The notes beneath the pieces were generated by a model. It made no database searches. It worked only from the letters and a program-made list of their open reading frames with translations, and was not told the origin of the DNA. Shown piece by piece: positions 1-64,000 of a DNA stretch of 64,000 bases. This stretch comes from Rhodospirillaceae bacterium (GTDB lineage: Bacteria; Pseudomonadota; Alphaproteobacteria; UBA828). Within the stretch, counting starts at the first letter, position 1; the number at the start of each line of letters is the position of its first letter. The stretch spans positions 76,563 to 140,562 of the forward strand of contig PBDG01000009.1 of assembly GCA_002717225.1 (NCBI GenBank), read 5' to 3'. A program made the position numbers and the translations under genes.

Positions 1-798
1 CGGAATTGTAGCGGCGAAATCAGCAAGGGTAACCAGCAGTTGCTCACGCGCCGCGCCGGTTGGTCGGCCTCCAGGCAAATCGTTGATAGTCAGCTCTTTG
101 CCAAGGCGTAGGGCGTTAGAATCGGCAATGGCAGCGATACGTGTGGCGGTCTCTTCGATTTCCCCGCCCTGGAAAAGAGGGATCAGCGCGTTCGCCTGAT
201 CCATCATATAATCTGGCCAATGGGCAAGATGACGGTAGAGGGTAGGCACAATTTTGCGGGAGCCGTTGTCAGAGCCAATACGCAGCCGTAGGATTAATTC
301 GGCTAAGGCTGGTGGCATTTCCTCTAACTCCACCAGCGACGGCATGCCAGGAAACTTAGCAAGCGGCGTCGGCTTGCCACTATCACCGCTGCATTGCCCG
401 CCGGCTTCCTCCGATGCAAGTAGCAACATCAACACGCGCACAGCTATGATGTTGTGCGGATTGGCGGTGTTGTAGGCGGCAACAATATAGCTGATTGCAG
501 CTCGGTCCATCGGTTTGAGCGCAAGCGCCAGAGCCTTCTCGTGGGTGAGCAACGGTAATTCGGCAGCGAGCGGAACAGATGCCAATTTCTCTGCGGAGTC
601 ACTCAAAACACCTGATCGCATGACCGGCGCCAGCGCTCTCCAACCCCATTCAAGAACGCCGTTTTGGGTTGCAAGATGTCGGTAAATCAACGCTACCAAC
701 GGCACCCGGCAGCATGCCCTTATCTCGTCATAAATTGCCTTGATTTCGGTTGGAGCGTCCCGTTCAGAAAGTTCTGGCAATCTTTTTATATTTGCCAC
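1..798 (-). CDS. Partial CDS (3' end lies beyond the window start) of a hypothetical protein with two internal repeats; possibly DehI-like (halocarboxylic-acid dehalogenase family). The product is uncertain.
   Basis: Translating the minus strand gives an open frame from about 798 (GTG at 798 or 825, just after an in-frame TAA) through position 1. It reads ...EIKVANIKRLPELSERDAPTEIKAIYDEIRACCRVPLVALIYRHLATQNGVLEWGWRALAP...KIVPTLYRHLAHWPDYMMDQANALIPLF.... The two copies of a YRHLA..W / ALxP block point to a pseudo-dimeric fold. It was not in the ORF track because it has no in-window ATG start and is truncated. It is divergent from allA. Confidence 0.4.
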   Translation of the reverse strand, partial: MANIKRLPELSERDAPTEIKAIYDEIRACCRVPLVALIYRHLATQNGVLEWGWRALAPVMRSGVLSDSAEKLASVPLAAELPLLTHEKALALALKPMDRAAISYIVAAYNTANPHNIIAVRVLMLLLASEEAGGQCSGDSGKPTPLAKFPGMPSLVELEEMPPALAELILRLRIGSDNGSRKIVPTLYRHLAHWPDYMMDQANALIPLFQGGEIEETATRIAAIADSNALRLGKELTINDLPGGRPTGAAREQLLVTLADFAATIP

Positions 799-812
799 TT
801 TGATCTCCCGAT

Positions 813-1319
813 ATGGCTCACCCACTCTATAATAGCGTTATGGAAACCATAACCGCACGCGCCATCAACGCTGATTTCTTCGCACCTTACGGCCAACTAC
901 TAGACGTACCAGAGAAGCCCGGTCGTTACGACTTTCAAGCTGAGCTATTCAACGGTCGTGCTGACGCCAAACCGAACCTACTGCTGGTCCGGGCAAATGC
1001 GCAATCGCTGCCGCTCGACATGAAGTTGATGGAATGTCATCCGAAATCGAGCCAAGCCTTCTTTCCGCTCGACGTCCAGCGTTATCTCGTGTTGGTCTGC
1101 CCAAAAACCGCAGATGGCGAACCTGACACAGCACGCCTCGATGCGTTTATCGTCGGCGGGGCACAGGGCATCAATTATAATCCCGGCACCTGGCATCACC
1201 CGCTGACTGTGCTCGAGGGCGTCGGACGCTTCGCCGCCCTAGTGTGGGAAAATCACAGTGCCGCAGATACCGTATGGTACAAGCTTGCGGCAGAGCAACG
1301 GGTACGCATCGAAGCTTAA
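813..1319 (+). CDS. allA: Ureidoglycolate lyase (ureidoglycolate hydrolase family, cupin)
   Basis: 168 aa. Family hallmarks are ...MECHPKSSQAFFPL... and ...QGINYNPGTWHHPL..., and the size fits AllA. Confidence 0.7.
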   Translation: MAHPLYNSVMETITARAINADFFAPYGQLLDVPEKPGRYDFQAELFNGRADAKPNLLLVRANAQSLPLDMKLMECHPKSSQAFFPLDVQRYLVLVCPKTADGEPDTARLDAFIVGGAQGINYNPGTWHHPLTVLEGVGRFAALVWENHSAADTVWYKLAAEQRVRIEA

Positions 1320-1924
1320 CCCTGTTGGGTGTCGTGACGCAGGCCAATGCTATGGCGCTCGATCTTAATATCGCTCAGATAGTGAAACGGCCGGTCCTTG
1401 CGTCCAGCGAAGCCTGGCGCACGCATTAACAAAAGCTCGCCGGGTCGCCACGAAATCTCGCGCGCGCCAGAGCCGGAGCGCGTATCGGAGACGAAAAACC
1501 GGCCGTCGCCAGAAAGTTGAATCAGGGCAACAAGGCCGGTATAGCGCATATGATCGCGATGCGTAGTGATGCCGAAGGAGCCGGGATGATAGCGCTGCAC
1601 TACGAGATCATTAAAGCCAAGTCGCCCAGCCAGGACCGGCGGGCGCAAACCCTTAAGGGCAAGGGCAAGATGTTCCTCTAGTTCCGCCGCCAGGTTCCAA
1701 AGCGCGTTTGGTTTCGGCGGCGCCATACAGATGTCAAAATCCTGGCGTACAACACTTGCACCCGAACCAACCTGCCGCCTTCCGACGCGATAGGGAAGTA
1801 TCTGGGTAGCAGCTAGAAGCTGCGCTAGCTGCCTTGGCGCGAGCAATGGTAGGCTGGTCGCATCTTCCGCCACCAGACTCATCAGCGCATATCTAAGTTG
1901 ATCCGTACCGCTTACGAATTCCAC
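1316..1924 (-). CDS. Hypothetical protein, possibly of the 2OG-Fe(II) oxygenase superfamily
   Basis: 202-aa ORF convergent with allA. HRDH...H spacing (ITTHRDHMRYTG ... PFHY) is reminiscent of the HxD...H iron triad. This is weak, motif-level evidence only. Confidence 0.35.
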   Translation of the reverse strand: MEFVSGTDQLRYALMSLVAEDATSLPLLAPRQLAQLLAATQILPYRVGRRQVGSGASVVRQDFDICMAPPKPNALWNLAAELEEHLALALKGLRPPVLAGRLGFNDLVVQRYHPGSFGITTHRDHMRYTGLVALIQLSGDGRFFVSDTRSGSGAREISWRPGELLLMRAPGFAGRKDRPFHYLSDIKIERHSIGLRHDTQQG

Positions 1925-2215
1925 CCGTTCACTCTACCGTTATCCCAGTTGTTCGGGACCCAGATATAATTCGACCCGGACGACAAATGCGCAAGAATAG
2001 GAGACATAATACCGTATTAGCTTGACTTATCCTGCCTGAACTCCCATACGCGGGTCCAACGATACTCCCTTTGAGATCGATTTTCGATTAAATGCCGGCG
2101 TCAGTATTAGAACCGGCCTAATTTATTCCGGCAGATATGGATGTTTAGTTAGGTCGGCATTCGCCTTAAGTGCACTGCCGGAGCAATTCATTCAATAATG
2201 AAAGATTATCCTTAA

Positions 2216-3463
2216 ATGACCGACTTCTCTGGCCTCAACTTGGCCCAACCGATCCTTCGTGCCATCTCCGACAAAAGCTATACTCTCCCCACACCCATAC
2301 AACTAAAATCCATCCCACCACTCCTTGAGGGGCACGATCTATTGGGTATCGCCCAAACCGGTACCGGTAAAACCGCTGCCTTCGCGCTGCCGCTACTACA
2401 CCGCCTGGCGCAAAACCCTGGCACTGTCAAGCGTGGCAAACCGCGTGCGCTAATTCTCGTGCCAACGCGTGAACTTGCTAGCCAGGTTAGTGACAACTTA
2501 AGGAGCTACGGCCGACATCTACCTGTGTGCACCGCCGTTATTTTTGGTGGCACTAATATTCGACCACAAATTCGTGCGATGAGCCGCGGGGTAGATGTGC
2601 TGGTAGCAACGCCAGGCCGCTTACTCGACTTAATAAGCCAAGGCCATGTGCAACTCCATGTTATTGAGACTTTTATCCTCGACGAAGCCGACCGTATGCT
2701 GGATATGGGATTCTTGCCTGATGTCAAACGTATTATTACTAAGCTTCCCGCAAAGCGGCAGACCTTGCTTTTCTCTGCCACCATGCCGAAATCGATTTCA
2801 AAACTCGCTGCAAACCTATTGAACAACCCGAAACGGGTCGAGATTACGCCTGCAGCAAGCACCGTGGAGAAAGTGCAGCAGCGAGTTCTTTTCGTAACCA
2901 AAGAGAAGAAGCGCTCGCTTCTTACTAAGTTGCTTAATGACGAAGAAATTGGCCGCGTGCTGATATTCACGCGCACGAAGTACGGCGCGGACCGCGTTGC
3001 CAAGCATTTATATCGGGGCGGTATCCTAGCCAACGCGATTCATGGCAATAAGTCCCAGAATGCTCGCCAACGCGCACTTAAAAGTTTTTGCGCAGGCAAG
3101 ATCCGCGCGCTCGTGGCGACAGACATCGCAGCTCGTGGAATCGACATCAAGGATGTTACACATGTCATCAATTTTGACCTGCCTAGCGAGCCGGAGAGCT
3201 ATGTTCACCGTATCGGCCGAACGGCGCGAGCCGGTGCCGGCGGCATCGCCATCTCTTTTTGTGATCATGATGAGCGCAACCATTTGCGTAATATCGAGAA
3301 GACCATCGGCCTGAACGTCCCGGTTTTCACGGACCATCCATTTCATGATTCCGAAATCGAGAATTCAAAAACGCCGGGCAAGCGCAAATTAAGGAGCAAG
3401 CGTGTGGACCTGCAGCAACGCAACACCCAACGCACGAAGCGAAAGGCCAAAAAGGCGGCGTAA
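2216..3463 (+). CDS. rhlE: DEAD-box ATP-dependent RNA helicase
   Basis: Q-motif region, AQTGTGKTAAF (motif I), DEAD (LDEADRML), SAT, and HRIGRTARAG (motif VI). The basic K/R-rich C-terminal tail is typical of RhlE. Confidence 0.9.
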   Translation: MTDFSGLNLAQPILRAISDKSYTLPTPIQLKSIPPLLEGHDLLGIAQTGTGKTAAFALPLLHRLAQNPGTVKRGKPRALILVPTRELASQVSDNLRSYGRHLPVCTAVIFGGTNIRPQIRAMSRGVDVLVATPGRLLDLISQGHVQLHVIETFILDEADRMLDMGFLPDVKRIITKLPAKRQTLLFSATMPKSISKLAANLLNNPKRVEITPAASTVEKVQQRVLFVTKEKKRSLLTKLLNDEEIGRVLIFTRTKYGADRVAKHLYRGGILANAIHGNKSQNARQRALKSFCAGKIRALVATDIAARGIDIKDVTHVINFDLPSEPESYVHRIGRTARAGAGGIAISFCDHDERNHLRNIEKTIGLNVPVFTDHPFHDSEIENSKTPGKRKLRSKRVDLQQRNTQRTKRKAKKAA

Positions 3464-3530
3464 CCGCCATCGACCTTAATCGAATTGAGCGCCATAATGA
3501 GTGTTCAAATATATTGAGGAGAGCGCGGCT

Positions 3531-4361
3531 ATGCCGAAAGTCGAAGCAAACGGGATAAATATTTTCTACGAGTTTCTCGGCGACGGTGACCCGCTAGCGC
3601 TGATCGGTGGTTCGCTGTTTGGCCGGCAGAATTTTGGTATGGTGTGGGACGGCTTGGCCCAAAATTTTAAGCTGATTAGTTACGACCAGCGCGGCTATGG
3701 GCAAACAGACCGTCCCTTACAACAATACGATCTTGATATTTGGGCGGACGACCTTGCAGCCCTAATGGAGAAACTCGGTATTCCACGCGCTCACGTAATG
3801 GGCACTTCTGCCGGTGGCATGATCGCGCTCAAATTCGCCGCCAAATATCCCGACAAATGTATTGGAGTAGTGAGCGACTGCGCATTCGCAAAATGTGACG
3901 AGATGCGCAAGATCATGTTCCGCACTTGGCGCCACATGGCGCAAACCTGGGGCTGCTCGCCACAATTCGCTGATCACGTGCTAACCCAAGCGGTTGGCGC
4001 AGAATATCTCGACGGCCCGAACGGCCCGGCGATCGTAGATATGGTTCGCACCGTCGTCGGTTTGAATTCGCCCGAAACCGTTGTACAGGCTTGCCTTGCC
4101 ATGGAAAACATGGATTTGCGAGAGGATTGTAAAAAAATTCGCAATCCGACCCTCGTCATCACGGCGAAAAAAGATATGTTGACGCCCATGGAAACCGGCG
4201 CGAGCGGAGCTGGTGCACAATGGGTGGCGGATAATGTTCCAGGCTGCGAAATTATCGTATATGAGGATATTGGCCATGCTGATCTGGTCGAGTGCCCGGA
4301 GAAAACCATTGAATCTACCATCGAGTTTTTGCACCGAGCTAAGGACAAGGTACCCAATTAA
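3531..4361 (+). CDS. Alpha/beta-fold hydrolase
   Basis: GTSAGG nucleophile elbow (GxSxG) and a size of about 276 aa. Start taken at ATG 3531, which has a GAGGAG SD 9 nt upstream, rather than the track start at 3501. Confidence 0.75.
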   Translation: MPKVEANGINIFYEFLGDGDPLALIGGSLFGRQNFGMVWDGLAQNFKLISYDQRGYGQTDRPLQQYDLDIWADDLAALMEKLGIPRAHVMGTSAGGMIALKFAAKYPDKCIGVVSDCAFAKCDEMRKIMFRTWRHMAQTWGCSPQFADHVLTQAVGAEYLDGPNGPAIVDMVRTVVGLNSPETVVQACLAMENMDLREDCKKIRNPTLVITAKKDMLTPMETGASGAGAQWVADNVPGCEIIVYEDIGHADLVECPEKTIESTIEFLHRAKDKVPN

Positions 4362-4376
4362 GTTGAGCGACCGACT

Positions 4377-5609
4377 ATGAACAACGTTCCGCACATGTCC
4401 CGTCACGCGAGCGTCGGCGTCCGTGTCGGGCCTTACCGCATTGGGGGCGGTGCGCCAATATTGGTACAGAGTATGACCAATACTGATACGGCGGACGTGC
4501 AATCAACAGCCGATCAGGTAAGGGCGCTCGCCGAAGCGGGGTCAGAGTTGGTGCGGGTTACCGTCAATACGCCAGAAGCGGCAGCTGCAGTGCCGCATAT
4601 ACGCGAGCGCCTTGATGCAATGAATTGCGGCGTACCACTAGTTGGCGACTTTCACTATAACGGCCACAAGTTGCTGCGCGAACATCCGGCCTGTGCCGAA
4701 GCGCTAGCAAAATACCGCATCAATCCCGGCAATGTAGGCTTTCGTGAAAAACGCGATCGTCAATTCCAAACCATGATTGAAGTCGCTTTGGAATATAGCC
4801 GTCCGGTGCGCATTGGCGTTAATTGGGGCAGCCTGGATCAGGAATTATTAGCTGAATTAATGGACCAAAATGCCACTTTAGCGATACCACGCGAGGCGCA
4901 GGTGGTGATGCGCAAAGCTCTCGTGGAATCCGCGCTGCGCAGCGCGGCGATGGCAGAAGAAATAGGGCTCGAACGTGATCGCATCGTGATCTCCTGCAAG
5001 GTCAGTCAGGTGCAGGATTTGGTGGCGGTCTATGGCGATTTAGCGGCACGTTCGGATTATGCGCTTCACCTTGGTTTGACCGAGGCAGGTATGGGGTCGA
5101 AGGGAATTGTTGCTTCAACCGCAGCACTCGCCATCCTGCTGCAGAAGGGCATTGGCGATACTATCAGAGTCTCACTCACTCCCTCTCCAGGCGGCGACCG
5201 AACCCAGGAAGTGATTGTGGCGCAGGAGATCCTACAGACCATGGGCCTGCGTTCTTTCACACCATTGGTGACCGCCTGCCCTGGCTGTGGACGGACTACA
5301 AGCACTGTCTTTCAGGAACTGGCGGAAAAGATCCAAAGCCATGTACGTGTGCGCATGCCGGAATGGCAAAAGGACTATGTCGGCGTCGAGGATATGCAAC
5401 TCGCAGTGATGGGATGTATCGTCAACGGCCCGGGTGAAAGCAAACATGCCGATATCGGCATCAGCCTGCCGGGCACCGGCGAGACGCCTGCAGCACCAGT
5501 ATTTATCGATGGAGAAAAATCGGTGACACTACGTGGCGAAGGCATCGCCGAAGCGTTTCAAGATATCGTCGAGAATTATGTTGAGAGCCACTACGCCAAG
5601 CGTGGCTAG
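4377..5609 (+). CDS. ispG: 4-hydroxy-3-methylbut-2-en-1-yl diphosphate synthase (flavodoxin), MEP pathway
   Basis: [12 protein letters not shown] near the N-terminus, the CPGCGRT Fe-S motif, C-terminal GCIVNGPGE, and a length of 410 aa. Confidence 0.9.
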
Positions 5610-5886
5610 TTTAAATTTTCCTTAATTTCAAGCTGTTGTAATCATAGGGCCTGGCCGATCTATCTCCCTGCTTAATTTCACCAAGCGCTTCGGGAACCTG
5701 TTACGACGTAAAAGTCTTGGCTAAATATTCGCCACCCATTGCCGAAGCGGAATCATTGCGCCGACCCGAACGAAACGGCAATATAAACTCGATCGAAAGA
5801 GTTCTTTTAAATGAATATTTATTAAAATATTCACTAATTTATTTTAGACAGAGCTCCGACGTCATGTAGGCCCGGCCACACCAATA

Positions 5887-7599
5887 ATGGAATCGGCTAT
5901 GAGCGAAGTGACACAGCCCTATATTTGGGAACAATCCTATCCTGATGATATCGATTGGCATGCGCCATTAACGCCCCAGACCATGTCGGCCATGATGGAT
6001 GAAGCTGCTCGCAAATATGCCGCTCTCCCCGCAATCGATTTTCTCGGCCGAATATATAACTTCGCGGAAGTATCGGATTTGGTGAACCGCGCAGCCAAGG
6101 GACTGCAGAGTCATGGAATCGGCAAGGGTGATCGGGTCGGCCTTATGCTGCCCAACTGCCCGGCTATGGTGATTTCATATTATGCTGTGCTTCGCGCAGG
6201 TGCCACCGTTGTGAATTTTAACCCCCTATATGCCGAAGCAGAAATTCGCGCACAAATTGAAGATTCGGACTGTGGTATTCTTATTACTCTCGATATGCCG
6301 CTAATATACGATAAGGCAGCCAAGATGCTGGGGTCGACGCAATTAAGAACGATTGTGCTTGCTTCCTTGGCTGAGCAACTACCCTTCCCGAAGAACCTTC
6401 TCTATCGACTGCTTAAAAGGAAGGACATCGCAACGATGCCCTCGGATGGGCACCATCTGTCCTTCAGTGAACTTTGCTCTACGGACGGCAAACCCTCCAC
6501 TGTCGATGTCAATCCCGAGACTGACATTGCGGTGCTGCAATATACCGGCGGCACCACCGGCCTGCCCAAGGGTGCAATGCTTACTCACGCGAATCTCACC
6601 ACCAATGTTCAGCAAGCAACTTATCTCTTTCCTAAGACAGAGTTTGGCAAGGAAGTGTTGATAGGCGTGCTACCGCTGTTTCACGTTTTTGCTATGACAG
6701 TGGTGATGAATTTCAGCATCTTCGCTGGAGCCAAAATGATCCTCCTCCCGCGTTTCGAACTTGATACGACCCTAAAGGTCATTCACAAAAAGCGGCCAAC
6801 ATTTTTTCCAGCTGTGCCAACGATCTATATCGCCATCAACAACCATCCCGGCGTCGCCGCGGGTAAGTTTGATCTCACTTCGATGAAATATTGCCTCTCA
6901 GGCGGCGATACGTTGCCACGCGAAGTGCAGGAAAAATTCGAATCTTTGTCGGGCTGTCGCCTGTTGGAAGGTTATGGCCTTAGCGAGACGTCACCCGTGG
7001 CATTGTGTAACCCTTCAACAGGCGAATCGCGCGCAGGCTCGCTCGGCCTTCCAGCACCGGCAACGTTGGTCGAGATCACCGATATCGAAGACCCGTCCAA
7101 AGTGCTACCCCAAGGCGAAACCGGCGAAATCTGCATCACTGGCCCTCAGGTCATGAAAGGCTATTGGAATCGTGAGGATGAGACAGCGAGAGCACTGCTC
7201 GACGGGCGATTCCATACTGGGGACGTCGGGTATATTGATGCGGACGGATACACTTTCCTTATAGATCGCTTGAAAGAGATCATCCTAGCAGGTGGCTACA
7301 ATATCTACCCCCGCCATGTAGAAGAAGCTATATATCGCCACTCGGCAGTGGAGGAGGTAACAGTCGCCGGCATTGAGGATTCCTATCGCCAGCAAACCGT
7401 TAAGGCCTTCGTCAAGCTACGCGCGGGCCAGTCTCTTGACGCAGAAGCGCTTACCGCATTCCTCAAGGACAAACTCTCGCCCATCGAAATGCCCAAGGAA
7501 ATCGAGTTCCGCGACGAGTTACCAAAGACCTTGATCGGCAAACTATCGAAGAAGGAATTGATTGCCGAAGAAACCGCCAAGCGCAAAGCGACGACTTGA
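5887..7599 (+). CDS. Long-chain fatty-acid--CoA ligase (AMP-binding, FadD-like)
   Basis: AMP-binding motif YTGGTTGLPKGAM, GYGLSET, and the C-terminal lid. It is first in an operon with thiolase, HAD/ECH and ACAD genes. Confidence 0.85.
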   Translation: MESAMSEVTQPYIWEQSYPDDIDWHAPLTPQTMSAMMDEAARKYAALPAIDFLGRIYNFAEVSDLVNRAAKGLQSHGIGKGDRVGLMLPNCPAMVISYYAVLRAGATVVNFNPLYAEAEIRAQIEDSDCGILITLDMPLIYDKAAKMLGSTQLRTIVLASLAEQLPFPKNLLYRLLKRKDIATMPSDGHHLSFSELCSTDGKPSTVDVNPETDIAVLQYTGGTTGLPKGAMLTHANLTTNVQQATYLFPKTEFGKEVLIGVLPLFHVFAMTVVMNFSIFAGAKMILLPRFELDTTLKVIHKKRPTFFPAVPTIYIAINNHPGVAAGKFDLTSMKYCLSGGDTLPREVQEKFESLSGCRLLEGYGLSETSPVALCNPSTGESRAGSLGLPAPATLVEITDIEDPSKVLPQGETGEICITGPQVMKGYWNREDETARALLDGRFHTGDVGYIDADGYTFLIDRLKEIILAGGYNIYPRHVEEAIYRHSAVEEVTVAGIEDSYRQQTVKAFVKLRAGQSLDAEALTAFLKDKLSPIEMPKEIEFRDELPKTLIGKLSKKELIAEETAKRKATT

Positions 7600-7646
7600 A
7601 ACAGCAAAATTTGAGAATTCAAACAGAATCGAACGAGGCCCAACCC

Positions 7647-8783
7647 ATGAAACCCGTTGTCATCGCAGGATATAAAAGATCCCCCTTCCAGTTCGCCCAC
7701 AAGGGCCAATTGGTCAAAAAGCGGCCTGACGACCTGGCAGCCGACGTGGTACGCGGATTAATTGAGACAAGCGGGGTCGATCCATCTGGCATCGAGGATC
7801 TAATCATGGGCTGCGCCTTTCCCGAGGGCGAGCAGGGCTTTAACATGGGCCGCATCGTCGGTCTTCTGGCAGATTTGCCGATCTCTGTCGCTGGCGTCAC
7901 AGTCAACCGTTTCTGCGGCTCGTCTATGCAGTCGATCCACATTGCGGCCGGCGCGATCCAGATGAATGCCGGCGAAGCGTTTATCTGCGCCGGGGTAGAA
8001 TCCATGTCGCGTATCCCGATGGGTGGCTTCAACCCGATGCCCAATGCCGACCTCTTCGAGAAAAATGAAGGCGCCTACATGTCGATGGGCGAAACGGCAG
8101 AGAACCTTGCCGAGAAGTATCAAATCCCACGCGAGGAGCAAGAGGCGCTCGCCATTTCGAGTCACGCCAAAGCCGCTGCCGCGCGCGAAGATGGCAAGTT
8201 CAAGAGCGAGATCGTACCTATAGATTGCGATGGCGAGATCGTTGATCAGGATGGCTGTATCCGCACTGGGACCAATGCCGAAGATCTTGCCAAACTTGAA
8301 CCCGCCTTCGATGCGGAAGGCACGGTCACTGCCGGCACTTCATCACCACTGACTGACGGTGCATCAGCGGTACTGATCACTACAGAGGATTATGCCCAAG
8401 CCAATAATCTAGAGGTGCTTGCACGAATTAAAAGTGCAGCCGTCGCCGGTTGCCAGCCAGAAATTATGGGCTATGGCCCGGTAGTCTCCTCGGTAAAGGC
8501 GCTCGAGCGCGCCGGTATCTCAATGTCAGATATTGATGTAATCGAGCTCAACGAGGCCTTTGCCGTTCAGGCGCTGGCCTGTGTGCGTGAACTAACTATT
8601 GACCTTGACAAGATGAATTTAGATGGGGGTGCCATTGCGCTCGGCCATCCACTCGGTGCTACCGGCGCGCGTATTACTGGTAAGGCGGCGCAACTCCTGA
8701 ATCGCGAAAACAAGCGTTATGCACTAGCCACGCAATGCATCGGCGGCGGTCAGGGTATCTCCACCGTGCTCGAGGCGGCCTGA
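7647..8783 (+). CDS. Acetyl-CoA C-acyltransferase (3-ketoacyl-CoA thiolase)
   Basis: NRFCGSSMQ active-site Cys loop and a C-terminal GGGQG-type motif. Start moved to ATG 7647 (MKPVVIAGYKRSPF), which does not overlap the upstream ligase. Confidence 0.9.
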   Translation: MKPVVIAGYKRSPFQFAHKGQLVKKRPDDLAADVVRGLIETSGVDPSGIEDLIMGCAFPEGEQGFNMGRIVGLLADLPISVAGVTVNRFCGSSMQSIHIAAGAIQMNAGEAFICAGVESMSRIPMGGFNPMPNADLFEKNEGAYMSMGETAENLAEKYQIPREEQEALAISSHAKAAAAREDGKFKSEIVPIDCDGEIVDQDGCIRTGTNAEDLAKLEPAFDAEGTVTAGTSSPLTDGASAVLITTEDYAQANNLEVLARIKSAAVAGCQPEIMGYGPVVSSVKALERAGISMSDIDVIELNEAFAVQALACVRELTIDLDKMNLDGGAIALGHPLGATGARITGKAAQLLNRENKRYALATQCIGGGQGISTVLEAA

Positions 8784-11116
8784 TGGCAATTAATAAGGTC
8801 GCCGTTATCGGCGCTGGGTTGATGGGCGGCGGCATTGCTGCCCATGTCGCCAATGCAGGCACCGACGTGATCCTATTGGACATCGTGCCCGAGGGCGCAA
8901 AAAAGCGGAGCCAACTAGCGCTCGATTCAGTTGAGAGACTGCTGAAGACTGAGCCCGCCCCTTTTATGGACAAAAAAAACGCCAAACGCATTGCCTGCGG
9001 TAATATCGAGGACGATCTCAAGCTACTTGCTGACGCCGACTGGATCATTGAGGCGGTGATCGAAAAACTCGAGATCAAGCACGAAATCTATCGCTTGATC
9101 AACAAGGTGCGGAAACCTGGCAGCATCGTGTCCTCCAATACCTCGACGATCCCCTGCAGCGACTTAATGCGAGGCATGGACGAAAGCTTTCAACGCGATT
9201 TTCTCATCACCCATTTCTTCAATCCGCCACGCTATATGCGTTTGCTTGAAATTGTCAAAGGCGAGAAGACAAGCGATGATGCTGTCTACACGGTCAGCGA
9301 ATTCTCAGACATGAATCTGGGCAAAGGCGTAGTCGCCTGCAAGGACACACCAGGCTTTATAGCCAACCGTATTGGCACCTTTTGGATTCAAGCAGCCGTA
9401 GTGGAAGCATTTAAAGGGACGGTGACTATAGAAGAGGCAGATGCCGCCATCGGCCGCGCTCTTGGCATCCCAAAGACGGGAATTTTTGGCTTGATGGATT
9501 TGGTCGGCATCGACCTTATGCCTCTTGTTGGCAAGAGCCTCTATGACGCAGTACCCATGGACGACGCCTACCGGGCGATATATAGCGAGCCCGAGCAGAT
9601 TAAGAGCATGATTGCCGAGGGCTTGATCGGGCGCAAAGGTAAAGGCGGCTTCTATCGCCTCAACAACGAGGATGGCAAAAAGACCAAGCAAGTTATCGAC
9701 CTGGCAACGGGCGCGTATTCGACGGCTCAGCGCCCGACACCGGCAAGTGTCCGTGCCGCCGGCAAATCGCCACGCGCACTTTTCGAACATGGAGACGCGG
9801 TGAGCGATTTTGCCTGGCAGGTGATGTCTCAGACCCTCGTCTACGCGACCGAACTGATTCCCGAAATCGCTCAAGACGTTGTCGCCGTCGACAAAGCCAT
9901 GACCCTTGGCTATGCCTGGAAGCATGGTCCTTTCGAATTAATTGATCGGATCGGCGCGAGCTGGTTTACCGAACGCTTAAAAACTGAAGGTCGCAATATA
10001 CCTGCACTCCTTGCCAGTGCCGCCGAGAAAGGTGGGTTCTATCGGGTAGAAGGAGGGCGGCTTCAATATCTTTCGACCGACGACGAATACGTCACCGTCA
10101 AACGTGCTCCCGGCATCTTACTACTTTCCGACATCAAGCGCGCCGGTGAGCCAATTACACGCAACGGCTCAGCTTCTCTTTGGGATATAGGCAGTGGCGT
10201 CGCTTGCCTCGAATTTCACACTAAGATGAACGCAATCGACCCCGACGTACTCAACATGCTCAGCAAGTCGGTCGAGATCGTCAGCAGGGATTACAAGGCC
10301 TTAGTGCTACACAATGAGGGCACTAACTATTCGGTCGGCGTCAATCTCGGCCTAGCGCTGTTCGCTGCCAATGTAGCCGCTTGGCAGGTGATGGAAGATA
10401 TGATCAAAAGAGGACAGGACGTATTCAAGGAGCTAAAGTTTGCGCCCTTTCCGGTGGTTGGCGCACCCTCCGGTATGGCCTTGGGCGGTGGCTGCGAATC
10501 CCTTCTTCATTGCGACGCGGTGCAAGCCCATGCCGAAAGTTATATCGGCTTGGTAGAGGTCGGCGTCGGCCTCATTCCTGGTTGGGGCGGTTGCAAGGAA
10601 TTGCTGGTGCGCGGACTCACTGGCAAACGCGGTGGAATATTTGGGGGCGGTGCCATGCCGGTGATCTCCAAACTCTTTCAAACTATCGGCTTGGCGAAAG
10701 TGTCGCGTTCTGCGGCCCAGGCCTTTGGTTATGGCTATTTACGCGAAGGAGATCGCATCACTTTCAATCGGGATCGGCTTTTGGCCGATGCCAGGGACTA
10801 TGCACTGGAGCTCGCGGAAAACTATCAGACCCCCGAGCCGCAAGAGATCAAACTGCCTGGAAATTCGGCCCGCGTCGCGCTGATGATGGCGGTGCGGGGC
10901 CTTGCCAAGACGCGCAAGGCGACACCACACGATCTCACTGTGGTCGAACAACTTGGTATCGTGCTTACAGGTGGCAAAACCGATACCACAGAAGCGTTGT
11001 GCGAGGACGATATCTCCGCTCTCGAACGAAAAGCGCTAGCGACGCTGGCGAAGAATCCACTCACCCTAGCGCGCATGGAACATATGCTGGAAACCGGAAA
11101 GCCGCTCCGGAACTAG
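8783..11116 (+). CDS. Bifunctional 3-hydroxyacyl-CoA dehydrogenase (N-terminal) / enoyl-CoA hydratase-like (C-terminal) protein
   Basis: N-terminal Rossmann fold VAVIGAGLMGGGIA (3-HAD NAD-binding). The C-terminal half has crotonase-like blocks. Start assigned to the ATG at 8783, which overlaps the thiolase TGA as ATGA (MAINKVAV...). Confidence 0.8.
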   Translation: MAINKVAVIGAGLMGGGIAAHVANAGTDVILLDIVPEGAKKRSQLALDSVERLLKTEPAPFMDKKNAKRIACGNIEDDLKLLADADWIIEAVIEKLEIKHEIYRLINKVRKPGSIVSSNTSTIPCSDLMRGMDESFQRDFLITHFFNPPRYMRLLEIVKGEKTSDDAVYTVSEFSDMNLGKGVVACKDTPGFIANRIGTFWIQAAVVEAFKGTVTIEEADAAIGRALGIPKTGIFGLMDLVGIDLMPLVGKSLYDAVPMDDAYRAIYSEPEQIKSMIAEGLIGRKGKGGFYRLNNEDGKKTKQVIDLATGAYSTAQRPTPASVRAAGKSPRALFEHGDAVSDFAWQVMSQTLVYATELIPEIAQDVVAVDKAMTLGYAWKHGPFELIDRIGASWFTERLKTEGRNIPALLASAAEKGGFYRVEGGRLQYLSTDDEYVTVKRAPGILLLSDIKRAGEPITRNGSASLWDIGSGVACLEFHTKMNAIDPDVLNMLSKSVEIVSRDYKALVLHNEGTNYSVGVNLGLALFAANVAAWQVMEDMIKRGQDVFKELKFAPFPVVGAPSGMALGGGCESLLHCDAVQAHAESYIGLVEVGVGLIPGWGGCKELLVRGLTGKRGGIFGGGAMPVISKLFQTIGLAKVSRSAAQAFGYGYLREGDRITFNRDRLLADARDYALELAENYQTPEPQEIKLPGNSARVALMMAVRGLAKTRKATPHDLTVVEQLGIVLTGGKTDTTEALCEDDISALERKALATLAKNPLTLARMEHMLETGKPLRN

Positions 11117-11134
11117 ACAGTAGGAGAAAGAGAT

Positions 11135-12934
11135 ATGCAAATTTACAAAGCTCCCCTACGTGACATGCGCTTCGTCCTCCACGAATTACTGGACGCGAAA
11201 CAATTGAGCAAACTACCCGGCTACGAGGAAGCTACTGCTGATACCATCGATACCATCATCGAAGAGGGAGCAAAGTTCTGCCAGGACAAGCTTCTCCCGC
11301 TGAACCGCGTTGGCGATGAGGAAGGCTGTACCTATGAAAATGGCGTGGTACGTACGCCACCGGGTTTCAAACAGGCTTATAACGATTTTGTCGGTGCCGG
11401 TTGGCAGTCGATTTCTTCCGATCCGAACTATGGTGGTCAGGGCCTACCCGCACTGATGAATTTTGTGATCGAAGAGATGGTGTGTTCGACCAATATTGCC
11501 TTTGGGGTCTATCCGCTGTTGTCGCGCGGCGCTGCGTCCTTGATTGAGCGCCATGGCAGCGATGACATCAAGGAAACCTATCTGCCTCACCTTGCCGACG
11601 GCTCGTGGAGCGGCACCATGTGCCTAACGGAGAGCCAGTGCGGCACCGATCTCGGTCTCATCCGCACCAAGGCGGTGCCGGCTGGCAACGGAAAATATTC
11701 CATCAGTGGCAGCAAAATCTTTATTTCTGCCGGCGAACACGATTTGTCGGAGAATATTATCCATCTGGTGCTTGCCAAACTACCCGATGCGCCGGAAGGC
11801 GTGCGCGGAATTTCGCTTTTCCTAGTGCCTAAATTGAGCGTCAACGGCCGAGGCACGGCAGCTGAGGTCGGCTCACGGAACGGCGTGGCCTGTGGGTCGA
11901 TAGAGAAGAAGATGGGCATACACGGCTCAGCGACCTGCGTGATCAATTTCGACGAGGCCGAGGGTTATCTCATTGGCGATCCTCACAAAGGTCTGCGCTG
12001 CATGTTCACCATGATGAACGGCGCACGCCTCGGTGTCGGCATGCAGGGCCTGGCGCTCGGTGAGACGGCCTATCAGTCCGCCACCGCTTATGCCAAGGAA
12101 CGTCGCTCGGGCAAGAGCCTAACTAAGGGCACCAAGAGCGCCGATGTCGCGGATCCAATTATTGTCCACCCCGACGTGCGCAATATGTTGCTGACCGCGC
12201 GCGCCTATAACGAAGGCGCACGCGCGCTAGCCTATTGGACGGCGCTGCAGCTCGACCTCTCGACACACCACCCGGACGCCGAAACACGGCGCGATGCTGA
12301 CGAAATCGTGCAGCTAATGACGCCAGTCATCAAGGCGTTCCTCACCGACCGAGGTTTCGAGGCAGCCAATCTAGCCGTTCAGGTACATGGCGGACACGGC
12401 TATATCTCAGAGCACGGGATAGAGCAGCTCGTGCGCGATGCACGCATCGCCCAGCTCTATGAAGGCACCAACGGCATCCAAGCACTCGACTTGGTAGGTC
12501 GCAAACTCAGCCTCCATACAGGGCGACTCTTGCGCCATTTTTTTCATCCGGCGACGGAATTTGTCGAAACAAATCAAGAAACCGAAGAGCTCAAGGATTT
12601 AGTCCTGCCACTTGCCAAGGCTCTTGAAAAACTGCAGCAGGCGACTCTCGTGATTGCACAGAAGGGCCTCGGTGATCCGGAGGAAGCGGCCGCGGTGGCA
12701 ACAGATTATCTCAAAATGTTTGGTCTTGTTGCGGTTGGCTACATGTGGCTGCTAATGGCAGAAAAAGCCGTTGCCAAGGCTGCAGACGCTAATGGTGATG
12801 CCCGCTTCTACGCCAACAAGCTGAAAACCGCGCAGTTCTATATGCATAAGCTGCTACCGGATGCGTCAGCAGCTTTTCTCAGAATAATGACCGGCAAATA
12901 CGCGGCCGCTCAATTTAACGAGGAAGACTTCTAG
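11135..12934 (+). CDS. Large (about 600 aa) acyl-CoA dehydrogenase with C-terminal extension domain
   Basis: ACAD N-terminal, middle and C-terminal blocks (GGQGLP..., CLTESQCGTD, YEGTNGIQALDLVGRK) plus a long C-terminal tail typical of the FadE-like 600-aa class. Confidence 0.85.
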   Translation: MQIYKAPLRDMRFVLHELLDAKQLSKLPGYEEATADTIDTIIEEGAKFCQDKLLPLNRVGDEEGCTYENGVVRTPPGFKQAYNDFVGAGWQSISSDPNYGGQGLPALMNFVIEEMVCSTNIAFGVYPLLSRGAASLIERHGSDDIKETYLPHLADGSWSGTMCLTESQCGTDLGLIRTKAVPAGNGKYSISGSKIFISAGEHDLSENIIHLVLAKLPDAPEGVRGISLFLVPKLSVNGRGTAAEVGSRNGVACGSIEKKMGIHGSATCVINFDEAEGYLIGDPHKGLRCMFTMMNGARLGVGMQGLALGETAYQSATAYAKERRSGKSLTKGTKSADVADPIIVHPDVRNMLLTARAYNEGARALAYWTALQLDLSTHHPDAETRRDADEIVQLMTPVIKAFLTDRGFEAANLAVQVHGGHGYISEHGIEQLVRDARIAQLYEGTNGIQALDLVGRKLSLHTGRLLRHFFHPATEFVETNQETEELKDLVLPLAKALEKLQQATLVIAQKGLGDPEEAAAVATDYLKMFGLVAVGYMWLLMAEKAVAKAADANGDARFYANKLKTAQFYMHKLLPDASAAFLRIMTGKYAAAQFNEEDF

Positions 12935-12953
12935 AGAGCCGAAAGTACAGGCG

Positions 12954-13766
12954 ATGGCCTTCGGCAAGACCCCGGTTGAGAGCATTGATGCGCTGGCAGC
13001 GAGAGTCCATGACGGCGCAATGATCGCTGTCCCACCCGATTATTCCTTCGTCGCCATGGCGGCGACACGCGCCCTCATCCGCCGCGGCGCCCGCGATCTT
13101 CATATTCTCGCCGTACCACAAAGTGGCATCCAAGCAGATCTGCTGATCGGTGCCGGCTGCGTCACCATTATGGAGACAGCGGCAGTCAGCCTCGGTGAGC
13201 TCGGCGCGGCACCGCAATTCACTGCCGCCGTCAAGTCCAGCAGGATCGAAATCCGTGATTCAACCTGCCCGGCGATTCATGCCGGCCTTCAGGCAAGTGA
13301 AAAGGGCTTGCCCTTCATGCCACTGCGCGGCCTTATTGGGAGTGATTTGATGCGCATACGCGGTGATTGGAAGGAGAGCGAGAACCCCTTTGAGGAGGGT
13401 GACCGCATTGTCGTGCTGCCCGCCCTCAAACCAGATTTTGCACTCTTTCATTCACCTTTTGCTGATCGCAACGGCAATATCTGGCTCGGACGGCGGCGCG
13501 AGCTCGTCACCATGGCCCATGCCGCGAAAGGCGCTCTAGTGACGGTCGAGGAAATTCGCGATATCGACATCATGGAAGATGAAGCCTTGGCCGGGGGCTC
13601 CTTGCCGGCGCTTTACGTTACCGCCATCGCTGAAGCACCGAAAGGCGCCTGGCCGCTTGGCGTAGCTGGTCAATATGAACCGGACCGGGAACATCTTGCC
13701 AATTATGCTAAGAAGGCCACAGACGCCGATGGTTTTCAGGATTATCTCGCTGAGCACGGCGCATGA
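12954..13766 (+). CDS. CoA-transferase family I, subunit A-like
   Basis: 270 aa with glutaconate/3-oxoacid CoA-transferase alpha-like blocks. Its end overlaps the start of the B-subunit gene (ATGA). Confidence 0.6.
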   Translation: MAFGKTPVESIDALAARVHDGAMIAVPPDYSFVAMAATRALIRRGARDLHILAVPQSGIQADLLIGAGCVTIMETAAVSLGELGAAPQFTAAVKSSRIEIRDSTCPAIHAGLQASEKGLPFMPLRGLIGSDLMRIRGDWKESENPFEEGDRIVVLPALKPDFALFHSPFADRNGNIWLGRRRELVTMAHAAKGALVTVEEIRDIDIMEDEALAGGSLPALYVTAIAEAPKGAWPLGVAGQYEPDREHLANYAKKATDADGFQDYLAEHGA

Positions 13767-14500
13767 ACGCGCCGAAATACACAAAGACCGAGCTCCTTAT
13801 TGAAGTGATCGCCCGCATGTTGGACGGACTCAACCATGTCGCAGTCGGGGCATCTTCGCCAATCCCAGGTGCTGCGGCACTACTTGCCCGGGCGCGCTCG
13901 GGCGGCACACCCCGTGTTAGCGTGCTTTCCAGCCTACGCCATAATGATTTTACCGACGGCGCGCGCGAACTGTTCGATTGCGCAGCCCAGGGGAGAATCG
14001 ACGCCTTCTTTCTCGGTGGCGGTCAGATTGACGGCGAGGCCAATGTCAATCTAGTCGGTCTCGGCGATTACCCAAAACTTAATGTGCGCTTCGCAGGCTC
14101 ATATGGTTCGGCCTATCTATATTTCCTCGTGCCACGGGTAATTCTATTTCGCCCAGAGCATAGCCGCCGGGTAATGGTCTCAAAGGTCGATTTCATTTCC
14201 GCACCGGGCACCAGCCCGCCGGGCCTTTACCGGCCCGGCGGGCCATATGCCCTGGTGACCGAACGCTGCATCTTCTCCTTCAACAAAGAAGCGTGCCGTT
14301 TCTGCTTACAATCCATCCATGAAGGCGAAACGGTGGAAAGCATCCGTAAAAACACTGGCTTCGATTTTGACTGCCCACCGCAAACACTGCAAACACCACC
14401 ACCTTCGGCTACGGCCCTCGAGTTGATCCGCGGTGATGTAGGTATCAACATCGCTGAGGTCTATCCCAAATTCGCCCGCGAGTTTTTATCTCTCAGTTGA
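13763..14500 (+). CDS. CoA-transferase family I, subunit B-like
   Basis: 245 aa, translationally coupled to the preceding gene, with the usual beta-subunit size and Gly-rich blocks. Confidence 0.6.
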   Translation: MNAPKYTKTELLIEVIARMLDGLNHVAVGASSPIPGAAALLARARSGGTPRVSVLSSLRHNDFTDGARELFDCAAQGRIDAFFLGGGQIDGEANVNLVGLGDYPKLNVRFAGSYGSAYLYFLVPRVILFRPEHSRRVMVSKVDFISAPGTSPPGLYRPGGPYALVTERCIFSFNKEACRFCLQSIHEGETVESIRKNTGFDFDCPPQTLQTPPPSATALELIRGDVGINIAEVYPKFAREFLSLS

Positions 14501-16381
14501 AGGCTCTGCTACCGTAAATGCCTCCAGCGCTTCCTCAGCCTTGAGCCAATCCGCCTCGGCCTGGGAGATCGCCTGTTGCGCTGCATTCAGCTTGCGACCC
14601 AACTCGGCGAGGCGTTCGGGCGCGCATCCGTAAAGACTGCTGTCCACCATCTTGACCTCGATCTTGGCTTTCTCACGTTCGGCTTCAAGGAGGCGGTGCT
14701 CGGCACTCTCAGCGGCGCGCTTGAGCGGCGCGCGCTTGGCCCGCGCGGCGGCAGCATCGCGGCGCTGGGACTTGCCCTTCGCAAGTTTTTCTTGCGCTGG
14801 CTTCTTCTCAATGCTGGCTCCATTGCCGAGCACGAGGCGGCGATAATCGTCGAGATCTCCGTCATAAGAGCGTACGGTGCCATCGGCCACCAACCACAGC
14901 TGCTCTGCCGTCAACTCCAGAAAGTTCCAATCATGGCTAATAACCACCACCGCACCGGAGAACCCGTTTAGCACCTCAACCAACATGTCTCGGGTCTCCA
15001 TATCGAGATGATTGGTCGGTTCATCGAGCACAAGAATTTGTGGTGCGCCATGACTGATCATCGCAAGATTCAGTCGTGCCTTCTCACCGCCCGACAAGTT
15101 TTTCGCCACGATGTCCGCCTTTTCTCCACTAAACCCAAAGGCTCCGAGACGTGTCCGCACTTTGTTTGGGTCAGCCTTAACCATCAGGCGGGAAAGCTGC
15201 TGAAAGGCGCTTTCGCCAGCATCCAGCGTGTCGATCTGATGCTGGGCGAAATAGCCAACAGAAAGCTTGGGTGCACAGTGCATCTCGCCCGCCAACGGTA
15301 TAAGCTTGCCGGCAAGTAGCTTGGCAAAGGTTGTCTTGCCATTGCCGTTGGCACCCAAAAGGGCGATGCGATCGTCCGGGTCGAGGCGGATATCAAGCCC
15401 CTTCAAGACAGGTTTGCCAACAGCATATCCGGCCTGAACGCCCGAGAGGGTGATGAGCGGCGGGGCGAGCATTTCCGGTCTGGGAAAATCAATCTCAATA
15501 CCGGCGGATTCAATCGCGGGCGGTGTATCGTTCAAGCGAGCTAATGCTTTGAGGCGACTCTGCGCCTGGCGCGCCTTGCTGGCATTATAGCGAAAACGCG
15601 CGACAAAGCCTTGGAGCTTACGACGCTTGACCTCCGCACGAGCAAGGGCAGCAACTTCAGCCGACCGACGCTCGGCATATACCCTGGCAAAATTATCATA
15701 ACCGCCGGGATAGAGTGTCAATGAGCGGTTTGATAAATGCAAGATACCATCAGGTACAGAATTGAGAATATGGCGATCATGGCTGATCAATAGCAAGGTG
15801 TGAGGATAGTGACGTAGATGATTCTCCAACCACATAGTGGCTTCGAGATCGAGATGATTGGTTGGCTCGTCAAGAAGCAGCAAATCCGCTTCGGCAAAAA
15901 GTGCAGCAGCAAGCGAGACGCGCATCCGCCAACCACCGGAGAAATTGGACATTGGTTGGTGTTGCTCGGCTTCTACAAAGCCGAGTCCGGCAAGAATCGC
16001 AGCCGCACGTGCAGGAGCCGCATGGGCGCCAATCTCGTGCAGCCGGTTCTCGATTTCGGCTATGCGGTGGGCACTCTTAGTCTCCCCGATCTCGGTTATA
16101 AGAGCATGGCGCTCTGCATGAGCGATCAGTACTGTCTCAATCGGGGTCAAGGAGCCTCCTGAGACCTCCTGGGCAACGCTTGCCACCGTCACGCTCTTGG
16201 CCAACGCTAGAGTGCCAGCATCGGGCTCGATCAATCCGGAGATCAGTCGCAACAGAGTTGTTTTGCCGCTACCATTGCGCCCGACCAGGCCAATGCGCCG
16301 GCCACGCGCGATGCTTGCTGAAGCGTTTTCTAACAACGCCTTCCCACCGATTCGGTATGTGAGTGAGGAAATTGTCAACAT
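14486..16381 (-). CDS. ABC-F family ATPase (tandem ABC domains, no TMD; Uup/YheS-like) with C-terminal coiled-coil
   Basis: Two Walker A motifs (GRNGSGKTT, GANGNGKTT) and two signatures (FSGGWRMRV, LSGGEKARL). The C-terminal 100 aa is coiled-coil and charged. There is no membrane domain. Confidence 0.85.
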   Translation of the reverse strand: MLTISSLTYRIGGKALLENASASIARGRRIGLVGRNGSGKTTLLRLISGLIEPDAGTLALAKSVTVASVAQEVSGGSLTPIETVLIAHAERHALITEIGETKSAHRIAEIENRLHEIGAHAAPARAAAILAGLGFVEAEQHQPMSNFSGGWRMRVSLAAALFAEADLLLLDEPTNHLDLEATMWLENHLRHYPHTLLLISHDRHILNSVPDGILHLSNRSLTLYPGGYDNFARVYAERRSAEVAALARAEVKRRKLQGFVARFRYNASKARQAQSRLKALARLNDTPPAIESAGIEIDFPRPEMLAPPLITLSGVQAGYAVGKPVLKGLDIRLDPDDRIALLGANGNGKTTFAKLLAGKLIPLAGEMHCAPKLSVGYFAQHQIDTLDAGESAFQQLSRLMVKADPNKVRTRLGAFGFSGEKADIVAKNLSGGEKARLNLAMISHGAPQILVLDEPTNHLDMETRDMLVEVLNGFSGAVVVISHDWNFLELTAEQLWLVADGTVRSYDGDLDDYRRLVLGNGASIEKKPAQEKLAKGKSQRRDAAAARAKRAPLKRAAESAEHRLLEAEREKAKIEVKMVDSSLYGCAPERLAELGRKLNAAQQAISQAEADWLKAEEALEAFTVAEPSTER

Positions 16382-16562
16382 AGCTTGCCAGTCAAGCTCA
16401 TAACATGCGGAGGGTAGGCAAGGATATATCGGATCATGATGTCCTTTACATCAGGTGCGTAGAGAAGATTTACGCGGCCTCGTGGATAGCTGAGGCGATT
16501 CCGACAGTCCGTGATTTACTCTATGGCCATGGCAGTACAAATCACGCACACTTCCCACATTC

Positions 16563-17321
16563 ATGCCAGTTCTCCAACCAGCCAAATCTACCCACATTCT
16601 TGACCTGCCAGGTGGCAGAGAGGTCTTGCTCAACCTTCGGCGGAGCGCGAAGGCCCGGCATATATTGATCAAGATTAATGACGCAAATGGCAAGGTAGAG
16701 TTGGTCTTGCCAAGGCGTGCGGCGATCCGTGACGGCCTCACTTTCGCCAATGAGCGGGCGGGCTGGATAGAGAAACAGCTCAGTGCTCTGCCGGCGCCTG
16801 TTCCGTTCCAAGCCGGCACAGTGCTGCAGCTGATGGGCGAGCCACTTCTGTTGGCACGCCGACAAGGCGGCGCCAAACGCTTGCGGCGGATAGGTGGCCT
16901 GCTTGAGGTGCCGGGCGAAGATGCGCAATTTGCGGGGCACGTCCAATGCTGGCTGGTGGCGGAGGCTCGGCGCGAAATCGGCGAACGTGCAGAATCACTT
17001 GCAGCGAGAATTGGCCGCCCAGTCCACCACGTCGCCATCCGCGACACGGCAACGCGCTGGGGAAGCTGCTCGGCAGCAGGTAATTTGTCTTTTTCCTGGC
17101 GGCTAATTCTTGCGCCGCCCCGCGTACTAAATTATGTCGTGGCACACGAGGTGGCTCATCTCAACGAAATGAACCATAGCGCGAGTTTTTGGCACCTGGT
17201 CACAGAACTAGTGGGTGACCCGAGTTGCGAGCGTCTTTGGCTCCGACGGAACGGCAGTCAGCTTAAACGCTATGGACGGCAAGACCCGAGACTTGTTCCT
17301 CAACCATGCTCAACTCCTTGA
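16563..17321 (+). CDS. YgjP-like metal-dependent hydrolase (DUF45 / M48-family annotation)
   Basis: HEVAHL zinc motif in the context VVAHEVAHLNEMNHSASFW, plus a basic N-terminal region typical of YgjP/SprT-like proteins. Confidence 0.6.
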   Translation: MPVLQPAKSTHILDLPGGREVLLNLRRSAKARHILIKINDANGKVELVLPRRAAIRDGLTFANERAGWIEKQLSALPAPVPFQAGTVLQLMGEPLLLARRQGGAKRLRRIGGLLEVPGEDAQFAGHVQCWLVAEARREIGERAESLAARIGRPVHHVAIRDTATRWGSCSAAGNLSFSWRLILAPPRVLNYVVAHEVAHLNEMNHSASFWHLVTELVGDPSCERLWLRRNGSQLKRYGRQDPRLVPQPCSTP

Positions 17322-17486
17322 AATGGTGACGTTACCCAGCGCCACCCGTCGAAAATTGTCCCCAAATTATAATTCCGTGCACCATTTCATAGTTTTTGGG
17401 GTGCATCGAATTCGTTGCATGAACACATTTGTCGAAAAACGAATGTAGATTTCCCTACCACAGCAATAATTTATCATTGAATAAAT

Positions 17487-17502
17487 TAGTAAATATTTAC
17501 TA
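17487..17502. promoter_or_regulatory. Perfect 16-bp palindrome TAGTAAATATTTACTA, 9 bp upstream of the TetR start; candidate TetR operator overlapping its own promoter
   Basis: Read directly: tagtaaat/atttacta is self-complementary. It sits in an AT-rich 190-bp intergenic region immediately 5' of the TetR gene and the downstream exporter operon. Confidence 0.45.
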
Positions 17503-17510
17503 TACAAATC

Positions 17511-18134
17511 ATGATGGACAAAACACCTAGTGAATTATCGGGCGATACCCAGGCGCAAATTCTGGACGCTGCGACGGAACGCTTCCGCCATTATGGATAT
17601 AGCAAGACCACTATGGCGGAGGTCGCCGGCGATTGCGGAATGTCAGCCGGCAACATCTACCGATATTTCGAAAGTAAATCGGATATCGGCGCAGCCGTGA
17701 GCATTGCTTGGTTCGAGGCACTTCATCATACCGTGCGCTCAGCGATCTCCCAGCCAGGTCTCAATCCCAGGCAAAAACTCGAAGCATATGTCCTTACAAT
17801 CAACCGCTTCACCGTCGAAAGTCTCCAAAACACGCCGCATATCCAGGAGATGGTGGACTTTCTCTGCGAAGAGCGGCGCGATCTTGTCGAAGGCCATCTC
17901 GATTCTTGCCATGAAATCGTCGCTGGCATTCTCTTAGAAGGAGTTAAGTGTGGCACCTTTGAGATCCCGGATACCGCCACTGCCGCCCGCGCCGTTCTCA
18001 ATGCCACTGTTCGTTTCGAATATCCCCCTCTGCTTGCACTGAGTGGGGATACCGACTACGAGGCAGAAGCGCGCGCCCTGATCGCCTTGATCGTCGACGG
18101 CCTGCGTGGCCAACCGGTGGAAACCACAACTTGA
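17511..18134 (+). CDS. TetR/AcrR family transcriptional regulator
   Basis: N-terminal HTH LDAATERFRHYGYSKTTMAEVAGDCGMSAGNIYRYFESK and a length of 207 aa. Confidence 0.85.
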   Translation: MMDKTPSELSGDTQAQILDAATERFRHYGYSKTTMAEVAGDCGMSAGNIYRYFESKSDIGAAVSIAWFEALHHTVRSAISQPGLNPRQKLEAYVLTINRFTVESLQNTPHIQEMVDFLCEERRDLVEGHLDSCHEIVAGILLEGVKCGTFEIPDTATAARAVLNATVRFEYPPLLALSGDTDYEAEARALIALIVDGLRGQPVETTT

Positions 18135-18197
18135 GTTTCACCGGACAGTGCATCAACAAAAAATAATGAATTTCAATAAACAAGTACGCGCTTCCGC

Positions 18198-20543
18198 GTG
18201 GATAGGAGAAGGGCGAATTTGACCGATATCGCCAAAGAAGAAACGCGTCTCGAACGCTTCAGCGCAAATGTGCTGCATTGGCGTTGGCCAATTGTGGCGC
18301 TCACAGTGTTGTTCGTCGTTGTCATGGCGGCGGGCGGCCGCCATCTCACCATCAGCAATGACAGCCGAATTTTCTTTAGCGAAGACAATCCTCAGCTCCT
18401 TGCATTCGAAGCTCTGGAATCAACCTATACGGAAGCAAATACGGTTCTCATCGCAATCTCGCCCAAACCGGACTCCAGCACACCCAACATCTTCACCTCT
18501 GAATCACTGACCGCAATCGCTGAGCTAACCGAAGAGAGCTGGCAATTGCCTTATTCGACGCGCGTCGATTCGCTGACCAATTTTTCCCACACCTGGGCCG
18601 ATGGCGACGAGTTGATTGTCGAAGATTTGGTGCTCGACCCTGCGGATTTGAACGCGGAGAAGCTCACGCGCATCAAAGACATTGCACTTGGTGAAATTCA
18701 ACTGGTCAACCGGCTAGTCGGCGCTGACGGAAACACCACGGCGGTGCTTATCAATTTCGTCATGCCGAATGACGATGACAAAGCGGTTGAAGAAGTTTCA
18801 GATCGGGTCAGGGAAATTGTTGAGAATGCGCGCGCCAAACATCCCAACCTCGCCTATTACGTGACCGGCAGCATCATAACCAGCCGTGCCTTCGGTGATG
18901 CGACCTTCGATGACCTCTCTAGGCTGGGACCAATAATTATCGGCGTGATTTTCATTGTCATGGCGTTTCTGCTGCGTTCCGTGACAGGTACCATCGCCAC
19001 ACTTCTTGTGGTGGTCTTCGCCGCCCTGACGGCAATGGGCGCCGCCGGTTGGTCGGGGATGGTTTTATCATCGGGCAATGTTGGCGCACCAACCATCATT
19101 ATGACGGTTGCCATTGCTCATTCGGTCCATGTCATCTCCACCATCATGCTTGGCATGCGCTCAGGTCTTACCAAACGTGAGGCGATCCTAGAATCGCTCC
19201 GGGTAAATGTGCATCCCGTGTTTCTCACCACTCTCACGACGGCGATTGGTTTCTTGAGCATGAACTTTTCCGACGCACCGCCATTTCACACTCTCGGAAA
19301 TCTCGTCGCAATAGGCGTTGTAAGTGCAATGGTCTATGCGCTCGTGTTCGTGCCTGCCCTCGTATATATCCTACCACTTCACGTGCGCGCGCGCCCTCAA
19401 GGCAAGCAGGAATTCTTCGACAGATTTGGCGAATTTATCGTACGCCGACGCACACCGCTTCTCTTTGGCATGGCGGCAATCATTATCGGTCTCGCCTCGG
19501 GCGTGCCCCAGATTGAACTCAACGATAATTGGACAAAATATTTCGATGAACGCTACGAGTTTCGCCGCGACACCGACTACATCATCAACAATCTTACCGG
19601 CGTTGAGGCGTTCGAATTTTCCCTACCAGCCGGCGAAGAGGGTGGGATCAACGATCCTAATTATCTTGCCCGAGTGGACCGCTTCGCGGAATGGTATCGC
19701 GACCAGCCGAAAATCGTTCATGTCTCAGCCTTTTCCGACACTATGAAACGGCTGAATATGAACATGCATGGAGACGACCCAGCCTATTACCGTATTCCTA
19801 CCAACCGCGAATTGGCCGCGCAGTATCTGTTGCTCTATGAGCTGTCGCTGCCCTTCGGGCGTGACCTTAATGACCAAATCGATGTCAGTAAATCGGCGAC
19901 ACGCATGACAGTGATCGGGCGGGACATGTCAGCCAAGGAGCAGCGAGATTCCGCCGCCAGAGCGAACTCCTGGCTCAGGGAAAACATGCCAGCGGATATG
20001 GTCGCTGAAGCGACTGGCCTAACAATGATGTTCGCCTATATCTCTAAACGCAATATTGAGGGCATGTTACGCGGTACGGTGATTGCAATGGCGATAATTT
20101 CGCTAATCCTGATCGTCGCTCTGAAAAGTTTGCCTATCGGGCTTCTCAGCCTATTGCCCAATTTCGTCCCGGCAGCGATGAGCTTCGGTCTTTGGGGCTA
20201 TCTGATCGGTAATGTAGGTGTCGCTGCCTCTGTGGTAACTGCGGTGACCTTCGGTATTGTGGTTGACGATACGATTCACTTTCTTAGTAAATATCTCCGT
20301 GCCCGGCGCGAGCGCGGGCTAGACCCCCAACATGCCGTGCGCTTCGCATTTCGCTCCGTGGGCCATGCCCTCTGGACCACAACAGCAGTACTCACTGCGG
20401 GCTTTATTGTGCTCTCGACATCCGGCTTTGAAGTGAATTGGAATCTAGGGCTCCTCACGGCGATGACCATCGTCATTGCTCTTGCCGCTGATTTCTTTTT
20501 CTTAGCGCCACTTCTGATGAAACTCGATCGGAGAAAGTCATGA
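18198..20543 (+). CDS. RND-superfamily exporter of the MMPL/HpnN-like type (two 6-TM bundles with periplasmic domains)
   Basis: 781 aa. It has two hydrophobic clusters (about 240-400 and about 610-770) separated by soluble domains, which is the typical MMPL-family topology. Confidence 0.75.
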   Translation: MDRRRANLTDIAKEETRLERFSANVLHWRWPIVALTVLFVVVMAAGGRHLTISNDSRIFFSEDNPQLLAFEALESTYTEANTVLIAISPKPDSSTPNIFTSESLTAIAELTEESWQLPYSTRVDSLTNFSHTWADGDELIVEDLVLDPADLNAEKLTRIKDIALGEIQLVNRLVGADGNTTAVLINFVMPNDDDKAVEEVSDRVREIVENARAKHPNLAYYVTGSIITSRAFGDATFDDLSRLGPIIIGVIFIVMAFLLRSVTGTIATLLVVVFAALTAMGAAGWSGMVLSSGNVGAPTIIMTVAIAHSVHVISTIMLGMRSGLTKREAILESLRVNVHPVFLTTLTTAIGFLSMNFSDAPPFHTLGNLVAIGVVSAMVYALVFVPALVYILPLHVRARPQGKQEFFDRFGEFIVRRRTPLLFGMAAIIIGLASGVPQIELNDNWTKYFDERYEFRRDTDYIINNLTGVEAFEFSLPAGEEGGINDPNYLARVDRFAEWYRDQPKIVHVSAFSDTMKRLNMNMHGDDPAYYRIPTNRELAAQYLLLYELSLPFGRDLNDQIDVSKSATRMTVIGRDMSAKEQRDSAARANSWLRENMPADMVAEATGLTMMFAYISKRNIEGMLRGTVIAMAIISLILIVALKSLPIGLLSLLPNFVPAAMSFGLWGYLIGNVGVAASVVTAVTFGIVVDDTIHFLSKYLRARRERGLDPQHAVRFAFRSVGHALWTTTAVLTAGFIVLSTSGFEVNWNLGLLTAMTIVIALAADFFFLAPLLMKLDRRKS

Positions 20544-21334
20544 AACCCATAAACCTCTCCGCCCTTGTATTCGTGGCGACGCTCGCCGTCGGCACAATTC
20601 CCAGCTTTGGCGAAACCATGGAGGAGAAAGGGCTACGTATCGCCCAGGAGGCACAAGTGCGCGATACTGGATTCGGCAATTACACCGCCGACCAAACGAT
20701 GATCCTACGTAACAAACACGGCCAGGAAAGCGAGCGGCATCTGCGCATCAGGGTGCTTGAGAACGAGGCAGATGGCGATATGAGCTTAATCGTGTTCGAT
20801 CGACCACGCGACGTTAAAGGCACCGCTATGCTGACCCATTCACACAAGAGAGAAGATGATGATCAATGGCTTTACCTGCCGGCGCTCAAACGTGTGAAGC
20901 GCATTTCATCGTCCAATAAGGCAGGCTCCTTTATGGGTAGCGAGTTCGCCTATGAGGACATGACCAGCCAGGAACTCGAAAAATATACCCATCGTTGGCT
21001 GCGAGACGAACCATGTGGCGAATTGACCTGTTGGGTATCAGAACGGTCTCCCATAGGGAAAAAATCGGGGTATAGACGGCAAATATCGTGGGTTGATCAG
21101 AAAGAATATAGAATTTGGAAAGTTGATTACTATGACCGCAAAAATGCGCACCTAAAAACTCTGACAGTCCCTAGCCACCAACAATATCTAGGTAAATATT
21201 GGCGCGCTGATGAAATGCTGATGGTCAATCACCTTACCGGCAAGAGCACTCGGCTGATTTGGAACAATTATGATTTTAGCACAGACCTCAACGAAAACGA
21301 TTTCACTAAAGTCAGCCTGAAGCGGGCACGTTAA
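20540..21334 (+). CDS. LolA-like outer-membrane lipoprotein-sorting protein (periplasmic partner of MMPL exporters)
   Basis: Signal peptide MKPINLSALVFVATLAVG. Blocks ...DQWLYLPALKRVKRISS...GSFMGSEFAYEDM... match the LolA-like family that accompanies MMPL genes. It overlaps the MMPL stop by ATGA. Confidence 0.6.
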   Translation: MKPINLSALVFVATLAVGTIPSFGETMEEKGLRIAQEAQVRDTGFGNYTADQTMILRNKHGQESERHLRIRVLENEADGDMSLIVFDRPRDVKGTAMLTHSHKREDDDQWLYLPALKRVKRISSSNKAGSFMGSEFAYEDMTSQELEKYTHRWLRDEPCGELTCWVSERSPIGKKSGYRRQISWVDQKEYRIWKVDYYDRKNAHLKTLTVPSHQQYLGKYWRADEMLMVNHLTGKSTRLIWNNYDFSTDLNENDFTKVSLKRAR

Positions 21335-21336
21335 CT

Positions 21337-22578
21337 ATGCGCCACGTGGCCTTTACCATCCTGCTGGTGGGGCTTCTTTTCTACTCCACAGCACCAACTT
21401 CCGCCGATGATGATTTTGTATTCCAGGAAGTCACCGGGCGCATCAACTTAGAAAGTCGCTACTTCCCACAACATAGCCTCCATGACGGACAGCGTGAACA
21501 GAGCGTGTCGCTGGTCGCCGAGCCAGAGGTCTATATAGAAAACGAAGCCGCTCAAGGTCTCCTGCTCAAACCTTTCTTCCGATATGACAGTGCAGACGCA
21601 AGCCGAACTCATTGGGATCTGCGCGAGGCTTATGGCCTCTTTTACGGAGAGTTTGAAGACAGCGAGTGGGAGCTTCGCATCGGTTTGGATAAGGTATTTT
21701 GGGGTGTCGTCGAAGCGCGCCACATCGTCGATATCATTAATCAAACTGATCTGATTGAAAATCCAAACCAGGAGGAGAAACTTGGCCAGCCCATGGTGCA
21801 CGCCACCTGGCTAAACGATTTAGGCACCTTTGAAGCCTTTGTTCTGCCCTATTTCCGAAAGCGCGCATTTCAGAGTCGGACAGGGCGTCTCCGCAACCAG
21901 ATCCTCATCGACAGCAAACAATCCTCCTTTGAGAGCGCCGCCCAGCAGCGCCATCTTGACGTCGCGGCACGATATAGCCATAGCATCAACATACTCGATT
22001 TAGGCCTTTCCATTTTTGATGGCACCAACCGCAATCCAACCTTCACCCTCGGGTTAGATCCCGGCGGTGATGTGGTGCTGCTACCGCTTTATGAGCAAAT
22101 TCGTCAATATGGTGTGGACGCGCAGATCACTACCGGTGCCTGGTTGCTCAAATTCGAAGGTACTTGGCGTGAGGGCGAGCGCAACAGCGTGTCACTGGAG
22201 GAGGATTTCCTCTCCTTGGTCAGCGGCTTTGAATACACTTGGTATAGCATTCATGAGAGTGACATCGACCTAGGTCTGCTAATGGAATTTCTATATGACG
22301 GGCGTGATGAGCGCGCCACTGTCGCCACTGAAGAAGACCTCTTCGTCGCCGCCCGCCTCGCTTTCAACGACGAAGCGAGCACAGACGTGTTGTTTGGTAT
22401 CCAACAAGACCTGGATAAATCAACGCGCAACCTTTTTATTGAAGCCAACCGACGCCTAGACAACAATTTCTCCCTGGGTCTCGAAGGTACCGCTTTTCTC
22501 AATATAGACACCCATGACAGCCAGTTCGGATTACGCAAGGACAGTTACCTTCAACTCGATCTCACCTATCACTTTTAA
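21337..22578 (+). CDS. Probable outer-membrane beta-barrel protein (DUF1302-like)
   Basis: Signal peptide, alternating amphipathic strands, and a C-terminus LQLDLTYHF ending in an aromatic residue. It is cotranscribed with the exporter. Confidence 0.5.
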   Translation: MRHVAFTILLVGLLFYSTAPTSADDDFVFQEVTGRINLESRYFPQHSLHDGQREQSVSLVAEPEVYIENEAAQGLLLKPFFRYDSADASRTHWDLREAYGLFYGEFEDSEWELRIGLDKVFWGVVEARHIVDIINQTDLIENPNQEEKLGQPMVHATWLNDLGTFEAFVLPYFRKRAFQSRTGRLRNQILIDSKQSSFESAAQQRHLDVAARYSHSINILDLGLSIFDGTNRNPTFTLGLDPGGDVVLLPLYEQIRQYGVDAQITTGAWLLKFEGTWREGERNSVSLEEDFLSLVSGFEYTWYSIHESDIDLGLLMEFLYDGRDERATVATEEDLFVAARLAFNDEASTDVLFGIQQDLDKSTRNLFIEANRRLDNNFSLGLEGTAFLNIDTHDSQFGLRKDSYLQLDLTYHF

Positions 22579-22873
22579 TCGCTGTGGATCATAGGAATTA
22601 ACTCTTTGCAACGCCTCTAACTACCAGGCGAACACATAGGGTCTATCCTGAATCAAAACAATCACTTAATAGTACTATCGTTCAATGCGTTGCACTCTTG
22701 TGATCCATGTCCCGTCCAGGTTCTTTATCACACAGCGCCCCACGGCAAAGCTCTTAGGCAAACAGGTCAACCGTGTGAAACATAATATACCCGCAAGTAA
22801 TGTTTGCGTGAGACGCTCCCGGCTCAATAATTTGGCTCAATTCTCGGCCTGGTTATGCAACAGTGTCCACGAG

Positions 22874-23827
22874 TCATTCCAGTACGGTGGCATATTCTTC
22901 GATAGACAGTGTGTCTGGAATCAGACCCTGCTGCTGCATGAATTGGGCAAAGCGCATGTAGCGCGCACGGTCCAGAGCAGCGGGGCGCAGCGCGAAACGA
23001 GGCAGGGTATCGCGCCAGGCACGGCGGTTGAGTTCATCGTTTAATTCTTCCCGTCCACGAATGAAGAGTTCCCAGCTTACCTCCGGATGGTTAACAAGAT
23101 AGCGTACGCCGTCTTCCAGTGCATCGAGAAAGCGCCGCAGCACCTCGCGGTCCATGTGCTCTGGGTTGGCGACCAGGATCAACTCGTCATAACTCGGGAC
23201 CCCTTCCTCCTCAACATAGAAAGCTCGGCCCTCATAGCCCTCGATCGCCATCTGGTTGAGCTCAAAATTGCGATAGGCGCCTATCACCGCATCGACTTGG
23301 CCGGCCAACAGCGCTGGCGAGAGAGAAAAATTTACGTTCACTAAGGTAATGTCGGCGAGGGTGAGGCCGTGGCGTGCGAGCATAGCGCGCAGCAGGGCGT
23401 CCTCAAAGCCTCCAACGGAAAAGCCAACCTTACGGCCTTTCAGATCCGCTATCGTTTTTACGGGCCCATCCTTGAGCACGAGAAGGGTGTTCAAGGGAGT
23501 CGCCACCAGGGTACCAAAGCGGGTGAGCGGCAAGCCAGCGGCAACCTGGACATGAAGCTGCGGCTGGTATGAGACAGCAATATCAGCCTTGCCAGCGGCA
23601 ACCAACTTAGGTGGATCGTTTGGATCGGCCGGAGCGATCATCTCAACCTCAAGCTGCCGTTGCGCGAAATAGCCCATCTCCTCAGCGACAAAAAGCGGCG
23701 CATGGTCAGGATTGATAAACCAGTCGAGCAGCAGGATAAGTTTATCGTTCGCCCTGGCATGCGGTACTACCAGAAAAAGAATGAAGGCAGCTGGCAACAA
23801 AACTCTCAGCATAAAGTTGTAAATCAT
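22874..23827 (-). CDS. ABC transporter substrate-binding protein, NitT/TauT (NMT1/THI5-like) family
   Basis: Signal peptide plus the ...LLLDWFINPDHAPLFVAEEMGYF... block typical of sulfonate/nitrate/pyrimidine-precursor SBPs. Confidence 0.75.
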   Translation of the reverse strand: MIYNFMLRVLLPAAFILFLVVPHARANDKLILLLDWFINPDHAPLFVAEEMGYFAQRQLEVEMIAPADPNDPPKLVAAGKADIAVSYQPQLHVQVAAGLPLTRFGTLVATPLNTLLVLKDGPVKTIADLKGRKVGFSVGGFEDALLRAMLARHGLTLADITLVNVNFSLSPALLAGQVDAVIGAYRNFELNQMAIEGYEGRAFYVEEEGVPSYDELILVANPEHMDREVLRRFLDALEDGVRYLVNHPEVSWELFIRGREELNDELNRRAWRDTLPRFALRPAALDRARYMRFAQFMQQQGLIPDTLSIEEYATVLE

Positions 23828-23835
23828 ATGTCCGG

Positions 23836-24597
23836 TTACTCCTCTTTTTGCAGCGTCGATCGGTCAGGCTGCCACGGTAGGGCGCGGCGGAGAGCGTTAT
23901 CGATGACGAAATAGATCAGCACAGCGAAGATGGCTAAAGTGAACAAGGCGGCAAACATCAGATCAGCTTGTAGACGACCATTGGCATGCAGCATGAGGTA
24001 GCCGAGACCAGCGCTGGAGCCGACCCATTCACCGACAACTGCGCCAATAGGCGCAACAGCAGTGGCGACACGCAAACCGGAAGCAAGCGCCGGGAGCGCA
24101 GCAGGTATGCGAATATGAAGGAGCATCGTCCAGGGACTCGCGCCCATAGTTCGTGCTAGGTCAGTCCAGCCTGGATCGGTGCGTCTCAGGCCGTCGAAAA
24201 ATCCAGCGGCGACCGGAAAATAGATTATAAGCACAGCCATCGCCACTTTGGAAGCGATACCATATCCGAGCCACAGTACCAAGATCGGTGCAAGCGCGAA
24301 AACCGGCACCGCCTGACTTGCGACAAGAACTGGCAACAACCAGCGCTGCGCAGGCCGAAAATAGGCGAGCACAAGAGCGCTGAAAACGCCAAGTATAGTG
24401 CCGCAGAGAAGACCGAGGGTGATCTCCAACAAGGTTACGCCGGCATGGCCAAGGATCGCCATATGATTGGTCCACCAAGCAATGGCGACATCAGCGGGGG
24501 CCGGCAGAATGAAATGTGGTGCGCCGGTTAGCCAAACGATTATTTGCCATAGCAGGATCAAACCGGCAGCAATGATCAGCGGGCGAAAATAGCACAT
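23836..24597 (-). CDS. ABC transporter permease, NitT/TauT family
   Basis: 6-TM hydrophobic profile with an EAA-like loop, lying between the ATPase and SBP genes. Confidence 0.75.
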   Translation of the reverse strand: MCYFRPLIIAAGLILLWQIIVWLTGAPHFILPAPADVAIAWWTNHMAILGHAGVTLLEITLGLLCGTILGVFSALVLAYFRPAQRWLLPVLVASQAVPVFALAPILVLWLGYGIASKVAMAVLIIYFPVAAGFFDGLRRTDPGWTDLARTMGASPWTMLLHIRIPAALPALASGLRVATAVAPIGAVVGEWVGSSAGLGYLMLHANGRLQADLMFAALFTLAIFAVLIYFVIDNALRRALPWQPDRSTLQKEE

Positions 24598-25442
24598 TAA
24601 AAACCCGCCTCCGCTGCACCGAGCCGGCTTAGCAGTTCAGCATGGTGAGTAAGAAATTCAACATCTGCGGGATCGCGTGGGGTTTTACCGACGGGCGACG
24701 GCACCTCGGTAAGTTGCGCCGGTCGACCGGACATAATGAAGATGCATTCACCGAGGCGGAGTGCCTCCATCGGGTCATGGGTAACGAGCAGGATGGTGCG
24801 CCCGCGTAGGAGCTTGGTGGCAAGCTCCTGTAAACGCAGGCGAGTGACGGCATCGAGAGCAGAAAAGGGCTCGTCCATCAGCACCGTCGCACGTGCCTCC
24901 ATCAGAGTACGGGCGAGAGCAACACGCTGACGCATGCCACCAGAGAGCGCAGCTGGACGGGCATGCGCGTAGTTGTCTAGGCCCACCCTAGCGAGAAGGT
25001 CGCGGGCACGAGAACGATCTGGCGTATCGCTACGCAGACGCTGACCAAGAATTACATTGCCGAGTGCGTCGAGCCAGGGCAGCAGCAGGTCCTGCTGAGC
25101 CATATAGGCAGGTGGAGTAACAGCCCGATCAGAAACCTGATCACCGCTCACTATGAATTTGACTGATCCGCCGCCTTCGACCACCTCCAGGCCAGCGATC
25201 AGGCGCAGCAAGCTCGATTTGCCGACACCCGAGGGACCAAGAAGGACACTCACTCGCCCGGCTGGCAGTTCCAGGTCTAAATCATGAAAAAGAACAGAAC
25301 CCTCATAACTCAGATTGACCCGTGACAAACGGATCGCGGGTGGCGGTGAGAGGGGCTGAAAAAACTTTTCGCTGTTTGTCACATTCCCAGTTCCTACGCC
25401 GGCATTACCCGGGTCAGGTGTCGGGGTCGTTGGCAGCGCCAA
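24597..25442 (-). CDS. ABC transporter ATP-binding protein, NitT/TauT family
   Basis: Walker A GPSGVGKSS, signature LSGGMRQRVALARTL, and Walker B LLMDEPFSALD. It also has an N-terminal Pro/Thr-rich extension of about 35 aa. Confidence 0.85.
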   Translation of the reverse strand: MALPTTPTPDPGNAGVGTGNVTNSEKFFQPLSPPPAIRLSRVNLSYEGSVLFHDLDLELPAGRVSVLLGPSGVGKSSLLRLIAGLEVVEGGGSVKFIVSGDQVSDRAVTPPAYMAQQDLLLPWLDALGNVILGQRLRSDTPDRSRARDLLARVGLDNYAHARPAALSGGMRQRVALARTLMEARATVLMDEPFSALDAVTRLRLQELATKLLRGRTILLVTHDPMEALRLGECIFIMSGRPAQLTEVPSPVGKTPRDPADVEFLTHHAELLSRLGAAEAGF

Positions 25443-25623
25443 CCTCTCAGCATAATTAGCTCCCCCCGAGGAGACTCAAAATATGTCTGACAGCTGAGGT
25501 TAGCGCAAGGAGGAAAACCTCGTATTGACTTGGAAGAGTGGACCGTTTTTTAGATCGCCTAGTGCAAACCGAGGGCAACCGTATTACAAACTCATGGTCT
25601 TCTGTTGCAATATTCAATAGGCT

Positions 25624-26790
25624 GTGATGGACTTTCTCACACAAGACCAGGAAGCGCTCGACGAAACCATCTCACGAATCTGCGCAGATTTCGGCGACGA
25701 TTACTGGCTGGCGCGGGATACGGACGGGAACTATCCGGAAAAGTTCGTTGCCGCTATTGCCGACGGCGGCTGGCTTGGCATCGCCATGCCAGAGGCACAT
25801 GGTGGTGCCGGTCTCGGCGTCACTGAAGCGGCCCTCATGATGCGTCGCATCGCCCAGTCAGGGGGCGGCTTCGCTGCCGCGTCCTCAGTGCATATAAATA
25901 TTTTTGGGCCCCATCCGATCGTCAAATACGGTACGCCCGAACAACAGGCGCGCTTGTTGCCGCCGCTGATCCAGGGCCGCGACCGCACCTGCTTCGGTAT
26001 TACAGAGCCCAATGCGGGCCTTGACACTGGCGCGATAGAGACCCGCGCCGAGTGGGACGGCAGTCATTATGTGGTGCATGGCCAAAAACTCTGGACATCC
26101 ACCGCCCAGCGGGCCAGCAAAATTATGCTGCTCGCCCGTACCGAGGGCAAGGATATCGTCGCCAAAAGCACCGACGGCCTCTCCCTGTTCTACACTGACC
26201 TCGACCAGGCTCATGTCGAAATACGGGAGATCGCCAAGATGGGCCGCAAGGCAGTGGATTCCAACGCACTCTTTATTGACGGCCTGAAAATTTCGCGTGC
26301 CGATTTAATTGGCGAGGAAGGTGAGGGTTTCCACTGCCTCCTCGACGGCCTAAACCCTGAGCGCATATTAATCGGCGCCGAGGCAATCGGGTTGGGGCGC
26401 TGTGCACTCACTAAAGCAGTGAACTACGCCCGTGAGCGCGAAGTATTTGGCCGGCCTATCGGCCAGAATCAGGCTATCCAGCACCCTCTAGCCGAAGCTT
26501 GGGCGGAGCTGGAGGCAGCTGATTTGATGGTGTTCAAGGCAGCACGGCTCTACGACGCAGGTGAGGCTTGCGGCGCGGAAGCCAATGCTGGGAAACACCT
26601 TGCTGCCGAAGCGGCTCACAAAGCTTGCGAACGCGCCGTCCTCACCCTTGGCGGCATGGGTTACGCCAAAGAATATCACGTCGAACGCTATTTGCGCGAA
26701 AGCTATATCGCCCGCATCGCGCCGGTAAGCAGAGAAATGATTCTCAATTTCATCGCCGAACGGGTCTTGGATTTACCACGCTCTTATTAG
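25624..26790 (+). CDS. Acyl-CoA dehydrogenase family protein
   Basis: 388 aa with ACAD blocks (GITEPNAGLDTG, ...GEEGEGF..., the C-terminal helical domain and LGGMGY). Confidence 0.85.
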   Translation: MMDFLTQDQEALDETISRICADFGDDYWLARDTDGNYPEKFVAAIADGGWLGIAMPEAHGGAGLGVTEAALMMRRIAQSGGGFAAASSVHINIFGPHPIVKYGTPEQQARLLPPLIQGRDRTCFGITEPNAGLDTGAIETRAEWDGSHYVVHGQKLWTSTAQRASKIMLLARTEGKDIVAKSTDGLSLFYTDLDQAHVEIREIAKMGRKAVDSNALFIDGLKISRADLIGEEGEGFHCLLDGLNPERILIGAEAIGLGRCALTKAVNYAREREVFGRPIGQNQAIQHPLAEAWAELEAADLMVFKAARLYDAGEACGAEANAGKHLAAEAAHKACERAVLTLGGMGYAKEYHVERYLRESYIARIAPVSREMILNFIAERVLDLPRSY

Positions 26791-26914
26791 GCTCAGTTGA
26801 AACCGCCCCTGCCCAACACCCGCAGCCGCTCTTCCCCCCAACCTAATAGGCGTGATCCCTTCGCCATTAAGCAAACACTACGTTGCCAACAATTACGTCC
26901 GTTCGAAGTTTTCT

Positions 26915-28930
26915 CTATGCGACCCGAAGTGTCGGCGTTTCGTTACGCGCCTCGCCGGGAGCGTTCCAGTGGGACGCGGTCCGACGCTTCAGCATATCTC
27001 GGAATTGCTGGGTCGTTTTTGTCAGCAACTCGCCGGTACCCCAATCTACGATAACTCCATACTGGCGGATAAGATCAAGAGTATCGAGTTCCTTGGCGCG
27101 ATATTTTGCCGCAATCCCCTCGGCATCCTCATCCAGCCAAAGATGGCGGTTGTCCCGGATATAAGTGCGCTTAGCCTCGGTTTCAGTCTCGTCAACCTCA
27201 TATTCCGCAAGATCAGCGTCCACTTCACGTACGATTACACCATAATCTTTTGCTGCCCGCGAAATGGATACATAGCCCTCGCGCACATCGTCGCACACAG
27301 CCTGAATATCACGTTCCAGAGGATCACCAAGCCCGCCGCCGCCAGCTGAGGGCCTTGTCAGCACATCGCCGGATTCGACTGGTACACCAGAAAATAACGA
27401 GCCAAGATAACGTTCGCCCTGGCTGCCAGGATTGACCCAGACGCCATGCGGGATCGACGGCAAGCCACCCCATAAGCCCCAGGTGACCGAGCGCTCTCGA
27501 TCGCAGCAATAGGAAACTACGGAGCGTTCCGCGTCGGTCAAGGTGACCCCCTTCTCCACGCCCATCCCACCGCGCGAAGAGCCGGGGCCGCCAGAATCGA
27601 CGATCAACTCATGCTCGGTGGTAACCACAGGAGCAAGGCGCTCCTGGCCCTCGAAAGGCTGGGTGCCAAGTTGAACACCGAAAACCGGCCCGGAGGCAGC
27701 CCAGCCGTCGCGCCCGTTACGCGCGCCCCAGCCGCCGACCATCCAGTCGTACCACATGAAATAGGGTTGCCCCTCCTTGCGCCCATCGCGCCCACCGATG
27801 AGCAGGTATTCGAGATTAAAGGTACACGCCATCGCACGTTCAGGCAGAATCTCAGCCCACAACTCGAATACTGAGTTCATGATTTTCTCAAATGGCCCCG
27901 AACAAAACCCTGCGACCGGGGTTGGCCAATTAGCGTTGACTACCGAACCCTCTGGGCCAAGATCAACAGTAACCACCCGGTAAAAACCTGAATTGAGCGG
28001 GATGTCCGGCGACTGCATCTTGGTACCCGCAACAATCGCTGCGAATGCGCCGCCATAGCAACAATTGAGGAAGGTTGAGATCGTTTTCGGATGCGAATTC
28101 GAGAGGTCGTAATGCACCGAATCTCCATCGATGGTCATTTTGATGCGGATTGGTATAAGCCCTTCACCCTGCACAGGGTCCACGTCGATATAATCTTCTG
28201 TCTCCCAAACGCCGTCGGGCAGCTTCGCGATCCGCTGACGAGTGAGAGTCTCAACATAATCTTGAACCTCTCGGAATGATGTCTGGATCACCTCAACGCC
28301 GTATTTATCACAAAGGCGACAGATTTCTTTTTCCGCGATATTACATGCTTCAGCCTGGGCTTGTAGATCACCGATAATGTCGTCCGGAGCGCGGGTGTTG
28401 CTGGCGATGAGCTCAGCTACGTCAGAGAGGTAGACACCTTTGCTATATACCCGAACAGGCGTGATGCGCAGGCCCTCCGCCATGTGATCGAGCGCGTTCA
28501 CGTTGAACGAGCCAGGCACCGCGCCGCCTACATCGGCCCAATGACCGTTTGCCTGGGCAAATCCGAGATGGATATCCTTGTAGAAGATCGGGCGCACGAT
28601 GCGAGTATCATTGAAATGGGTGCCGCCCTGATAGACGTCGTTGACGACAAATGTATCACCGGGGTGCACATCGTCACCGAACTTATTAATCACGGCCTGT
28701 GCGGTGTAATGCAACGTTCCCACGTGAGCTGCAATATCGCCGCTTCCCTGCATAACCGTATTACCCTCCGTATCGCAAATGGCAGAGGAGAAGTCGCGTG
28801 ACCAGATGACGAAGGAATAGCAGGTCCGGAATATCTGCTCCGCCATTTGATCTACGATGTTGACATAGGCGTTTTTCAGAACCTCAAAGGTAACGGGATC
28901 CAGGGTGTAACCTTCTTTATTTGCACTCAC
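26915..28930 (-). CDS. Hydantoinase B / oxoprolinase / acetone-carboxylase alpha-like subunit (HyuB family) with a C-terminal extension of about 120 aa
   Basis: HyuB N-terminal block DPVTFEVLKNAYVNIVDQMAEQ and C-terminal GGGGLGDPLERD. Start re-assigned to GTG 28930, which has an AAGGAGA SD 7 nt upstream. This removes a 32-nt overlap with hyuA that the ATG at 28981 would create. Confidence 0.8.
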   Translation of the reverse strand: MSANKEGYTLDPVTFEVLKNAYVNIVDQMAEQIFRTCYSFVIWSRDFSSAICDTEGNTVMQGSGDIAAHVGTLHYTAQAVINKFGDDVHPGDTFVVNDVYQGGTHFNDTRIVRPIFYKDIHLGFAQANGHWADVGGAVPGSFNVNALDHMAEGLRITPVRVYSKGVYLSDVAELIASNTRAPDDIIGDLQAQAEACNIAEKEICRLCDKYGVEVIQTSFREVQDYVETLTRQRIAKLPDGVWETEDYIDVDPVQGEGLIPIRIKMTIDGDSVHYDLSNSHPKTISTFLNCCYGGAFAAIVAGTKMQSPDIPLNSGFYRVVTVDLGPEGSVVNANWPTPVAGFCSGPFEKIMNSVFELWAEILPERAMACTFNLEYLLIGGRDGRKEGQPYFMWYDWMVGGWGARNGRDGWAASGPVFGVQLGTQPFEGQERLAPVVTTEHELIVDSGGPGSSRGGMGVEKGVTLTDAERSVVSYCCDRERSVTWGLWGGLPSIPHGVWVNPGSQGERYLGSLFSGVPVESGDVLTRPSAGGGGLGDPLERDIQAVCDDVREGYVSISRAAKDYGVIVREVDADLAEYEVDETETEAKRTYIRDNRHLWLDEDAEGIAAKYRAKELDTLDLIRQYGVIVDWGTGELLTKTTQQFRDMLKRRTASHWNAPGEARNETPTLRVA

Positions 28931-28949
28931 GGTCCTCTTCTCCTTCTCT

Positions 28950-31004
28950 TCAGCTTTGCGCCAAGGGCACGTCGATAACAATCGTCAGGGAGGGATCGAC
29001 CTCCGCCTTCAGTCCGGGTGGAATAAGAACGGTTGAATCAAGCTGTTCGATGATCGCCGGTCCTTCCACCACGGCGCCGGCCTTCAATTTATCCCGATCA
29101 TAAACCGGTGTTTTGATCGACTCCGGTGCTTCGTCAAATACTACATCTCGCTCAGAATCTGGCTCTGGTGGCGTACCATCCAGATCATGCTCAGCAAATT
29201 CTGCTTTCGGCGTTTGGCCGGTGGCGGTGACAGTGAGACGGTAAACTTCGACGGGTGCATCGGGACGGGAGTAATTGTGCTCGCGACCATGTTCCTCATG
29301 GAATGACGCAGCCGCCTCATCAAGCGAGGTAATATTCTCGCCAACCTCTATCGACATAGCGCGCCATTGACCAAGATAGCGCATATCGACGTGGCGCTGA
29401 AAAGACATGCGGTCTTCTGTTACTCCTTCATGAGAAAGATGCTCACGGCCCTCGGCCTCCAGTTCCTGGAACGCGGCATCGACTTCCGCCATATCTACGT
29501 CTTCGAGTGCGCGCAAATACATGCGCGAGATATCATGCTTGATATCGACCAATAGGCAACCAAGCGCGGAGGTCACCCCAGGCGCTGGCGGAACCAACAC
29601 GGTGGGAATCGAAAGGTCTCGGGCCAGCGCGACACCGTGGAGCGGCCCCGCGCCACCAAAGGTCACCAAGGCAAAATCGCGAGGATCATAGCCGCGTCGG
29701 ATCGAAACTAGTCGAACCGCATCGGCCATATTAGCGTTCGCTACTTTGAGGATCGATACCGCTGCCTCTTGCAATGACAGACCGAGGGGTTCGGCAACCA
29801 CGCGGTTAATCGCCTCGGCGGATAGCGATTTATCAAGCGCAACCGCGCCACCGGCGAGGCGGTCGCTGAGGCGGCCAAGAACCACATTGGCATCACAATT
29901 TGTTGGTTCAGAACCGCCACGGCCATAGCAGGCCGGGCCGGGCGTCGAACCGGCGGATTGCGGCCCGTTGCGCAACGAGTTTGCCTCATCAATCCAGGCC
30001 AGTGAACCGCCACCTGCACCAATTGTCAGCACCTCGATGCTGGGGAAACAGATTGGATAGCCATACTCAATATACCAATCTGTGGTAACGCGCAGATTGC
30101 CCCGATCACACAGGGAAACATCTGTACTGGTGCCCCCCATATCAAGGCTAATGGAGTTTTCGTATCCAGCACGCTCTGCAACGAAGCGGCTAGCAATAGC
30201 GCCCGCCGCAATACCGGAAGCAGCCAACCGGGCGGGAAATTTTGACGCACCCTTCCCGGTCATCATGCCGCCACCAGAATGGAGTAGCAATACATCTTCC
30301 TTATAGCCACCCTCAGCCATCCGCTCTTCCAAGCGGGTCGTGTATTCACCGACGACGGGGGCGAGCACCGCATTGGCGACGGTGGTAGAAAAGCGCTCGT
30401 GTTCGAAGATTTCCGGCATGATTTCGCTTGAGAGCGAGATGTTCGCATCCGGAAGCTCTTCTTTGAGAATATCACGCATGCGCTCTTCATTAACAGGACT
30501 TGCGAATGCATTCGCGAAGCAAACAGCAATAGTTTTTACGCCCCGTTTGCGAATGATACGCGCTACTTCACGTGCCTCTTTTTCGTCGACCGGTTCCAAA
30601 ACCTTGCCCGCATAATCGATGCGCTCGCTAACCACTAAACGATTGCGGCGCGGAATATATGGCGGAGCCATTTCCTTATAGGTATCCCAAAGATCATCGC
30701 GCGTTCCGCGACGGATCTCGATAACGTCGCGGAAGCCCTTGGTGGTAACCATAATCGCTGGAGGGAAGTTACGCGTAATCAGTGCGTTGGTAGAAAGGGT
30801 CGTTCCGTGCGAAAAGAGCACCACATCCTTCAAATCAACGCCTGCCGCCGAAATGCCCGCCAACACCCCGTCGATAGGGTCGGGAGTAGTCGGAGATTTA
30901 GCAACATGGATTTTTCCCGTGGCTTCATCGAGTACGCAAACGTCGGTAAACGTGCCACCCACATCACAAGCTACTCTAACCGCCGCACCCGCATTATTGT
31001 TCAT
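28950..31004 (-). CDS. Hydantoinase A / oxoprolinase / acetone-carboxylase beta-like subunit (HyuA family)
   Basis: N-terminal VACDVGGTFTDVCVLD (ASKHA ATPase phosphate-1 motif), a length of 684 aa, and a second DMGGTSTDVS motif. Confidence 0.85.
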   Translation of the reverse strand: MNNNAGAAVRVACDVGGTFTDVCVLDEATGKIHVAKSPTTPDPIDGVLAGISAAGVDLKDVVLFSHGTTLSTNALITRNFPPAIMVTTKGFRDVIEIRRGTRDDLWDTYKEMAPPYIPRRNRLVVSERIDYAGKVLEPVDEKEAREVARIIRKRGVKTIAVCFANAFASPVNEERMRDILKEELPDANISLSSEIMPEIFEHERFSTTVANAVLAPVVGEYTTRLEERMAEGGYKEDVLLLHSGGGMMTGKGASKFPARLAASGIAAGAIASRFVAERAGYENSISLDMGGTSTDVSLCDRGNLRVTTDWYIEYGYPICFPSIEVLTIGAGGGSLAWIDEANSLRNGPQSAGSTPGPACYGRGGSEPTNCDANVVLGRLSDRLAGGAVALDKSLSAEAINRVVAEPLGLSLQEAAVSILKVANANMADAVRLVSIRRGYDPRDFALVTFGGAGPLHGVALARDLSIPTVLVPPAPGVTSALGCLLVDIKHDISRMYLRALEDVDMAEVDAAFQELEAEGREHLSHEGVTEDRMSFQRHVDMRYLGQWRAMSIEVGENITSLDEAAASFHEEHGREHNYSRPDAPVEVYRLTVTATGQTPKAEFAEHDLDGTPPEPDSERDVVFDEAPESIKTPVYDRDKLKAGAVVEGPAIIEQLDSTVLIPPGLKAEVDPSLTIVIDVPLAQS

Positions 31005-31274
31005 TTAAGTCGCCCCTCCCGAAAAACATCGTGAACACTGTAAAATTGATGGTATTTGCAATAGCTTCTCCCCACACTTCAACTCTTCAAAAGGTCTCTA
31101 GGTTAGCAAATTTTGCGGTAACTTAGTATCCGACACAGAGCATGTCCACGACAACACTCATTAATAATTTAATGTTTTTCCACGCTCGACAAGTGCGGTT
31201 ACATACGGCAAGAATTTACGGCTGGCCGACTGCGGCCACAAATTATTTTGATGTCAGAGCGAAAGAGGTGCCGC

Positions 31275-33386
31275 ATGGCGAGCTATCTTTGCGGAATCGA
31301 TATCGGTGGTACTTTTACCGATTGTGTTATCGTCGACGGAGCGGGTGCCGTCACCACTGCTAAGGCTCCGTCCACTCCGCATGATTTTGCCAGAGGTGTT
31401 CAAGACGCTCTGAAAGCCGCCAGCGGCAAATTGGATCTAGAATTAGACGAACTCTGTTCCGAAATCACCATGCTGAGCCATGGCACCACGGTTGGAACTA
31501 ACGCTATCATCCAGAAGCGCGGCGCCAAAGTTGGACTAATCACCACGCGCGGCCATAACGATGTAATCCACATCATGCGTGGCTCGCGCGGCCTCACCGG
31601 TAACGAGATTCGCCTGGTTGTGCATATCCCCGAAAGCCAGAAGCCAGACCCGATCATTCCCAAACGTCTGATCGAGGGTGTCTCAGAGCGAGTCGACTGC
31701 TTCGGCAAAGTCATCGTCAAGCTTAATGAAGAGGAGGCCGAGGCCGCGATCCGCCGCCTTCTGGAAAAAGACGTTGAAGCCATCGCTGTCTGCTTCCTTT
31801 GGTCATTCCTCGCCCCACAGCACGAGGCGCGGGTAAAGGAAATGATCGCCGATATCGCGCCCAATATGTTCGTCACCACCTCGCACGAGCTGGTCCCGAA
31901 ATGGGGCGAATATGAGCGTACCGCTGCAGTGGCGCTTAACGCTTATATTGGCCCACTCACCACCGGCTATATCGCCGGCGTAGCAAGCGACGTAGAGGGT
32001 CTCGGTTATCATCAACCGTTGCAAATCACGCAATGTGCTGGTGGCACCATTTCGGTCAACCGCGCAATGTCAGCGCCCTTACTAACCCTTGATTCCGGAC
32101 CGGTCGCCGGCGTCACTGGCTCGCAATATGCCGGCGGACTGATGGGCTATGACAATATCATTACCACTGACATGGGCGGAACCTCCTTTGATGTCGGCAT
32201 AATTCACGATGGCAAACCAGCCTTTTCCTACACTAGCCTAGTTCATCAATATGCCTATTATCTCTCCAAGGTAGATATTCAGACCATCGGCGCGGGCGGC
32301 GGCTCCAAGGCTTGGATCGATGAAACCTCAGGGATGCTACGCGTCGGCCCAGAAAGCGCTGGAGCGGCGCCCGGACCCGCCTGTTATGGTCGCGGCGGCG
32401 ATATTGCAACAGTAACCGACGCGGACCTACTGCTCGGCTATCTTGACGCGGAAAATTTTGCTGGTGGTTCCCTCACACTCGACCGTGCAGCAGCAGAAGC
32501 AGCGATCAGAAAGATTGCAGACCCTCTGGGGCTTAGCCAGCTTGAAGCCGCCGCTGGCATCGTCAAGATTGCTGAATTCCAAATGGCCGACCTCATTCGC
32601 AAGGTGACCATCCAGAAGGGATTTGATCCGCGAGATTTTGTGCTATTTGCTTTCGGCGGCGCTGGTCCAGTTCATGCCGGCGTGTTCGCCAAGGAGCTCG
32701 GTGTCTCAAAGGTTATCGTACCGCAGCGCGAGACCGCTTCGGTCTGGTGTGCCTTTGGTGCTGCGGCGGCAGACGTTCTACATGTTCATGAGCGGGTTAA
32801 CATGATGCGCTCACCCTTCGATGTCGTCGAATTGAACAACGTGCTCGGAGAATTGGAGAACCGCGCTAAAGCAGAATTGACAGCGGATGAAATCCTGCCT
32901 GAACGCCAGCACCTTCGCTTCGCCCTCGACATGCGCCACAAGGGGCAGATCAACGAAGTCGAGGTAGAAATTTCAGGGTCGTCCTTAGCAGAAGTCGATT
33001 TGCCTAAACTACGCGACGCCTTCGTCGGGCAATATGAACGCCAATATGGCCAGGGCGCCTCGTTGCCCGGAGCGCGCCTAGAAATCGTCACCTTCCGCTG
33101 CCGCGCCGCGGCAGATACAGCCAAACCACGCCTGACGCGAGCCGACAAAATGACCGCTACCATCGATGGTGCTGCGTTACGACCGGCGCGCTTAGTCTTT
33201 TGGACTGAATATAGCGAGACAATCGATACGCAAGTGTTCAACGGCGAGAAGCTCGCCCCTGGCAACGGTGTGTCCGGCCCGGCGATTGTCGAGACAGCGG
33301 ATACCACGGTTGTGCTTCATCCAGAACAAACTCTTGCAGTCGATGCGTTCGGAAATTTCGAACTCACGCTCGCAGCATCCAAATAG
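31275..33386 (+). CDS. Hydantoinase A family subunit (HyuA), second paralog
   Basis: GIDIGGTFTDCVIVDG and DMGGTSFDVG motifs. Start taken at ATG 31275, which has an AAAGAGG SD. Confidence 0.85.
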   Translation: MASYLCGIDIGGTFTDCVIVDGAGAVTTAKAPSTPHDFARGVQDALKAASGKLDLELDELCSEITMLSHGTTVGTNAIIQKRGAKVGLITTRGHNDVIHIMRGSRGLTGNEIRLVVHIPESQKPDPIIPKRLIEGVSERVDCFGKVIVKLNEEEAEAAIRRLLEKDVEAIAVCFLWSFLAPQHEARVKEMIADIAPNMFVTTSHELVPKWGEYERTAAVALNAYIGPLTTGYIAGVASDVEGLGYHQPLQITQCAGGTISVNRAMSAPLLTLDSGPVAGVTGSQYAGGLMGYDNIITTDMGGTSFDVGIIHDGKPAFSYTSLVHQYAYYLSKVDIQTIGAGGGSKAWIDETSGMLRVGPESAGAAPGPACYGRGGDIATVTDADLLLGYLDAENFAGGSLTLDRAAAEAAIRKIADPLGLSQLEAAAGIVKIAEFQMADLIRKVTIQKGFDPRDFVLFAFGGAGPVHAGVFAKELGVSKVIVPQRETASVWCAFGAAAADVLHVHERVNMMRSPFDVVELNNVLGELENRAKAELTADEILPERQHLRFALDMRHKGQINEVEVEISGSSLAEVDLPKLRDAFVGQYERQYGQGASLPGARLEIVTFRCRAAADTAKPRLTRADKMTATIDGAALRPARLVFWTEYSETIDTQVFNGEKLAPGNGVSGPAIVETADTTVVLHPEQTLAVDAFGNFELTLAASK

Positions 33387-33396
33387 GGATACAATT

Positions 33397-35688
33397 ATGC
33401 CCCGCATCAGCCAAATCACCGATACCACATTCGACGGTATCAACAATCCCTATGTGCCAAAAAAGGATCTTGACATTTCACCCAGTCTCAAACTGCACCG
33501 CGAGTGGGATGAAACCTTGGACCCGGTCACCTACGAGGTGATCCGCCACAATCTATGGAACATCAATGAAGAGCATGGCGCTACAATCCAGCGAATATCT
33601 GGTTCGCCAGTGGCTATGTTCGCTCTCGACCTTAATCCCTCGATTCTTACCGAGGATGCCGAATTCGTCTATTTCGGCCCCTATATGCAATACATGTCCG
33701 GCGTCACCGACACGCAGGTGAAATGGATTCTCGAATACCGCTCGGACAATCCGGGAATCAAGCCGGGAGATATGTTTCTCGCCAACGACCCTTGGGTCGG
33801 CGCAGCACATCAGATGGACGTAATGCTGATCTGCCCGGTCTTCCATGGTGACAAACTGTTTTGCTGGATCACCAATTGCCTCCATCAATACGATATCGGC
33901 GGCATCACCCCGGGCAGCTTCTGCCCGGCGGCAGAGAGCGCGTTCGACGAGGGCATCCTTATCCCGCCGGTGAAAATTGTCGAGAACGACGTAGTGCGCA
34001 AGGACATTGAAGCACTTTATCTCCGCTCGTCACGCAAGCCAGAGATGGTAGCGCTAGATTTCCGCGCTCAACTCGCTGGCAACATGACCGCTAAGACGCG
34101 CATCAAGGCACTGATTGATCGCTACGGTGCCAAGACCGTAAAAAGCGTGATGAAGAAGGTGATCGATAATTCCGAAGCTGCCTTCCTTTCAAAGCTAAAG
34201 AAAATCCCCGACGGGGTGTGGCGCGACCGCACATATGTTGAGGCCTGCCGCCCTGGCGACCGGCGTACCCACCGGGTGCAGATCGCGCTCACCAAGAAGG
34301 GGGACAAGCTGATCTTCGACAATGAGGGTACCGCGCCGCAAGACGGCGCCATGAACGCAACCTATTCCGGGTGGCGCGGTTCGGTGATGGTTGCAATCAA
34401 CGAGCTCTTGAGTTGGGATCAATATTTTGCGGTCGGTGGCGCTTTGCGCCATATCGAATTTGACCCAGTCCCTGGTACGCTTAACTGTGCTGATTTTCCT
34501 GCATCGGTCTCCACCGCACCGACGCAATCAATGGAAATCTCGCTCTATCCAGCCTATAACATCATCTCCAAGATGCTATATTCCGATGAAGAGCTGCGGC
34601 AAGACATCATGGGCATCGGTGGGACCAGTCAATGGCCGACCACCATCTTCCGTGGTATTGATCAATGGGGCGAACGATACGGCTATATTTTGATTGACCC
34701 GATAGGTGGATCTATTGGCGCGTTTGCACAAGGTGACGGCATCAACACTGGTGGCCAGGCAAGGACGCCGATCGGCCAGTTGCCCAATGTCGAACACAAT
34801 GAGCAACTCTTTCCCCTCCTATTCCTTTACCGCAAGGAGCTACCGGATTCAGGGGGCGCCGGGAAGTTCCGGGGCGGTCTCTCCGCGGAAAGCTGTTTCA
34901 TCCCACACAACACTGATTTCATCACCCAGGATACGCTTTCCTCCGGCAACGCTATCCCGACTTCAACCGGTATGATGGGCGGCTATCCGTCCACCACCAA
35001 CGCTTATACTTTCATCCGAGAGAGCGACATCTTTCAGCGCATGAAGGAGTCTAGGCTAATCGAAGACAGCTCCGAAGTAGCAGGCAACCCCCAACATCTC
35101 GAGCTACGCCAGGAAAATTTTGTGCAAAATTCAGCGGACGTTTATGCCGTGCGATGGTCTGGTGGCGGCGGCTTTGGCGATCCACTGCAACGCGACATCG
35201 AAAGGATCGTTCATGACCTGGAGCATCTCAATATTACGCCAAAAGCGGCGCGCGAGATTTTCGGCGCAGTGCTTGACGAAAATGAACAGGTAGATGTGGC
35301 GGCAACGGAAGAGAATCGTAACAAGATCCGCAAAGAACGCCTTGAGCGCCTCAAAAATGGCCAGGTGCCACGCGACAGCCATGCAGGAGAGACAGCTTTC
35401 CCTGCTGGAGATAATCTCGCGGTCTATGGCTCCGGCGATACCGCACGCTGGGGCTGCGCCCACTGCACCGCCGACCTTGGACCGATTGGTGAGAATTTCA
35501 AGGATGCATGTCTACGCGATGACCGCCCAGTTTCAGACTCCAACCCGCTGGTGGGCGACCCGGCTGTCTTTATTGATGATGCGGTCAATTTTCGCCTGTT
35601 TTATTGCCCATCCTGTGGTAATCAGATCGACAATGAAATAGCTGTGACCAGCGACGCTGTACTTCGCGACATTGAATTGACCGTGTAA
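33397..35688 (+). CDS. Hydantoinase B family subunit (HyuB), second paralog, with a C-terminal Cys4 (CxxC...CxxC) extension of about 150 aa
   Basis: HyuB blocks DPVTYEVIRHNLWNINEEHG and GGGGFGDPLQRD. The tail carries WGCAHC (Cys codons at 35454 and 35464) and YCPSCG (35605, 35614). Start taken at ATG 33397, after the hyuA stop. Confidence 0.8.
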   Translation: MPRISQITDTTFDGINNPYVPKKDLDISPSLKLHREWDETLDPVTYEVIRHNLWNINEEHGATIQRISGSPVAMFALDLNPSILTEDAEFVYFGPYMQYMSGVTDTQVKWILEYRSDNPGIKPGDMFLANDPWVGAAHQMDVMLICPVFHGDKLFCWITNCLHQYDIGGITPGSFCPAAESAFDEGILIPPVKIVENDVVRKDIEALYLRSSRKPEMVALDFRAQLAGNMTAKTRIKALIDRYGAKTVKSVMKKVIDNSEAAFLSKLKKIPDGVWRDRTYVEACRPGDRRTHRVQIALTKKGDKLIFDNEGTAPQDGAMNATYSGWRGSVMVAINELLSWDQYFAVGGALRHIEFDPVPGTLNCADFPASVSTAPTQSMEISLYPAYNIISKMLYSDEELRQDIMGIGGTSQWPTTIFRGIDQWGERYGYILIDPIGGSIGAFAQGDGINTGGQARTPIGQLPNVEHNEQLFPLLFLYRKELPDSGGAGKFRGGLSAESCFIPHNTDFITQDTLSSGNAIPTSTGMMGGYPSTTNAYTFIRESDIFQRMKESRLIEDSSEVAGNPQHLELRQENFVQNSADVYAVRWSGGGGFGDPLQRDIERIVHDLEHLNITPKAAREIFGAVLDENEQVDVAATEENRNKIRKERLERLKNGQVPRDSHAGETAFPAGDNLAVYGSGDTARWGCAHCTADLGPIGENFKDACLRDDRPVSDSNPLVGDPAVFIDDAVNFRLFYCPSCGNQIDNEIAVTSDAVLRDIELTV

Positions 35689-35729
35689 TCGATTTTGGCT
35701 TTGACCTAGAGAATGCTAGGCTCGGGAAC

Positions 35730-36203
35730 ATGACAACGCAATTTTCGATTCTCACAATCGCAGCCGCCATGCTTGTGCTCGTCGCCTGCGGACGCGGCCC
35801 CGAACTCACAGCTAGCTCCGCACCTACGCAAATTGGCGACGACACGACTGCGGCGTTTCAGCCGATTGCCGATGTGCCGATCCCCGAGGGTGCACGGCTC
35901 GATAGCGAGCGCAGTTTAGTACTCGGCGGAGAATATAATTGGACCGGCCGCTTGGTTTTCATGGTCAGCGAGTCGCCAGCCGATGCTTACGCGCTCTACC
36001 ATCAGGAAATGCAGCGGTTCGGATGGCGGCTGATCACCAGCGTACAGGCCGAATCGAGCGTGTTGGCCTTTAACCAAGGCAAACGTGTGGCAACTATTCA
36101 AATTGAGGGCCGCACACTCTCGGGCGCAACCATCGCCATCACTATGTCGCCGCGTCACGAAGGGAGCAGTGACTCTGTCGATGTAACGCCACTCGGCGAA
36201 TAA
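35730..36203 (+). CDS. Hypothetical lipoprotein
   Basis: Signal peptide with lipobox LVAC|G (MTTQFSILTIAAAMLVLVACGRG). No recognisable catalytic motif. Confidence 0.5.
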   Translation: MTTQFSILTIAAAMLVLVACGRGPELTASSAPTQIGDDTTAAFQPIADVPIPEGARLDSERSLVLGGEYNWTGRLVFMVSESPADAYALYHQEMQRFGWRLITSVQAESSVLAFNQGKRVATIQIEGRTLSGATIAITMSPRHEGSSDSVDVTPLGE

Positions 36204-36224
36204 TTTTGGGAGAAGGAACATACG

Positions 36225-36299
36225 ATGAAAAAGCATTTCAACTTCTCCAATGGGCATAAATATCTGATTACGCGCTACACGCAAAACGTGCCCCAGTAA
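36225..36299 (+). CDS. Candidate 24-aa small ORF (MKKHFNFSNGHKYLITRYTQNVPQ) with a strong Shine-Dalgarno
   Basis: GGAGAAGG lies 7 nt upstream of the ATG. It sits in a 190-bp gap between the lipoprotein gene and the convergent hydratase gene. There is no homology support. Confidence 0.2.
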   Translation: MKKHFNFSNGHKYLITRYTQNVPQ

Positions 36300-36393
36300 T
36301 GTGAAGCACTAAAGCGTGATAATTAATCCTTTGGTATATTACGAGCAAAGCAGGCGTTAGTATCGCTCACTTCTTCCTCTGCAATAAATCCAA

Positions 36394-37182
36394 CTAATTG
36401 GTGAACCGGACACTCAGTTTGCCGAGGGTGCCAAAATCTGCCAGTACATCGTCATCCGGCCCAATTGACTGAGGCACGATGCAAGTACCAGTAGTGACTA
36501 TGTCTCCAGCGCGGAGTGCGCCACCTTGAGCGACGCGGTCGTTAGCAAGCCAGGCAAGGGCAATGCGTGGATCGCCCAGCACATTTGCACCGGTGCCATC
36601 CGCCACCTTTTTGCCGTTAATGTATAGGTGCGCACTATGAGCCGCCAGATCGAGATTTCGCCAGCATTCCGACACTGCGTCGCCGAGTACAAAAAATTCA
36701 GTACAGGCATTATCTGCGATCAGCTGAGGTGCGCCAACGTTGGTAAAATTTTCGTAGCGCGAATCCGGGATTTCAAGGCCACAATGAAGCGCCTTGGTCG
36801 CTGCCACTACATCCTCGGGCAAGTAGTCTCGCCCGCGTGCCGGCAGGTCCTCGCCGAGGAGAAAGACGAATTCCGCCTCAATCACCGCCATGTGCAAATG
36901 CGCCACCGGTAGCTCGGAACCCGCCCGGTGCATTTTGCCGGCGAGCAGACGGCCAGCGAGTGGCTTGTCAACGCCAATATGTTTCTGCCCGGCAGTACTG
37001 GTGGCGGCGATCTTCCAACCGATCGGCGGCCAACCAGTCAAATTCACGAGCGCTTCTTGCACCTCATAGCCTTCTGCTATGCTTGCTGGACGGCAAGCCT
37101 CTGGCAGAGACTTGATACGGCTATGACAGCTCCAATTATGCCAAATAATCGCAGCGGCTTCGCTTGCGCGCTCGTCTTCCAT
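36394..37182 (-). CDS. 2-keto-4-pentenoate hydratase / 2-oxo-hept-ene-dioate hydratase-like (MhpD/HpaH fold)
   Basis: 262 aa with the family's conserved acidic, metal-binding C-terminal half (GDIVTTGT..., EAEFVFLLG). Confidence 0.55.
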   Translation of the reverse strand: MEDERASEAAAIIWHNWSCHSRIKSLPEACRPASIAEGYEVQEALVNLTGWPPIGWKIAATSTAGQKHIGVDKPLAGRLLAGKMHRAGSELPVAHLHMAVIEAEFVFLLGEDLPARGRDYLPEDVVAATKALHCGLEIPDSRYENFTNVGAPQLIADNACTEFFVLGDAVSECWRNLDLAAHSAHLYINGKKVADGTGANVLGDPRIALAWLANDRVAQGGALRAGDIVTTGTCIVPQSIGPDDDVLADFGTLGKLSVRFTN

Positions 37183-37468
37183 TACGCACTCTTAGCGCAC
37201 CAGCGGACGGTGGACAAGCCGCGCTCGATTATCTTGAACAGCATCCGGAATCAACTCATTAAGATCATAATTTGCACTACCAACAGATTTTACTCTCGCG
37301 ACCTAAGTCTAGAATCCCACCGCCAAGATATATGCACATCCAACGTGGCCGAAAGGTTCTAATGGGAGGGAGAGGCAAAATCATTTGCAACAAATTCTGC
37401 CAGGCCGGCAACCACTGAATTAATGGTAACGATGGGGGTGCTCTTCTCTAATATGAGGAGCACTAATT

Positions 37469-40400
37469 CTACCGGTTTGCTGATTCTACCTTCGAGTTAA
37501 CATCGACGGCCAGTTGTCGTGCGACAAGCGTGGCATAAAGACCGCCTCTGGCGAGAAGACTGGCATGATCGCCTGCTTCTCGCACCTTACCATCCTCCAT
37601 AACGACGATCTGATCTGCATCACGCACAGTCGACAACCGGTGGGCTATAACAACGGTAGTGCGATCGACCATAAGCTCATCAAGAGCATGGCGCACAGCT
37701 TGCTCATTTAGCGCATCAAGATGCGAGGTAGCTTCGTCAAGAATAAGTATCGGTGCGTCCTTAAGGAAGGCACGAGCAATAGCGATTCGCTGGCGCTGAC
37801 CACCAGAAAGCCGCGTGCCGCGTTCGCCGACCTCCGTATCGAGGCCGTCAGGGAGGGCAGCTGTGAAATCCTCCAGCGCCGCACGGCGGATGGCGGCATC
37901 CACCTCGGTAGGACTCGCCTCCGGCCGAGCGATCAGTATATTGCCCCGGATGGTGTCGTTGAAGAGATAAGTGTCCTGAGCTACGAGGGCGATACGCCCG
38001 CGTAAATCATCGAGCCGCCACTCCTTGAGGTCCCGGCCATTCAGATTGACTACGCCTTCATCAGGATCCCAAAAACGCATCAAAAGATGAGCTAGCGTCG
38101 TCTTGCCCGCACCGGACGGCCCAACCAGAGCGAGTGTGCTTCCCGCCGACAAACTAAGGCTAACATTGTGGAGTGCTGGATCTCTAATGCCAGGATAGGT
38201 GAAGCTAACATTGTTGAGATCCAGTGCCGCACTGCCACTATGCGCCTCGGGCGCTATCGCCCTACCGTCGGTTACCGTCACTCGCTCGCTATGTACACCA
38301 TGCAATCGCCTTGTGCCGCCGAGGGTATCAGCAAGCTGACGGCCGATATTGGCAATTTCCGATACTGGGAGGAAAGCAGCCATGGCCAAGAGTGTGAGAA
38401 GCGGTAGCATGGTACGATCCAAATCGCCCGAATTCACCAAGGACGCGCCAGTGATGACCACGGCAAGGCCACCGAGGCCCGTGACTGTCTCTACTAGCGC
38501 GGTTTGGACTGTGAGATCGCTGAAAAATGGCAGCCGAAGCGAATGGTGGCGGCGCACCAAGTCAATCAATTGTTTGCCGCGTCGTGCCTCCTGTCGAAAA
38601 GCCATAATTTCCGCCAGGCCCTGCAGAGTATCGACCATATGGGCGTTTAGTGCTCCCTGCGCCTCACTCGCACCTGAGGCAAGCCGATCAACCCGCTTGC
38701 GCATGAGAAACGGCGAAAGTGCGATCAATGCAAGGAAAGGGACCAACGCAATGGCCATTGGCCAACCGAAAAAGAGGACCACGGCAACCACCGCGGCTGG
38801 AACTAACACCGCGACAAATGCAGGAGCTACGGTATGAGCAAAAAAGAATTCGACATTCTCGATATCTTGGGTCGCCATAGCCACCAAATCACCGCTTCGT
38901 CGGCGCAAGAGATAAGCCGGCGCTAAAGCGTCAAGCTTGGCGAATAACGCGATGCGCATTTGTGTCAACAAGCGGAACGCCATGTCATGCGCGACCCAAG
39001 ATTCAAGCCAATGGAGGATGCCAGCAAAAGGTGCAAGGGCGTATAACGCGATCAGGAGATCACCAAACTGCTCACCATTGCGTACCGCTGCCACGACGAA
39101 AGCGCTTAACACACCCACACCGATCAGAGCTACCACACGGGCAACACCGAGAAGGAAAGCGAGGCCGACGCGCTTGCGCACCGGATGGACGAGGTGCAAA
39201 AGCAATCCGGCAGCACGCCACCAACCCATCTCACCAGCGCGTAATATCTCATCGGACGGCTGTAGCCGGTCTAACTGCATATCCTCGAGTGGCGACGCAG
39301 TTGCGTCTGGTGCAACATTCACTGTGGTTACATTTTTGATCTTATTTACACCGGAGACCGCCTCCTCCACCTGGCCTGACATCAATCGAGCATAGACACC
39401 ACTCTTTTTCATAAGCGATTGGTGGCTACCCTCTTCAACCAGTGCACCCTCATAGAGCACCAGGATACGGTCTGCATCAATCACGCTGGATAAGCGATGA
39501 GCAAGAATCAAAACGGTCCGACCATGCATCAACCGGTCGAGGGCCTGTTGAATGACCGCTTCGTTTTCCGCATCCACGGCCGAAAGAGCTTCATCGAGCA
39601 CCAGAAAGGGCGCATCACGCAAAAGCGCCCGAGCGATAGCGATTCGCTGACGTTGGCCTCCCGAAAGCCTAACGCCGCGTTCACCAATCACCGTCTTATA
39701 GCCTTGAGGCAAGCGCAAGATGAAATCATGCGCATTGGCGGCACGCGTTGCTGCTTCGATTTCCTCATCGGTTGCGTCTGGCTTACCAAAGCGAATGTTT
39801 TCTTCTGCAGTACCGTGAAACAGGTAGGTGTCTTGGTGCACCACGGCAAAATGCTCACGGATTTGGGCAAAACTGAGGTCACGAAGATCCTTACCACCAA
39901 GGAAAACGCGCCCGTTCTCGGGCTCGTAGAGTCTGAGTGCAAGGCGAACGATAGAGGATTTTCCACATCCACTCGGGCCAACTATACCGATGCGTTCGCC
40001 AGCCTTAATCTCGAAGCTAAGGTCCCGGTGCGCAGGCTTCCGACCGCCAGGATACGAAAAGCATACGCCCTCAAAGCGAAGCGAAGCCTCCAGTCCTCCC
40101 TTTGGCAGCAGAGCGTTTGGTGTGTCACACACCAGGGGTTTCTCGCCGAGAAGCGCGAACAGGCCTTCAGCAGCCGACTGACCGAGCATACCTTGATGCA
40201 ACAGGATTCGGAGATCACGCATTGGGCGGAACAGTTCGATCCCCATCATGAGAACAATTAGCAGCACGCCAATGTCTATTTCTCCGTCCACCACCCTCCA
40301 GGCGCCAATGCTTAGCGCCAGTGCCGCACCTATAGCGATACCACCATCAGTAATACCGCGCGACAGCGAATTGGTTGCCAGTACCCACATGGTGCGCCGG

Positions 40401-41086
40401 AAAAGGTCATGCGCTTTAGCGGTGAGTTCAGCTGCACGTGCGCTGCTTTGGCCAAAAGACTTAAGCGTGCCAAGACCCTGCACCGAATCAAGAAATTCTG
40501 CACCATAGACGGAATATGAGCGTTGCCGTGCCTGGGCGGCAGCACGGTCAAAACGGTGGAAAGCAGCGGGCGCAATTAGCGTGAAAACGGCGAAACCGAA
40601 CATTGCGCCAGCGAGCGATAGATCTAAAAATGCCATAAAAATAAAGATGCCAATGGGTGTCAGAGCGGCGACGCAAAGCTGCGGTAGATACTGGCCAAAA
40701 TAAGTCTCGAGTTGTTCAACCCCGTCAATCAAGGTAAGGAGAGTAGACCCGGTACGCTTACGCCCAAAAAAGGCTGGGCCAAGGGCAATGACGTGCTCAT
40801 AAAGCCTGCGACGGAGCTCAACCTGCACCGTCGCAGCGGTGCGATGAGCCATCATGTTACGGGCATATTCCAACAATCCGCGTAACACCATCACGGCAGC
40901 TGTGAGCGCGAAAGGTAGGATCAGTTCGCCGATTGGCTGACCGACAAAGACCTTGCTGAGTAGCCAACCCAACAGCGCCAATCGAGCCACTCCTGAAGCC
41001 GCTGCCAGCAGGCCAAGAGCGACGGATGCAGCGATGCGTAGGCGCACGCCCTTAGTGAAGGTCCAGAGCCGGTGGTCGAGATACAT
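37469..41086 (-). CDS. Fused double ABC exporter (TMD-NBD-TMD-NBD, 1205 aa), CydD-CydC-like
   Basis: Two complete half-transporters in one ORF: two 6-TM regions, two Walker A motifs (GPSGCGKSS, GPSGAGKTT), and two signatures LSGGQRQRIAIARA. The N-terminal half resembles CydD and the C-terminal half CydC. Confidence 0.8.
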   Translation of the reverse strand: MYLDHRLWTFTKGVRLRIAASVALGLLAAASGVARLALLGWLLSKVFVGQPIGELILPFALTAAVMVLRGLLEYARNMMAHRTAATVQVELRRRLYEHVIALGPAFFGRKRTGSTLLTLIDGVEQLETYFGQYLPQLCVAALTPIGIFIFMAFLDLSLAGAMFGFAVFTLIAPAAFHRFDRAAAQARQRSYSVYGAEFLDSVQGLGTLKSFGQSSARAAELTAKAHDLFRRTMWVLATNSLSRGITDGGIAIGAALALSIGAWRVVDGEIDIGVLLIVLMMGIELFRPMRDLRILLHQGMLGQSAAEGLFALLGEKPLVCDTPNALLPKGGLEASLRFEGVCFSYPGGRKPAHRDLSFEIKAGERIGIVGPSGCGKSSIVRLALRLYEPENGRVFLGGKDLRDLSFAQIREHFAVVHQDTYLFHGTAEENIRFGKPDATDEEIEAATRAANAHDFILRLPQGYKTVIGERGVRLSGGQRQRIAIARALLRDAPFLVLDEALSAVDAENEAVIQQALDRLMHGRTVLILAHRLSSVIDADRILVLYEGALVEEGSHQSLMKKSGVYARLMSGQVEEAVSGVNKIKNVTTVNVAPDATASPLEDMQLDRLQPSDEILRAGEMGWWRAAGLLLHLVHPVRKRVGLAFLLGVARVVALIGVGVLSAFVVAAVRNGEQFGDLLIALYALAPFAGILHWLESWVAHDMAFRLLTQMRIALFAKLDALAPAYLLRRRSGDLVAMATQDIENVEFFFAHTVAPAFVAVLVPAAVVAVVLFFGWPMAIALVPFLALIALSPFLMRKRVDRLASGASEAQGALNAHMVDTLQGLAEIMAFRQEARRGKQLIDLVRRHHSLRLPFFSDLTVQTALVETVTGLGGLAVVITGASLVNSGDLDRTMLPLLTLLAMAAFLPVSEIANIGRQLADTLGGTRRLHGVHSERVTVTDGRAIAPEAHSGSAALDLNNVSFTYPGIRDPALHNVSLSLSAGSTLALVGPSGAGKTTLAHLLMRFWDPDEGVVNLNGRDLKEWRLDDLRGRIALVAQDTYLFNDTIRGNILIARPEASPTEVDAAIRRAALEDFTAALPDGLDTEVGERGTRLSGGQRQRIAIARAFLKDAPILILDEATSHLDALNEQAVRHALDELMVDRTTVVIAHRLSTVRDADQIVVMEDGKVREAGDHASLLARGGLYATLVARQLAVDVNSKVESANR

Positions 41087-41136
41087 ATTTTTATCTATTT
41101 CTAGCTATAAGGTGCCGCACAGCCGGCCCGGATAGC

Positions 41137-41700
41137 TCAGAGCTTACGATTGAGAGGAATGTGCGGTGCCGCATCGCGCCGCAGAATGCCAATCTCGCGC
41201 GGATCTTCTGCTTCGAGCACTTCGCTCCGCGTCTTGACAAAGCCGTGGTGATGATAGAAACCAAGCGCCCCAGGGTGATCGAGATCGCAGGTATCCAGTG
41301 TGATGCGTTTCAGCCCAGGGCGCCAAGCGGCAAAGATCAACGCTCGCATCATATAACCGCCGAGACCACAGCCGATAAAGTCGGGCATCAAGCCAAAATA
41401 GCGAATGGCCCGAGCATCTTCGGCACTCTTATAGTGTTCTACAAAACCGGCAAATTTGCCAGCCACTCGAAGAAAGTGAAACTCCGTGCCAGCATCCTCG
41501 ATCGACTGCCGTAGCTCATCGTCGTCGAGCACGACACGCTCCCACCACAGCCAGTCCTCGCCCACCTGCAGCACCTTCTTTCGGTAAGTTGAGACGGAGA
41601 TTCCGGTTTCCTGAGTAAAGCTCGTTTTCGCGGGTGCAGAAAGTGCTCTATTATCAGGCGGTTCAGTTCGCTCCATATATGTAACGCGCCAGCTCAACAT
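41137..41700 (-). CDS. GNAT-family N-acetyltransferase
   Basis: Acetyl-CoA-binding core ...IGCGLGGYMMRALIF... and ...GALGFYHHHGFV.... The start may instead be the internal ATG at 41673. Confidence 0.7.
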   Translation of the reverse strand: MLSWRVTYMERTEPPDNRALSAPAKTSFTQETGISVSTYRKKVLQVGEDWLWWERVVLDDDELRQSIEDAGTEFHFLRVAGKFAGFVEHYKSAEDARAIRYFGLMPDFIGCGLGGYMMRALIFAAWRPGLKRITLDTCDLDHPGALGFYHHHGFVKTRSEVLEAEDPREIGILRRDAAPHIPLNRKL

Positions 41701-41722
41701 AAATTCTATCCTTCCGACCGCG

Positions 41723-42490
41723 CTAAATTCCCAGAGAAAAACCCTCGTCTAGCACGACAAGTGCGCCATGCATGGCGCGACTGTCGTCGCTGGCGAGATA
41801 AAGCGCGGCGCGCGCCATGTCGATGGCATCAGAATATGTCCGGCCGCTTGGCGTGGACGCAGCCATCGCGTCATACATCGGCCGTAATTCAGGATCGGTG
41901 CGAATATCTTCGTTCATCGGTGTCGCTGTGTTACCGGGTAGAATCGCATTTACCCTTATCCCTTTCGGCGCGAGCTCCTGAGCGAAGGCGCGCGTCATAA
42001 AGTTTACTCCGGCTTTAGCGCTGCAATAGGCAGAGTATCCACCGAGTGCCATGACTCCGGCCACAGAAGACAGGTTTATGATGCGGCCACCGCCTTGTGC
42101 AATCATGATGGGCGCCACTTCCTGAACGCAAAAAAACAAGCCTTTCATGTTAATGTCCATCAGGCGATCGTAATCGACTTCCGATGTTTCACCTACTGGC
42201 GTCGGATAGAATACCCCGGCTGAATTGACGAGAATGTTGATGCTGCCAAAATCCGACTTTACCGCCGCCACAACTTTGGAAACCTCTGACACCTTGCTGA
42301 GATCGCCGACATATGGCTTAGCATGACCGCCCGCCGCTTTAATGCGTGCGACCACTGACTCCGCCTTGGACATATCCGAACTTCCCACTACCGCCACTTG
42401 AGCGCCTTCCTCTGCAAACAAGCCGGCACAGGCCTCACCGATGCCAGAGGTGCCACCGGTAATTAGTGCTACATTTCCATCCAACTTCAT
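41723..42490 (-). CDS. SDR-family short-chain dehydrogenase/reductase
   Basis: TGGTSGIG cofactor motif, NSAG, and the Y-x3-K catalytic pair (YCSAK). Confidence 0.85.
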   Translation of the reverse strand: MKLDGNVALITGGTSGIGEACAGLFAEEGAQVAVVGSSDMSKAESVVARIKAAGGHAKPYVGDLSKVSEVSKVVAAVKSDFGSINILVNSAGVFYPTPVGETSEVDYDRLMDINMKGLFFCVQEVAPIMIAQGGGRIINLSSVAGVMALGGYSAYCSAKAGVNFMTRAFAQELAPKGIRVNAILPGNTATPMNEDIRTDPELRPMYDAMAASTPSGRTYSDAIDMARAALYLASDDSRAMHGALVVLDEGFSLGI

Positions 42491-42527
42491 TTAGCTCTCC
42501 CGAAACTCAGTTTAAATAAACTTACCA

Positions 42528-43340
42528 TTAATCGCCTTTCACTGTCGCAATCACCTTGTCTGCAAAAGTTAATAGGTCGTCACCTTCAATGATTCCAGCT
42601 GCGTGGGCACGGGCGTTGGTATGCGAGATAACGCCCGTTTTCCAGGTAGAGCGCGAATCGCCGATGCGAGCACTCATTGCTGCCACTGTAGCAGCGATCA
42701 CCTCTTCACGGTCGAGTGCCGACAGGCGTGAGAATCCGCTATTATCCGCTGAGCCGCCAGCATCGTTAAAAATGACGGCGAGAGGTGGCCCTGGAATAGG
42801 TTCGTTTTTCAGGCTACCAAAACGCGCACCATGAGAGGCTGTGATCATCACCCTACCCTTGTCATCAGGCACGACGAGGGCGGTAGAATCGACGCCCCAC
42901 ACTTCGGGCTCTCCTTCACGTTTTCGGATGCGAAAGCGAGATTCACCGAATTCAGGCGCTGCGCCCTCCCATTGAAGGGCCTTGGCCATGCGTCTAGCTG
43001 CCTCGCGGCAAGTCATGCCGACGGCGCAACCAAGAGCCCCGGCGGCCTGGTTAACATGACTGAGAATGCCGCGCGCTAACTGATCCTCACCATCGGCGAT
43101 ACGCGCACTCATATGCTCCAGTGTTACCGCCGGCATGTTGATAGCGTCCAAGAAAGCGAGCCCACTGATACCGGCCGAGTCCTTGCCTATACCGGCGTTG
43201 TGCAGAACGACCGCACGTACGCCAGCCTTAGCCGCCAGATAGGCTGCATAAACTCCGCCGTGGGAACCGCCGATCACCACCTTGCCACGATGTTGGGGGC
43301 CGAGCACAGTCACGGTATCAACGCAAATCATCTCCGTCAT
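42528..43340 (-). CDS. Hypothetical protein with internal duplication (two GSHGG/ASHGA-containing half-domains)
   Basis: 270 aa. The N-half has VVIGGSHGGVYAAYLAAKAGVRAVVLHNAGIGKDSAG and the C-half VMITASHGARFGSLKN...AVIFNDAGGSADNSG. I could not place it in a family from memory. Confidence 0.45.
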   Translation of the reverse strand: MTEMICVDTVTVLGPQHRGKVVIGGSHGGVYAAYLAAKAGVRAVVLHNAGIGKDSAGISGLAFLDAINMPAVTLEHMSARIADGEDQLARGILSHVNQAAGALGCAVGMTCREAARRMAKALQWEGAAPEFGESRFRIRKREGEPEVWGVDSTALVVPDDKGRVMITASHGARFGSLKNEPIPGPPLAVIFNDAGGSADNSGFSRLSALDREEVIAATVAAMSARIGDSRSTWKTGVISHTNARAHAAGIIEGDDLLTFADKVIATVKGD

Positions 43341-43545
43341 GACGCCGATACCATATCTAGGATTAACCGAACTTGCTCACCACCACTTTGACCGGGAGTT
43401 CCAACACCAAAGGCCCTGTCACCTCCATCTTGAACCTCACGATTCAACTTTCCCTGTTGCACCCTAACTCTAGAGAAAGCGCATTATACGGTTTGAGACA
43501 GTCGACAAAAATTTGTGGCGGGCCACTGCGCGACGACACGCGCCT

Positions 43546-44250
43546 CTAGCCACCCATGCCGACGAACTCCCGTACCAAATCAGGGTCAGAAAGTTGATCG
43601 GGAGAGACTTCGTTAACCAGTTGACCGCGCTGGATTATGTGAACGCGCTGGCTAAGCGAGGCTATGAAATCAAGATTCTGCTCTACTAAAACGATGGTCA
43701 GATTCCGGCTCGTTCGGAGGCTGTGCAGTATTTCGATGATTTCTTCAACAATGGAGGGTTGAATACCTTCGGTTGGCTCATCGAGGAGCAGCAGACTGGG
43801 ACCACCGCAAAGACAGCGCGCGAGTGCAAGGATCTGCTGCTCACCGCCTGAGAGGACGCGGCCTGCACGATCCAGGAGCGGTTTTAGACGCGGGAACGTC
43901 TCCAGCACCTCTTCCAGAACTTTCTCTTCGTCTACCTTGTGCATCGCCATGGCGATCTTGAGATTGTCGACAACCGAAAGATTGGGAAAAATATCGCGCC
44001 CCTGCGGCACATAGCCCACACCGCTCAAGTTGCGTTTATAGGCAGGCATGCGAGTAATGTTTTGGCCATTCAATTCGATGGTACCATCGGTGGGGCGTAA
44101 AAGACCTATTAACGCCTTCAAAAGTGTCGTCTTGCCCATGCCATTATGACCAAGAATGCCGACGAACTCGCCCTCGGCAACATTGAGGTCAATGCCATGC
44201 AGGATTGGAATACGCCCGTAAGCGGTTTTTAGCCCGGAAACTGCGAGCAT
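43546..44250 (-). CDS. HAAT-family (branched-chain amino acid/amide-type) ABC transporter ATP-binding protein, LivF-like
   Basis: Walker A GHNGMGKTT, signature LSGGEQQILALARCL, and a size of 234 aa. Confidence 0.85.
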   Translation of the reverse strand: MLAVSGLKTAYGRIPILHGIDLNVAEGEFVGILGHNGMGKTTLLKALIGLLRPTDGTIELNGQNITRMPAYKRNLSGVGYVPQGRDIFPNLSVVDNLKIAMAMHKVDEEKVLEEVLETFPRLKPLLDRAGRVLSGGEQQILALARCLCGGPSLLLLDEPTEGIQPSIVEEIIEILHSLRTSRNLTIVLVEQNLDFIASLSQRVHIIQRGQLVNEVSPDQLSDPDLVREFVGMGG

Positions 44251-44252
44251 AG

Positions 44253-45017
44253 TCAGGCGACCTCCCGCTTGCCCAGGTAAACGTCGCGCACATCCTGGTT
44301 CTTGAGCACGTTGTCCATCGTATCCTCTACCAGGATGGCGCCCTGGTTGAACACGGTGACCCTGTTGGCAATCGCCTTGATGAATTGCATGTCATGCTCG
44401 ACGACAATGAGTGAAGCGGTGCGGTTGATCTCACGAATCATCTCAGTTGTCCGGTGAACTTCTTCGTGGGTCATGCCGGCTGTCGGTTCGTCCAACAAAA
44501 TTAACTCCGGATCGCCGGTTAGCACGATGGCGAGTTCGACGCCTTGGCGCTCGCCATGAGCGAGTTGACCGACGAGGCGGTTAGCCACTCCGGTGAGGCC
44601 GATACGCTCGAGAATCTCATCGACCACCCGGTTGGATTCGCGATTGCTGTGATAGCGCCGCGCCGATAGCCAGATATTCTCTCGCACATCGAGGCCATCG
44701 AACACACTCGGCACCTGGGTCTTAATGCCGATACCTCGGCGCGCGATCTGATGGGTATGCGAGCCAGTAATATCATCGCCGCGGTAAATTACATGCCCTG
44801 ACGTCGGCTTGTATTGATGGGTAAGACAGCGAAAGAAGGTTGTCTTACCGGCTCCGTTGGGACCAATCAGGCACCGCAGTTCACCTTCAGCCATGCTGAA
44901 ATCAACATTGTCCACCGCTACCACGCCGCCAAACCGCATGGTAAGGCCGCGCGTCTCCAAAATGGGTCGCGCTGCATCAGTCACCCGCGCGCCCCTCCCG
45001 AGCGCCATTTCTGGCAC
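44253..45017 (-). CDS. HAAT-family ABC transporter ATP-binding protein, LivG-like
   Basis: Walker A GPNGAGKTT, signature LAHGERQGVELA, and the C-terminal LivG-type extension. The exact start is uncertain: 45017 overlaps the permease gene. Confidence 0.8.
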   Translation of the reverse strand: MPEMALGRGARVTDAARPILETRGLTMRFGGVVAVDNVDFSMAEGELRCLIGPNGAGKTTFFRCLTHQYKPTSGHVIYRGDDITGSHTHQIARRGIGIKTQVPSVFDGLDVRENIWLSARRYHSNRESNRVVDEILERIGLTGVANRLVGQLAHGERQGVELAIVLTGDPELILLDEPTAGMTHEEVHRTTEMIREINRTASLIVVEHDMQFIKAIANRVTVFNQGAILVEDTMDNVLKNQDVRDVYLGKREVA

Positions 45018-46068
45018 TATCGCCCCCCTCGTCTGTTGGTCGCGTCCAGGGTAAAAAACGTAGCGCTAGCATTTGCGCCGTGGGTTGAAGACCCTGTGGT
45101 ACGGCAAGCACGAAGAGGAGGATGATGCCGCCGAATACGAGGTAGGTGTTCAACCAGCCCGCGAAATTCTGCGTGCCCAACCAATTGTAGAGCATGAGGA
45201 GAGCAAGCGAGCCCAACATTGGTCCGATTAACGTACCAACGCCGCCGATCAGCACCCACATGATGATCTGCGCGGCAAGCGCAAGAGCAAATTTATCGGG
45301 ATTGACAAAATTGTTGAAGGTCACCAGCAAGAAGCCGGCCAGCCCAGCGATGCCGCCGCCGATGGTAAAGGTGATCATCTTGTAGAAGCGAACGTCGTAG
45401 CCAAGCAACTCGGCGCGTGTTTCATTTTCCTTGATAGCGACGATCACCCTGCCGAAATGGGTGCGCAACAGAAATCGCAGACCAAAATAGACCAGAATAA
45501 GTAGTGCCATAGCCACATAAAATTTGTCGTCAGGCCACAAGAGAGAGTCAGGAAAGCCAGGCCAGTTGGGGTCGGGTATCGAGGAAATGCCGTTGAAGCC
45601 CATTAGGCGTGCTTTGCCAATCACCCATTCTTCCCCCGAGGTCGAACGGATGAAGGCATATAGAATGAGCGTGACTGCAAGTGTGACCACGGCGAGATAA
45701 ACATCGTTCAATCGGCCATAGAACATGAAATAGCCAAGCAGCATGGCAAACGCCGCCGGTATAAAGATTGCGAGCAATATGGGAACGGTGCTTTCTCCCA
45801 TATTGATCACTCCAATTGCGTAGACATAGCCACCAAGACCGAAAAAGGCTGACTGGCCGAAACAGAGAATCCCGCCGAAGCCCCAGATAAAGGCAAGCGA
45901 GAGCGCCAACATGGCCATGGCGATGAAGAGAATCACCTTCAACAGTGTGAAGAGATCGAAAATTGTCGGCCCAAGAAACAGGAGCGCCAACATTATTGCA
46001 CCAGTGACCATCAAGCCGCGGGTGTTCCAGCTGTTGAAGTCAAACGTCTTCAGCATCGAATTGAACAT
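44977..46068 (-). CDS. HAAT-family ABC transporter permease, LivM-like
   Basis: 363-aa polytopic membrane protein in the liv-type operon. Confidence 0.8.
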   Translation of the reverse strand: MFNSMLKTFDFNSWNTRGLMVTGAIMLALLFLGPTIFDLFTLLKVILFIAMAMLALSLAFIWGFGGILCFGQSAFFGLGGYVYAIGVINMGESTVPILLAIFIPAAFAMLLGYFMFYGRLNDVYLAVVTLAVTLILYAFIRSTSGEEWVIGKARLMGFNGISSIPDPNWPGFPDSLLWPDDKFYVAMALLILVYFGLRFLLRTHFGRVIVAIKENETRAELLGYDVRFYKMITFTIGGGIAGLAGFLLVTFNNFVNPDKFALALAAQIIMWVLIGGVGTLIGPMLGSLALLMLYNWLGTQNFAGWLNTYLVFGGIILLFVLAVPQGLQPTAQMLALRFLPWTRPTDEGGDSARNGAREGRAGD

Positions 46069-46934
46069 CAGAGCGACCTGCGGAAAATTTTTCCAGTAAT
46101 GCCCTGCGGCAAGATGCGCAGCAACAATACCGCGACGATGAGGAGCGCGACACCGCCGATAATCGGTGTAGTCTCATAGGTAACGAGCTGGCGCACCGTA
46201 CCGAACACACCGGAAGCAACGATAGTACCAGTAATAGCTCCAGTGCCGGCAGTGATCACCGTGATAAATGCCTGGGCAACATAAGTGAAGCCAACGGTCG
46301 GGATAATCTGCGAGATCGGCGCCAAAAGACCACCGGCCAAACCAGTAAGCGCAGCGCCAATGCCAAAAGTCACCATGTAGACCTTGGGCGGGCTGATTCC
46401 GAGAGCCGCCGCCTGATCGGCATTCTGCATAGTGCCACGTGCAATCAGCCCGAGCTTGGTACGGGTGAAGGCGAGATAAATTCCCGCGAAAAGAATTACA
46501 GTCAGGCCGATCAGCACCAGCCGGTATACAGAAAGCTGATATTGGCCGATGCTAAAATTGCCCATCGGCGCCGAAACACCGGTGATGTAATTGCCAAAAA
46601 TGGAGGTAACTATACCGATCAAGAGAAGGCTCAAACCCCAGGTGGCAATCAGCGTGTCAACCAAGCGGCCGTAAAAGAAGCGGATCAAAAAGCGTTCCGC
46701 AAGAATGCCGATAACGCCAACAACAAGAGGCGACAGGATCAGCATAGAGACCCATATATTCACGCCAGCATTTGTGGCAACCACCGTGGTATAGCCACCA
46801 AGCATCATGAATTCGCCATGCGCGAAATTGATTACGCGCATCATGCCGAAAATGATCGCCAGCCCAGCGCATGTAAGCGCCAGGCTGGAAATCCCGTTCA
46901 GCACTTCGATTATGAGAAGTGCGGCCGTATCCAC
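46068..46934 (-). CDS. HAAT-family ABC transporter permease, LivH-like
   Basis: 288-aa polytopic membrane protein with the N-terminal motif LNGISSLALTCAGLAIIFG.... Confidence 0.8.
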   Translation of the reverse strand: MDTAALLIIEVLNGISSLALTCAGLAIIFGMMRVINFAHGEFMMLGGYTTVVATNAGVNIWVSMLILSPLVVGVIGILAERFLIRFFYGRLVDTLIATWGLSLLLIGIVTSIFGNYITGVSAPMGNFSIGQYQLSVYRLVLIGLTVILFAGIYLAFTRTKLGLIARGTMQNADQAAALGISPPKVYMVTFGIGAALTGLAGGLLAPISQIIPTVGFTYVAQAFITVITAGTGAITGTIVASGVFGTVRQLVTYETTPIIGGVALLIVAVLLLRILPQGITGKIFRRSL

Positions 46935-46980
46935 GGCTGAACCTTTAGGGCTTCCTGTTTGAGGTTATGCTGTTCCGCTT

Positions 46981-48219
46981 TTATAGAATGGGCTCAAGAT
47001 GCGCATCCATATCGGGCGTCTTGGTCAGATCACAGCGATCAACCACGTCGCTAGGATAAAGCTGACTGTAACTGTCAAAAATCTTCCAGCTTTGATTCTG
47101 GCACTCAGCTACATGCATATCCTGGATGACATGATTTGTTACCGGGTCAACGACCATGTGGCCCGCTGGGCCATCCCAAGCGATATCGCCGCTGCGAAGC
47201 GCATCCATCACTGCTTGACGCTCGTGCGTACCTGCCTTCTTGACACCCTCAGCCCACAGCATGGTTCCAAGATAGCCGCCGATACCAACCGCGTTGAGGT
47301 ACGGCGCATCGGAGCCAAAACGCTTATGATAGCGCGCTACGAAATCCTTATTGGCTGGCAGGTCGATTTCCTGAAAGTAAGGCTGAGCGCTGACGATGCC
47401 GTTACTCTCTTCTGGCTGAAGCTGCATATGTTCATTGCCAACGCCGAATGTGCAAGAAACGATCGGAATTTTGTTGAGCATTCCGGCCGCTGCCCACTGG
47501 CGGTAGAAACCCATGTGTGCTGCGCCCACAAGGCAGGTTGCGAGCCAATCAGGCTTGGCCTCCTGAATCTTGGCAATCGCCGGACCGAATTCGGTAACAT
47601 CGAGCGGGAAGTGATCACGCTGCAGTACTTCGCCGCCAAGGTCTCCAGAGAATTTCTGCAGCCATTTGCCAATGATTTGCGGCGCGTTATAGTCAGCCCC
47701 GATGTAATAGGCCTTCTTACCGCGATTATTGAAACCGAACTCCGCCGTAGGCTTCACCCACTGCACGGCGCCCACGCCCGAAACGAAATTGTTGATATCG
47801 CAAACGCCGCCTTCATAAATGACACTGTACCAGAGGAGGGTTTTGTAGCGCCGGAGTATTGGGCGAATGACTTCGCGCGACGCACTGGTGATAGCACCGT
47901 GTACAAGATCAACCCGCTCTTTGAGAGCCGCTTCCTGAGCATATTGTGCGTAAAGCTCCATGCTCGACTGCGGGTCATATTTGATCAATCTAATTTTCTT
48001 GCCATTTAGGCCGCCGGCAGCGTTGATTTCCTCAACCGCAAGCTCGCAGGTCATAGTCATCGGTGTACCGTAAATATCGAGACCACCTGATTGGTCAAAC
48101 AGCGAGGCAATTACGATCTCGTCATCCGCCTTACTCTTATAAGGCAAGATGCTGGCGGCAAAAGCGGTGCCAAGACCAGCACCCGCGCCCTTTAAAACAG
48201 TTCTGCGTGAAAGTTTCAT
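46981..48219 (-). CDS. HAAT-family periplasmic substrate-binding protein (LivK / amide-urea-binding-like) with a Tat-type signal
   Basis: N-terminal MKLSRRTVLKGAGAGLGTAFAA is a twin-arginine-like signal. The size and fold match type-I PBPs of the Leu/Ile/Val/urea/amide family. Confidence 0.8.
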   Translation of the reverse strand: MKLSRRTVLKGAGAGLGTAFAASILPYKSKADDEIVIASLFDQSGGLDIYGTPMTMTCELAVEEINAAGGLNGKKIRLIKYDPQSSMELYAQYAQEAALKERVDLVHGAITSASREVIRPILRRYKTLLWYSVIYEGGVCDINNFVSGVGAVQWVKPTAEFGFNNRGKKAYYIGADYNAPQIIGKWLQKFSGDLGGEVLQRDHFPLDVTEFGPAIAKIQEAKPDWLATCLVGAAHMGFYRQWAAAGMLNKIPIVSCTFGVGNEHMQLQPEESNGIVSAQPYFQEIDLPANKDFVARYHKRFGSDAPYLNAVGIGGYLGTMLWAEGVKKAGTHERQAVMDALRSGDIAWDGPAGHMVVDPVTNHVIQDMHVAECQNQSWKIFDSYSQLYPSDVVDRCDLTKTPDMDAHLEPIL

Positions 48220-48493
48220 TATTCGGCTACCTCCCTGATGAGCCTGTTCCGGTCAATGTATCAAGTTACCTAAACAAATTATTGGCGCATATTATGACTA
48301 TCATCCAATGGCACGCACGCAATATTTTTCTTATCAAGCAAAATCTTCCTTTGTGACTATTCTATTTGCCCCCACAAAACCATATCTATTCCCACCCGCC
48401 AATCCATATTTTCTTAAAAAATGCTGTCCCGGCAAGCTCTTTACGGGTACCAACCTCGGTTCTACTCCGTTTTATATGATCTGTAGAGGAGCG

Positions 48494-49507
48494 ATGGAAT
48501 ATCTTTTCGGCGACCCACCGGACCCAGGCGCGGTAAAAGAGATTGCCCCTGGCCTCCAGTGGCTGCGCATGCCACTCCCAATGGCACTCGATCATATTAA
48601 TCTCTGGCTAATCGAGGATGGTTCGGGCTGGACCTTAATTGACACCGGCCTATACAGCGGTTTGTCTCAAAAACTTTGGCGCAATGTGCTCAACAATCTC
48701 CTCGGCGGGCGGCCTCTGACACGGGTAATCTGCACCCATTTTCACCCCGATCACGTTGGGATGGCGGGCTGGCTTGTGGAAGAGACCGGCGCAGAATTTT
48801 GGATGGCGCGTGAGGAATGGCTTTACGCCAGAGTTCTGGCAATAGATACGGGCGAACACTTTACCGATGCCATGGTGGCGCATTACCACCGCGCCGGAGG
48901 TAGCCCGGAATATCTTGCCAAGCTTCGTGAACGAGGAGCATTTTTCTCGGGCATCGTCTCGGAAGTGCCCCGCAGCATTCAGCGTATTCGCGACGGCGAC
49001 GCATTCAAGATCGGTGGGAAGCAGTGGCACGTAGTAGTTGGCAACGGCCACGCCCCGGAGCACACTTGTCTGCTTTCGAGAGAACTCGGTTTATTTATTT
49101 CGGGCGATATAGTCTTGCCACGCATTTCACCACACATTGGCGTCTATGCGGACGAGCCCGACGGCAATCCACTGAGGGACTATTTAGAGACTCTGGAAAA
49201 ATTTCACGCGTTGCCGGACGATGCTATCGTCTTGCCATCGCATAACGAGCCTTTCCGCGGCCTGCACAAGCGTCTCAGCGAACTGCAACAGCATCATGCC
49301 GAGCGGCTCAAAGAATTTTCTCACGCCTGCGTCACGCCAGCGACCGCCCTCGACGTTGCGAAACAGGTGTTCGCACGGCGCCTAGATTCGGCGCAACTCG
49401 GCTTCGCCATCGCTGAGACAGTCGCGCACCTCAATTACCTGATTGCTGACGAGCAGATCAAACGCCGAACCAATGAAGATGGCGTCTATCTCTACCAAAA
49501 AATCTAA
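48494..49507 (+). CDS. MBL-fold metallo-hydrolase
   Basis: ICTHFHPDHVGMAGW (HxHxDH) and downstream His/Asp ligands. Start re-assigned to ATG 48494, which has a GAGGAG SD. The track ORF began inside an AT-rich promoter region. Confidence 0.75.
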   Translation: MEYLFGDPPDPGAVKEIAPGLQWLRMPLPMALDHINLWLIEDGSGWTLIDTGLYSGLSQKLWRNVLNNLLGGRPLTRVICTHFHPDHVGMAGWLVEETGAEFWMAREEWLYARVLAIDTGEHFTDAMVAHYHRAGGSPEYLAKLRERGAFFSGIVSEVPRSIQRIRDGDAFKIGGKQWHVVVGNGHAPEHTCLLSRELGLFISGDIVLPRISPHIGVYADEPDGNPLRDYLETLEKFHALPDDAIVLPSHNEPFRGLHKRLSELQQHHAERLKEFSHACVTPATALDVAKQVFARRLDSAQLGFAIAETVAHLNYLIADEQIKRRTNEDGVYLYQKI

Positions 49508-50661
49508 AAACCCAGATAACGATCGACCATATCTCGCAGAATTAGTGCGGCATCAACCATTTGATCAAGCGGAACATACTCGTTGGCGGCATGACTTGTA
49601 GCGCCGTCACCTGGGCCGAAATTACAGATCTCGATCTCATCATCGGCGAAATAACGCCCCTCGCTAACCGCCAGCGCATTAACAAAATTCGGAGCTAAAC
49701 CACGGCGGGCTTCAATAGCGGCGGCAAGCGCTGCGATACCAGGACCATCTTTTTTTGGCGAGAAACCGTTGGTGCCAGTCAGAAATTCTGTTGAAAAACT
49801 TTCGGGCGGCTCATTCACATCAGCAAGAATTTCCACTACCTCATCGTAGGCGGCGCAGACATCCTCTTCAGGTAACAGGCGACGGTCGATCTCAAGCCAG
49901 CACGAACTTGGCACGACATTAACATTATGCCCGCCCTGAATCCGCCCGATGTTCATCGTCGAACGCTTCTCGCCATTGACGCGTTTTTCGAGACGCGGCT
50001 CAAGCACCCGGCGCAAATGATCAACCAGGCGCATCATACGAAGAATTGCGTTATCTCCAGCTTGCGGATCACCGCCATGAGCGGCACGTCCTGTCACAGT
50101 TATACGCAGCCAGAGAACGCCGCGCTCCTCGGTGATGAGCTCGTTTTGCGTCGGCCCGCCGACCAGCAAGAAATCCGGCCTGAGCGCATCCGATTCGCGC
50201 AAAAAGCGCATGCCATTTGGACCAAGCCTCTCCTCGTCGCCAGTGAATGTGAAGACAACCTCACCCTTCTTGGGGCCGCCTCGACGCATTATCTCCTCGC
50301 CGAGCCAGATATGAAGTGCCGTAGATCCTTTGCAATTATTGGCACCGAGGCCGTAGATCGCGCCATTGCGCTTAACAGCTTCAAAGGGATCGCTCAGCCA
50401 ATCACCGAGATCACCAACTTCTACCGTATCGATATGACAGTTGAATCCAAACTGTGGCGACCCTGTGCCAACGCGGGCCACGAGATTGTCAATGCTAGGG
50501 GCGCAGCTCTTGGTTTCGCAGATGTAACCAGCGGACTCAAAGCGAGCGCGAATATAAGCGCACATTTTCCTTGTGTCACCCGGTGGATAGGTTGAAGGTA
50601 TGCCGATAAGGTCGCCCAAGATATCGGTCAGTTCGTGTGTGAGTTTGGCTTCGCTCGTCAT
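49504..50661 (-). CDS. M20-family metallopeptidase / deacylase (ArgE/DapE-like)
   Basis: 385 aa with M20 catalytic and dimerisation blocks (...HIDTVEVGD..., ...GANNCKGS..., ...EEIMRRGG...). Confidence 0.8.
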   Translation of the reverse strand: MTSEAKLTHELTDILGDLIGIPSTYPPGDTRKMCAYIRARFESAGYICETKSCAPSIDNLVARVGTGSPQFGFNCHIDTVEVGDLGDWLSDPFEAVKRNGAIYGLGANNCKGSTALHIWLGEEIMRRGGPKKGEVVFTFTGDEERLGPNGMRFLRESDALRPDFLLVGGPTQNELITEERGVLWLRITVTGRAAHGGDPQAGDNAILRMMRLVDHLRRVLEPRLEKRVNGEKRSTMNIGRIQGGHNVNVVPSSCWLEIDRRLLPEEDVCAAYDEVVEILADVNEPPESFSTEFLTGTNGFSPKKDGPGIAALAAAIEARRGLAPNFVNALAVSEGRYFADDEIEICNFGPGDGATSHAANEYVPLDQMVDAALILRDMVDRYLGF

Positions 50662-50938
50662 AGGTCGGGGAGAGTGGTTTCGACTGGTTCAGGCGGGAGC
50701 ATAGACACGATAAACGAAGAGATGCAGAAAATTTTGACTGATTAGCCACGAATTGAACTACCGATCTATCTCCACCAAGCAAAGTAAGGCCAACTAATTC
50801 CCGTATTTATCTCTGTCGCAGTTTGCTTGGGAAAATGCACAATCTTTAGCAAAGACACAAAGTTTTAGCGGTTTTCTGGGACAAATCCACAATTCATTTA
50901 AGGAAACTTTATTCCTTAAATTCAATTGCACGGAACGT

Positions 50939-50966
50939 GGCGAGGGGCTAGTCTCGCGCCCTCGCC
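50939..50966 (+). promoter_or_regulatory. Stem-loop GGCGAGGG-N12-CCCTCGCC in the 5' leader, 23 nt upstream of the amidotransferase start codon
   Basis: Read directly: ggcgaggg gctagtctcgcg ccctcgcc is an 8-bp perfect stem. It is followed by the GAAGGGG SD and the ATG at 50989, and lies inside a 330-bp AT-rich leader. Confidence 0.3.
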
Positions 50967-50988
50967 AAATCGGCGAAGGGGAATATCT

Positions 50989-51909
50989 ATGTGCGGAATC
51001 GCAGGCATCATGTTCAAAAATGGTCGAACTGACCATGAAACGGGCGTGGCGCTAATCGATATGCTCGATGGCTGCCAACACAGGGGTCCGGATTCCACGG
51101 GCTTTGCGCTCTATGGCGAAGAACACACGAGCGAGCTCAAGTTACGCTTTCTTATTGGAGACGGCACCGCGGCCGATGACTCCGTCGAACTGATCAAGAG
51201 TGCGCTGGAGGATCATGATGCGGAAATCGTCGACGATATGCGCATCGGCAACAATTATCAGGCGCTGGTGCGCTTTAACGGCGATCTACGCAGCTTTGCC
51301 TATGCGATGGAACACGCGGCGCCCGATGCTAAAGTCATCTCCATCGGACAGAGCCTAGATATCGTCAAAGATGTGGGCGGCGCCCATGATGTAGATGACC
51401 GCTTCGACGTACATAACTTTAAAGGCAGCCATGGCCTCGGCCATGTGCGCCTCGCCACCGAATCGGATGTCCGCCCGGAATCAGCGCACCCTTTCTGGGC
51501 TACTGGTTTTTCCGACGTCGCCATCGTCCATAACGGCCAGATCACCAATTATTGGAAGATGCGCCGCCGGCTTGAGCAACGCGGATTTGAATTCCGCACC
51601 GACAATGATAGTGAATTAGTTGCTGTCTATCTTGCCGACAAAATGTCCCAGGGAGTGCCTCTGCGCGAAGCCCTAAAAGCTTCGATTGAAGATTTGGACG
51701 GCACTTTTTCCTTCCTCGTCTCGACCAAGGACGAAATCGGCTATGCCAAGGATAATCTCGCCGCGAAACCGATGGTCATGTACGAAACCGACGACCTCAT
51801 CGCCATCGCTTCGGAAGAAGTGTCCCTTAATCGCCTGTTTCCGGGCCACGCACTGAACACCAAGGAGCCCCCGCCGGGGAGCTATGATACATGGTCCAAA
51901 TCGACCTAG
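50989..51909 (+). CDS. Class-II (Ntn) glutamine amidotransferase, GlxB/MgsA-like subunit of a split glutamate-synthase-like enzyme
   Basis: The mature N-terminus after Met is CGIAGI, the class-II GATase nucleophile Cys. The size is about 306 aa. Start set at ATG 50989. Confidence 0.8.
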   Translation: MCGIAGIMFKNGRTDHETGVALIDMLDGCQHRGPDSTGFALYGEEHTSELKLRFLIGDGTAADDSVELIKSALEDHDAEIVDDMRIGNNYQALVRFNGDLRSFAYAMEHAAPDAKVISIGQSLDIVKDVGGAHDVDDRFDVHNFKGSHGLGHVRLATESDVRPESAHPFWATGFSDVAIVHNGQITNYWKMRRRLEQRGFEFRTDNDSELVAVYLADKMSQGVPLREALKASIEDLDGTFSFLVSTKDEIGYAKDNLAAKPMVMYETDDLIAIASEEVSLNRLFPGHALNTKEPPPGSYDTWSKST

Positions 51910-53843
51910 CGGAAATTCCAGTCCGCCAGGCCAACGAACTTATCCGCAAATATGGGGCCGACGGCGAGGATATTGATATAATTAACCCCGACGCGCGACA
52001 TCACGTCGGCGTAGGGTTGACCGACCCAGTGACTGTGCGCGTGCACGGGTCCGCAGGTTATTTCTGCGCTGGCTTGACCGATGCGGCCCACTTCGAGATT
52101 GAAAGCAACGTCGGCTGGGGCCTTGGCGACAATATGTATACAGGCTCTGTTATCGTTGGCGGAAATGCCAGCGCAATCGCCGGCGTGGCGATACGCGGCG
52201 CCGAAATTGTCATCAAAGGCAATATGGGATCGCGCGCCGGACAAGTAATGAAAGCGGGCACACTCTTGTGCTGTGGCAATGCAAATTTTATGGCCGGCTA
52301 TCTCATGTATGGCGGGCGCATCATCATCCTGGGCGATTCCGGCGAACGCGTCGGTGAAGATATGGCCGCCGGTGAGATTTATGTCGGTGGAAAGGTTCAG
52401 TCGCTTGGCTCCGATGCCAAAATGGGCGATACGGAAAGCAGCAAAATTGACGAGCTACGCGCCTTTCTCGACCGTTACAAGATTACCTTTAATGGCGATT
52501 TCCAGAAAATTGTCAACGAAGGCAAAAAGCTGCATTACAAAACCTCAGAACGGCCGATGCGCAGCCTTCCCTTTGTCGGATTCTCGGGAAAATCGGATTA
52601 CTGGAACCCGAAAATTCAGGAAGATATTCATATAAAATCACAGATTGGCCGCTATCGCGTACGTGGTTATGGCGGTGCGCGGGAACTGCCACACCTGGCA
52701 GATATCGGATTCGCGCGGAATATCTCCGGGTTAAATGAGATTTCCAACCCGGTGTCCAAGGTCGAGATGCGCACGCTGATCGGCGGCAAACACGGGGCGC
52801 AACCGCTCGACCTTTCAATGCCGGTGATGATCGCGCCAATGAGCTATGGCGCGTTGAGCCGTTCCACCAAACAAGCCATCGGTATCGCCTCATCGCTCGC
52901 AGGAATCGCGGAAAATACCGGTGAAGGTGGTATGAGCGACGCCCAGCGTGGTGCCGCGGAGCAATTGGTTTTCCAAATGCTTGGTGGACGGCTTGGTTGG
53001 AACATCCATGATATGAAACGCGCCAATGGGTTGGAGATCTATATTAGCCAGGGCGCCAAGCCCGGCTTCGGCGGTCAGCTCATGGCGAAAAAGGTGACCA
53101 AGGAACTAGCCGAAATTCGAGGTATCCCCCAAGGCATCGATCTGCGCTCACCATCGCGGCATCCGGATATTCTGGGCGGCGACGATCTCCTCATCAAGGT
53201 CGAGGAAATGCGCGAAGCAACAGGATATCGTTTGCCGGTCAGCGTCAAGCTAGGCGCCGGACGGGTGCGCGACGACATCAAGATCGCTTACAAGGATGGC
53301 TTCGATTTTGTCGAGCTCGACGGCATGCAGGGCTCAACCGGTGCCGGTGGCGCAGAAGTCATGGAATATGTTGGCATTCCCACTATCTCAGCGATCATGG
53401 ACGCGCTTGATGGTCTGGCGGAGATCGACGCCGACGGCAAAATTCAAATCATTCTCATGGGTGGTCTGCGCGACGGCGTGGACGCAGTCAAATCGCTTTG
53501 TCTCGGCGCCGATGCGGTGGCCTTTGGCAACGCCACGATCATCGCCGGCGGTTGCATTTCCTGCATGCAGTGCCATGTTGGTCAGTGTGTGACCGGCATC
53601 GCAACCCAGGACCCCGAGCATGAGAAGCGCTACCGCCCGGAAATCGAAGCGCATAATATCCACCGCTTTCTCGAAGGAGTGCGCTGGCAGATCGCAGCGC
53701 TGACCCACGCACTCGGCTATGGAGATGTCAAATCTCTCAACCGGGACGACCTCGTCGCCCTGACCCCAGAGGCGGCGGAGATCACGCGCCTTCCCTACCG
53801 GCCAGAGCTTCGCGAACAACAGCATCTCAGCAAGGCAGTCTAA
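51891..53843 (+). CDS. Fusion protein: GXGXG-repeat domain (N-terminal, GlxC/GltB C-terminal-domain-like) + glutamate-synthase FMN/Fe-S central domain (GlxD/GltB domain-2-like)
   Basis: N-terminal 230 aa has G-rich beta-helix repeats (VIVGGNASAIAG..., VIKGNMGSRAGQV..., LCCGNANFMAGY..., IILGDSGERVGED..., IYVGGKV). The C-terminal 420 aa has NTGEGG, QGAKPGFGGQL, DGMQGSTGAGG, and the 3Fe-4S motif C-x5-C-x4-C followed by VTGIATQDP. Confidence 0.8.
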   Translation: MVQIDLAEIPVRQANELIRKYGADGEDIDIINPDARHHVGVGLTDPVTVRVHGSAGYFCAGLTDAAHFEIESNVGWGLGDNMYTGSVIVGGNASAIAGVAIRGAEIVIKGNMGSRAGQVMKAGTLLCCGNANFMAGYLMYGGRIIILGDSGERVGEDMAAGEIYVGGKVQSLGSDAKMGDTESSKIDELRAFLDRYKITFNGDFQKIVNEGKKLHYKTSERPMRSLPFVGFSGKSDYWNPKIQEDIHIKSQIGRYRVRGYGGARELPHLADIGFARNISGLNEISNPVSKVEMRTLIGGKHGAQPLDLSMPVMIAPMSYGALSRSTKQAIGIASSLAGIAENTGEGGMSDAQRGAAEQLVFQMLGGRLGWNIHDMKRANGLEIYISQGAKPGFGGQLMAKKVTKELAEIRGIPQGIDLRSPSRHPDILGGDDLLIKVEEMREATGYRLPVSVKLGAGRVRDDIKIAYKDGFDFVELDGMQGSTGAGGAEVMEYVGIPTISAIMDALDGLAEIDADGKIQIILMGGLRDGVDAVKSLCLGADAVAFGNATIIAGGCISCMQCHVGQCVTGIATQDPEHEKRYRPEIEAHNIHRFLEGVRWQIAALTHALGYGDVKSLNRDDLVALTPEAAEITRLPYRPELREQQHLSKAV

Positions 53844-53844
53844 G

Positions 53845-56376
53845 TTGGCAGCGAGTAAAGACAGCGGAGTGGAAGCTCCCATGCTTCTTCCGGCTGAAAT
53901 GCCGGACGATACGGACGACCTGCATTTTGTCCCTGCACCCTGCCAGGTGGCCTGCCCTGTCGGAACCGACGCGCCTTCCTATATAGCCTATATATGGGAA
54001 GGCAAATATGAGGAAGCGTTCGAGGCGATTACCGCTACCAACCCATTCAGCTCGATTTGCGGACGGGTGTGCGATGCCCCATGCGAACCTGCCTGCAGAC
54101 GGGTACAATCAGATGGGCCCGTGCAAATCCGCAATCTCAAGCGTTACGTCATGGATGAAATTGGCGACCGGCTCGATCCGCCTCCCGTGCCAGTCACCCA
54201 GAAAGAGACGGTGGCCATCGTCGGGTCCGGACCGGCCGGCTTAGTCGCCGCGCATGATTTGTCGATCGCCGGCTATGAAGTCCACGTCTACGAGATGACC
54301 GACCGGCTAGGTGGAATGATGATATGGGGCATCCCCGCTTTCCGCTTGCCACCCGGCGTGATTGACGAAGACATTCAGCGCCTAACCAAGCGCTGTCCTG
54401 GCCTCAAGATTCACCTCAACACTGCGCTGGGCGATGGTGTGACACTGGAGGAACTAAAGGAGCGCCATGACGCCGTGGTGCTCGCCATTGGCTCCTGGTG
54501 GGGCAAAAAGATGGGAATTCCGGGAGACACCGACACGCGGGTCATCGACGGCGTGCAGTTCCTGCGTGACGTCAATGCTGGCGCACGGCCGGAAATGCCG
54601 GAAACCGTGGTCGTGGTCGGCGGCGGGGACGTCGCCATGGACGCCTGCCGAGTCGCCAAGAGACTTCCTGGCTGCAAGCACGTCAAAGTGATCTATCGTC
54701 GGGGGCCGGACGAGATTCCGGCGCGCGCCATTGAGCTTGAGGGGGCCGTCAAAGAGGATATCGAATTCATCTACAACACCCAACAAACCGCCGTTTCTCC
54801 AAAGGGCAACCAGCTCGCCATCACCTGCCTTAAAACCGAGTTGGGTGAACCAGACGAAGAAGGCCGGCGCGTTCCAGTCGAGATAGTGGGCAGCGAGCAC
54901 GAGATTGAATGCGGTATGATCATTGCCTCGATCGGCCAGCAGGGCAAATGTGCTCATCTCGACGAGAAAGGCATGATGCTGAGTGATCGCGTGCGGACAG
55001 AATGGGGCAGTATGTTGACCGACGACCCAAAAGTCTTCGCCGCCGGCGACGGCGCTTTCGGCGGATCAACTATCGTCATGGCCATGCATCACGGTCAACG
55101 CGTCGCTTATTACGTGAAGGCGTTTCTCGAAGGCCATAGGGACCCTATGCCCTACCGCCAACCCTTCCGCACCCGACGGGTGCCTCTGGCGCAGGATCTC
55201 GAGTGGGAGAAGCTGCCGTTACAAGAACCCGCCTTTCACGGGCTAGGCGCCAATCCGATCGAGTTCCCCGAGATCGAAGATACTTATGGCAGCGACACGG
55301 CACGCAATGAGGCAGCGCGCTGCTATCGCTGCGACGCAGAGACTGGTACTGCTGACTATTCCGTGCGCCACCGCGAGGACATTTTCACCATGGCGCGCAC
55401 CAACCCACTCGACGAGCGTTCGCATGCCACAATGCTTGCGCGCCGCTTGCAGCCGCGCGATAACCCTTTTCCAGACCACCGAAAGGCCACGCTGGACGAT
55501 CTCATCTTTCTGCCAGCCAATCTGACCCGACTGGTGATTGACCCCTACCGCGAGGCATGCCGAATTGACACGGAACTCGGCGCCGGACGCTTCGTTATGG
55601 AGCAACCCTTTATCGCTACCGGATTCGACGACGCACCAGGTCAAGTACGTGAAGCCATTGCCGAGGGCCTAAAGGATTTTGACACTCCCTATCTCGGAGT
55701 ACGCGCTCTTTCAACGGATGTTCCCTGGCTGCAACTGGTCGTGCCGGGGCAGATCGCACCGAGCACTGACGCGGCGGCGCAGATTCATAACCTAGGTCAC
55801 GAATTTCGACCGATTGAGACGACGCGTCTGACAGAAAACCAACTTCTTGGCTTGTCGGTTTCCTCTCCCGACATACTGGAAGAAACGATCTCTTATGCCC
55901 TGGCGAAGAAATTTGATATACTCCTCCTCGACGGCAGCGGCGGCCTCGGCACGCCCTGGGCCGAGCTCTCCGGTGAACCCAATCTAACCATCCTGCGCGA
56001 CGCCGTCGCTATTCTCAGACGTATTGGGCGAGAGGAAGAGATCGACCTGATTTTTTTCGGTGGTGTTCGCTCGGGCACTGATACGGCTAAGCTGGTAGCG
56101 CTCGGTAGCATGGCGGTGGTGCTTGGCGTTACCCTGGGACTGGCCGCTGGAGCTGAAATTAGAGACCGGCACGACATGCAATTCTCCGCCGATCGTGACA
56201 AAAATGATCGCGCCGAAGCGGTGGCCCATATTCTTAATGCTAGCGCCCAAGAAGCGTCGATGATGGCGCGGTGCACCGGCAAGACCAATCTGCAAAACGT
56301 CGAGCCGGAGGATTTGCGCGCAATTACCATCGCCACCGCCAAAGCCACCGGTATCCCGCTCGCCGGCACGCTTTGA
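53845..56376 (+). CDS. Fusion protein: GltD-like NAD(P)H:flavin/Fe-S oxidoreductase (N-terminal, about 470 aa) + degenerate second glutamate-synthase-like TIM-barrel domain (C-terminal, about 370 aa)
   Basis: N-terminal Cys-rich block ...CQVACPVGTDAP...ICGRVCDAPCEPACRR..., then IVGSGPAGLVAAHDL (FAD) and VVGGGDVAMDACRVA (NADPH). The C-terminal half has LDDLIFLPANLTR, ILLLDGSGGLGTPW and IFFGGVRSGTDTAKLVALGSMAVVLG, but lacks the NTGEGG and QGAKPG motifs. Confidence 0.8.
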   Translation: MAASKDSGVEAPMLLPAEMPDDTDDLHFVPAPCQVACPVGTDAPSYIAYIWEGKYEEAFEAITATNPFSSICGRVCDAPCEPACRRVQSDGPVQIRNLKRYVMDEIGDRLDPPPVPVTQKETVAIVGSGPAGLVAAHDLSIAGYEVHVYEMTDRLGGMMIWGIPAFRLPPGVIDEDIQRLTKRCPGLKIHLNTALGDGVTLEELKERHDAVVLAIGSWWGKKMGIPGDTDTRVIDGVQFLRDVNAGARPEMPETVVVVGGGDVAMDACRVAKRLPGCKHVKVIYRRGPDEIPARAIELEGAVKEDIEFIYNTQQTAVSPKGNQLAITCLKTELGEPDEEGRRVPVEIVGSEHEIECGMIIASIGQQGKCAHLDEKGMMLSDRVRTEWGSMLTDDPKVFAAGDGAFGGSTIVMAMHHGQRVAYYVKAFLEGHRDPMPYRQPFRTRRVPLAQDLEWEKLPLQEPAFHGLGANPIEFPEIEDTYGSDTARNEAARCYRCDAETGTADYSVRHREDIFTMARTNPLDERSHATMLARRLQPRDNPFPDHRKATLDDLIFLPANLTRLVIDPYREACRIDTELGAGRFVMEQPFIATGFDDAPGQVREAIAEGLKDFDTPYLGVRALSTDVPWLQLVVPGQIAPSTDAAAQIHNLGHEFRPIETTRLTENQLLGLSVSSPDILEETISYALAKKFDILLLDGSGGLGTPWAELSGEPNLTILRDAVAILRRIGREEEIDLIFFGGVRSGTDTAKLVALGSMAVVLGVTLGLAAGAEIRDRHDMQFSADRDKNDRAEAVAHILNASAQEASMMARCTGKTNLQNVEPEDLRAITIATAKATGIPLAGTL

Positions 56377-56380
56377 CTTC

Positions 56381-56416
56381 AACGGGCCATGAGAACAACC
56401 CGTTATATGCTGTTTT
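56381..56416 (+). terminator. Candidate intrinsic terminator (AACGGG-N12-CCCGTT hairpin followed by a T-rich tract)
   Basis: Read directly: aacgggccatgagaacaacccgtt atatgctgttttg lies 5 nt after the stop of the 843-aa gene. The stem is only 6 bp and the U-tract is interrupted. Confidence 0.3.
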
Positions 56417-56565
56417 GAGCGCCAGGTACCCGCTTCTCCGCAATTGGCCTATTCCGTAACAACTCGACAGCACCGTCGGGCTTGCCGGAATGTCTTCCGT
56501 CTTTCGGTTAATGGAAGCTCTGCTGCGATTTCCTTGCGGCAAATAAACAACTAAACTCCAGCAGC

Positions 56566-57852
56566 ATGGATATATCGCTCAATTACGGTAAAACCCAACT
56601 TGTCGTAACGCTACCGGATGACCTTGAAGTCCGTGTCATCCGCAAGCCTGACATGCCGCTCCTGGATGATCCGGTGGCAACACTCGAAGCCTCGTTTGCC
56701 AAGCCAGACGGCGGCCCAAATCTCGCCTATCTTGCCAGAAAAGCACAAACAGCCTGTATTCTCATTTGCGACATCACACGCCCAGTGCCAAACAGTGTAT
56801 TGCTGCCACCGCTCCTCCGTGCGCTTCTCGCTGCCGGGCTAGGCAGGGAAAACATCGTTATTCTCGTCGCCACCGGTCTGCACCGGCCAAATGAAGACGA
56901 GGAGCTGGCCGAGTTGGTCGGTGATCCCTGGGTGATGGAGAATTTTGCCGTCGTCAATCATTTTGCCCGCGACGATGCCTCACATGTTTCACTCGGACGC
57001 ACAAGGAGTGGAACAAAAGTCATGCTAGATAAACGCTTCGTAGAAGCGGACCTCCGCATCGCCACTGGTCTAGTAGAGCCCCATTTCATGGCTGGCTGGT
57101 CCGGTGGGCGCAAGGTGATCGCGCCGGGAGTCGCCCATGCCGAGACCATTACCACCTTCCACAGCGCAAGGTTTATGGAGCATCCTAATTGCGCCAATTG
57201 CGTGCTCGACGGCAATCCGCTGCATGACGAACAACTTGAAATTATCGCCATGTTAGGCTGCGTCAGTGCGATCAATGTAGTGATCAATGAGGATCGTCGT
57301 ATTTCAATGATTAATTTCGGTGAGGTAGTAAAAAGCCATATGGCAGCGGTAGATCATGTCCGCACCTATGCCGAAGTCCCAATGCCGGAGCGCTTCTCCA
57401 CCGTGATTACCAGCGCCGCGGGCTACCCCCTCGACAAGACCTACTATCAAACAGTGAAAGGCATGGTCGGTCCGCTAGATATCCTGAAGCCTGGTGGAAC
57501 TCTCGTCATTGCCTCGGCCTGTTCCGAAGGCATGGGCTCGGCGGAATATATCACCTCCCAACGTAATCTGATGAATATGGGCGCTGATCGCTTCCTCAAA
57601 CATATCGAGTCTAAAAGTCACGCAGCGGTCGATGAATGGCAGACCGAGATGCTTTTGAAACCGCTTCGCTCGGGCCAAGTGGTTCTCTACACTGAAGGCC
57701 TAACGGAAGAGGAACTCTCCCTTACCGCCGTGAAACCCACCACCTCAATTGACCAAGCAATAGTTGCAGCAGTCGCTGACGCTAACGACAAGCGCATAGC
57801 GGTTATTCCGGAAGGGCCCTATGTGGTTCCACGATACCGGCCCGGGATTTGA
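56566..57852 (+). CDS. LarA-family (nickel-pincer-nucleotide-dependent lactate racemase-like, DUF2088) protein
   Basis: The N-terminal domain matches LarA blocks: ...ILICDITRPVPNSVLLPPLL..., ...VILVATGLHRP..., ...VNHFARDD..., ...ATGLVEPHFMAGWSGGRKVIAPGVA.... The last block carries the cofactor-tethering Lys and the catalytic His region. Length 428 aa. Confidence 0.75.
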   Translation: MDISLNYGKTQLVVTLPDDLEVRVIRKPDMPLLDDPVATLEASFAKPDGGPNLAYLARKAQTACILICDITRPVPNSVLLPPLLRALLAAGLGRENIVILVATGLHRPNEDEELAELVGDPWVMENFAVVNHFARDDASHVSLGRTRSGTKVMLDKRFVEADLRIATGLVEPHFMAGWSGGRKVIAPGVAHAETITTFHSARFMEHPNCANCVLDGNPLHDEQLEIIAMLGCVSAINVVINEDRRISMINFGEVVKSHMAAVDHVRTYAEVPMPERFSTVITSAAGYPLDKTYYQTVKGMVGPLDILKPGGTLVIASACSEGMGSAEYITSQRNLMNMGADRFLKHIESKSHAAVDEWQTEMLLKPLRSGQVVLYTEGLTEEELSLTAVKPTTSIDQAIVAAVADANDKRIAVIPEGPYVVPRYRPGI

Positions 57853-59402
57853 CAACGCCCGACCCCTCTGGCGGAGGACCGCTGCCGCCTAACCGTTTCA
57901 CTAATATTTGCGTTCTAGTAGCGACGGTGTGTGGCTCAAGTCTTGCAATTATTGATGCCACCGCCATTAACGTCGCCCTTCCAGCCATTCAAGACGGACT
58001 CAATGCAGATATCACCTCACTGCAATGGGTGATCGAGTCCTATGCGCTGTTCCTCGGCGCCTTAATTCTGGTCGGTGGTGTGTTGGGTGACCATTTCGGA
58101 CGAAAGCGGATGTTTGCCATCGGTGTCATCATCTTTGCCTCCGCTTCCGCCTGGTGTGGCCTAGCTGAGGGCGTGATGCAATTGATCGTCGCTCGCGGCT
58201 TTCAAGGCATTGGTGCGGCGCTCGTAGTGCCCGGCAGTCTAGCGCTGTTGAGCGCCCATTTCCCACAAGAGCAACGGGGCCCGGCAATTGGACAATGGGC
58301 TTCGTTCACAACACTCGCTATCGTTCTCGGGCCGTTATTGGGCGGGGTACTTGTAGACACGGCGTCGTGGCGTTGGGTTTTTTTTATTAACCTGCCCATT
58401 GCTGCTATTCTGCTTTTCGTGCTTTATCTCGGCGTACCGGAAAGCCGAAATGAGAGCCAGGCAGGCAAACTCGACATTGTAGGCGCCGCATTCATCACCC
58501 TCGGCTTGGGCGGCTTGGTGTTCGGCCTGCTCGAATCCGCGCACTTGGGCTTTAGCGCGCTTGAGGTATGGGGCTCTATAACGGCGGGCATAGTGATCAT
58601 ACTTGCCTTCATTTACCGACAAATGACTGTGAAATTCCCTATGCTGCCGCTCGACCTGTTTCGCTCCCGCGCCTTTTCCGGCGCTAATATTATGACATTC
58701 CTGCTCTATGGCGCGATGACAGGCTGTCTATTTTTCCTTCCCTTCAACCTAATGCAGGTACACGGATGGAGCGCGACGGAAGCCGGTGCCGCGCTGCTAC
58801 CACTTATCTTGCTTATCTCCCTCTTCTCTCTTGCCGCCAGTAAACTGGTGGCTAAGCTCGGTCAACGCATACCGCTCACCAGTGGTGCATGCATCGCCGC
58901 ACTGGGATTTGCACTCCTCGCCTTGCCTAGCAACGACAGCGGCTATTGGTCTGGCTTCCTGCCAGGCATAGCCGTACTTGGGCTAGGTCTTGGAATCGCC
59001 GTGGCGCCCCTCACCATCGTCGTTATGGGGGCAGTGCCGACCGATCGCTCCGGCCTCGCTTCAGGTGTCAACAATGCAGCTTCGCGCGTCGCCATGTTGA
59101 TGGCAGTGGCAATTTTCGGGGTAGTAATGTTTGAGATCTTTTCAAGTCAGTTACAGAGTGCGCTTCAGGTCATGCCGCTTGACAACGCCAGCCGGATACA
59201 AATCTCGGAACGCATGGTGCACCTATCGGGCCTGCAGCCACCGGATGGTCTTAAAGCCAACGTGGCGGAACAACTGCATGTCGCGGTCGGCGAGTCCTTC
59301 GTCGCCGGCTTTCGGGCTGTCTCTCTAATCGCTGCAGGTGCAGCGCTTGCCGGTGGCCTAATTGCCGGATTAACGATTCCGCCGCGCGCGGATGTGAAGT
59401 AG
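57849..59402 (+). CDS. MFS transporter, 14-TM DHA2 (EmrB/QacA-like) family
   Basis: 517 aa with 14 predicted hydrophobic segments and the GDHFGRKRM motif-A-like loop. It overlaps the LarA-like stop by ATGA. Confidence 0.8.
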   Translation: MTTPDPSGGGPLPPNRFTNICVLVATVCGSSLAIIDATAINVALPAIQDGLNADITSLQWVIESYALFLGALILVGGVLGDHFGRKRMFAIGVIIFASASAWCGLAEGVMQLIVARGFQGIGAALVVPGSLALLSAHFPQEQRGPAIGQWASFTTLAIVLGPLLGGVLVDTASWRWVFFINLPIAAILLFVLYLGVPESRNESQAGKLDIVGAAFITLGLGGLVFGLLESAHLGFSALEVWGSITAGIVIILAFIYRQMTVKFPMLPLDLFRSRAFSGANIMTFLLYGAMTGCLFFLPFNLMQVHGWSATEAGAALLPLILLISLFSLAASKLVAKLGQRIPLTSGACIAALGFALLALPSNDSGYWSGFLPGIAVLGLGLGIAVAPLTIVVMGAVPTDRSGLASGVNNAASRVAMLMAVAIFGVVMFEIFSSQLQSALQVMPLDNASRIQISERMVHLSGLQPPDGLKANVAEQLHVAVGESFVAGFRAVSLIAAGAALAGGLIAGLTIPPRADVK

Positions 59403-59411
59403 TCTCATGAT

Positions 59412-60962
59412 ATGCGCACGCCCTTGATGGATTTGGACAGAGCCCACTTCGACGTCGTAGTGATCGGCGCCGGGGTCAATGGCGCAAGCACGACACAGCA
59501 TCTTGCCGCCGCCGGCTTCACTACACTTCTCGTAGAGCAGAATGATTTCGCCTCCGGCTCCTCGAGCCGCTCCAGCCGCCTATTGCATTGCGGCCTCCGT
59601 TATCTTGCACCGGGCTGCTCCATGTGGGAGTTCGCCTTTCATCCGAACCGCCTGATAACGGCGCTCTCCATGGCGCGCCAAGCGATGGAGTCACGCAGCC
59701 AAATGGTGCGCGAAACACCCGAGCGCGTACGATCGATGACCTTCTCCTATCCAATCTATAAGGAATCACCTTATGCGCCGTGGCAGATTGATCTCGCCTT
59801 CAACATATTGAAAGCACTCGGGCCGAAGGACGTACCACTCGACTATCGCCGCCTCAACCGCTCGGAGGCACACACCCGGCCACTTCTGCAATGGCTAAGG
59901 GATATGGATGCCCTCAAGGGTATCGCCCAGTTCCGCGAATATCGTTTCGAATGGCCTGAGCGAATTGCTCTCGATACGGTGCTCGATGCCGCCCGGCTAG
60001 GTGCGCAAGTCCGTAACCATACGGCTTTACGAGGGGTTGAGCGTGAGGCCGATGGTAATTGGCGGCTTACCTTGGCAGATAAGCTGGCGACGGAAGAAGT
60101 GACCGTAACGGCAACAGCGTTGGTCAACACTGCCGGTATCTGGATCGATAGGGTCAATCGCATGGCCGATAGCAATGTGGGACGGCGTATCACCGGCACA
60201 AAGGGCATCCATTGTATGTTCCGCCTGCCGGCGAACTGCGCTGATCAAGGAATCGCCAGCATGAACCGTGACGACGAACCGTTTTACTGCGTCCCCTGGC
60301 GCGGACTCCACTATGTCGGGCCAACGGAAACCCTCTACGACGGCAATATCGACGATATTCACCCAGAAGAAGAAGAAATTGAATGGCTCCTGGATGAGGC
60401 CAACCACCTATTACCAGGAGCTGAATTCAAGCGAGAAAAAATGCTGTTCGCCTGGGCCGGCGTACGGCCGCTCACTTACGATCCAGCGCAACCCAAAGGC
60501 GCCAGGAGCCGTGAATTGCACGATCTGTCGGGCGAAGGCTTCGATAATCTTTTTGCATTGACTGCCGGGCCGATCATGACCCATCGCTCGGCTGGCGAAC
60601 TTCTGACCAAGCATGTCGCGAAGCGGGTACGCCCCTCTGGCACGCCGGGTAGGCTAAGCTTCAGCGCAAAAACCTATCCCGACAACACTAATTCGCTGGC
60701 CATCGACGATGCATGGCCGGAAACGACCTTCGCTGATCTCAACCACGCGGTGGCCCATGAGCTACCCGCCAATCTAATCGATCTTCTGTTCCGCCGCACC
60801 GGCAATGGCTGGACCGCCTCAATGGGCGCACCCATGGCCGAGCAGGCAGCACGCCAGGTAGCGGAGCAAATGGGCTGGGACGAAGCGCGAATCCAGGCCG
60901 AAACTCAAGCCTATAAGGATTACGTCGCACGCAATCACCTATGGCACGGCGCGAATGATTGA
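59412..60962 (+). CDS. FAD-dependent oxidoreductase of the glycerol-3-phosphate dehydrogenase (GlpD/GlpA) family
   Basis: DVVVIGAGVNGASTTQHLAAAGF (FAD Rossmann fold) and SSRSSRLLHCGLRYL, a near-exact GlpD-family signature. Length 516 aa. Confidence 0.8.
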   Translation: MRTPLMDLDRAHFDVVVIGAGVNGASTTQHLAAAGFTTLLVEQNDFASGSSSRSSRLLHCGLRYLAPGCSMWEFAFHPNRLITALSMARQAMESRSQMVRETPERVRSMTFSYPIYKESPYAPWQIDLAFNILKALGPKDVPLDYRRLNRSEAHTRPLLQWLRDMDALKGIAQFREYRFEWPERIALDTVLDAARLGAQVRNHTALRGVEREADGNWRLTLADKLATEEVTVTATALVNTAGIWIDRVNRMADSNVGRRITGTKGIHCMFRLPANCADQGIASMNRDDEPFYCVPWRGLHYVGPTETLYDGNIDDIHPEEEEIEWLLDEANHLLPGAEFKREKMLFAWAGVRPLTYDPAQPKGARSRELHDLSGEGFDNLFALTAGPIMTHRSAGELLTKHVAKRVRPSGTPGRLSFSAKTYPDNTNSLAIDDAWPETTFADLNHAVAHELPANLIDLLFRRTGNGWTASMGAPMAEQAARQVAEQMGWDEARIQAETQAYKDYVARNHLWHGAND

Positions 60963-61856
60963 TTAGACCGGCGCAAACTCGCTGTCGCCATCGAGTTCAC
61001 CGTCACAGGTCGCGCGGCCAGTCTCGACCATATGAATTAGATGGGCTAATACCGAGCGCGCAGCAGCGGCGTGCAGCACCGGGTCAACATCGGCGTAGAT
61101 CAACCGCACCATCTCTGGGATGCGGCTGATGCCATCATCCAGACATTTGCCGATCTGCACCTCGCGGGCCTCGCGGTGATTAATCAGTGCGGCAATAAAT
61201 GTCCCCGGTGATTCGATTGCTGGCCCATGGGTCGGCCATAAGCGAATCTCTGCGCGCCCAGCGAGGCGCCGGCAAGAGGCTAAGTAATCCGCCATACTAC
61301 CATCTGGCGGCGAGACCACCGTGGTCGACCAGCCCATCACATGATCTCCGGAAAACAAAACCTGCTCCTCTTCGAGCGCGAAACACAGATGATTCGAGGT
61401 GTGCCCCGGAGTATGAATCGCCTCGAGGGTCCAACCGGAGCCTGAAATCACATCACCATCTCCAACAAAAATATCTGGCGCGAAGTCGCGATCAGCCCCC
61501 TCCTCGACTTCTTCACCTGTTCGCCCCCCACCATGAGGTCCGAAGCCGTAACTTTTTGCGCCGGTAATTTCCTGCATATAACGCACCGCTGGCGAATGAT
61601 CGCGATGGGTGTGGGTCACCAATAAGTGACTAACCGTCTCGCCCTTAATTGCACCCAAGAGCGCCTCGACATGCGGTGTCAAATCTGGTCCAGCATCGAC
61701 AACCGCCACCTCGCCACGACCAACGATATAAGTGCCGGTGCCATAAAAAGTAAAAGGCCCCGGATTATTGGCAACGACACGGCGGATCAGCGGGGATAGC
61801 GTGTCGCAAACACCATAAGTGAAATCGAGCTCACGCTTAAACGGGATGCCAGCCAT
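60963..61856 (-). CDS. MBL-fold metallo-hydrolase (hydroxyacylglutathione-hydrolase-like)
   Basis: LLVTHTHRDHSPA (HxHxDH) motif. Length 297 aa. Confidence 0.75.
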   Translation of the reverse strand: MAGIPFKRELDFTYGVCDTLSPLIRRVVANNPGPFTFYGTGTYIVGRGEVAVVDAGPDLTPHVEALLGAIKGETVSHLLVTHTHRDHSPAVRYMQEITGAKSYGFGPHGGGRTGEEVEEGADRDFAPDIFVGDGDVISGSGWTLEAIHTPGHTSNHLCFALEEEQVLFSGDHVMGWSTTVVSPPDGSMADYLASCRRLAGRAEIRLWPTHGPAIESPGTFIAALINHREAREVQIGKCLDDGISRIPEMVRLIYADVDPVLHAAAARSVLAHLIHMVETGRATCDGELDGDSEFAPV

Positions 61857-61874
61857 GGCGCGCTCCTTTTGCTA

Positions 61875-62921
61875 CTAAAGTCCGCCCGGGCGGGAAGGAT
61901 CTTCACCAGGCGGTCCGCGGCGGCCGGGTATACCATGCTCACGAGTGGCGCCACTTGGGGTGGCCGGTGTTTTTCCTCCTGGAGGCATATCACCCGAGCC
62001 AGTGAGATGAAGGAAGATATCCTCCAAATCCGGCTCATCAGTCGAGAGATCGCAAATCGTTACGCCAGCGCGGCGCACAATGTCGAGGATCTGGCCAATC
62101 TCGGTTTTGCTCCTGAGATAGCGCACAGCAAGCCGGCGCGGATCACGCAACGCGGTTTCAAAGTCACTTAGCCCTTTAGGGACCTCCGCCATCTCCTCAG
62201 CACTGACAATCACCAGTTCTTTAACATCAAGGCGCTCAATTAGGCTCGCTGTCCGTTCGCAAGCAATTAACCTACCTTTATCAATGATGGCGATGGTGTC
62301 GCACAACGCTTCAGCCTCTTCAAGATAATGGGTGGTTAACACTACAGTGACGCCACGCGCATTCAATGCGCGCAAATGCGACCAGAGCTGCTGACGCAGT
62401 TCAACATCGACGCCTGCTGTCGGCTCGTCAAGGATGATGATTGGCGGTGAGTGAACCAGCGCTTTGGCAACCATCAAACGTCGACGCATACCGCCGGAAA
62501 GGGCGCGCGGATAGGTCTCGGCCTGATCGGTGAGACCCACCGCGTCGAGGATGTCGGCGGTGCAACGCTCGGGAGCGCGCAGGCCAAAATAACCAGCCTG
62601 AGCCTCAAGCGCTTCGCGTGCCGTGAAATAGGGATCGAGCACAAGTTCCTGCGGCACCACGCCGATGGAAAGCCGCGCGCCCCTTGTCTCACGATCGATA
62701 TCGTAACCCCAGATCGCGGCATTGCCGGAGGTCTTGTTGGTCAGTCCGGCAAGAATATTGATGAAAGTAGATTTTCCTGCACCGTTAGGGCCCAGAAGAC
62801 CGAAAAACGAACCGCGCGGGATATTAAGGTCGAATTTTTGGAGCGCAACTGTCTCTGAGTGGCGCCGGTGATAGACCTTACGCAAGCTGCGTGCCTCGAC
62901 AGCGTTTTCAGGAAAGCTCAT
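61875..62921 (-). CDS. ABC-2-type ABC transporter ATP-binding protein with a Pro/Gly-rich C-terminal tail
   Basis: Walker A GPNGAGKST, signature LSGGMRRRLMVAKAL, and Walker B IIILDEPTAGVD. The last 40 aa are low-complexity (PPGGKTPATPSGATREHGIPGRRGPPGEDPSRPGGL). Confidence 0.8.
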   Translation of the reverse strand: MSFPENAVEARSLRKVYHRRHSETVALQKFDLNIPRGSFFGLLGPNGAGKSTFINILAGLTNKTSGNAAIWGYDIDRETRGARLSIGVVPQELVLDPYFTAREALEAQAGYFGLRAPERCTADILDAVGLTDQAETYPRALSGGMRRRLMVAKALVHSPPIIILDEPTAGVDVELRQQLWSHLRALNARGVTVVLTTHYLEEAEALCDTIAIIDKGRLIACERTASLIERLDVKELVIVSAEEMAEVPKGLSDFETALRDPRRLAVRYLRSKTEIGQILDIVRRAGVTICDLSTDEPDLEDIFLHLTGSGDMPPGGKTPATPSGATREHGIPGRRGPPGEDPSRPGGL

Positions 62922-63031
62922 GGCCGAACTCGCCCAGCCGGAGAGCGTTGTGAATGGTTGATCACCATAGCCGAATGGGTATCATTCGCGGCGTTGGCGG
63001 GTCAAATGGAGCACGCTAGAAGGGCTACGCT

Positions 63032-63208
63032 ATGAGCACAAATATCGATACCCCGGAAACGGTCGAAGCCGACAGCACCGAAGTCAGTTGTGATGGTGGT
63101 GGCGATCTTGGCCATCCGCGCGTCTACCTCAACATGGGCGATAAAGGCGAAGTCGATTGTCCCTATTGCGATCGTAAATTCGTCCTTACAACTGAGCACG
63201 CATCGTAA
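63032..63208 (+). CDS. Small zinc-finger protein (zf-CHCC-like, 58 aa)
   Basis: Found by direct translation, not in the ORF track: MSTNIDTPETVEADSTEVSCDGGGDLGHPRVYLNMGDKGEVDCPYCDRKFVLTTEHAS. The C...HPRVYL...CPYC pattern is the conserved small Zn-finger protein common in alphaproteobacteria. Confidence 0.6.
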   Translation: MSTNIDTPETVEADSTEVSCDGGGDLGHPRVYLNMGDKGEVDCPYCDRKFVLTTEHAS

Positions 63209-64000
63209 TCTTTTTTCCTCGACAGGAGAATGCCATCCAGAGAACCAACGGCAGCGCAAACGCCGAAAGCGTTGCGTTGGCCCAGTAGGCATCCGCACCC
63301 AAGAGACCATAGAGCCAGCCAGCAAGCAATAAACCCGCACCAAGACCGGCGCCATAGGTCAGCCCGCCCAATAAGCCTTGCGCTGAATTAGCATATGAAT
63401 CGGGTACTGCACTTGTAATGAACAGCATGGCGCCAAGATGCATCGCGGCGAAACTCGCGGCATGGAGTATCTGCGCCAAGGCGACAATCCACAGTTCCAC
63501 CGTTAACGCCAGCACCATCCACCGTATTGCTCCCAACCCCGCCGCCGCCGCGATTAACCCGACCGGCCCCATGCGCCTCACCAAAGGGGAGCCAAAAGCA
63601 AAAAGCAGAATTTCCGCCACCACCCCCTCTCCCCATAGTAATCCCACCGTCAGATGCGAGTAGCCTACCGAAGTCCAATGAATGGACGAGAAACCGTAAT
63701 AGACCCCGTGGGCCGCCTGAATCACTGCCGTCGCGAGTATAAACAGCAAAAACGACCGGCTAGCGAGCAACGTCTTCAACGGTAAGAACCCCTGTGCCCG
63801 TTGTGCCGTCAGAGCGCGCGGCAGGATGAGCGAGGTAACGAACAGTACCGCCAGTGTTACCAGTAGCAAGGTGACAATAGTCGAGGCCGGCAAACTGCCA
63901 TGCATATCCAACAACCAGCCGCCAGCGATGGAGGCTAGAACGAAGGAGACCGAGCCCCACAGACGGACTCGGCCATAGCCATAATCTGCTGAAACGGATC
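63186..64000 (-). CDS. MFS transporter, partial (5' end beyond window end)
   Basis: The frame stays open upstream of the track's ATG at 63914, all the way to position 64000 (...SVSADYGYGRVRLWGSVSFVLASIAGGWLLDMHGSLPAS...). The visible part has 6 hydrophobic helices typical of an MFS C-terminal half. Confidence 0.6.
   Translation of the reverse strand, partial: SVSADYGYGRVRLWGSVSFVLASIAGGWLLDMHGSLPASTIVTLLLVTLAVLFVTSLILPRALTAQRAQGFLPLKTLLASRSFLLFILATAVIQAAHGVYYGFSSIHWTSVGYSHLTVGLLWGEGVVAEILLFAFGSPLVRRMGPVGLIAAAAGLGAIRWMVLALTVELWIVALAQILHAASFAAMHLGAMLFITSAVPDSYANSAQGLLGGLTYGAGLGAGLLLAGWLYGLLGADAYWANATLSAFALPLVLWMAFSCRGKKITMRAQL

Follow-up and report, generated by a model that had tools for sequence, protein, structure and literature searches.

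On balance, the six genes at positions 50989-60962 of the window (the whole stretch of DNA analysed, 64,000 nucleotides) probably form a locus of two layers: a trio resembling glutamate synthase (GOGAT) and N-methylglutamate synthase (NMGS), G1-G3, to which a LarA-family racemase, an MFS transporter and a GlpD-like dehydrogenase (G4-G6) were added within one clade. The genes, their flanks and the intergenic regions discussed below are as follows.

43546-48219, minus strand: UrtA/amide-binding-type ABC transporter (Peripla_BP_5/6, two BPD_transp_2, two ABC_tran)
49504-50661, minus strand: M20 deacylase of the ArgE/DapE family, divergent from G1 (TIGR01910, 223 bits against a cut-off of 217.6)
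50662-50988, no strand: leader, AT-rich, 327 nt, separating the divergent genes for the M20 deacylase and G1
50989-51909, plus strand: G1, GlxB-type class-II (Ntn) glutamine/gamma-glutamyl-amide amidotransferase, 306 aa (GATase_6/7)
51891-53843, plus strand: G2, GXGXG beta-helix plus FMN 'synthase' domain with a Cys4 iron-sulfur motif, 650 aa (PF01493 and PF01645)
53845 (TTG) or 53881 (ATG) to 56376, plus strand: G3, Fer4_20 and Pyr_redox_2 plus an extra C-terminal domain, 843 aa (831 aa from the ATG)
56377-56565, no strand: G3/G4 spacer, 189 nt, with a weak hairpin at 56486-56499
56566-57852, plus strand: G4, LarA-family nickel-pincer-nucleotide-dependent 2-hydroxyacid racemase, 428 aa (Lar_N and LarA_C)
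57849-59402, plus strand: G5, DHA2 (EmrB/QacA-type, 14-TMS) MFS transporter, 517 aa (MFS_1)
59412-60962, plus strand: G6, GlpD-like FAD-dependent dehydrogenase, 516 aa (DAO and DAO_C)
60963-61856, minus strand: convergent MBL-fold hydrolase gene, the 3' boundary

An earlier note on this DNA had claimed six co-directional genes here, and all of the ORFs (n = 6) are present on the plus strand with the domains that it gave them. Its gene identifications are correct by domain matches, and, judging from sequence, what it called "amidotransferase / synthase / reductase" is more exactly a split, rearranged homologue of glutamate synthase / N-methylglutamate synthase. The protein encoded by G1 begins MCGIAG, its start is preceded by GAAGGGGA, and the gene overlaps G2 by 19 nt, as it does in relatives. 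The G2/G3 gap is 1 nt from the TTG start or 37 nt from the ATG start, G4 and G5 share a 4-nt TTGA overlap that is kept in L003-L005, and G5 and G6 are 9 nt apart; a shorter call for G5 (491 aa) would cut into TM1. The 4-nt overlaps or gaps under 12 nt described earlier thus hold for G4/G5, G5/G6 and, with the TTG start, G2/G3, whereas the G1/G2 overlap is longer. The supposed 190-bp gap before the LarA gene measures 189 nt and does contain the weak hairpin, but this hairpin is not beyond chance (spacer fold z = -1.3). Among 17 related genomes, the same spacer is 41-72 nt long in eight and 328-801 nt in another eight, with small ORFs inserted in the long versions. It is possible that the spacer holds an internal promoter or a partial terminator, and its length here and in half of the relatives allows independent transcription of G4-G6.

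The boundaries of the cluster were likewise compared with the earlier description. At the 3' side, the stop of G6 abuts the stop of the MBL-fold gene, which bears out the cluster end at a convergent gene, and this position is kept in L003 and L005. At the 5' side, the AT-rich leader of about 330 bp is real (327 nt, GC 0.45 versus 0.548 in the whole window), but its stem-loop at 50940-50967 has no covariation support in relatives and its hairpins are within chance (fold z = -2.4). Alignment with L003, L004 and L005 shows that the ~110 nt nearest G1 are conserved in close relatives, in blocks that include a GGAAACT inverted repeat. A riboswitch or leader RNA was considered and set aside, as the stem-loop does not covary and a search of Rfam (E <= 1) gave only a chance lncRNA match. 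Promoter and terminator counts were at or under shuffle expectation (11 terminator-like sites against 11.5 expected), and such counts are evidence neither for nor against an operon. A compositional or mobile island was also rejected, with GC of 0.567 versus 0.548 in the window, uniform GC3 and no tRNAs, and the plasmid collection held no full-length G3 homologue.

Residue-level comparison places G1-G3 close to glutamate synthases. G1 has the class-II amidotransferase features of a Cys-1, an Asn-Gly oxyanion hole and an Asp for the alpha-amino group, and its Cys2, Asn182-Gly183 and Asp207 are conserved in 73/73 orthologue matches. In G2, the GEGG and QGAKPGFGGQ motifs are present, K390, Q396 and R410 align with K972, Q978 and R992 of ferredoxin-dependent GOGAT, and C555/C561/C566, the putative cluster ligands, align with the 3Fe-4S ligands of GltB (C-x5-C-x4-C), with C558 in addition. 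These catalytic/2-oxoglutarate residues and the Fe-S cysteines are invariant in >70 loci. G3 has the FAD and NAD(P)H Rossmann motifs and the N-terminal 2x[4Fe-4S] region of GltD-type proteins, and by its sequence joins a GltD/NfnB-like NAD(P)H-FAD-2x[4Fe-4S] reductase to a second FMN-type TIM barrel, which is divergent and resembles Glu_synthase/MgsC. This extra barrel carries four extra invariant cysteines, the QGAKPGxGG loop is absent from it and its FMN binding is putative; the AF2 model of G3 is moderate overall (pLDDT 69). The alternative of an FMN_dh-type hydroxy-acid oxidase for this C-terminal domain is not supported, since its motifs (DGxGGxG, GGxRxGxD) fit Glu_synthase and not the His/Arg of FMN_dh.

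All three proteins miss the NCBIfam equivalog cut-offs for GOGAT by far, including 147.9 bits versus 1047 for G2 (GltB, NF008730) and 238 versus 483 and 196 versus 448 bits for G3 (GltD, TIGR01317/1318). A natural G2-G3 fusion protein of 1486 aa exists. We read G1-G2-G3 as one probable multi-cofactor Fe-S flavoenzyme of the glutamate synthase / N-methylglutamate synthase (GlxBCD) superfamily, and its conserved residues point to glutamine and 2-oxoglutarate as substrates. Literature on "mgsABC + gltD" and on "archaeal-type glutamate synthase" architectures gave no match. To our knowledge, enzymes of the G1-G3 type have yet to be characterised.

Subsequently, the distribution of the genes was used to separate the layers. 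Relatives were found at 483 loci in GTDB species genomes; the best 80 of these all come from MAGs, most of them marine Alpha- and Gammaproteobacteria and a few belonging to Latescibacterota, Planctomycetota and Opitutales. Among 80 related loci, G1-G2-G3 are collinear in all that could be scored (67/67 with enough upstream sequence). The neighbours of the trio vary widely between lineages, and in most of these it has different partners or none. Collinearity extends to G1-G4 in 17 genomes, which make up the one clade of the G3 tree in which LarA lies directly 3' of G3. All six genes occur together in L003, L004 and L005, and also in L085 with two inserted genes, where the LarA-MFS-GlpD-like triad is kept at 68-70% identity. 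The MFS and GlpD-like pair is restricted to the closest sub-clade, and sister genomes have an aldehyde:ferredoxin-oxidoreductase-family (AOR) gene in its place. Gene order is therefore kept in relatives rather than lacking conservation altogether, and this conserved synteny makes the cluster more than a chance assembly. The idea of the six genes as one block did not survive the same comparison, as they are not one evolutionary unit: G1-G3 are autonomous, LarA is limited to a clade and MFS plus GlpD-like to a sub-clade. As in the earlier note, no match to a described pathway was found.

The trio has a recurrent alternative context. In other clades, G1-G3 stand beside a GmaS-like GS-III ligase (675 bits, above the cut-off), FolD, SoxBDAG-like genes and an Amt-like transporter, and in at least 8-13 loci they are followed directly by the GmaS-type GS-III, FolD and SoxBDAG-like (Mgd) genes. 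This gmaS/mgd linkage was seen in L015, L017, L034 and L037, and no canonical mgsABC genes were visible in L015, L017 and L037. GmaS-like ligase and Mgd genes were absent from the 64-kb window and from every locus of the LarA clade, and four loci hold both G1-G3 and canonical mgsABC.

The complete signature of the LarA superfamily is present in G4: a Lys that tethers NPN, a His that serves as Ni ligand, a pair of catalytic His, and Arg/Tyr/Gln/Lys to bind the carboxylate and hydroxyl groups. Its best PDB match is LarA of Isosphaera pallida (LarAIp; 9eia, E = 6e-108), also known as LarAH2/SAR, a broad-spectrum short-chain 2-hydroxyacid racemase, with which it shares all NPN-binding and catalytic residues (D69, R72, H106, H173, K183, H199, Y294, Q295 and K298, invariant in 17 loci). 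The pockets also nearly match (F174/M175/W358/Q359 in G4, invariant in the 17 loci, versus L174/M175/W356/Q357), with Phe in G4 where LarAIp has Leu174, a feature that the narrower L. plantarum enzyme shares. G4 is under the NCBIfam cut-off for LarA (361.6 versus 460) and for other LarAH-type equivalogs (LarAH5/6/10/14-16: 307.7 versus 500, 283 versus 462, 242.7 versus 540), and is thus a family member without an assigned equivalog. Its neighbours, unlike those of LarAIp, encode a GOGAT-like enzyme and are not lar cofactor genes, and tblastn with LarC, LarE-like and LarB of L092 found no larB, larC or larE in the 64-kb window or in 90 other loci. Two other substrate assignments were considered and set aside. 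A 2-hydroxyglutarate racemase feeding 2-oxoglutarate to G2 has low probability, given a hydrophobic, LarAIp-like pocket that is not of the NQT type carried by hydroxyglutarate racemases (Hgr group; PMC7583248). Action of G6 and LarA on sulfolactate or DHPS, hinted at by an Ldh_2 gene in L085, is not matched by basic pocket residues or by other sulfonate genes.

The earlier suggestion of dedicated uptake through the MFS protein is unlikely, because G5 scores as a DHA2 efflux-type transporter, passing the DHA2/EmrB family cut-off (TIGR00711, 251.2 versus 230.2 bits, residues 21-501 covered). G6 shares the DAO FAD domain and DAO_C with GlpD and GlpO, which are its best PDB matches, but it is far under the GlpD equivalog score (148.4 versus 360 bits) and the window has no glp genes. 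Its linkage to LarA-MFS is limited to orthologues of >=68% identity, and homologues at ~60% identity sit in unrelated contexts. Upstream of the leader and outside the cluster of the earlier note lie the ABC transporter, made up of a binding protein (46981-48219), two permeases and two ATPases, and the M20 deacylase gene. The transporter is conserved upstream in the LarA clade, where its binding protein is 77-98% identical in 12 related loci and, in this window, scores 284 bits to the urea-ABC model, under the cut-off of 494; the M20 deacylase gene is found upstream in the LarA clade only and is co-inherited with it. This UrtA-like ABC transporter, together with the deacylase, is the likelier uptake system than G5. 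An amidase-like gene adjoins G1 in L003.

These observations can be combined into the following scheme. G1 would hydrolyse a gamma-glutamyl amide, for which glutamine is the likeliest candidate in this organism, and channel the ammonia (or amine) to the FMN site of G2, where it would form with 2-oxoglutarate an imine to be reduced by FMNH2. NAD(P)H would supply the electrons, which would travel over the FAD and both [4Fe-4S] clusters of G3 and then the Cys4 cluster of G2, along a path of the kind described for GOGAT (PMC8097209), and the second FMN-type barrel of G3 with its four invariant Cys may be an additional redox or structural element. This module is autonomous and widespread, and elsewhere occupies the usual place of N-methylglutamate synthase. 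In one marine alphaproteobacterial clade, it has gained a LarA whose predicted substrates are small 2-hydroxy acids of the lactate, glycerate or 2-hydroxybutyrate class, and in the sub-clade of this window additionally the DHA2 MFS transporter and the GlpD-like FAD dehydrogenase. The most plausible joint role of LarA, MFS and the GlpD-like enzyme would be to interconvert the D and L forms of 2-hydroxy acids and to form the 2-oxo acid by oxidising one of the enantiomers. Taken together with the UrtA-like ABC transporter and M20 deacylase, the whole may represent a region for nitrogen scavenging and assimilation rather than a linear six-step pathway.

Such a linear pathway, in which the MFS imports a 2-hydroxy acid, LarA racemises it, the GlpD-like enzyme oxidises it and G1-G3 aminate the 2-oxo acid with glutamine-derived ammonia to give an amino acid, would be coherent chemistry, from the hydroxy acid via the oxo acid to the amino acid. 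It would also agree with the co-directional genes and tight junctions, with an order kept in L003-L005 and essentially in L085, and with LarA being co-inherited with G1-G3 clade-wide over short spacers in 8/17 genomes. We nevertheless consider it unlikely. The acceptor residues of G2 are those of a 2-oxoglutarate-using GOGAT and are identical in lineages without LarA or the GlpD-like gene, and the pocket of LarA resembles a lactate/2-hydroxybutyrate enzyme rather than the NQT hydroxyglutarate racemases (PMC7583248), so that a product of G4/G6 is an improbable substrate for G2; moreover, the MFS is of the efflux type, and AOR replaces it and the GlpD-like gene in sister genomes. A further variant, to which we give very little credence, is that in the LarA clade the second barrel and extra Cys4 cluster of G3 oxidise an L-2-hydroxy acid delivered by LarA and pass the electrons via the Fe-S chain to the synthase FMN, in a redox-neutral "hydrogen-borrowing" amination by a new enzyme class that ties a GlxBCD-type amidotransferase/synthase firmly to a reductase with a second flavin barrel of its own. 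If true, such a complex would link hydroxy-acid oxidation directly to amino-acid synthesis.

At the other extreme, G1-G3 and G4-G6 could be unrelated transcription units in coincidental tandem that were inherited together in one clade, which we regard as somewhat unlikely. The 189-nt spacer and its longer, ORF-containing versions in 8/17 relatives would fit this, as would the partnering of G1-G3 with other genes or none in most lineages, the many contexts of G6 homologues, and the presence of the same LarA subfamily in an ordinary lar operon, where a 64%-identical G4 orthologue with the same signature sits in a canonical larA-larC-(larE)-larB arrangement without G1-G3. However, LarA has stayed directly 3' of G3 on the same strand despite divergence to 68% (G3) and 57% (LarA) identity and while the genes beyond it were exchanged, and the eight short spacers suggest co-transcription. 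The core itself might instead be a synthase of the N-alkylglutamate (N-methylglutamate) type that includes an NAD(P)H reductase of its own and serves amine catabolism, not ammonia assimilation; the amine would be freed by the amide transporter and hydrolases encoded upstream and gamma-glutamylated elsewhere. This is doubtful for the present locus: neither the window nor any LarA-clade locus has the GmaS-like and Mgd genes that it would lead one to expect, Q396 of G2 is the Gln of GOGAT where canonical MgsC has Met, and the four loci with both G1-G3 and mgsABC argue that the two are not simple equivalents. The similarity of G1 and G2 to GlxB/GlxC/GlxD-type proteins, the GmaS-type neighbourhoods, of which three show no mgsABC, and the amidase-like gene by G1 in L003 are in its favour, as is the published statement (PMC6237917) that N-methylglutamate synthase has no known reductant or electron donor. 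The two-layer composite accordingly is the reading that we favour.

In structure, G1-G3 are an intermediate between glutamate synthase and N-methylglutamate synthase, with GlxBCD-type subunits, the Fe-S wiring of GOGAT and a GltD-like reductase of its own. That a version with its own NAD(P)H reductase occurs in gene clusters for the N-methylglutamate pathway in uncultured marine Gammaproteobacteria suggests a way in which the N-methylglutamate synthase step can be driven, and if the trio is an unrecognised nitrogen-assimilation or amine-processing enzyme, the annotation of marine nitrogen metabolism would be affected. We found no description of a stable attachment of a nickel-pincer LarA to a GOGAT-like enzyme in one clade, and the supplementary context tables of LarA papers make no mention of glutamate synthase, amidotransferase, GlpD or AOR; the linkage offers a lead for LarA physiology beyond lactic acid bacteria.

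Compared with NADPH-glutamate synthase, the trio has in common the Cys-1 class-II amidotransferase, the GXGXG beta-helix, an FMN domain with GEGG, QGAKPGxGGQ, the Arg and C-x5-C-x4-C of GltB, and a GltD-type FAD/NAD(P)H subunit that begins with a 2x[4Fe-4S] region. It differs in being split over three genes, in a GXGXG domain that precedes the FMN domain (the order in GltB is amidotransferase, central, FMN, GXGXG, and no Glu_syn_central domain was detected in the trio), in a fourth Cys in the cluster motif of G2, in a GlxB-type amidotransferase with a ~90-aa insert and in the extra FMN-type barrel of G3 with its four invariant Cys. MgsABC (= GlxBCD) are the closest sequence relatives of G1 and G2 at 36-38% identity (36% for G1 to canonical MgsA, 38% for G2 to MgsC, and 32% to MgsB); they share the order of amidotransferase, GXGXG and FMN, and in other lineages their position beside a gmaS-type ligase, folD and mgd/sox genes is taken by G1-G3. 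In contrast to G2, in which both subunits are fused, MgsB and MgsC are separate proteins, and canonical MgsC has no Fe-S cysteines, with A/Y/W/D at the positions of the four invariant Cys and GGGGML versus G[F/L]GGQL. MgsABC also have no reductase subunit, whereas the GltD-like G3 follows G2, and N-methylglutamate pathway clusters differ from this window in having gmaS and mgd genes. Finally, relative to dihydropyrimidine dehydrogenase, NfnB and AegA fusions, the barrel of G3 is Glu_synthase/MgsC-like and not DHODH-like, and G3 lacks a C-terminal ferredoxin domain and works with separate amidotransferase and synthase subunits.

Six consecutive plus-strand ORFs lie at exactly the positions given in the earlier note, which had read them as one uptake-and-conversion pathway for a small organic acid or amine, and the gene labels proposed there agree with the Pfam and NCBIfam matches. 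In this marine metagenome-assembled Rhodospirillaceae bacterium the block (G1 to G6) reads:

50989-51909, + strand, G1, class-II amidotransferase (Pfam/NCBIfam)
51891-53843, + strand, G2, synthase with GXGXG domain and Glu_synthase FMN domain
53845/53881-56376, + strand, G3, reductase with Fer4_20 and Pyr_redox_2 and ~320 additional C-terminal residues
56566-57852, + strand, G4, LarA with Lar_N and LarA_C
57849-59402, + strand, G5, MFS transporter
59412-60962, + strand, G6, GlpD-like, with DAO and DAO_C

G1 starts with MCGIAG behind the ribosome-binding site GAAGGGGA and overlaps G2 by 19 nt; G2 and G3 are separated by 1 nt (37 nt if the alternative ATG of G3 is used), G3 and G4 by 189 nt, and G5 and G6 by 9 nt, while G4 and G5 share a 4-nt overlap that is conserved in relatives. 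The G6 stop codon adjoins that of a convergent MBL-fold gene. The 327-nt leader before G1 (GC 0.45 versus 0.548 for the whole window) is a divergent intergenic region common to G1 and an M20 deacylase gene. The hairpins noted earlier exist but are statistically unremarkable, and the leader/hairpin region matched no Rfam family. The ~110 nt 5' of G1 (window 50880-50988) are kept in the related loci L003, L004 and L005 and contain the inverted repeat TTTAAGGAAACTTTATTCCTTAAA; this may be an operator, with no regulator gene nearby.

We aligned 27 G3 homologues and used the alignment to retrieve related loci, one genome per GTDB species; G3 relatives were encoded in 483 stretches, the best 80 of which were retained with 10-kb flanks and compared by tblastn using the window's proteins as queries. 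G1-G2-G3 was collinear and co-directional in all 67 loci with sufficient upstream sequence, spanning Alpha- and Gammaproteobacteria, Latescibacterota, Planctomycetota, Opitutales and others, with G2 identities of 70-98%. Among the related loci examined, LarA directly followed G3 only in 17 genomes, which form one clade with a few losses in a neighbour-joining tree of G3. Within this clade the LarA-MFS-GlpD-like order was found in the window, L003, L004 and L005, and also in the metagenomic contig L085, where two genes are inserted and LarA and the GlpD-like protein are 68-70% identical; L029/L089 has LarA-MFS alone. The proposed six-gene order is thus kept in a few relatives, but only G1-G3 is widespread, and the six genes, although real, form a layered block in which LarA and the MFS-GlpD-like pair are clade-limited.

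In a sister sub-clade, LarA is accompanied by a YgjP-like gene, an aldehyde:ferredoxin-oxidoreductase-family gene and a ThiS-like gene (in this order at L088:12980-17200, and also in L010, L012, L014, L018, L024 and L030). The oxidoreductase-family gene is of the tungsten/molybdenum pterin type, and GlnE and AhpC lie convergent downstream. Eight genomes have a G3-LarA spacer of 41-72 nt, the window and L003 one of 189 nt, and the others one of 328-801 nt. Common to the whole LarA clade is a divergent upstream unit of an ArgE/DapE-family M20 deacylase, often accompanied by an alpha/beta-hydrolase, and a five-gene ABC transporter whose UrtA/amide-binding-like binding protein is 77-98% identical across the clade's genomes. 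In L003, the closest relative (G3 95% identical), a 499-aa amidase-signature-like gene (L003:5105-6604) that is missing from the window lies between the M20 gene and G1; a homologue occurs in L038. In one gammaproteobacterial MAG (jk18x7bins.3) the G2-G3 module is present twice, on separate contigs (L053 and L080).

G1 is a GlxB-type Ntn amidotransferase in which Cys2, Asn182-Gly183 and Asp207 are invariant among orthologues, and it shares 36% identity with canonical MgsA of N-methylglutamate synthase (NMGS, MgsABC), as encoded in L056. In G2 a GXGXG beta-helix (32% identity to MgsB) is fused to an FMN domain (38% to MgsC). In an alignment with solved glutamate synthases (GOGAT), G2 keeps GEGG, QGAKPGFGGQ and Arg410, corresponding to Lys972, Gln978 and Arg992 of Fd-GOGAT; C555, C561 and C566 coincide exactly with the GltB [3Fe-4S] ligands, and C558 is an additional cysteine in the alignment. 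These GOGAT-type residues and cysteines do not vary across more than 70 orthologues; the canonical MgsC paralogues found in these loci have GGGGML instead and lack the cysteines. The C-terminal ~300 residues of G3 form a second, divergent Glu_synthase/MgsC-like domain (32% identity to MgsC in its final 186 residues), predicted as an FMN-type TIM barrel (pLDDT 85-93), with the common motifs LDDLIFLPANL at its start, DGSGGLGTP, GGVRSGTD and, C-terminally, EPEDL...AGT, but without the QGAKPGxGG loop. This domain also has four further invariant cysteines (C493, C496, C572 and C810). The family of this extra domain is small, with 476 clusters (50% identity) among 1.84 billion representatives, 62 of them at E <= 1e-30. 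One library protein, P0245, is a natural G2-G3 fusion of 1486 aa (residues 1-644 62% identical to G2, 661-1477 46% to G3) and provides direct evidence that G2 and G3 act as one enzyme. By analogy with the established GOGAT mechanism (PMC8097209), electrons would pass from NAD(P)H through FAD and two [4Fe-4S] clusters in G3 to the Cys4 cluster and FMN of G2; G1 would deliver ammonia or an amine, and the imine with 2-oxoglutarate would be reduced at the G2 FMN.

A type-III glutamine-synthetase/GmaS-type ligase (TIGR03105, 675 bits versus a cut-off of 470) was found in 13 of the 80 best loci, mostly from Gammaproteobacteria/Acidiferrobacterales with some Alphaproteobacteria and Rhodospirillales, and is the gene immediately after G3 in 11 of these. 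Several continue with FolD, a monomeric FAD oxidase and SoxB/D/A/G-like genes, and several carry Amt-like transporter and GntR or XRE-cupin regulator genes upstream. These are the genes that make up the N-methylglutamate pathway (PMC3160333, PMC6237917), and in these loci G1-G3 takes the place of mgsABC. Canonical mgsABC is additionally present in four G1-G3 loci. In L056 (~1200-4400) and L063 (~1150-2500), a third GlxD-like synthase paralogue, ~35% identical to G2 with the motif QGCKVGLGGHLM and four Cys retained, adjoins both G1-G3 and a canonical mgsABC, so these genomes have three related systems per neighbourhood. G1-G3 could be an N-alkylglutamate synthase in the window's organism; against this, neither the window nor the LarA-clade loci contain a GmaS-type ligase or Mgd genes, and G2 retains Gln396, which is GOGAT-type. 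On these sequence grounds, glutamine as donor, in a glutamate-synthase reaction, is favoured there.

The best solved relative of G4 is Isosphaera pallida LarA (9eia, E = 6e-108), a racemase of small aliphatic 2-hydroxy acids, among them lactate, 2-hydroxybutyrate and glycerate (PMC11851776). G4 has all of its cofactor-tether (Lys183), nickel-ligand (His199) and catalytic (His106/His173) residues and the same carboxylate/hydroxyl-binding residues (Arg72, Tyr294, Gln295, Lys298), and the side-chain pocket is F174/M175/W358/Q359 versus L174/M175/W356/Q357. Of the 17 cluster-linked LarA genes, 16 encode the identical 13-residue signature; the exception, L007, has Leu at position 174. G4 scores under every NCBIfam LarA equivalog cut-off, and no larB/C/E homologues were found in the window or any fetched locus other than L092. 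There (L092:7179-14891), in another genome, a canonical larA-larC-(262-aa LarE-like)-larB operon includes a LarA that shares this signature and 64% identity with G4, and judged from this orthologue the G4 subfamily is therefore genuinely nickel-pincer. The L092 operon is flanked by FAD oxidoreductase, MFS and D-2-hydroxyacid dehydrogenase genes, and its locus encodes a 1205-aa fused ABC transporter resembling that at window 37469-41086.

G5 scores above the DHA2/EmrB efflux subfamily cut-off, and G6 is GlpD-like by architecture only (148 bits versus a cut-off of 360). G6 homologues at ~60% identity adjoin peptide-type ABC transporters, GntR regulators, and MmgE/PrpD or hydantoinase genes, never LarA. 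Elsewhere, the window has two hydantoinase/oxoprolinase A+B pairs (26915-31004, - strand, and 31248-35688, + strand), and in the second pair the B subunit carries a fused acetone-carboxylase-gamma-like domain; genes of these families also border GlpD-like homologues in L085, L087 and L091. Pfam gave nothing at E <= 1e-5 for a 270-aa ORF at 42528-43340 (- strand), which sits between the SDR gene and the ABC ATPase. The window also contains a complete cluster in the style of fatty-acid beta-oxidation; it is identical to a Tara Oceans scaffold and comprises:

5887-14500, AMP-ligase, thiolase, 3-hydroxyacyl-CoA dehydrogenase/enoyl-CoA hydratase fusion, long acyl-CoA dehydrogenase and two CoA-transferase subunits

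The interpretation in the earlier note is partly borne out. The block, which that note could match to no described pathway, is not an instance of one. One linear route that turns a hydroxy acid into an oxo acid and then into an amino acid would be chemically neat, but the G2 acceptor site is the GOGAT 2-oxoglutarate site, which lineages lacking LarA share unchanged, and the LarA pocket is hydrophobic and not suited to 2-hydroxyglutarate. Pure coincidence of G1-G3 and LarA is argued against in turn, as LarA stayed immediately after G3 although the downstream genes were swapped. The best-supported reading is a composite locus, in which an autonomous GOGAT/NMGS-like iron-sulfur flavoenzyme, G1-G3, was joined by later-acquired genes: in one marine alphaproteobacterial clade it would have gained a racemase for short-chain 2-hydroxy acids and, in the window's sub-clade, also a flavin dehydrogenase and an MFS of efflux type, all next to a putative amide/urea-type uptake system and deacylase.

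What is most interesting is not the six-gene string but the G1-G3 family and how stably a nickel-pincer racemase is paired with it. Since the redox partner of N-methylglutamate synthase is stated to be unknown (PMC6237917), a version with a built-in reductase is noteworthy, and the G1-G3 enzyme family is a variant between GOGAT and N-methylglutamate synthase.

Follow-up and report, generated by a model that had tools for sequence, protein, structure and literature searches.

The operon described here lies in the window, by which we mean the whole stretch of 64,000 nucleotides that was analyzed, and its genes and their constituent features are listed in Table 1. Glutamate synthase is a multi-domain Fe-S flavoenzyme, and parts resembling its domains are distributed here over a class-II glutamine amidotransferase (GATase), a 650-aa catalytic subunit, and an 843-aa protein in which a GltD-like reductase is followed by a second, reduced barrel, hereafter barrel 2. 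In the listed reading frame of the GATase the catalytic Cys falls in an MCGI motif at aa 22-25, so that the true start is probably at nt 50989; the listed frame overlaps the 650-aa gene by 19 nt. The 650-aa protein combines a GXGXG β-helix domain (aa 35-185) with an intact PF01645 FMN barrel (aa 302-610), whose motifs NTGEGG (as ENTGEGG), QGAKPG (as SQGAKPG), SPSRHPD, and VKL are invariant in orthologues and whose Fe-S loop carries four Cys in the pattern C-x2-C-x2-C-x4-C. The operon contains the MgsABC-type set of GATase, GXGXG domain, and FMN barrel, the last two being fused. The clustering with gmaS-like and mgdABCD-like genes seen for the MgsABC type is absent from the window, where LarA, MFS, and DAO genes follow the 843-aa gene instead. 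For the LarA homologue, all NCBIfam matches fall under the cut-off. It is a variable downstream neighbor outside the core enzyme: LarA is the gene after the 843-aa gene in 12 loci, and a GS-like gene takes that place in 18 others; LarA is present in 11 of 47 loci.

Table 1. Genes of the operon and its downstream neighbor, with the features of the 843-aa protein.
Feature	Position (nt)	Strand	Basis
Class-II (Ntn, PurF/GlmS-type) glutamine amidotransferase subunit	50926..51909	+	Pfam GATase_6/GATase_7, E ~1e-20
Catalytic synthase subunit, 650 aa	51891..53843	+	PF01645 E=8e-89; GXGXG E=1e-13
843-aa protein, GltD-like reductase plus barrel 2	53845-56376	+	
GltD-like reductase core of the 843-aa protein	53935..55134	+	Fer4_20 E=6e-23, Pyr_redox_2 E=4e-28
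Permuted GltD N-terminal segment, aa 461-496, ...IEFPEIEDTY...EAARCYRC	55225..55332	+	GltD alignment, Fer4_20
N-terminal helical extension of the barrel-2 module, aa 498-547, ETGxxDYSVxHREDIFxMART...	55336..55485	+	
Entry block LDDLIFLPANLTRLVIDPYREAC, aa 548-575, including universal C572	55486..55569	+	Most conserved element of the barrel-2 family
Reduced (β/α)8 barrel, aa 576-785	55570..56199	+	AF2, Foldseek, hhalign, residue audit
C-terminal helices with second signature motif EASMMARCTGKTNLQNVEPEDLRAIT, aa 786-843, plus stop codon	56200..56376	+	
LarA-like nickel-pincer 2-hydroxyacid racemase homologue	56566..57852	+	Lar_N, LarA_C

The reductase core aligns with residues 55-471 of E. coli GltD at 33% identity (E=4e-60) and consists of a Fer4_20 Fe-S region (aa 31-105, with Cys 33, 37, 72, 76, 80, and 84) and an FAD/NAD(P)H module (aa 122-430). 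Its Fer4_20 match covers HMM positions 30-107 only. HMM positions 4-32 match aa 473-501 (E=0.017), and aa 461-496 align with aa 15-50 of E. coli GltD (E=0.009), which places the segment bearing the first CxxC after the FAD/NADPH module. The two Cys of this motif, C493 and C496, are invariant and are presumed to be ligands of [4Fe-4S]-I. By alignment, the GltD-like reductase is circularly permuted, and the 843-aa protein provides an instance of a permuted GltD Fe-S segment. When the full-length model was used as a Foldseek query, the reductase half dominated the result, and the best matches were NfnABC, NfnB, GltD, and dihydropyrimidine dehydrogenase (DPD). The invariant Cys 493, 496, 572, and 810 were considered as a new Fe-S site of barrel 2, a candidate that we rejected because C493 and C496 form the CxxC of the permuted GltD segment and are lost where GltD is lost (their equivalents are absent from the GltD-less fusion P0246, of 1031 aa), because C810 is off by one position or missing in relatives, and because ordinary catalytic MgsC-like barrels likewise have C572 and the C-terminal Cys. 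The main explanation given below does not account for the conserved C572 and C810/811, which counts against it.

The initial annotation had read the protein from aa 470 onwards as a degenerate copy of the glutamate-synthase FMN barrel. A barrel module is indeed present, but the first ~28 of these residues belong to the reductase; the module begins at ~aa 498 and the barrel proper at ~aa 548-576, and the module amounts to the C-terminal ~345 residues. Pfam hmmscan finds a significant PF01645 match in this half, above the gathering score (23.5 bits versus 20.4, E=3.6e-5), which spans only aa 680-764 and HMM positions 218-307; with the barrel-2 domain alone the E-value is 6.4e-6. In BLASTP, a stretch of 177 aa aligns with the barrel of the 650-aa protein at 27% identity (E=3e-10), and when the barrel-2 family and the orthologues of that barrel are compared by hhalign, the probability is 97.7% (E=1.6e-12). 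With broader profiles of barrel 2 and the catalytic FMN barrels, the match reaches a probability of 100% (E=5.1e-59, 323 columns) and spans the whole domain (~aa 548-843), including the entry block, in agreement with the earlier view that this block is kept. The strings quoted in that annotation all occur in the translation, namely LDDLIFLPANLTRLVID at aa 550-566, ILLLDGSGGLGTPW at aa 692-705, and IFFGGVRSGTDTAKLVALGSMAVVLG at aa 735-761.

The AF2 model of barrel 2 shows eight strands, at 589, 616, 628, 645, 667, 692, 734, and 757, with pLDDT values of 90-97. Helices α2-α4 are absent, and a Cys-less hairpin replaces the Fe-S loop. The N-terminal extension, modeled with helices at 483-500, 507-518, and 524-535, is conserved in the family, with homologous N-termini in P0292 and P0246, and free-standing relatives have it too. 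The pLDDT falls below 50 in the entry block, in both AF2 models, and at aa 809-819. Foldseek searches with the domain-only model return FMN-dependent α-hydroxyacid oxidases (E ~1e-8, TM 0.42-0.49); GltS chains are not among the best 50 matches.

A residue audit reveals how far the fold has been stripped. Among 99 positions conserved in catalytic barrels, barrel 2 keeps 31, while 34 are substituted and 34 deleted; the 68 lost positions include all substrate and catalytic loops as well as the Fe-S ligands. Of the conserved positions, 5 out of 43 survive in the β2-β5 loops and none out of 11 in the Fe-S loop that follows β8, and aa 762-800 contain no Cys at all. The positions of MSxGALS, NTGEGG, QxxxGRxG, QGAKPGxGG, SPxxHxD, and VKL are deleted or substituted, the β5 Lys of VKL being replaced by Ser or Val (Ser671 here). 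NTGEGG and QGAKPG, whose loss was noted earlier and which are intact in the 650-aa neighbor, are not merely shifted in position. The GG-x-GT motif that had been listed as retained does not hold up: the Thr of the family's GGTGA faces a gap, and the loop varies in orthologues and in free-standing relatives. What is kept, at aa 739-746, is a phosphate-type GG-x-R-x-G-x-D motif. Within the fused subfamily GG-x-R-S-G-T-D, W628, and Q630 are near-invariant, a pattern that would likewise be compatible with barrel 2 still holding FMN or some other phosphorylated compound.

Conservation within the barrel-2 family is concentrated elsewhere. Nowhere in the protein is conservation lower than in the catalytic-face loops β2-β5 (mean top-residue frequency 0.56, with indels), and 31 of the 43 positions conserved family-wide lie in the entry block (15) and the C-terminal motif (16), the former being conserved across fused and free-standing members at ~30% overall identity. 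These are the parts that AF2 models with low confidence in the monomer, as expected for interface elements. Ordinary catalytic barrels of the MgsC-like type have both motifs as well, whereas the catalytic barrel of this operon lacks them. Retention is thus complementary, in every system examined: barrel 2 has the YRExC entry block and the CGK..EPEDL tail, and its catalytic partner has lost both.

Barrel 2 is no relic, because it is under purifying selection. Its dN/dS is 0.07-0.13, versus 0.03 for the reductase core, and in comparison with one orthologue (L003) the entry block has dN = 0 at a dS of 0.14. The earlier proposal of a non-catalytic pseudo-enzyme copy is supported: the catalytic loops are lost, yet the domain is maintained by selection. 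The 843-aa protein has more than 2700 homologues, and among 120 listed all except three are 816-869 aa long; in a metagenome scan, 400 of 532 candidate stretches encode relatives. The family is mostly marine and without family annotation, the only database label being 'FAD-dependent oxidoreductase'.

Gene order is equally constant. A GATase lies upstream of the catalytic-barrel gene in all 60 metagenome loci with sufficient flank, a GltD core lies downstream in 55/55, and barrel 2 is contiguous with it in 54 of these 55; the same synteny is seen in Alpha- and Gammaproteobacteria and in Gaiellales. Barrel 2 occurs predominantly as a fusion with GltD. Free-standing genes, encoding about 360-440 aa, also exist (L093, L094, and L095); they immediately follow the GATase and GXGXG/FMN-barrel genes and precede a GS-like gene, and no GltD is present. 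A natural fusion of GXGXG domain, FMN barrel, and barrel 2 was found on 5 contigs, within a cluster of SoxBDAG-like and GS-like genes. The N-methylglutamate-pathway-like clusters with free-standing or catalytic-barrel-fused barrel 2 contain no GltD. Genuine free-standing relatives surfaced only in an exhaustive representative search; the 390-465-aa homologues on megabase contigs (P0007 and P0043) proved to be copies truncated by a transposon or frameshift, and a 1486-aa all-in-one fusion (P0243) is a singleton on one short contig and was not relied on.

The closest sequence family is that of the MgsC-like barrels. Free-standing P0292 is 31-34% identical to them over 84-90% of its length, and both families possess FDDLVF..SR...YRExC as entry block and ARxCGK..HxLEPEDL as tail, and have the same neighborhoods with GATase, GXGXG, GS-like (gmaS-like), and SoxBDAG-like (mgd-like) genes. 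They differ in that MgsC keeps the NTGEGG-type, QGAKPG, SPxxHxD, and VKL motifs and the Cys loop, none of which is left in barrel 2. The MgsABC operons published so far consist of three genes, none of which encodes a second barrel, and the reductant of the synthase in the N-methylglutamate pathway is still unknown (PMC6237917). We found no described four-component or GltD-fused system in the literature.

On balance, we favor the interpretation that barrel 2 is a subfunctionalized, non-catalytic fourth component of split glutamate-synthase/N-methylglutamate (NMG)-synthase-type enzymes, comparable to the central domain of GltB and probably a structural partner of the working barrel. The family would have arisen by duplication of an MgsC-like, FMN-binding barrel of the glutamate-synthase family, after which the ancestral features would have been split between two copies. 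The catalytic copy, fused to the GXGXG domain in the 650-aa protein, would have retained the FMN/2-oxoglutarate and Fe-S loops and lost the YRExC block and the ARxCGK..EPEDL tail; the barrel-2 copy would have retained the terminal motifs on a stripped scaffold and lost catalysis. It is such a complementary division after duplication that would make barrel 2 a non-catalytic fourth component. GATase, GXGXG domain, catalytic barrel, and barrel 2 would together form a four-part complement as in the classical GltS α subunit, whose own decayed central barrel packs against the FMN barrel, with barrel 2 pairing physically with the catalytic barrel, its two terminal motifs serving in a tunnel or as a scaffold, and no chemistry of its own. 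In the lineage of the window, the module is fused behind the permuted NAD(P)H reductase, which would link electron input to the synthase complex. The fusion probably tethers the reductase to the complex, but this looks like a secondary consequence rather than the primary function of the module. Since the characterized three-gene MgsABC systems function without barrel 2 (PMC6237917), the module is not universally required.

Within its own family the stripped barrel invariably accompanies the catalytic barrel as a partner, whether free-standing, fused to that barrel, or fused to the reductase. The family therefore offers a natural, dissectable model for a pseudo-enzyme partner that would have evolved through duplication and complementary loss, and it flags an unrecognized fourth component in N-methylglutamate-pathway-like clusters. 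It merits a family model of its own in place of the current labels, which are plain oxidoreductase or 'glutamate synthase'.

The central domain of GltB invites comparison, being a truncated barrel that is held to be a decayed duplicate of the FMN domain and that lines the ammonia tunnel (PMC5011417, PMC8097209), although its origin is unsettled according to a 2021 review (PMC8097209). Like barrel 2, this domain (PF04898; residues 423-780 in 1EA0 and 490-735 in 1OFD) is a cofactor-less decayed α/β barrel whose companions are a catalytic FMN barrel, a GATase, and a GXGXG domain; for barrel 2, the combination of a decayed barrel with intact partners is borne out by the AF2 model, the residue audit, and the gene neighborhood. 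In both, decay falls between β1 and α5, a stretch of ~150 aa in FMN barrels, ~82 in barrel 2, and ~35-50 in the central domain, and both have a short motif in common (ANLTRLVIDPYRE versus AQVTNPPIDPLRE), of which Thr507 and Asn508 line the GltS ammonia tunnel. Barrel 2, by contrast, keeps all eight strands and is clearly PF01645-like, with no PF04898 match by Pfam at E<=10. In GltB the GATase and FMN domains flank the central domain within one chain, whereas barrel 2 is part of a different polypeptide and comes after GltD, after the FMN barrel, or alone. In hhalign comparisons of barrel 2 with the central domain (E. coli and a 4-species alignment), only the IDPxRE motif aligned, and the match was not significant (P=0.007-0.058). 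A control comparison of the FMN barrel with the central domain was equally weak (P=0.021), so that the comparison has little power and provides evidence neither way. The two domains may have decayed independently and in parallel. We think it rather unlikely that the barrel-2 family represents a free-standing survivor related to the precursor from which the central domain arose, with four-component enzymes as the ancestral modular state that gave rise to the classical α subunit and the YRExC/IDPxRE block building an ammonia or amine tunnel that connects the glutaminase site with the synthase site. If true, this would settle whether the central domain arose by duplication or independently, and would identify an unrecognized fourth subunit of the N-methylglutamate-synthase type together with an NAD(P)H-linked version.

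Barrel 2 might also still bind FMN or another phosphorylated ligand and serve as a second site for redox chemistry or regulation, such as an additional flavin supplied by the [4Fe-4S] clusters or an allosteric sensor, although we find this unlikely. The fused subfamily shows no variation at G739, R742, G744, and D746 and almost none at G740, W628, and Q630; moreover, an FMN_dh match spans the phosphate motif, the 'WLQL' strand is aligned with WYQLY, which binds flavin in flavocytochrome b2, and all Foldseek neighbors of the barrel-2 domain are FMN enzymes. Free-standing members, however, do not conserve R742, G740, or Q630 (P0305 has GCIQCGGD), and the β5 Lys and the β1 MSxGALS loop are lost. 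Nothing points to the electron-transfer role proposed in the initial annotation, and the same observations weigh on a second flavin site: there are no Fe-S ligands in or near the module, conservation of the FMN-phosphate Arg does not extend to the wider family, and the canonical chain from FAD through 2x[4Fe-4S] and the Fe-S loop to FMN is complete without barrel 2, which occurs also in systems without any reductase.

The latter systems weigh equally on the suggestion that barrel 2 is a docking scaffold between the reductase and the synthase barrel. Gene order and the natural fusion do tie it to the synthase barrel, but in clusters without a GltD-like gene the module either stands alone or is joined to the catalytic barrel, and its role is therefore not simply that of docking the reductase. 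That it acts chiefly as an adaptor keeping GltD in place at the Fe-S loop of that synthase barrel seems quite improbable to us, even though GltD fusion predominates, the GltD Fe-S CxxC immediately precedes the module, and the classical GltS α/β interface is the Fe-S region (PMC8097209). The versions without GltD bear the same signature motifs, which implies a conserved function that predates the reductase fusion and is independent of it.

Fusions of a GltD-like module with a barrel follow a known modular logic (PMC8097209). In DPD and eukaryotic NADH-GOGAT, as in the 843-aa protein, such a module is linked to a barrel-containing partner, and in DPD, according to Foldseek, an Fe-S/FAD/NAD(P)H module is covalently joined to an FMN-type TIM barrel. 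The DPD barrel is, however, a catalytic one of the DHODH type and is followed by a 2x[4Fe-4S] domain, whereas barrel 2 is PF01645-derived and stripped, with no ferredoxin domain after it. NADH-GOGAT joins GltD to a complete α subunit, whereas here the barrel is non-catalytic, the CxxC is permuted, and the catalytic barrel resides on a separate protein. It is very improbable that barrel 2 catalyzes a reaction on a new substrate (perhaps a 2-hydroxy or 2-oxo acid, linked to LarA/DAO) and that the 843-aa protein is a self-contained DPD-like reductase: the architecture, a Foldseek alignment with DPD across both halves, α-hydroxyacid oxidases as best structural neighbors, the downstream LarA, MFS, and DAO genes, and purifying selection on the domain speak for it, but the catalytic-face loops are its most variable part, the His/Arg/Tyr/Lys catalytic set of FMN_dh and a DPD-type C-terminal ferredoxin domain are absent, LarA alternates with the GS-like gene, and family-wide conservation lies outside the barrel core. 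The LarA/DAO neighbors were likewise set aside as a clue to 2-hydroxyacid activity, LarA being variable (11/47 loci), and we found no link to glutamate synthase in the LarA literature. In the HMMER alignment with the α-hydroxyacid oxidases (PF01070), barrel 2 has Val, Gly/Thr, and a gap where flavocytochrome b2 has K349, H373, and R376, respectively.

The C-terminal module of the 843-aa protein (hereafter barrel 2) belongs to an unnamed, widespread family of non-catalytic barrels derived from PF01645, the glutamate-synthase FMN barrel. It is encoded by the last of three closely packed plus-strand genes (see table), of which the first two overlap by 19 nt and the last two are separated by 1 nt between stop and start. 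No NCBIfam model covers the C-terminal part of this protein, which in database gene calls begins at Met13 (P0121, 831 aa). The listed amidotransferase ORF opens with TTG, 21 codons upstream of MCGI (50926-50988); because Ntn amidotransferases require Cys as the first residue, the gene probably begins with the ATG at 50989.

Genes and domain matches of the operon, and GltD-less loci encoding barrel 2
Feature	Position	Strand	Content
Class-II amidotransferase	50926-51909	+	Ntn Cys in MCGI; Pfam GATase_6/7
650-aa protein	51891-53843	+	Pfam GXGXG and full PF01645 barrel, E=8e-89
843-aa protein	53845-56376	+	Pfam Fer4_20 aa 31-105, Pyr_redox_2 aa 122-417
843-aa protein, tail matches	aa 680-764; aa 730-769	+	Pfam PF01645, E=3.6e-5, above gathering score; FMN_dh
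L093, L094	barrel-2 gene 8001-9090		MttB - GATase - GXGXG/FMN barrel - barrel 2 - GS-like
L095	barrel-2 gene 8001-9314		GATase - GXGXG - FMN barrel - barrel 2 - Amt - GS-like - DAO/SoxD/SoxA-like
L096	fusion 8001-11096		SoxBDAG-like - regulator - GATase - [GXGXG-FMN-barrel 2] - GS-like

The initial annotation read the tail as a glutamate-synthase barrel homologue, and the peptides that it quoted lie in the translation where it placed them. Pairwise and profile comparisons bear this reading out. The tail shares 27% identity with the neighbour's barrel over 177 aa (E=3e-10), and a 35-sequence barrel-2 profile hits orthologues of that barrel at 97.7% probability (E=1.6e-12). With divergent relatives added on both sides, the match (probability 100%, E=5.1e-59, 323 columns) spans the whole domain, including the entry block (the YRExC-containing segment, aa 548-575) and the C-terminal helices. 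Catalytic barrels have 99 positions conserved at 85% or more; in the barrel-2 consensus 31 of these are retained, 34 carry another residue and 34 are deleted. Only 5 of 43 conserved positions are kept in the β2-β5 loops (NTGEGG, GRxG, QGAKPGxGG, SPxxHxD, VKL) and 0 of 11 in the Fe-S loop, compared to 18 of 26 in α5-β8. The catalytic motifs have therefore truly been lost, as had been proposed, and not shifted, whereas family members do not conserve the supposedly retained GG-x-GT string.

The GltD-like module is circularly permuted. Residues 55-471 of E. coli GltD correspond in the alignment to aa 33-429 (E=4e-60), and residues 15-50, including the first CxxC, to aa 461-496 (E=0.009). Likewise, Fer4_20 HMM positions 30-107 match the N-terminus, which lacks the first CxxC (window 53845-53940), and positions 4-32 match aa 473-501. 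The displaced segment, IEFPEIEDTY...EAARCYRC (window 55225-55332), follows the FAD/NADPH module, and its C493 and C496 are invariant. Since aa 461-496 match the first-CxxC segment of GltD, barrel 2 begins at about aa 498; the interval originally assigned to it does contain a genuine barrel-type tail, but its first ~28 residues are part of the reductase.

Barrel 2 was modelled with AlphaFold2 both within the full-length protein and as an isolated domain; each model shows an eight-stranded barrel at high confidence (pLDDT 90-97), with helices only after β1, β5, β6, β7 and β8. Its Foldseek neighbours are FMN-dependent α-hydroxyacid oxidases and IDI-2 (E ~1e-8, TM 0.42-0.49). The entry block and the tail motif (ARxCGK..EPEDL) are low-confidence segments of the monomer. 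The conservation of Cys572 and Cys810 (YREAC, ARCTGK), whose segments have pLDDT <50, extends from barrel 2 to ordinary MgsC-like (N-methylglutamate synthase-type) catalytic barrels.

Barrel 2 is maintained by selection. Relative to the closest orthologue (L003, dS ~0.41), dN/dS is 0.13 for β1-β5, 0.07 for β5-β8 and 0.03 for the GltD core, and the entry block has no amino-acid change (dN = 0). More than 2700 homologues were found at E<1e-50; among the matches listed, all but three of 120 are 816-869 aa long. Synteny of the three genes extends over Alphaproteobacteria (Rhizobiaceae-like and others), Arenicellales and Gaiellales. Across 80 metagenome loci, GATase lies upstream in 60/60, the GltD core downstream in 55/55 and barrel 2 contiguous in 54/55. 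Mean identity to the window falls from 78% in the catalytic subunit and 74% in the GltD core to 58% in barrel 2, which thus evolves faster than the parts beside it. In the GltD-fused family, barrel 2 is followed by a GS-like (glutamine-synthetase-type) gene in 18 loci and by a LarA-like one in 12, never by both (L013-L092). The window operon is the LarA variant; its LarA-like gene (56566-57852) scores under every NCBIfam cut-off. The GltD-barrel-2 gene is also found truncated or frameshifted, at L001 8001-9395 and L002 6277-9176; one of these copies is flanked by several transposases and lies near N,N-dimethylformamidase genes.

Searched exhaustively, 1.84 billion representative proteins yielded 132 clusters at E<1e-30 with four architectures, of which GltD plus barrel 2 is dominant. 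P0246 (1031 aa, five contigs) joins GXGXG, catalytic barrel and barrel 2 without GltD; the all-in-one P0243 (1486 aa) is a singleton on one contig and was left out as evidence. Free-standing barrel-2 proteins (~360-440 aa) share only 28-35% identity with the window's domain, yet LVFLPANLTRLVIDPYRExC and CGK(T/S)..HN(L/M)EPEDLR are near-unchanged in them. One of these, P0292, bridges to ordinary proteins annotated as 'FMN-binding glutamate synthase family' / 'methylamine-glutamate N-methyltransferase subunit C' (31-34% identity over 84-90% of its length). Barrel 2 is a variant within the glutamate-synthase/NMG-synthase world. The L093-L096 clusters, none of which has a GltD-like gene, are N-methylglutamate-pathway-like (compare mgsABC-gmaS-mgdABCD; PMC6237917), with a fourth, non-catalytic barrel gene or its fusion after the mgsC-like gene. 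Literature searches found no description of a fourth barrel gene in such clusters. The occurrence of the module in GltD-less clusters argues against reductase docking as its primary role, a part of the original interpretation that is not supported in its stated form; the non-catalytic barrel is supported.

Ordinary three-component MgsC-like barrels carry the catalytic loops and both terminal motifs. All four-component systems examined (window, L093-L095) differ: their catalytic barrel no longer has the YRExC entry block or the ARxCGK..EPEDL tail, and precisely these two are retained in barrel 2. Of 43 family-wide conserved barrel-2 positions, 31 fall in the terminal motifs and only ~12 in the barrel core, and the conservation of R742, G740 and Q630 does not extend across the family. 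Such a pattern marks a duplication after which, by subfunctionalisation, one copy became the catalytic subunit and the other a non-catalytic partner subunit.

All the functional parts of an NAD(P)H-dependent enzyme of the glutamate-synthase type are encoded in the operon: an Ntn glutaminase, a GXGXG domain, an FMN/2-oxoglutarate barrel with Fe-S loop and a GltD-like module (FAD, two [4Fe-4S]). Among the parts of classical α-GltS, only the central domain lacks a counterpart in this set, a vacancy that barrel 2 fits. The central domain of GltB is a truncated barrel that lines the ammonia tunnel and is regarded as having arisen from the FMN barrel by duplication and decay (PMC5011417, PMC8097209). 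Both domains have decayed in the same stretch, between β1 and α5, and share a short motif resemblance (ANLTRLVIDPYRE versus AQVTNPPIDPLRE). By 1EA0 numbering, this resemblance falls where Thr507 and Asn508 line the ammonia tunnel in GltS. Profile tests of barrel 2 against PF04898 were not significant, with an equally weak positive control, and the relation may be analogy through parallel decay. From the vacancy, the shared decay and the motif, we propose that barrel 2 pairs with the catalytic barrel and contributes to the GATase-synthase interface or tunnel, and that in the window's lineage it tethers the reductase as well. The feature can be linked in a testable way to how the GltB central domain arose. 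Alternatively, barrel 2 of the fused subfamily may bind FMN, because its phosphate-type motif is intact. The putative physiological substrate may be glutamine or a γ-glutamyl-alkylamide.

The Fe-S loop of the 650-aa protein has four invariant Cys, C-x2-C-x2-C-x4-C (window 53553-53588, aa 555-566), whereas that of classical GltB has three, C-x5-C-x4-C, for a 3Fe-4S cluster; the cluster type may therefore differ. Elsewhere in the window, two hydantoinase/oxoprolinase A/B gene pairs (26915-35688), one B subunit of which has an acetone-carboxylase-gamma-like tail, are separated from the glutamate-synthase-like operon by a branched-chain/amide-type ABC transporter operon (~43546-48219).

Follow-up and report, generated by a model that had tools for sequence, protein, structure and literature searches.

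A LarA-family gene keeps a conserved fourth place behind a glutamate-synthase-like gene trio in marine and soil bacteria

The gene at the centre of this analysis occupies positions 56566..57852 on the forward strand of the window, by which we mean the whole 64-kb stretch of DNA analysed, from a marine Rhodospirillaceae MAG. It has an ATG start and encodes a LarA-family protein of 428 aa (NCBI protein MBI05682.1, locus tag CMM54_01735). Ahead of it on the same strand lies a glutamate-synthase-like trio. The first gene of the trio (50989..51909) encodes a class-II (Ntn) glutamine-amidotransferase-like protein of 306 aa (Pfam GATase_6/GATase_7); the mechanical open reading frame begins at a TTG at 50926, whereas homologs of 303-306 aa point to the ATG at 50989 as the start, which gives MCGIAG and hence an N-terminal catalytic Cys. 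The second (51891..53843) encodes a 650-aa fusion of a GXGXG domain (residues 35-185) with an FMN domain (Pfam Glu_synthase, residues 302-610, E 8e-89); its residues 315-629 match the FMN domain of GltB in solved structures, and it carries an invariant four-Cys motif (C555/C558/C561/C566). The third (53845..56376) encodes an 843-aa protein in which a GltD/NfnB-like Fe-S flavoprotein (Pfam Fer4_20 and Pyr_redox_2; residues ~30-505, with solved-structure matches over 31-505) is followed by a second FMN-type TIM-barrel (residues ~505-843). The predicted model of this C-terminal domain has a pLDDT of 88.8; by fold and by profile, the domain comes closest to flavocytochrome b2, L-lactate oxidase and hydroxy-acid oxidase. 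The catalytic His-Arg motif of these enzymes, NHGGRQ, aligns to DGSGGL and is thus not conserved, which is why we do not claim an L-hydroxy-acid dehydrogenase function for the domain. If a hydroxy acid were oxidised within the trio itself, this barrel, nearest to L-lactate oxidase and flavocytochrome b2, would be the candidate site.

The trio should not be mistaken for the bacterial glutamate synthase GltBD. The latter comprises one large subunit, in which an amidotransferase domain, a central domain, an FMN domain and a GXGXG domain follow one another, together with a GltD of ~480 aa. In the trio, by contrast, the amidotransferase is a separate protein, the GXGXG domain precedes the FMN domain, no central domain is detected and the GltD-like protein is enlarged by the extra TIM-barrel; all NCBIfam GltB and GltD scores lie under their cutoffs, and the trio does not qualify as GltBD. 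A closer likeness, as far as annotation allows the comparison, is with glxB/glxD/glnT-type clusters (as annotated in Ca. Pelagibacter ubique), which are made of the same kinds of parts but include a glutamine-synthetase-like protein where our locus has LarA.

The two flanks of the LarA gene differ in their spacing. Between the GltD-like gene and LarA lies a gap of 190 bp (56377..56565, forward strand), compared with only 15-44 bp at the same junction in three other loci (L004, L007 and L088). A consensus scan of the gap found no promoter-like sites and a single weak terminator-like site (56486-56499), which is within chance expectation for the region; across 50600-61100 as a whole, promoter-like sites were fewer than in shuffled sequence and terminator-like sites were at chance level. 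On the other side lies a DHA2/EmrB-type MFS transporter gene (57849..59402, forward strand; 517 aa; Pfam MFS_1, E 4e-53; NCBIfam efflux_EmrB 251 bits against a cutoff of 230), whose predicted TTG start and the LarA stop codon overlap over 4 bases. This transporter gene follows LarA in the marine clade and is 49% identical in L007. It is followed in turn by a gene for a GlpD/GlpO-family FAD oxidoreductase (59412..60962, forward strand; 516 aa; Pfam DAO and DAO_C). The latter protein scores under all NCBIfam GlpD/GlpA/GlpO cutoffs, and its 148 bits against an equivalog cutoff of 360 rule it out as a bona fide GlpD. Its top solved relative is the glycerol-3-phosphate dehydrogenase 3da1 (E 4e-36), with 2qcu also matching, a similarity at the level of family; the substrate that these solved enzymes oxidise is glycerol-3-phosphate and not a 2-hydroxy acid.

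The LarA protein itself is a full-length member of its superfamily. It has the characteristic architecture of ~420-430 aa, with Pfam Lar_N at residues 7-208 (E 6.7e-57) and LarA_C at residues 279-420 (E 5.1e-21), both above the gathering score. Its top match among solved structures is LarA of Isosphaera pallida (9eia/9eif/9eid; E 6e-108 over residues 3-426), and the lactate racemase of L. plantarum (5huq) matches with E 4e-54. Aligned to the L. plantarum enzyme, the blocks ATGLHRP and EPHFMAGWSGGRK carry the equivalents of both catalytic histidines, His108 and His174, and of the cofactor-tethering Lys184. The Ni-ligand His200 and Arg75 are likewise found at their aligned positions, as are the anchors of the substrate's carboxylate and hydroxyl groups, Tyr294, Gln295 and Lys298, and Asp72 (residue roles are taken from published work on LarA and LarA_Ip). 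All nine residues are intact in 78 of the 79 other aligned homologs, the sole exception being an Arg at position 108 in L068, and His174 is invariant. Purifying selection acts on the gene, as seen from a dN/dS of ~0.10 for the marine clade and 0.17-0.24 for the soil clade; values for the neighbouring genes are similar. Overall, we predict a nickel-pincer-nucleotide-dependent 2-hydroxy-acid racemase of a LarAH2/Sar-like lineage.

These results bear out part of what an earlier sequence-only reading of the window had proposed, namely that the protein is an intact LarA homolog whose two cofactor-binding blocks are preserved and which should need the nickel-pincer cofactor. The equivalents of His108, Lys184 and His200, which that reading had singled out for comparison with L. 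plantarum LarA, are all in place. Its statement that larB, larC and larE are missing from the window also stands: neither a Pfam scan of all open reading frames of at least 150 aa, in which no AIRC, Ni_insertion or LarE-type protein appeared, nor a tblastn search of the window with LarC, LarE and LarB sequences verified in two relatives (best E = 0.088) found any of them. The same holds for every other trio-linked LarA, with no lar biosynthesis gene seen within 10 kb in ~30 loci. Of the 80 closest species-level LarA homologs, on the other hand, only 21 lie within 10 kb of lar biosynthesis genes; in these species, homologs 56-65% identical to ours adjoin larC-larE-larB, genes that in two loci were confirmed by scores over the NCBIfam cutoffs. 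Since almost all of these neighbours of larC-larE-larB share the active-site signature of our protein, we conclude that the subfamily uses the nickel-pincer cofactor. In published surveys, lar biosynthesis genes adjoin LarA homologs in only ~28-64% of cases, with differences between groups, and a window without larBCE is ordinary for the family. We infer that larB, larC and larE lie elsewhere in the genome.

The sequence suggests a class of substrate for the enzyme. Its specificity positions 175/176/358/359 read F-M-W-Q, which falls within the published pattern of the LarAH2/Sar group (L/F-M-W-Q/E; Dataset S2, Desguin 2020), the pattern of lactate racemases being F-F-W-E/Q. At pocket positions 353/360/362, however, it has A, T and M, which departs from the Sar pattern (F or V; L or V; E or K), and at 43% identity the protein is best regarded, on these sequence features, as belonging to a sister subgroup of LarAH2/Sar rather than to the group itself. 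The comparison with Isosphaera pallida LarA (LarAH2/Sar/LarA_Ip), to which the 43% identity refers, illustrates this relationship. The two proteins share the two-domain layout over their full length, identical cofactor-binding, catalytic and carboxylate/hydroxyl-binding residues and M-W-Q at 176/358/359, but the I. pallida enzyme has L at 175 in place of F, F/L/E at 353/360/362 and another gene context. That enzyme has been described as a broad-spectrum short-chain 2-hydroxy-acid racemase with a covalent cofactor and a preference for lactate and 2-hydroxybutyrate. L. plantarum LarA (5huq, 6c1w) has His108, His174, Lys184 and His200 in common with our protein, but it is only 30% identical, has F at 176 (M here) and T at 359 (Q here), and belongs to a lar operon, which our gene does not. 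The lactate racemase equivalog NF033504 is the top NCBIfam match, yet at 361.6 bits it stays under the cutoff of 460, as do the scores for the malate-racemase and LarAH10 profiles, and we therefore assign no specific substrate. Two candidates can be set aside from the signature: malate racemases (LarAH5/6) need H/Q and K at 358/359, where our protein has W and Q, and 2-hydroxyglutarate racemases (LarAH7) need Y, F, H/Q and T at the four positions. Taken together, the signature resembles that of short-chain hydroxy-acid or lactate racemases.

The signature is a property of a whole subgroup and not of the trio-linked proteins in particular, being shared by homologs whether they are linked to the trio, to lar genes or to neither, apart from L045 and L082, which have Phe at 176. 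Orthologs from Alphaproteobacteria and other phyla, of the kind found in Arboricoccus pini (L052), Inquilinus ginsengisoli (L083) and Reyranella (L070), 56-65% identical to our protein, have the near-identical signature D-R-H-H-F-M-K-H-L-Y-Q-V-K-A-V/I-D-W-Q-T-M and adjoin larC-larE-larB without glutamate-synthase-like neighbours, the reverse of the situation here. Our protein belongs to a widespread subgroup of a known family, and its own gene context is conserved but unreported.

How far that context extends can be seen from the comparison of loci. The order of trio and LarA is kept in 21 of 80 genome loci and in a further 11 metagenome loci, across marine and soil lineages in which identity falls to 64% for LarA and 76% for the GXGXG-FMN protein. 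In a tree of the latter protein, the LarA-linked trios group into a single clade, whose members have LarA in fourth place almost without exception; in the NJ tree, only two loci with enough downstream sequence (L107 and L115) are without it. The sister clade has a glutamine-synthetase-like gene in LarA's slot and ammonium-transporter genes nearby. Overall, the two components mostly occur apart: LarA is missing from 36 of the 47 metagenome trio loci with enough downstream sequence to be counted, many of which have a glutamine-synthetase-like gene in fourth position, and same-signature LarA homologs in most other species adjoin larC-larE-larB or unrelated genes. Downstream of LarA, gene content varies by lineage while the junction itself persists. 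The GlpD-like gene follows LarA only in a marine subclade (LarA at least 77% identical) and is absent from L007 (a 67% relative) and from every trio-LarA locus of the soil clade; there, LarA has an aldehyde-oxidoreductase-family gene and a ThiS-like gene behind it instead. For the soil loci, whose high GC content caused naive clustering of open reading frames to be swamped by long antisense frames, we relied on homology-based tables and existing gene calls. The published context tables for the LarA family do not contain the trio linkage; the fourth-gene place of LarA behind the trio is conserved, unreported and unexplained.

In our view, the locus probably encodes a working LarA racemase, with its cofactor genes elsewhere in the genome, that has been passed on in fourth place behind one clade of the trio and would serve the nitrogen and carbon pathway of the cluster. 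The nickel-pincer nucleotide, made by distantly encoded LarB, LarC and LarE, would be bound covalently at the Lys184 equivalent, and the enzyme would convert the D and L enantiomers of a small 2-hydroxy acid (of the lactate, 2-hydroxybutyrate or glycerate class) into one another by transient transfer of a hydride to the cofactor. LarA is inherited with the trio within one trio clade, followed in the marine lineage by the MFS and GlpD-family genes, and its likely role would be to open both enantiomers to the pathway by which the cluster handles nitrogen and carbon. LarA and the trio may be linked metabolically; their adjacency is kept throughout one trio clade. The 190-bp gap permits separate transcription, and trio and LarA mostly occur apart, such that the adjacency could reflect inheritance without a shared pathway. 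On that account, which is a real though lesser possibility, LarA, the MFS transporter and, here, the GlpD-like protein would form an independent unit for hydroxy-acid uptake and utilisation, co-inherited with the trio. The spacing fits, given the wide gap before LarA and the 4-bp overlap after it, and so does an active-site signature indifferent to trio linkage; moreover, because all trio-linked cases fall in one trio clade, a single ancestral juxtaposition suffices to explain them. It sits less easily with a junction that has survived across marine and soil lineages while the genes downstream were replaced, with the short gaps of L004, L007 and L088, and with the fact that just two loci of the trio clade with enough downstream sequence are without LarA.

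Closer integration has been proposed. The sequence-only reading placed LarA between the synthase-like trio and the GlpD-like gene and envisaged a module of three steps, in which LarA racemises a hydroxy acid, the GlpD-like flavoprotein oxidises one enantiomer and the trio receives the resulting 2-oxo acid for conversion to an amino acid; this amination would draw on amide nitrogen and NAD(P)H. The placement needs one correction, as the MFS gene, which that reading had passed over, parts LarA from the GlpD-like gene. The module has some appeal: its parts lie on one strand with short gaps or overlaps after LarA, the trio does contain an Ntn amidotransferase, an FMN synthase-type domain and a GltD-like reductase, and the pairing of a racemase with a stereospecific dehydrogenase recurs elsewhere: 8 loci have Ldh_2-family genes upstream of LarA, and in L006 a 2-Hacid_dh gene lies nearby. 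Nevertheless, we consider it unlikely, as its supposed dehydrogenase is confined to the marine subclade, missing from L007 and every soil-clade locus, and belongs to a family that acts on glycerol-3-phosphate; the trio is self-standing in the 36 metagenome loci that do without LarA, LarA of the same signature has other neighbours elsewhere, and a signature unlike that of 2-hydroxyglutarate racemases (Y-F-H/Q-T) makes 2-oxoglutarate an unlikely link. Slightly more doubtful still is an arrangement without the GlpD-like protein, in which LarA, in the slot of the synthetase-like ligase, would be a dedicated partner of this trio subfamily for the interconversion of 2-hydroxy acids and amino acids, with LarA equilibrating the enantiomers, the L-form being oxidised to the 2-oxo acid at the FMN site of the C-terminal TIM-barrel and then aminated by the amidotransferase/synthase pair. 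At the opposite extreme, LarA could be an orphan in a lineage that lacks larBCE, and be either inactive or dependent on a different cofactor or chemistry. The lack of lar biosynthesis genes in the window and in all of the ~30 trio-linked loci would agree with this. A search with LarC from L005 also gave no match on large contigs with trio-linked LarA among the 120 matches listed, all of which were ~50% identical, making the result uninformative. Given invariant cofactor-tethering Lys and Ni-ligand His residues, intact catalytic histidines, purifying selection and the published frequency of non-adjacent lar genes in the family, we regard the orphan account as very improbable.

The different outcomes would carry different weight. 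[quoted passage not shown] A shared pathway would connect nickel-pincer chemistry with the amino-group metabolism of bacteria abundant in sea and soil and provide a handle on the uncharacterised amidotransferase/GXGXG-FMN/GltD-like trio, and a dedicated partnership would be the first link of this chemistry to nitrogen assimilation; without a shared pathway, we would be looking at an ordinary racemase gene with its cofactor genes elsewhere. In addition, the comparison defines a large and uniform, as yet uncharacterised LarA subgroup found in Alphaproteobacteria, Burkholderiales, Methylomirabilota, Acidimicrobiia and others.

A further recurrent neighbour stands at the other end of the cluster. 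Divergent from the trio, on the reverse strand (49504..50661), is a gene for an M20 ArgE/DapE-family deacylase (Pfam Peptidase_M20 and M20_dimer; NCBIfam DapE-ArgE 223 bits against a cutoff of 217.6). The same gene precedes the trio in 13 soil-clade loci, at 56-60% identity, and is present in four marine-clade locus records (L001, L002 and L008, which represent one relative, and L012).

The LarA gene (56566-57852, + strand) begins with ATG and encodes 428 aa carrying the Pfam domains Lar_N (E 6.7e-57) and LarA_C (E 5.1e-21), and its closest solved structures, those of the broad-spectrum Isosphaera pallida LarA (9eia, 9eif and 9eid; E 6e-108), match it nearly end to end, which upholds the assignment to the nickel-pincer-cofactor racemase family made in a sequence-only reading of this DNA. 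The next structures are the Thermoanaerobacterium and L. plantarum lactate racemases and the malate racemase Mar2. The top NCBIfam model is the lactate-racemase equivalog, at 361.6 bits under its cutoff of 460, and the protein is also under the cutoffs of the malate-racemase and LarAH10 models. The same protein is deposited as MBI05682.1 (CMM54_01735, "hypothetical protein"), from a 165-kb contig of a marine Rhodospirillaceae MAG. The gene is under purifying selection: dN/dS is 0.10 when it is compared with relatives of 89% and 78% identity, and 0.17-0.24 within the soil clade; values for the neighbouring MFS and GlpD-like genes are 0.105 and 0.08. The protein is a LarA-family member, intact and selected, and nearest to the lineage of the broad-spectrum short-chain racemase Sar (LarA_Ip).

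The active site was examined in an alignment of the protein with three sequences from Dataset S2 of Desguin et al. 2020 (L. plantarum LarA, I. pallida Sar and a Mahella homolog) and with homologs recovered from related loci. In L. plantarum numbering, Asp72 and Arg75, the catalytic His108 and His174, the cofactor-tethering Lys184, the nickel ligand His200 and the substrate anchors Tyr294, Gln295 and Lys298 are all present, and the equivalents of His108, Lys184 and His200 that the earlier reading had proposed to check are thus in place. Positions 175, 176, 358 and 359, from which published work predicts specificity, read F-M-W-Q; that work describes lactate racemases by F-F-W-E/Q, the Sar group by L/F-M-W-Q/E and 2-hydroxyglutarate racemases by Y-F-H/Q-T, with H/Q-K at 358/359 in malate racemases. 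The protein shares 30% identity with L. plantarum LarA and 43% with Sar. Because of the latter figure, and because pocket positions 353, 360 and 362 (A, T and M) differ from those of the Sar group, we treat the protein as a sister subgroup of Sar, whose substrate would most likely be a small aliphatic or hydroxylated 2-hydroxy acid. The F-M-W-Q signature argues against 2-hydroxyglutarate, and therefore against 2-oxoglutarate as a link between LarA and a glutamate-synthase-type reaction. Among 80 homologs, only that of a Candidatus Acidoferrum MAG has Arg in place of the catalytic His108, which may reflect either an error in the sequence or a variant with one histidine.

The absence of the cofactor biosynthesis genes larB, larC and larE from the window, noted earlier from sequence, holds in a Pfam scan of all ORFs of at least 150 aa and in tblastn searches whose queries were the LarC, LarE and LarB proteins of two relatives, all scoring above their NCBIfam cutoffs (best match in the window only E 0.088). 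This absence is unremarkable, since 59 of the 80 closest homologs (one per GTDB species) have no lar biosynthesis genes within 10 kb and 21 do, and since a published context table associates such genes with LarA homologs in ~28-64% of cases, depending on the group. Homologs that do have lar genes nearby share 56-65% identity with the window protein and nearly the same active-site signature, which makes this a cofactor-dependent subfamily.

A glutamate-synthase-like trio, spanning 50926-56376, immediately precedes LarA in the same orientation. Its first gene encodes a class-II amidotransferase, for which the mechanical ORF opens at TTG 50926; homologs begin at ATG 50989, the likely start, giving an N-terminal MCGIAG with the catalytic Cys. 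A 650-aa GXGXG-FMN fusion and an 843-aa GltD-like protein follow, the latter ending 190 bp before LarA. Genes for an M20 deacylase, a metallo-beta-lactamase-fold protein and a Liv-type ABC transporter diverge upstream of the trio. The earlier reading had placed LarA between an aminating system and a GlpD-like gene; the trio is indeed upstream, but a DHA2-type MFS transporter gene (+), which that reading did not mention and whose predicted start overlaps the LarA stop, intervenes before the GlpD-family flavoprotein gene (+). The FMN domain of the GXGXG-FMN protein also carries an invariant C-x2-C-x2-C-x4-C motif (residues 555-566; window 53553-53588), which suggests an Fe-S cluster.

Conservation of this order was traced by searching the 80 genome loci, together with seven obtained by exact-protein look-up, with the window proteins in tblastn. 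Of the 80 species, 21 have the trio immediately before LarA and in the same orientation; all are Alphaproteobacteria-type MAGs with LarA 64-89% identical, usually with the M20 gene also upstream, and none of the 21 loci has lar biosynthesis genes within 10 kb. The genes 3' of LarA vary: the GlpD-like gene occupies that side in the marine subclade alone (LarA at least 77% identical), as does the MFS gene apart from a copy at 49% identity in one further locus, L007. The soil clade has instead an aldehyde-ferredoxin-oxidoreductase-family gene (611 aa) and a small ThiS/MoaD-like gene (locus L088, 11468-13545), with the same pair at equivalent spots in L019, L020, L022, L027, L031, L034 and L035. 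A Hydantoinase_B gene lies just 5' of the trio in L007.

When metagenome contigs were scanned with a GXGXG-FMN protein alignment, the three trio genes occurred together in every locus, and the trio is common in marine metagenomes (L089-L168). LarA is present in 11 of 47 trio loci with at least 4.2 kb downstream. A 435-aa glutamine-synthetase-like gene holds the fourth position in about 21-24 loci; near such trios are ammonium-transporter, FMO-like and HTH-cupin genes, an arrangement resembling the Ca. Pelagibacter genes annotated glxB/glxD/glnT. Neighbour-joining analysis of the GXGXG-FMN protein groups the trios linked to LarA in a single major clade (32 with LarA, 2 without), the rest of the tree being synthetase-linked and other trios. 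LarA linkage is therefore a stable trait of one trio subfamily, one that persisted as marine and soil lineages diversified and the genes 3' of LarA were exchanged. Across the wider families, LarA and the trio are each dispensable to the other.

The sequence-only reading had envisaged a module in which LarA racemises a hydroxy acid, the GlpD-like protein oxidises it and the trio aminates the resulting 2-oxo acid. The data do not bear this scheme out as stated: the GlpD-like step is not conserved, its gene being confined to the marine subclade, the GlpD family oxidises glycerol-3-phosphate, and the LarA signature opposes 2-hydroxyglutarate. LarA and the trio may nonetheless be connected more loosely. 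One hint comes from the C-terminal ~340 aa of the GltD-like protein (window 55312-56376), fused to its GltD/NfnB-like module and modelled as an FMN-type TIM barrel (pLDDT 88.8), which Foldseek and profile searches match best to flavocytochrome b2, L-lactate oxidase and hydroxy-acid oxidases, not to GltB. We give this hint little weight because the catalytic His/Arg motif of the hydroxy-acid-oxidase family is replaced (NHGGRQ aligns to DGSGGL) and the domain also occurs in trios without LarA. The conserved trio-LarA linkage, absent from published context tables for the LarA family, is real; that it reflects a coupling of nickel-pincer chemistry to an amidotransferase-driven amination system seems improbable to us.

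Besides larC-larE-larB, the LarA subfamily has no dominant neighbour. An Ldh_2-family dehydrogenase gene lies upstream of LarA in eight loci, and in L006, another homolog locus, a D-2-hydroxy-acid dehydrogenase and a TcuA-like flavoprotein are nearby; these neighbours fit a pattern of racemase plus stereospecific dehydrogenase and do not identify the substrate. Gamma-glutamyltranspeptidase genes are also near the L006 LarA homolog. A 1205-aa fused ABC exporter with two membrane and two ATPase domains (window 37469-41086, - strand) is 64% identical to L006 3552-7169, 3 kb from that homolog, which may be coincidence. Elsewhere in the window, 26915-35688 holds two divergent A/B pairs of hydantoinase/oxoprolinase genes, the B protein of the second pair having an acetone-carboxylase-gamma-like C-terminal domain, and 5887-14500 holds a fatty-acid beta-oxidation-type cluster (acyl-CoA synthetase, thiolase, 3-hydroxyacyl-CoA dehydrogenase/enoyl-CoA hydratase fusion, acyl-CoA dehydrogenase and two CoA-transferase subunits).
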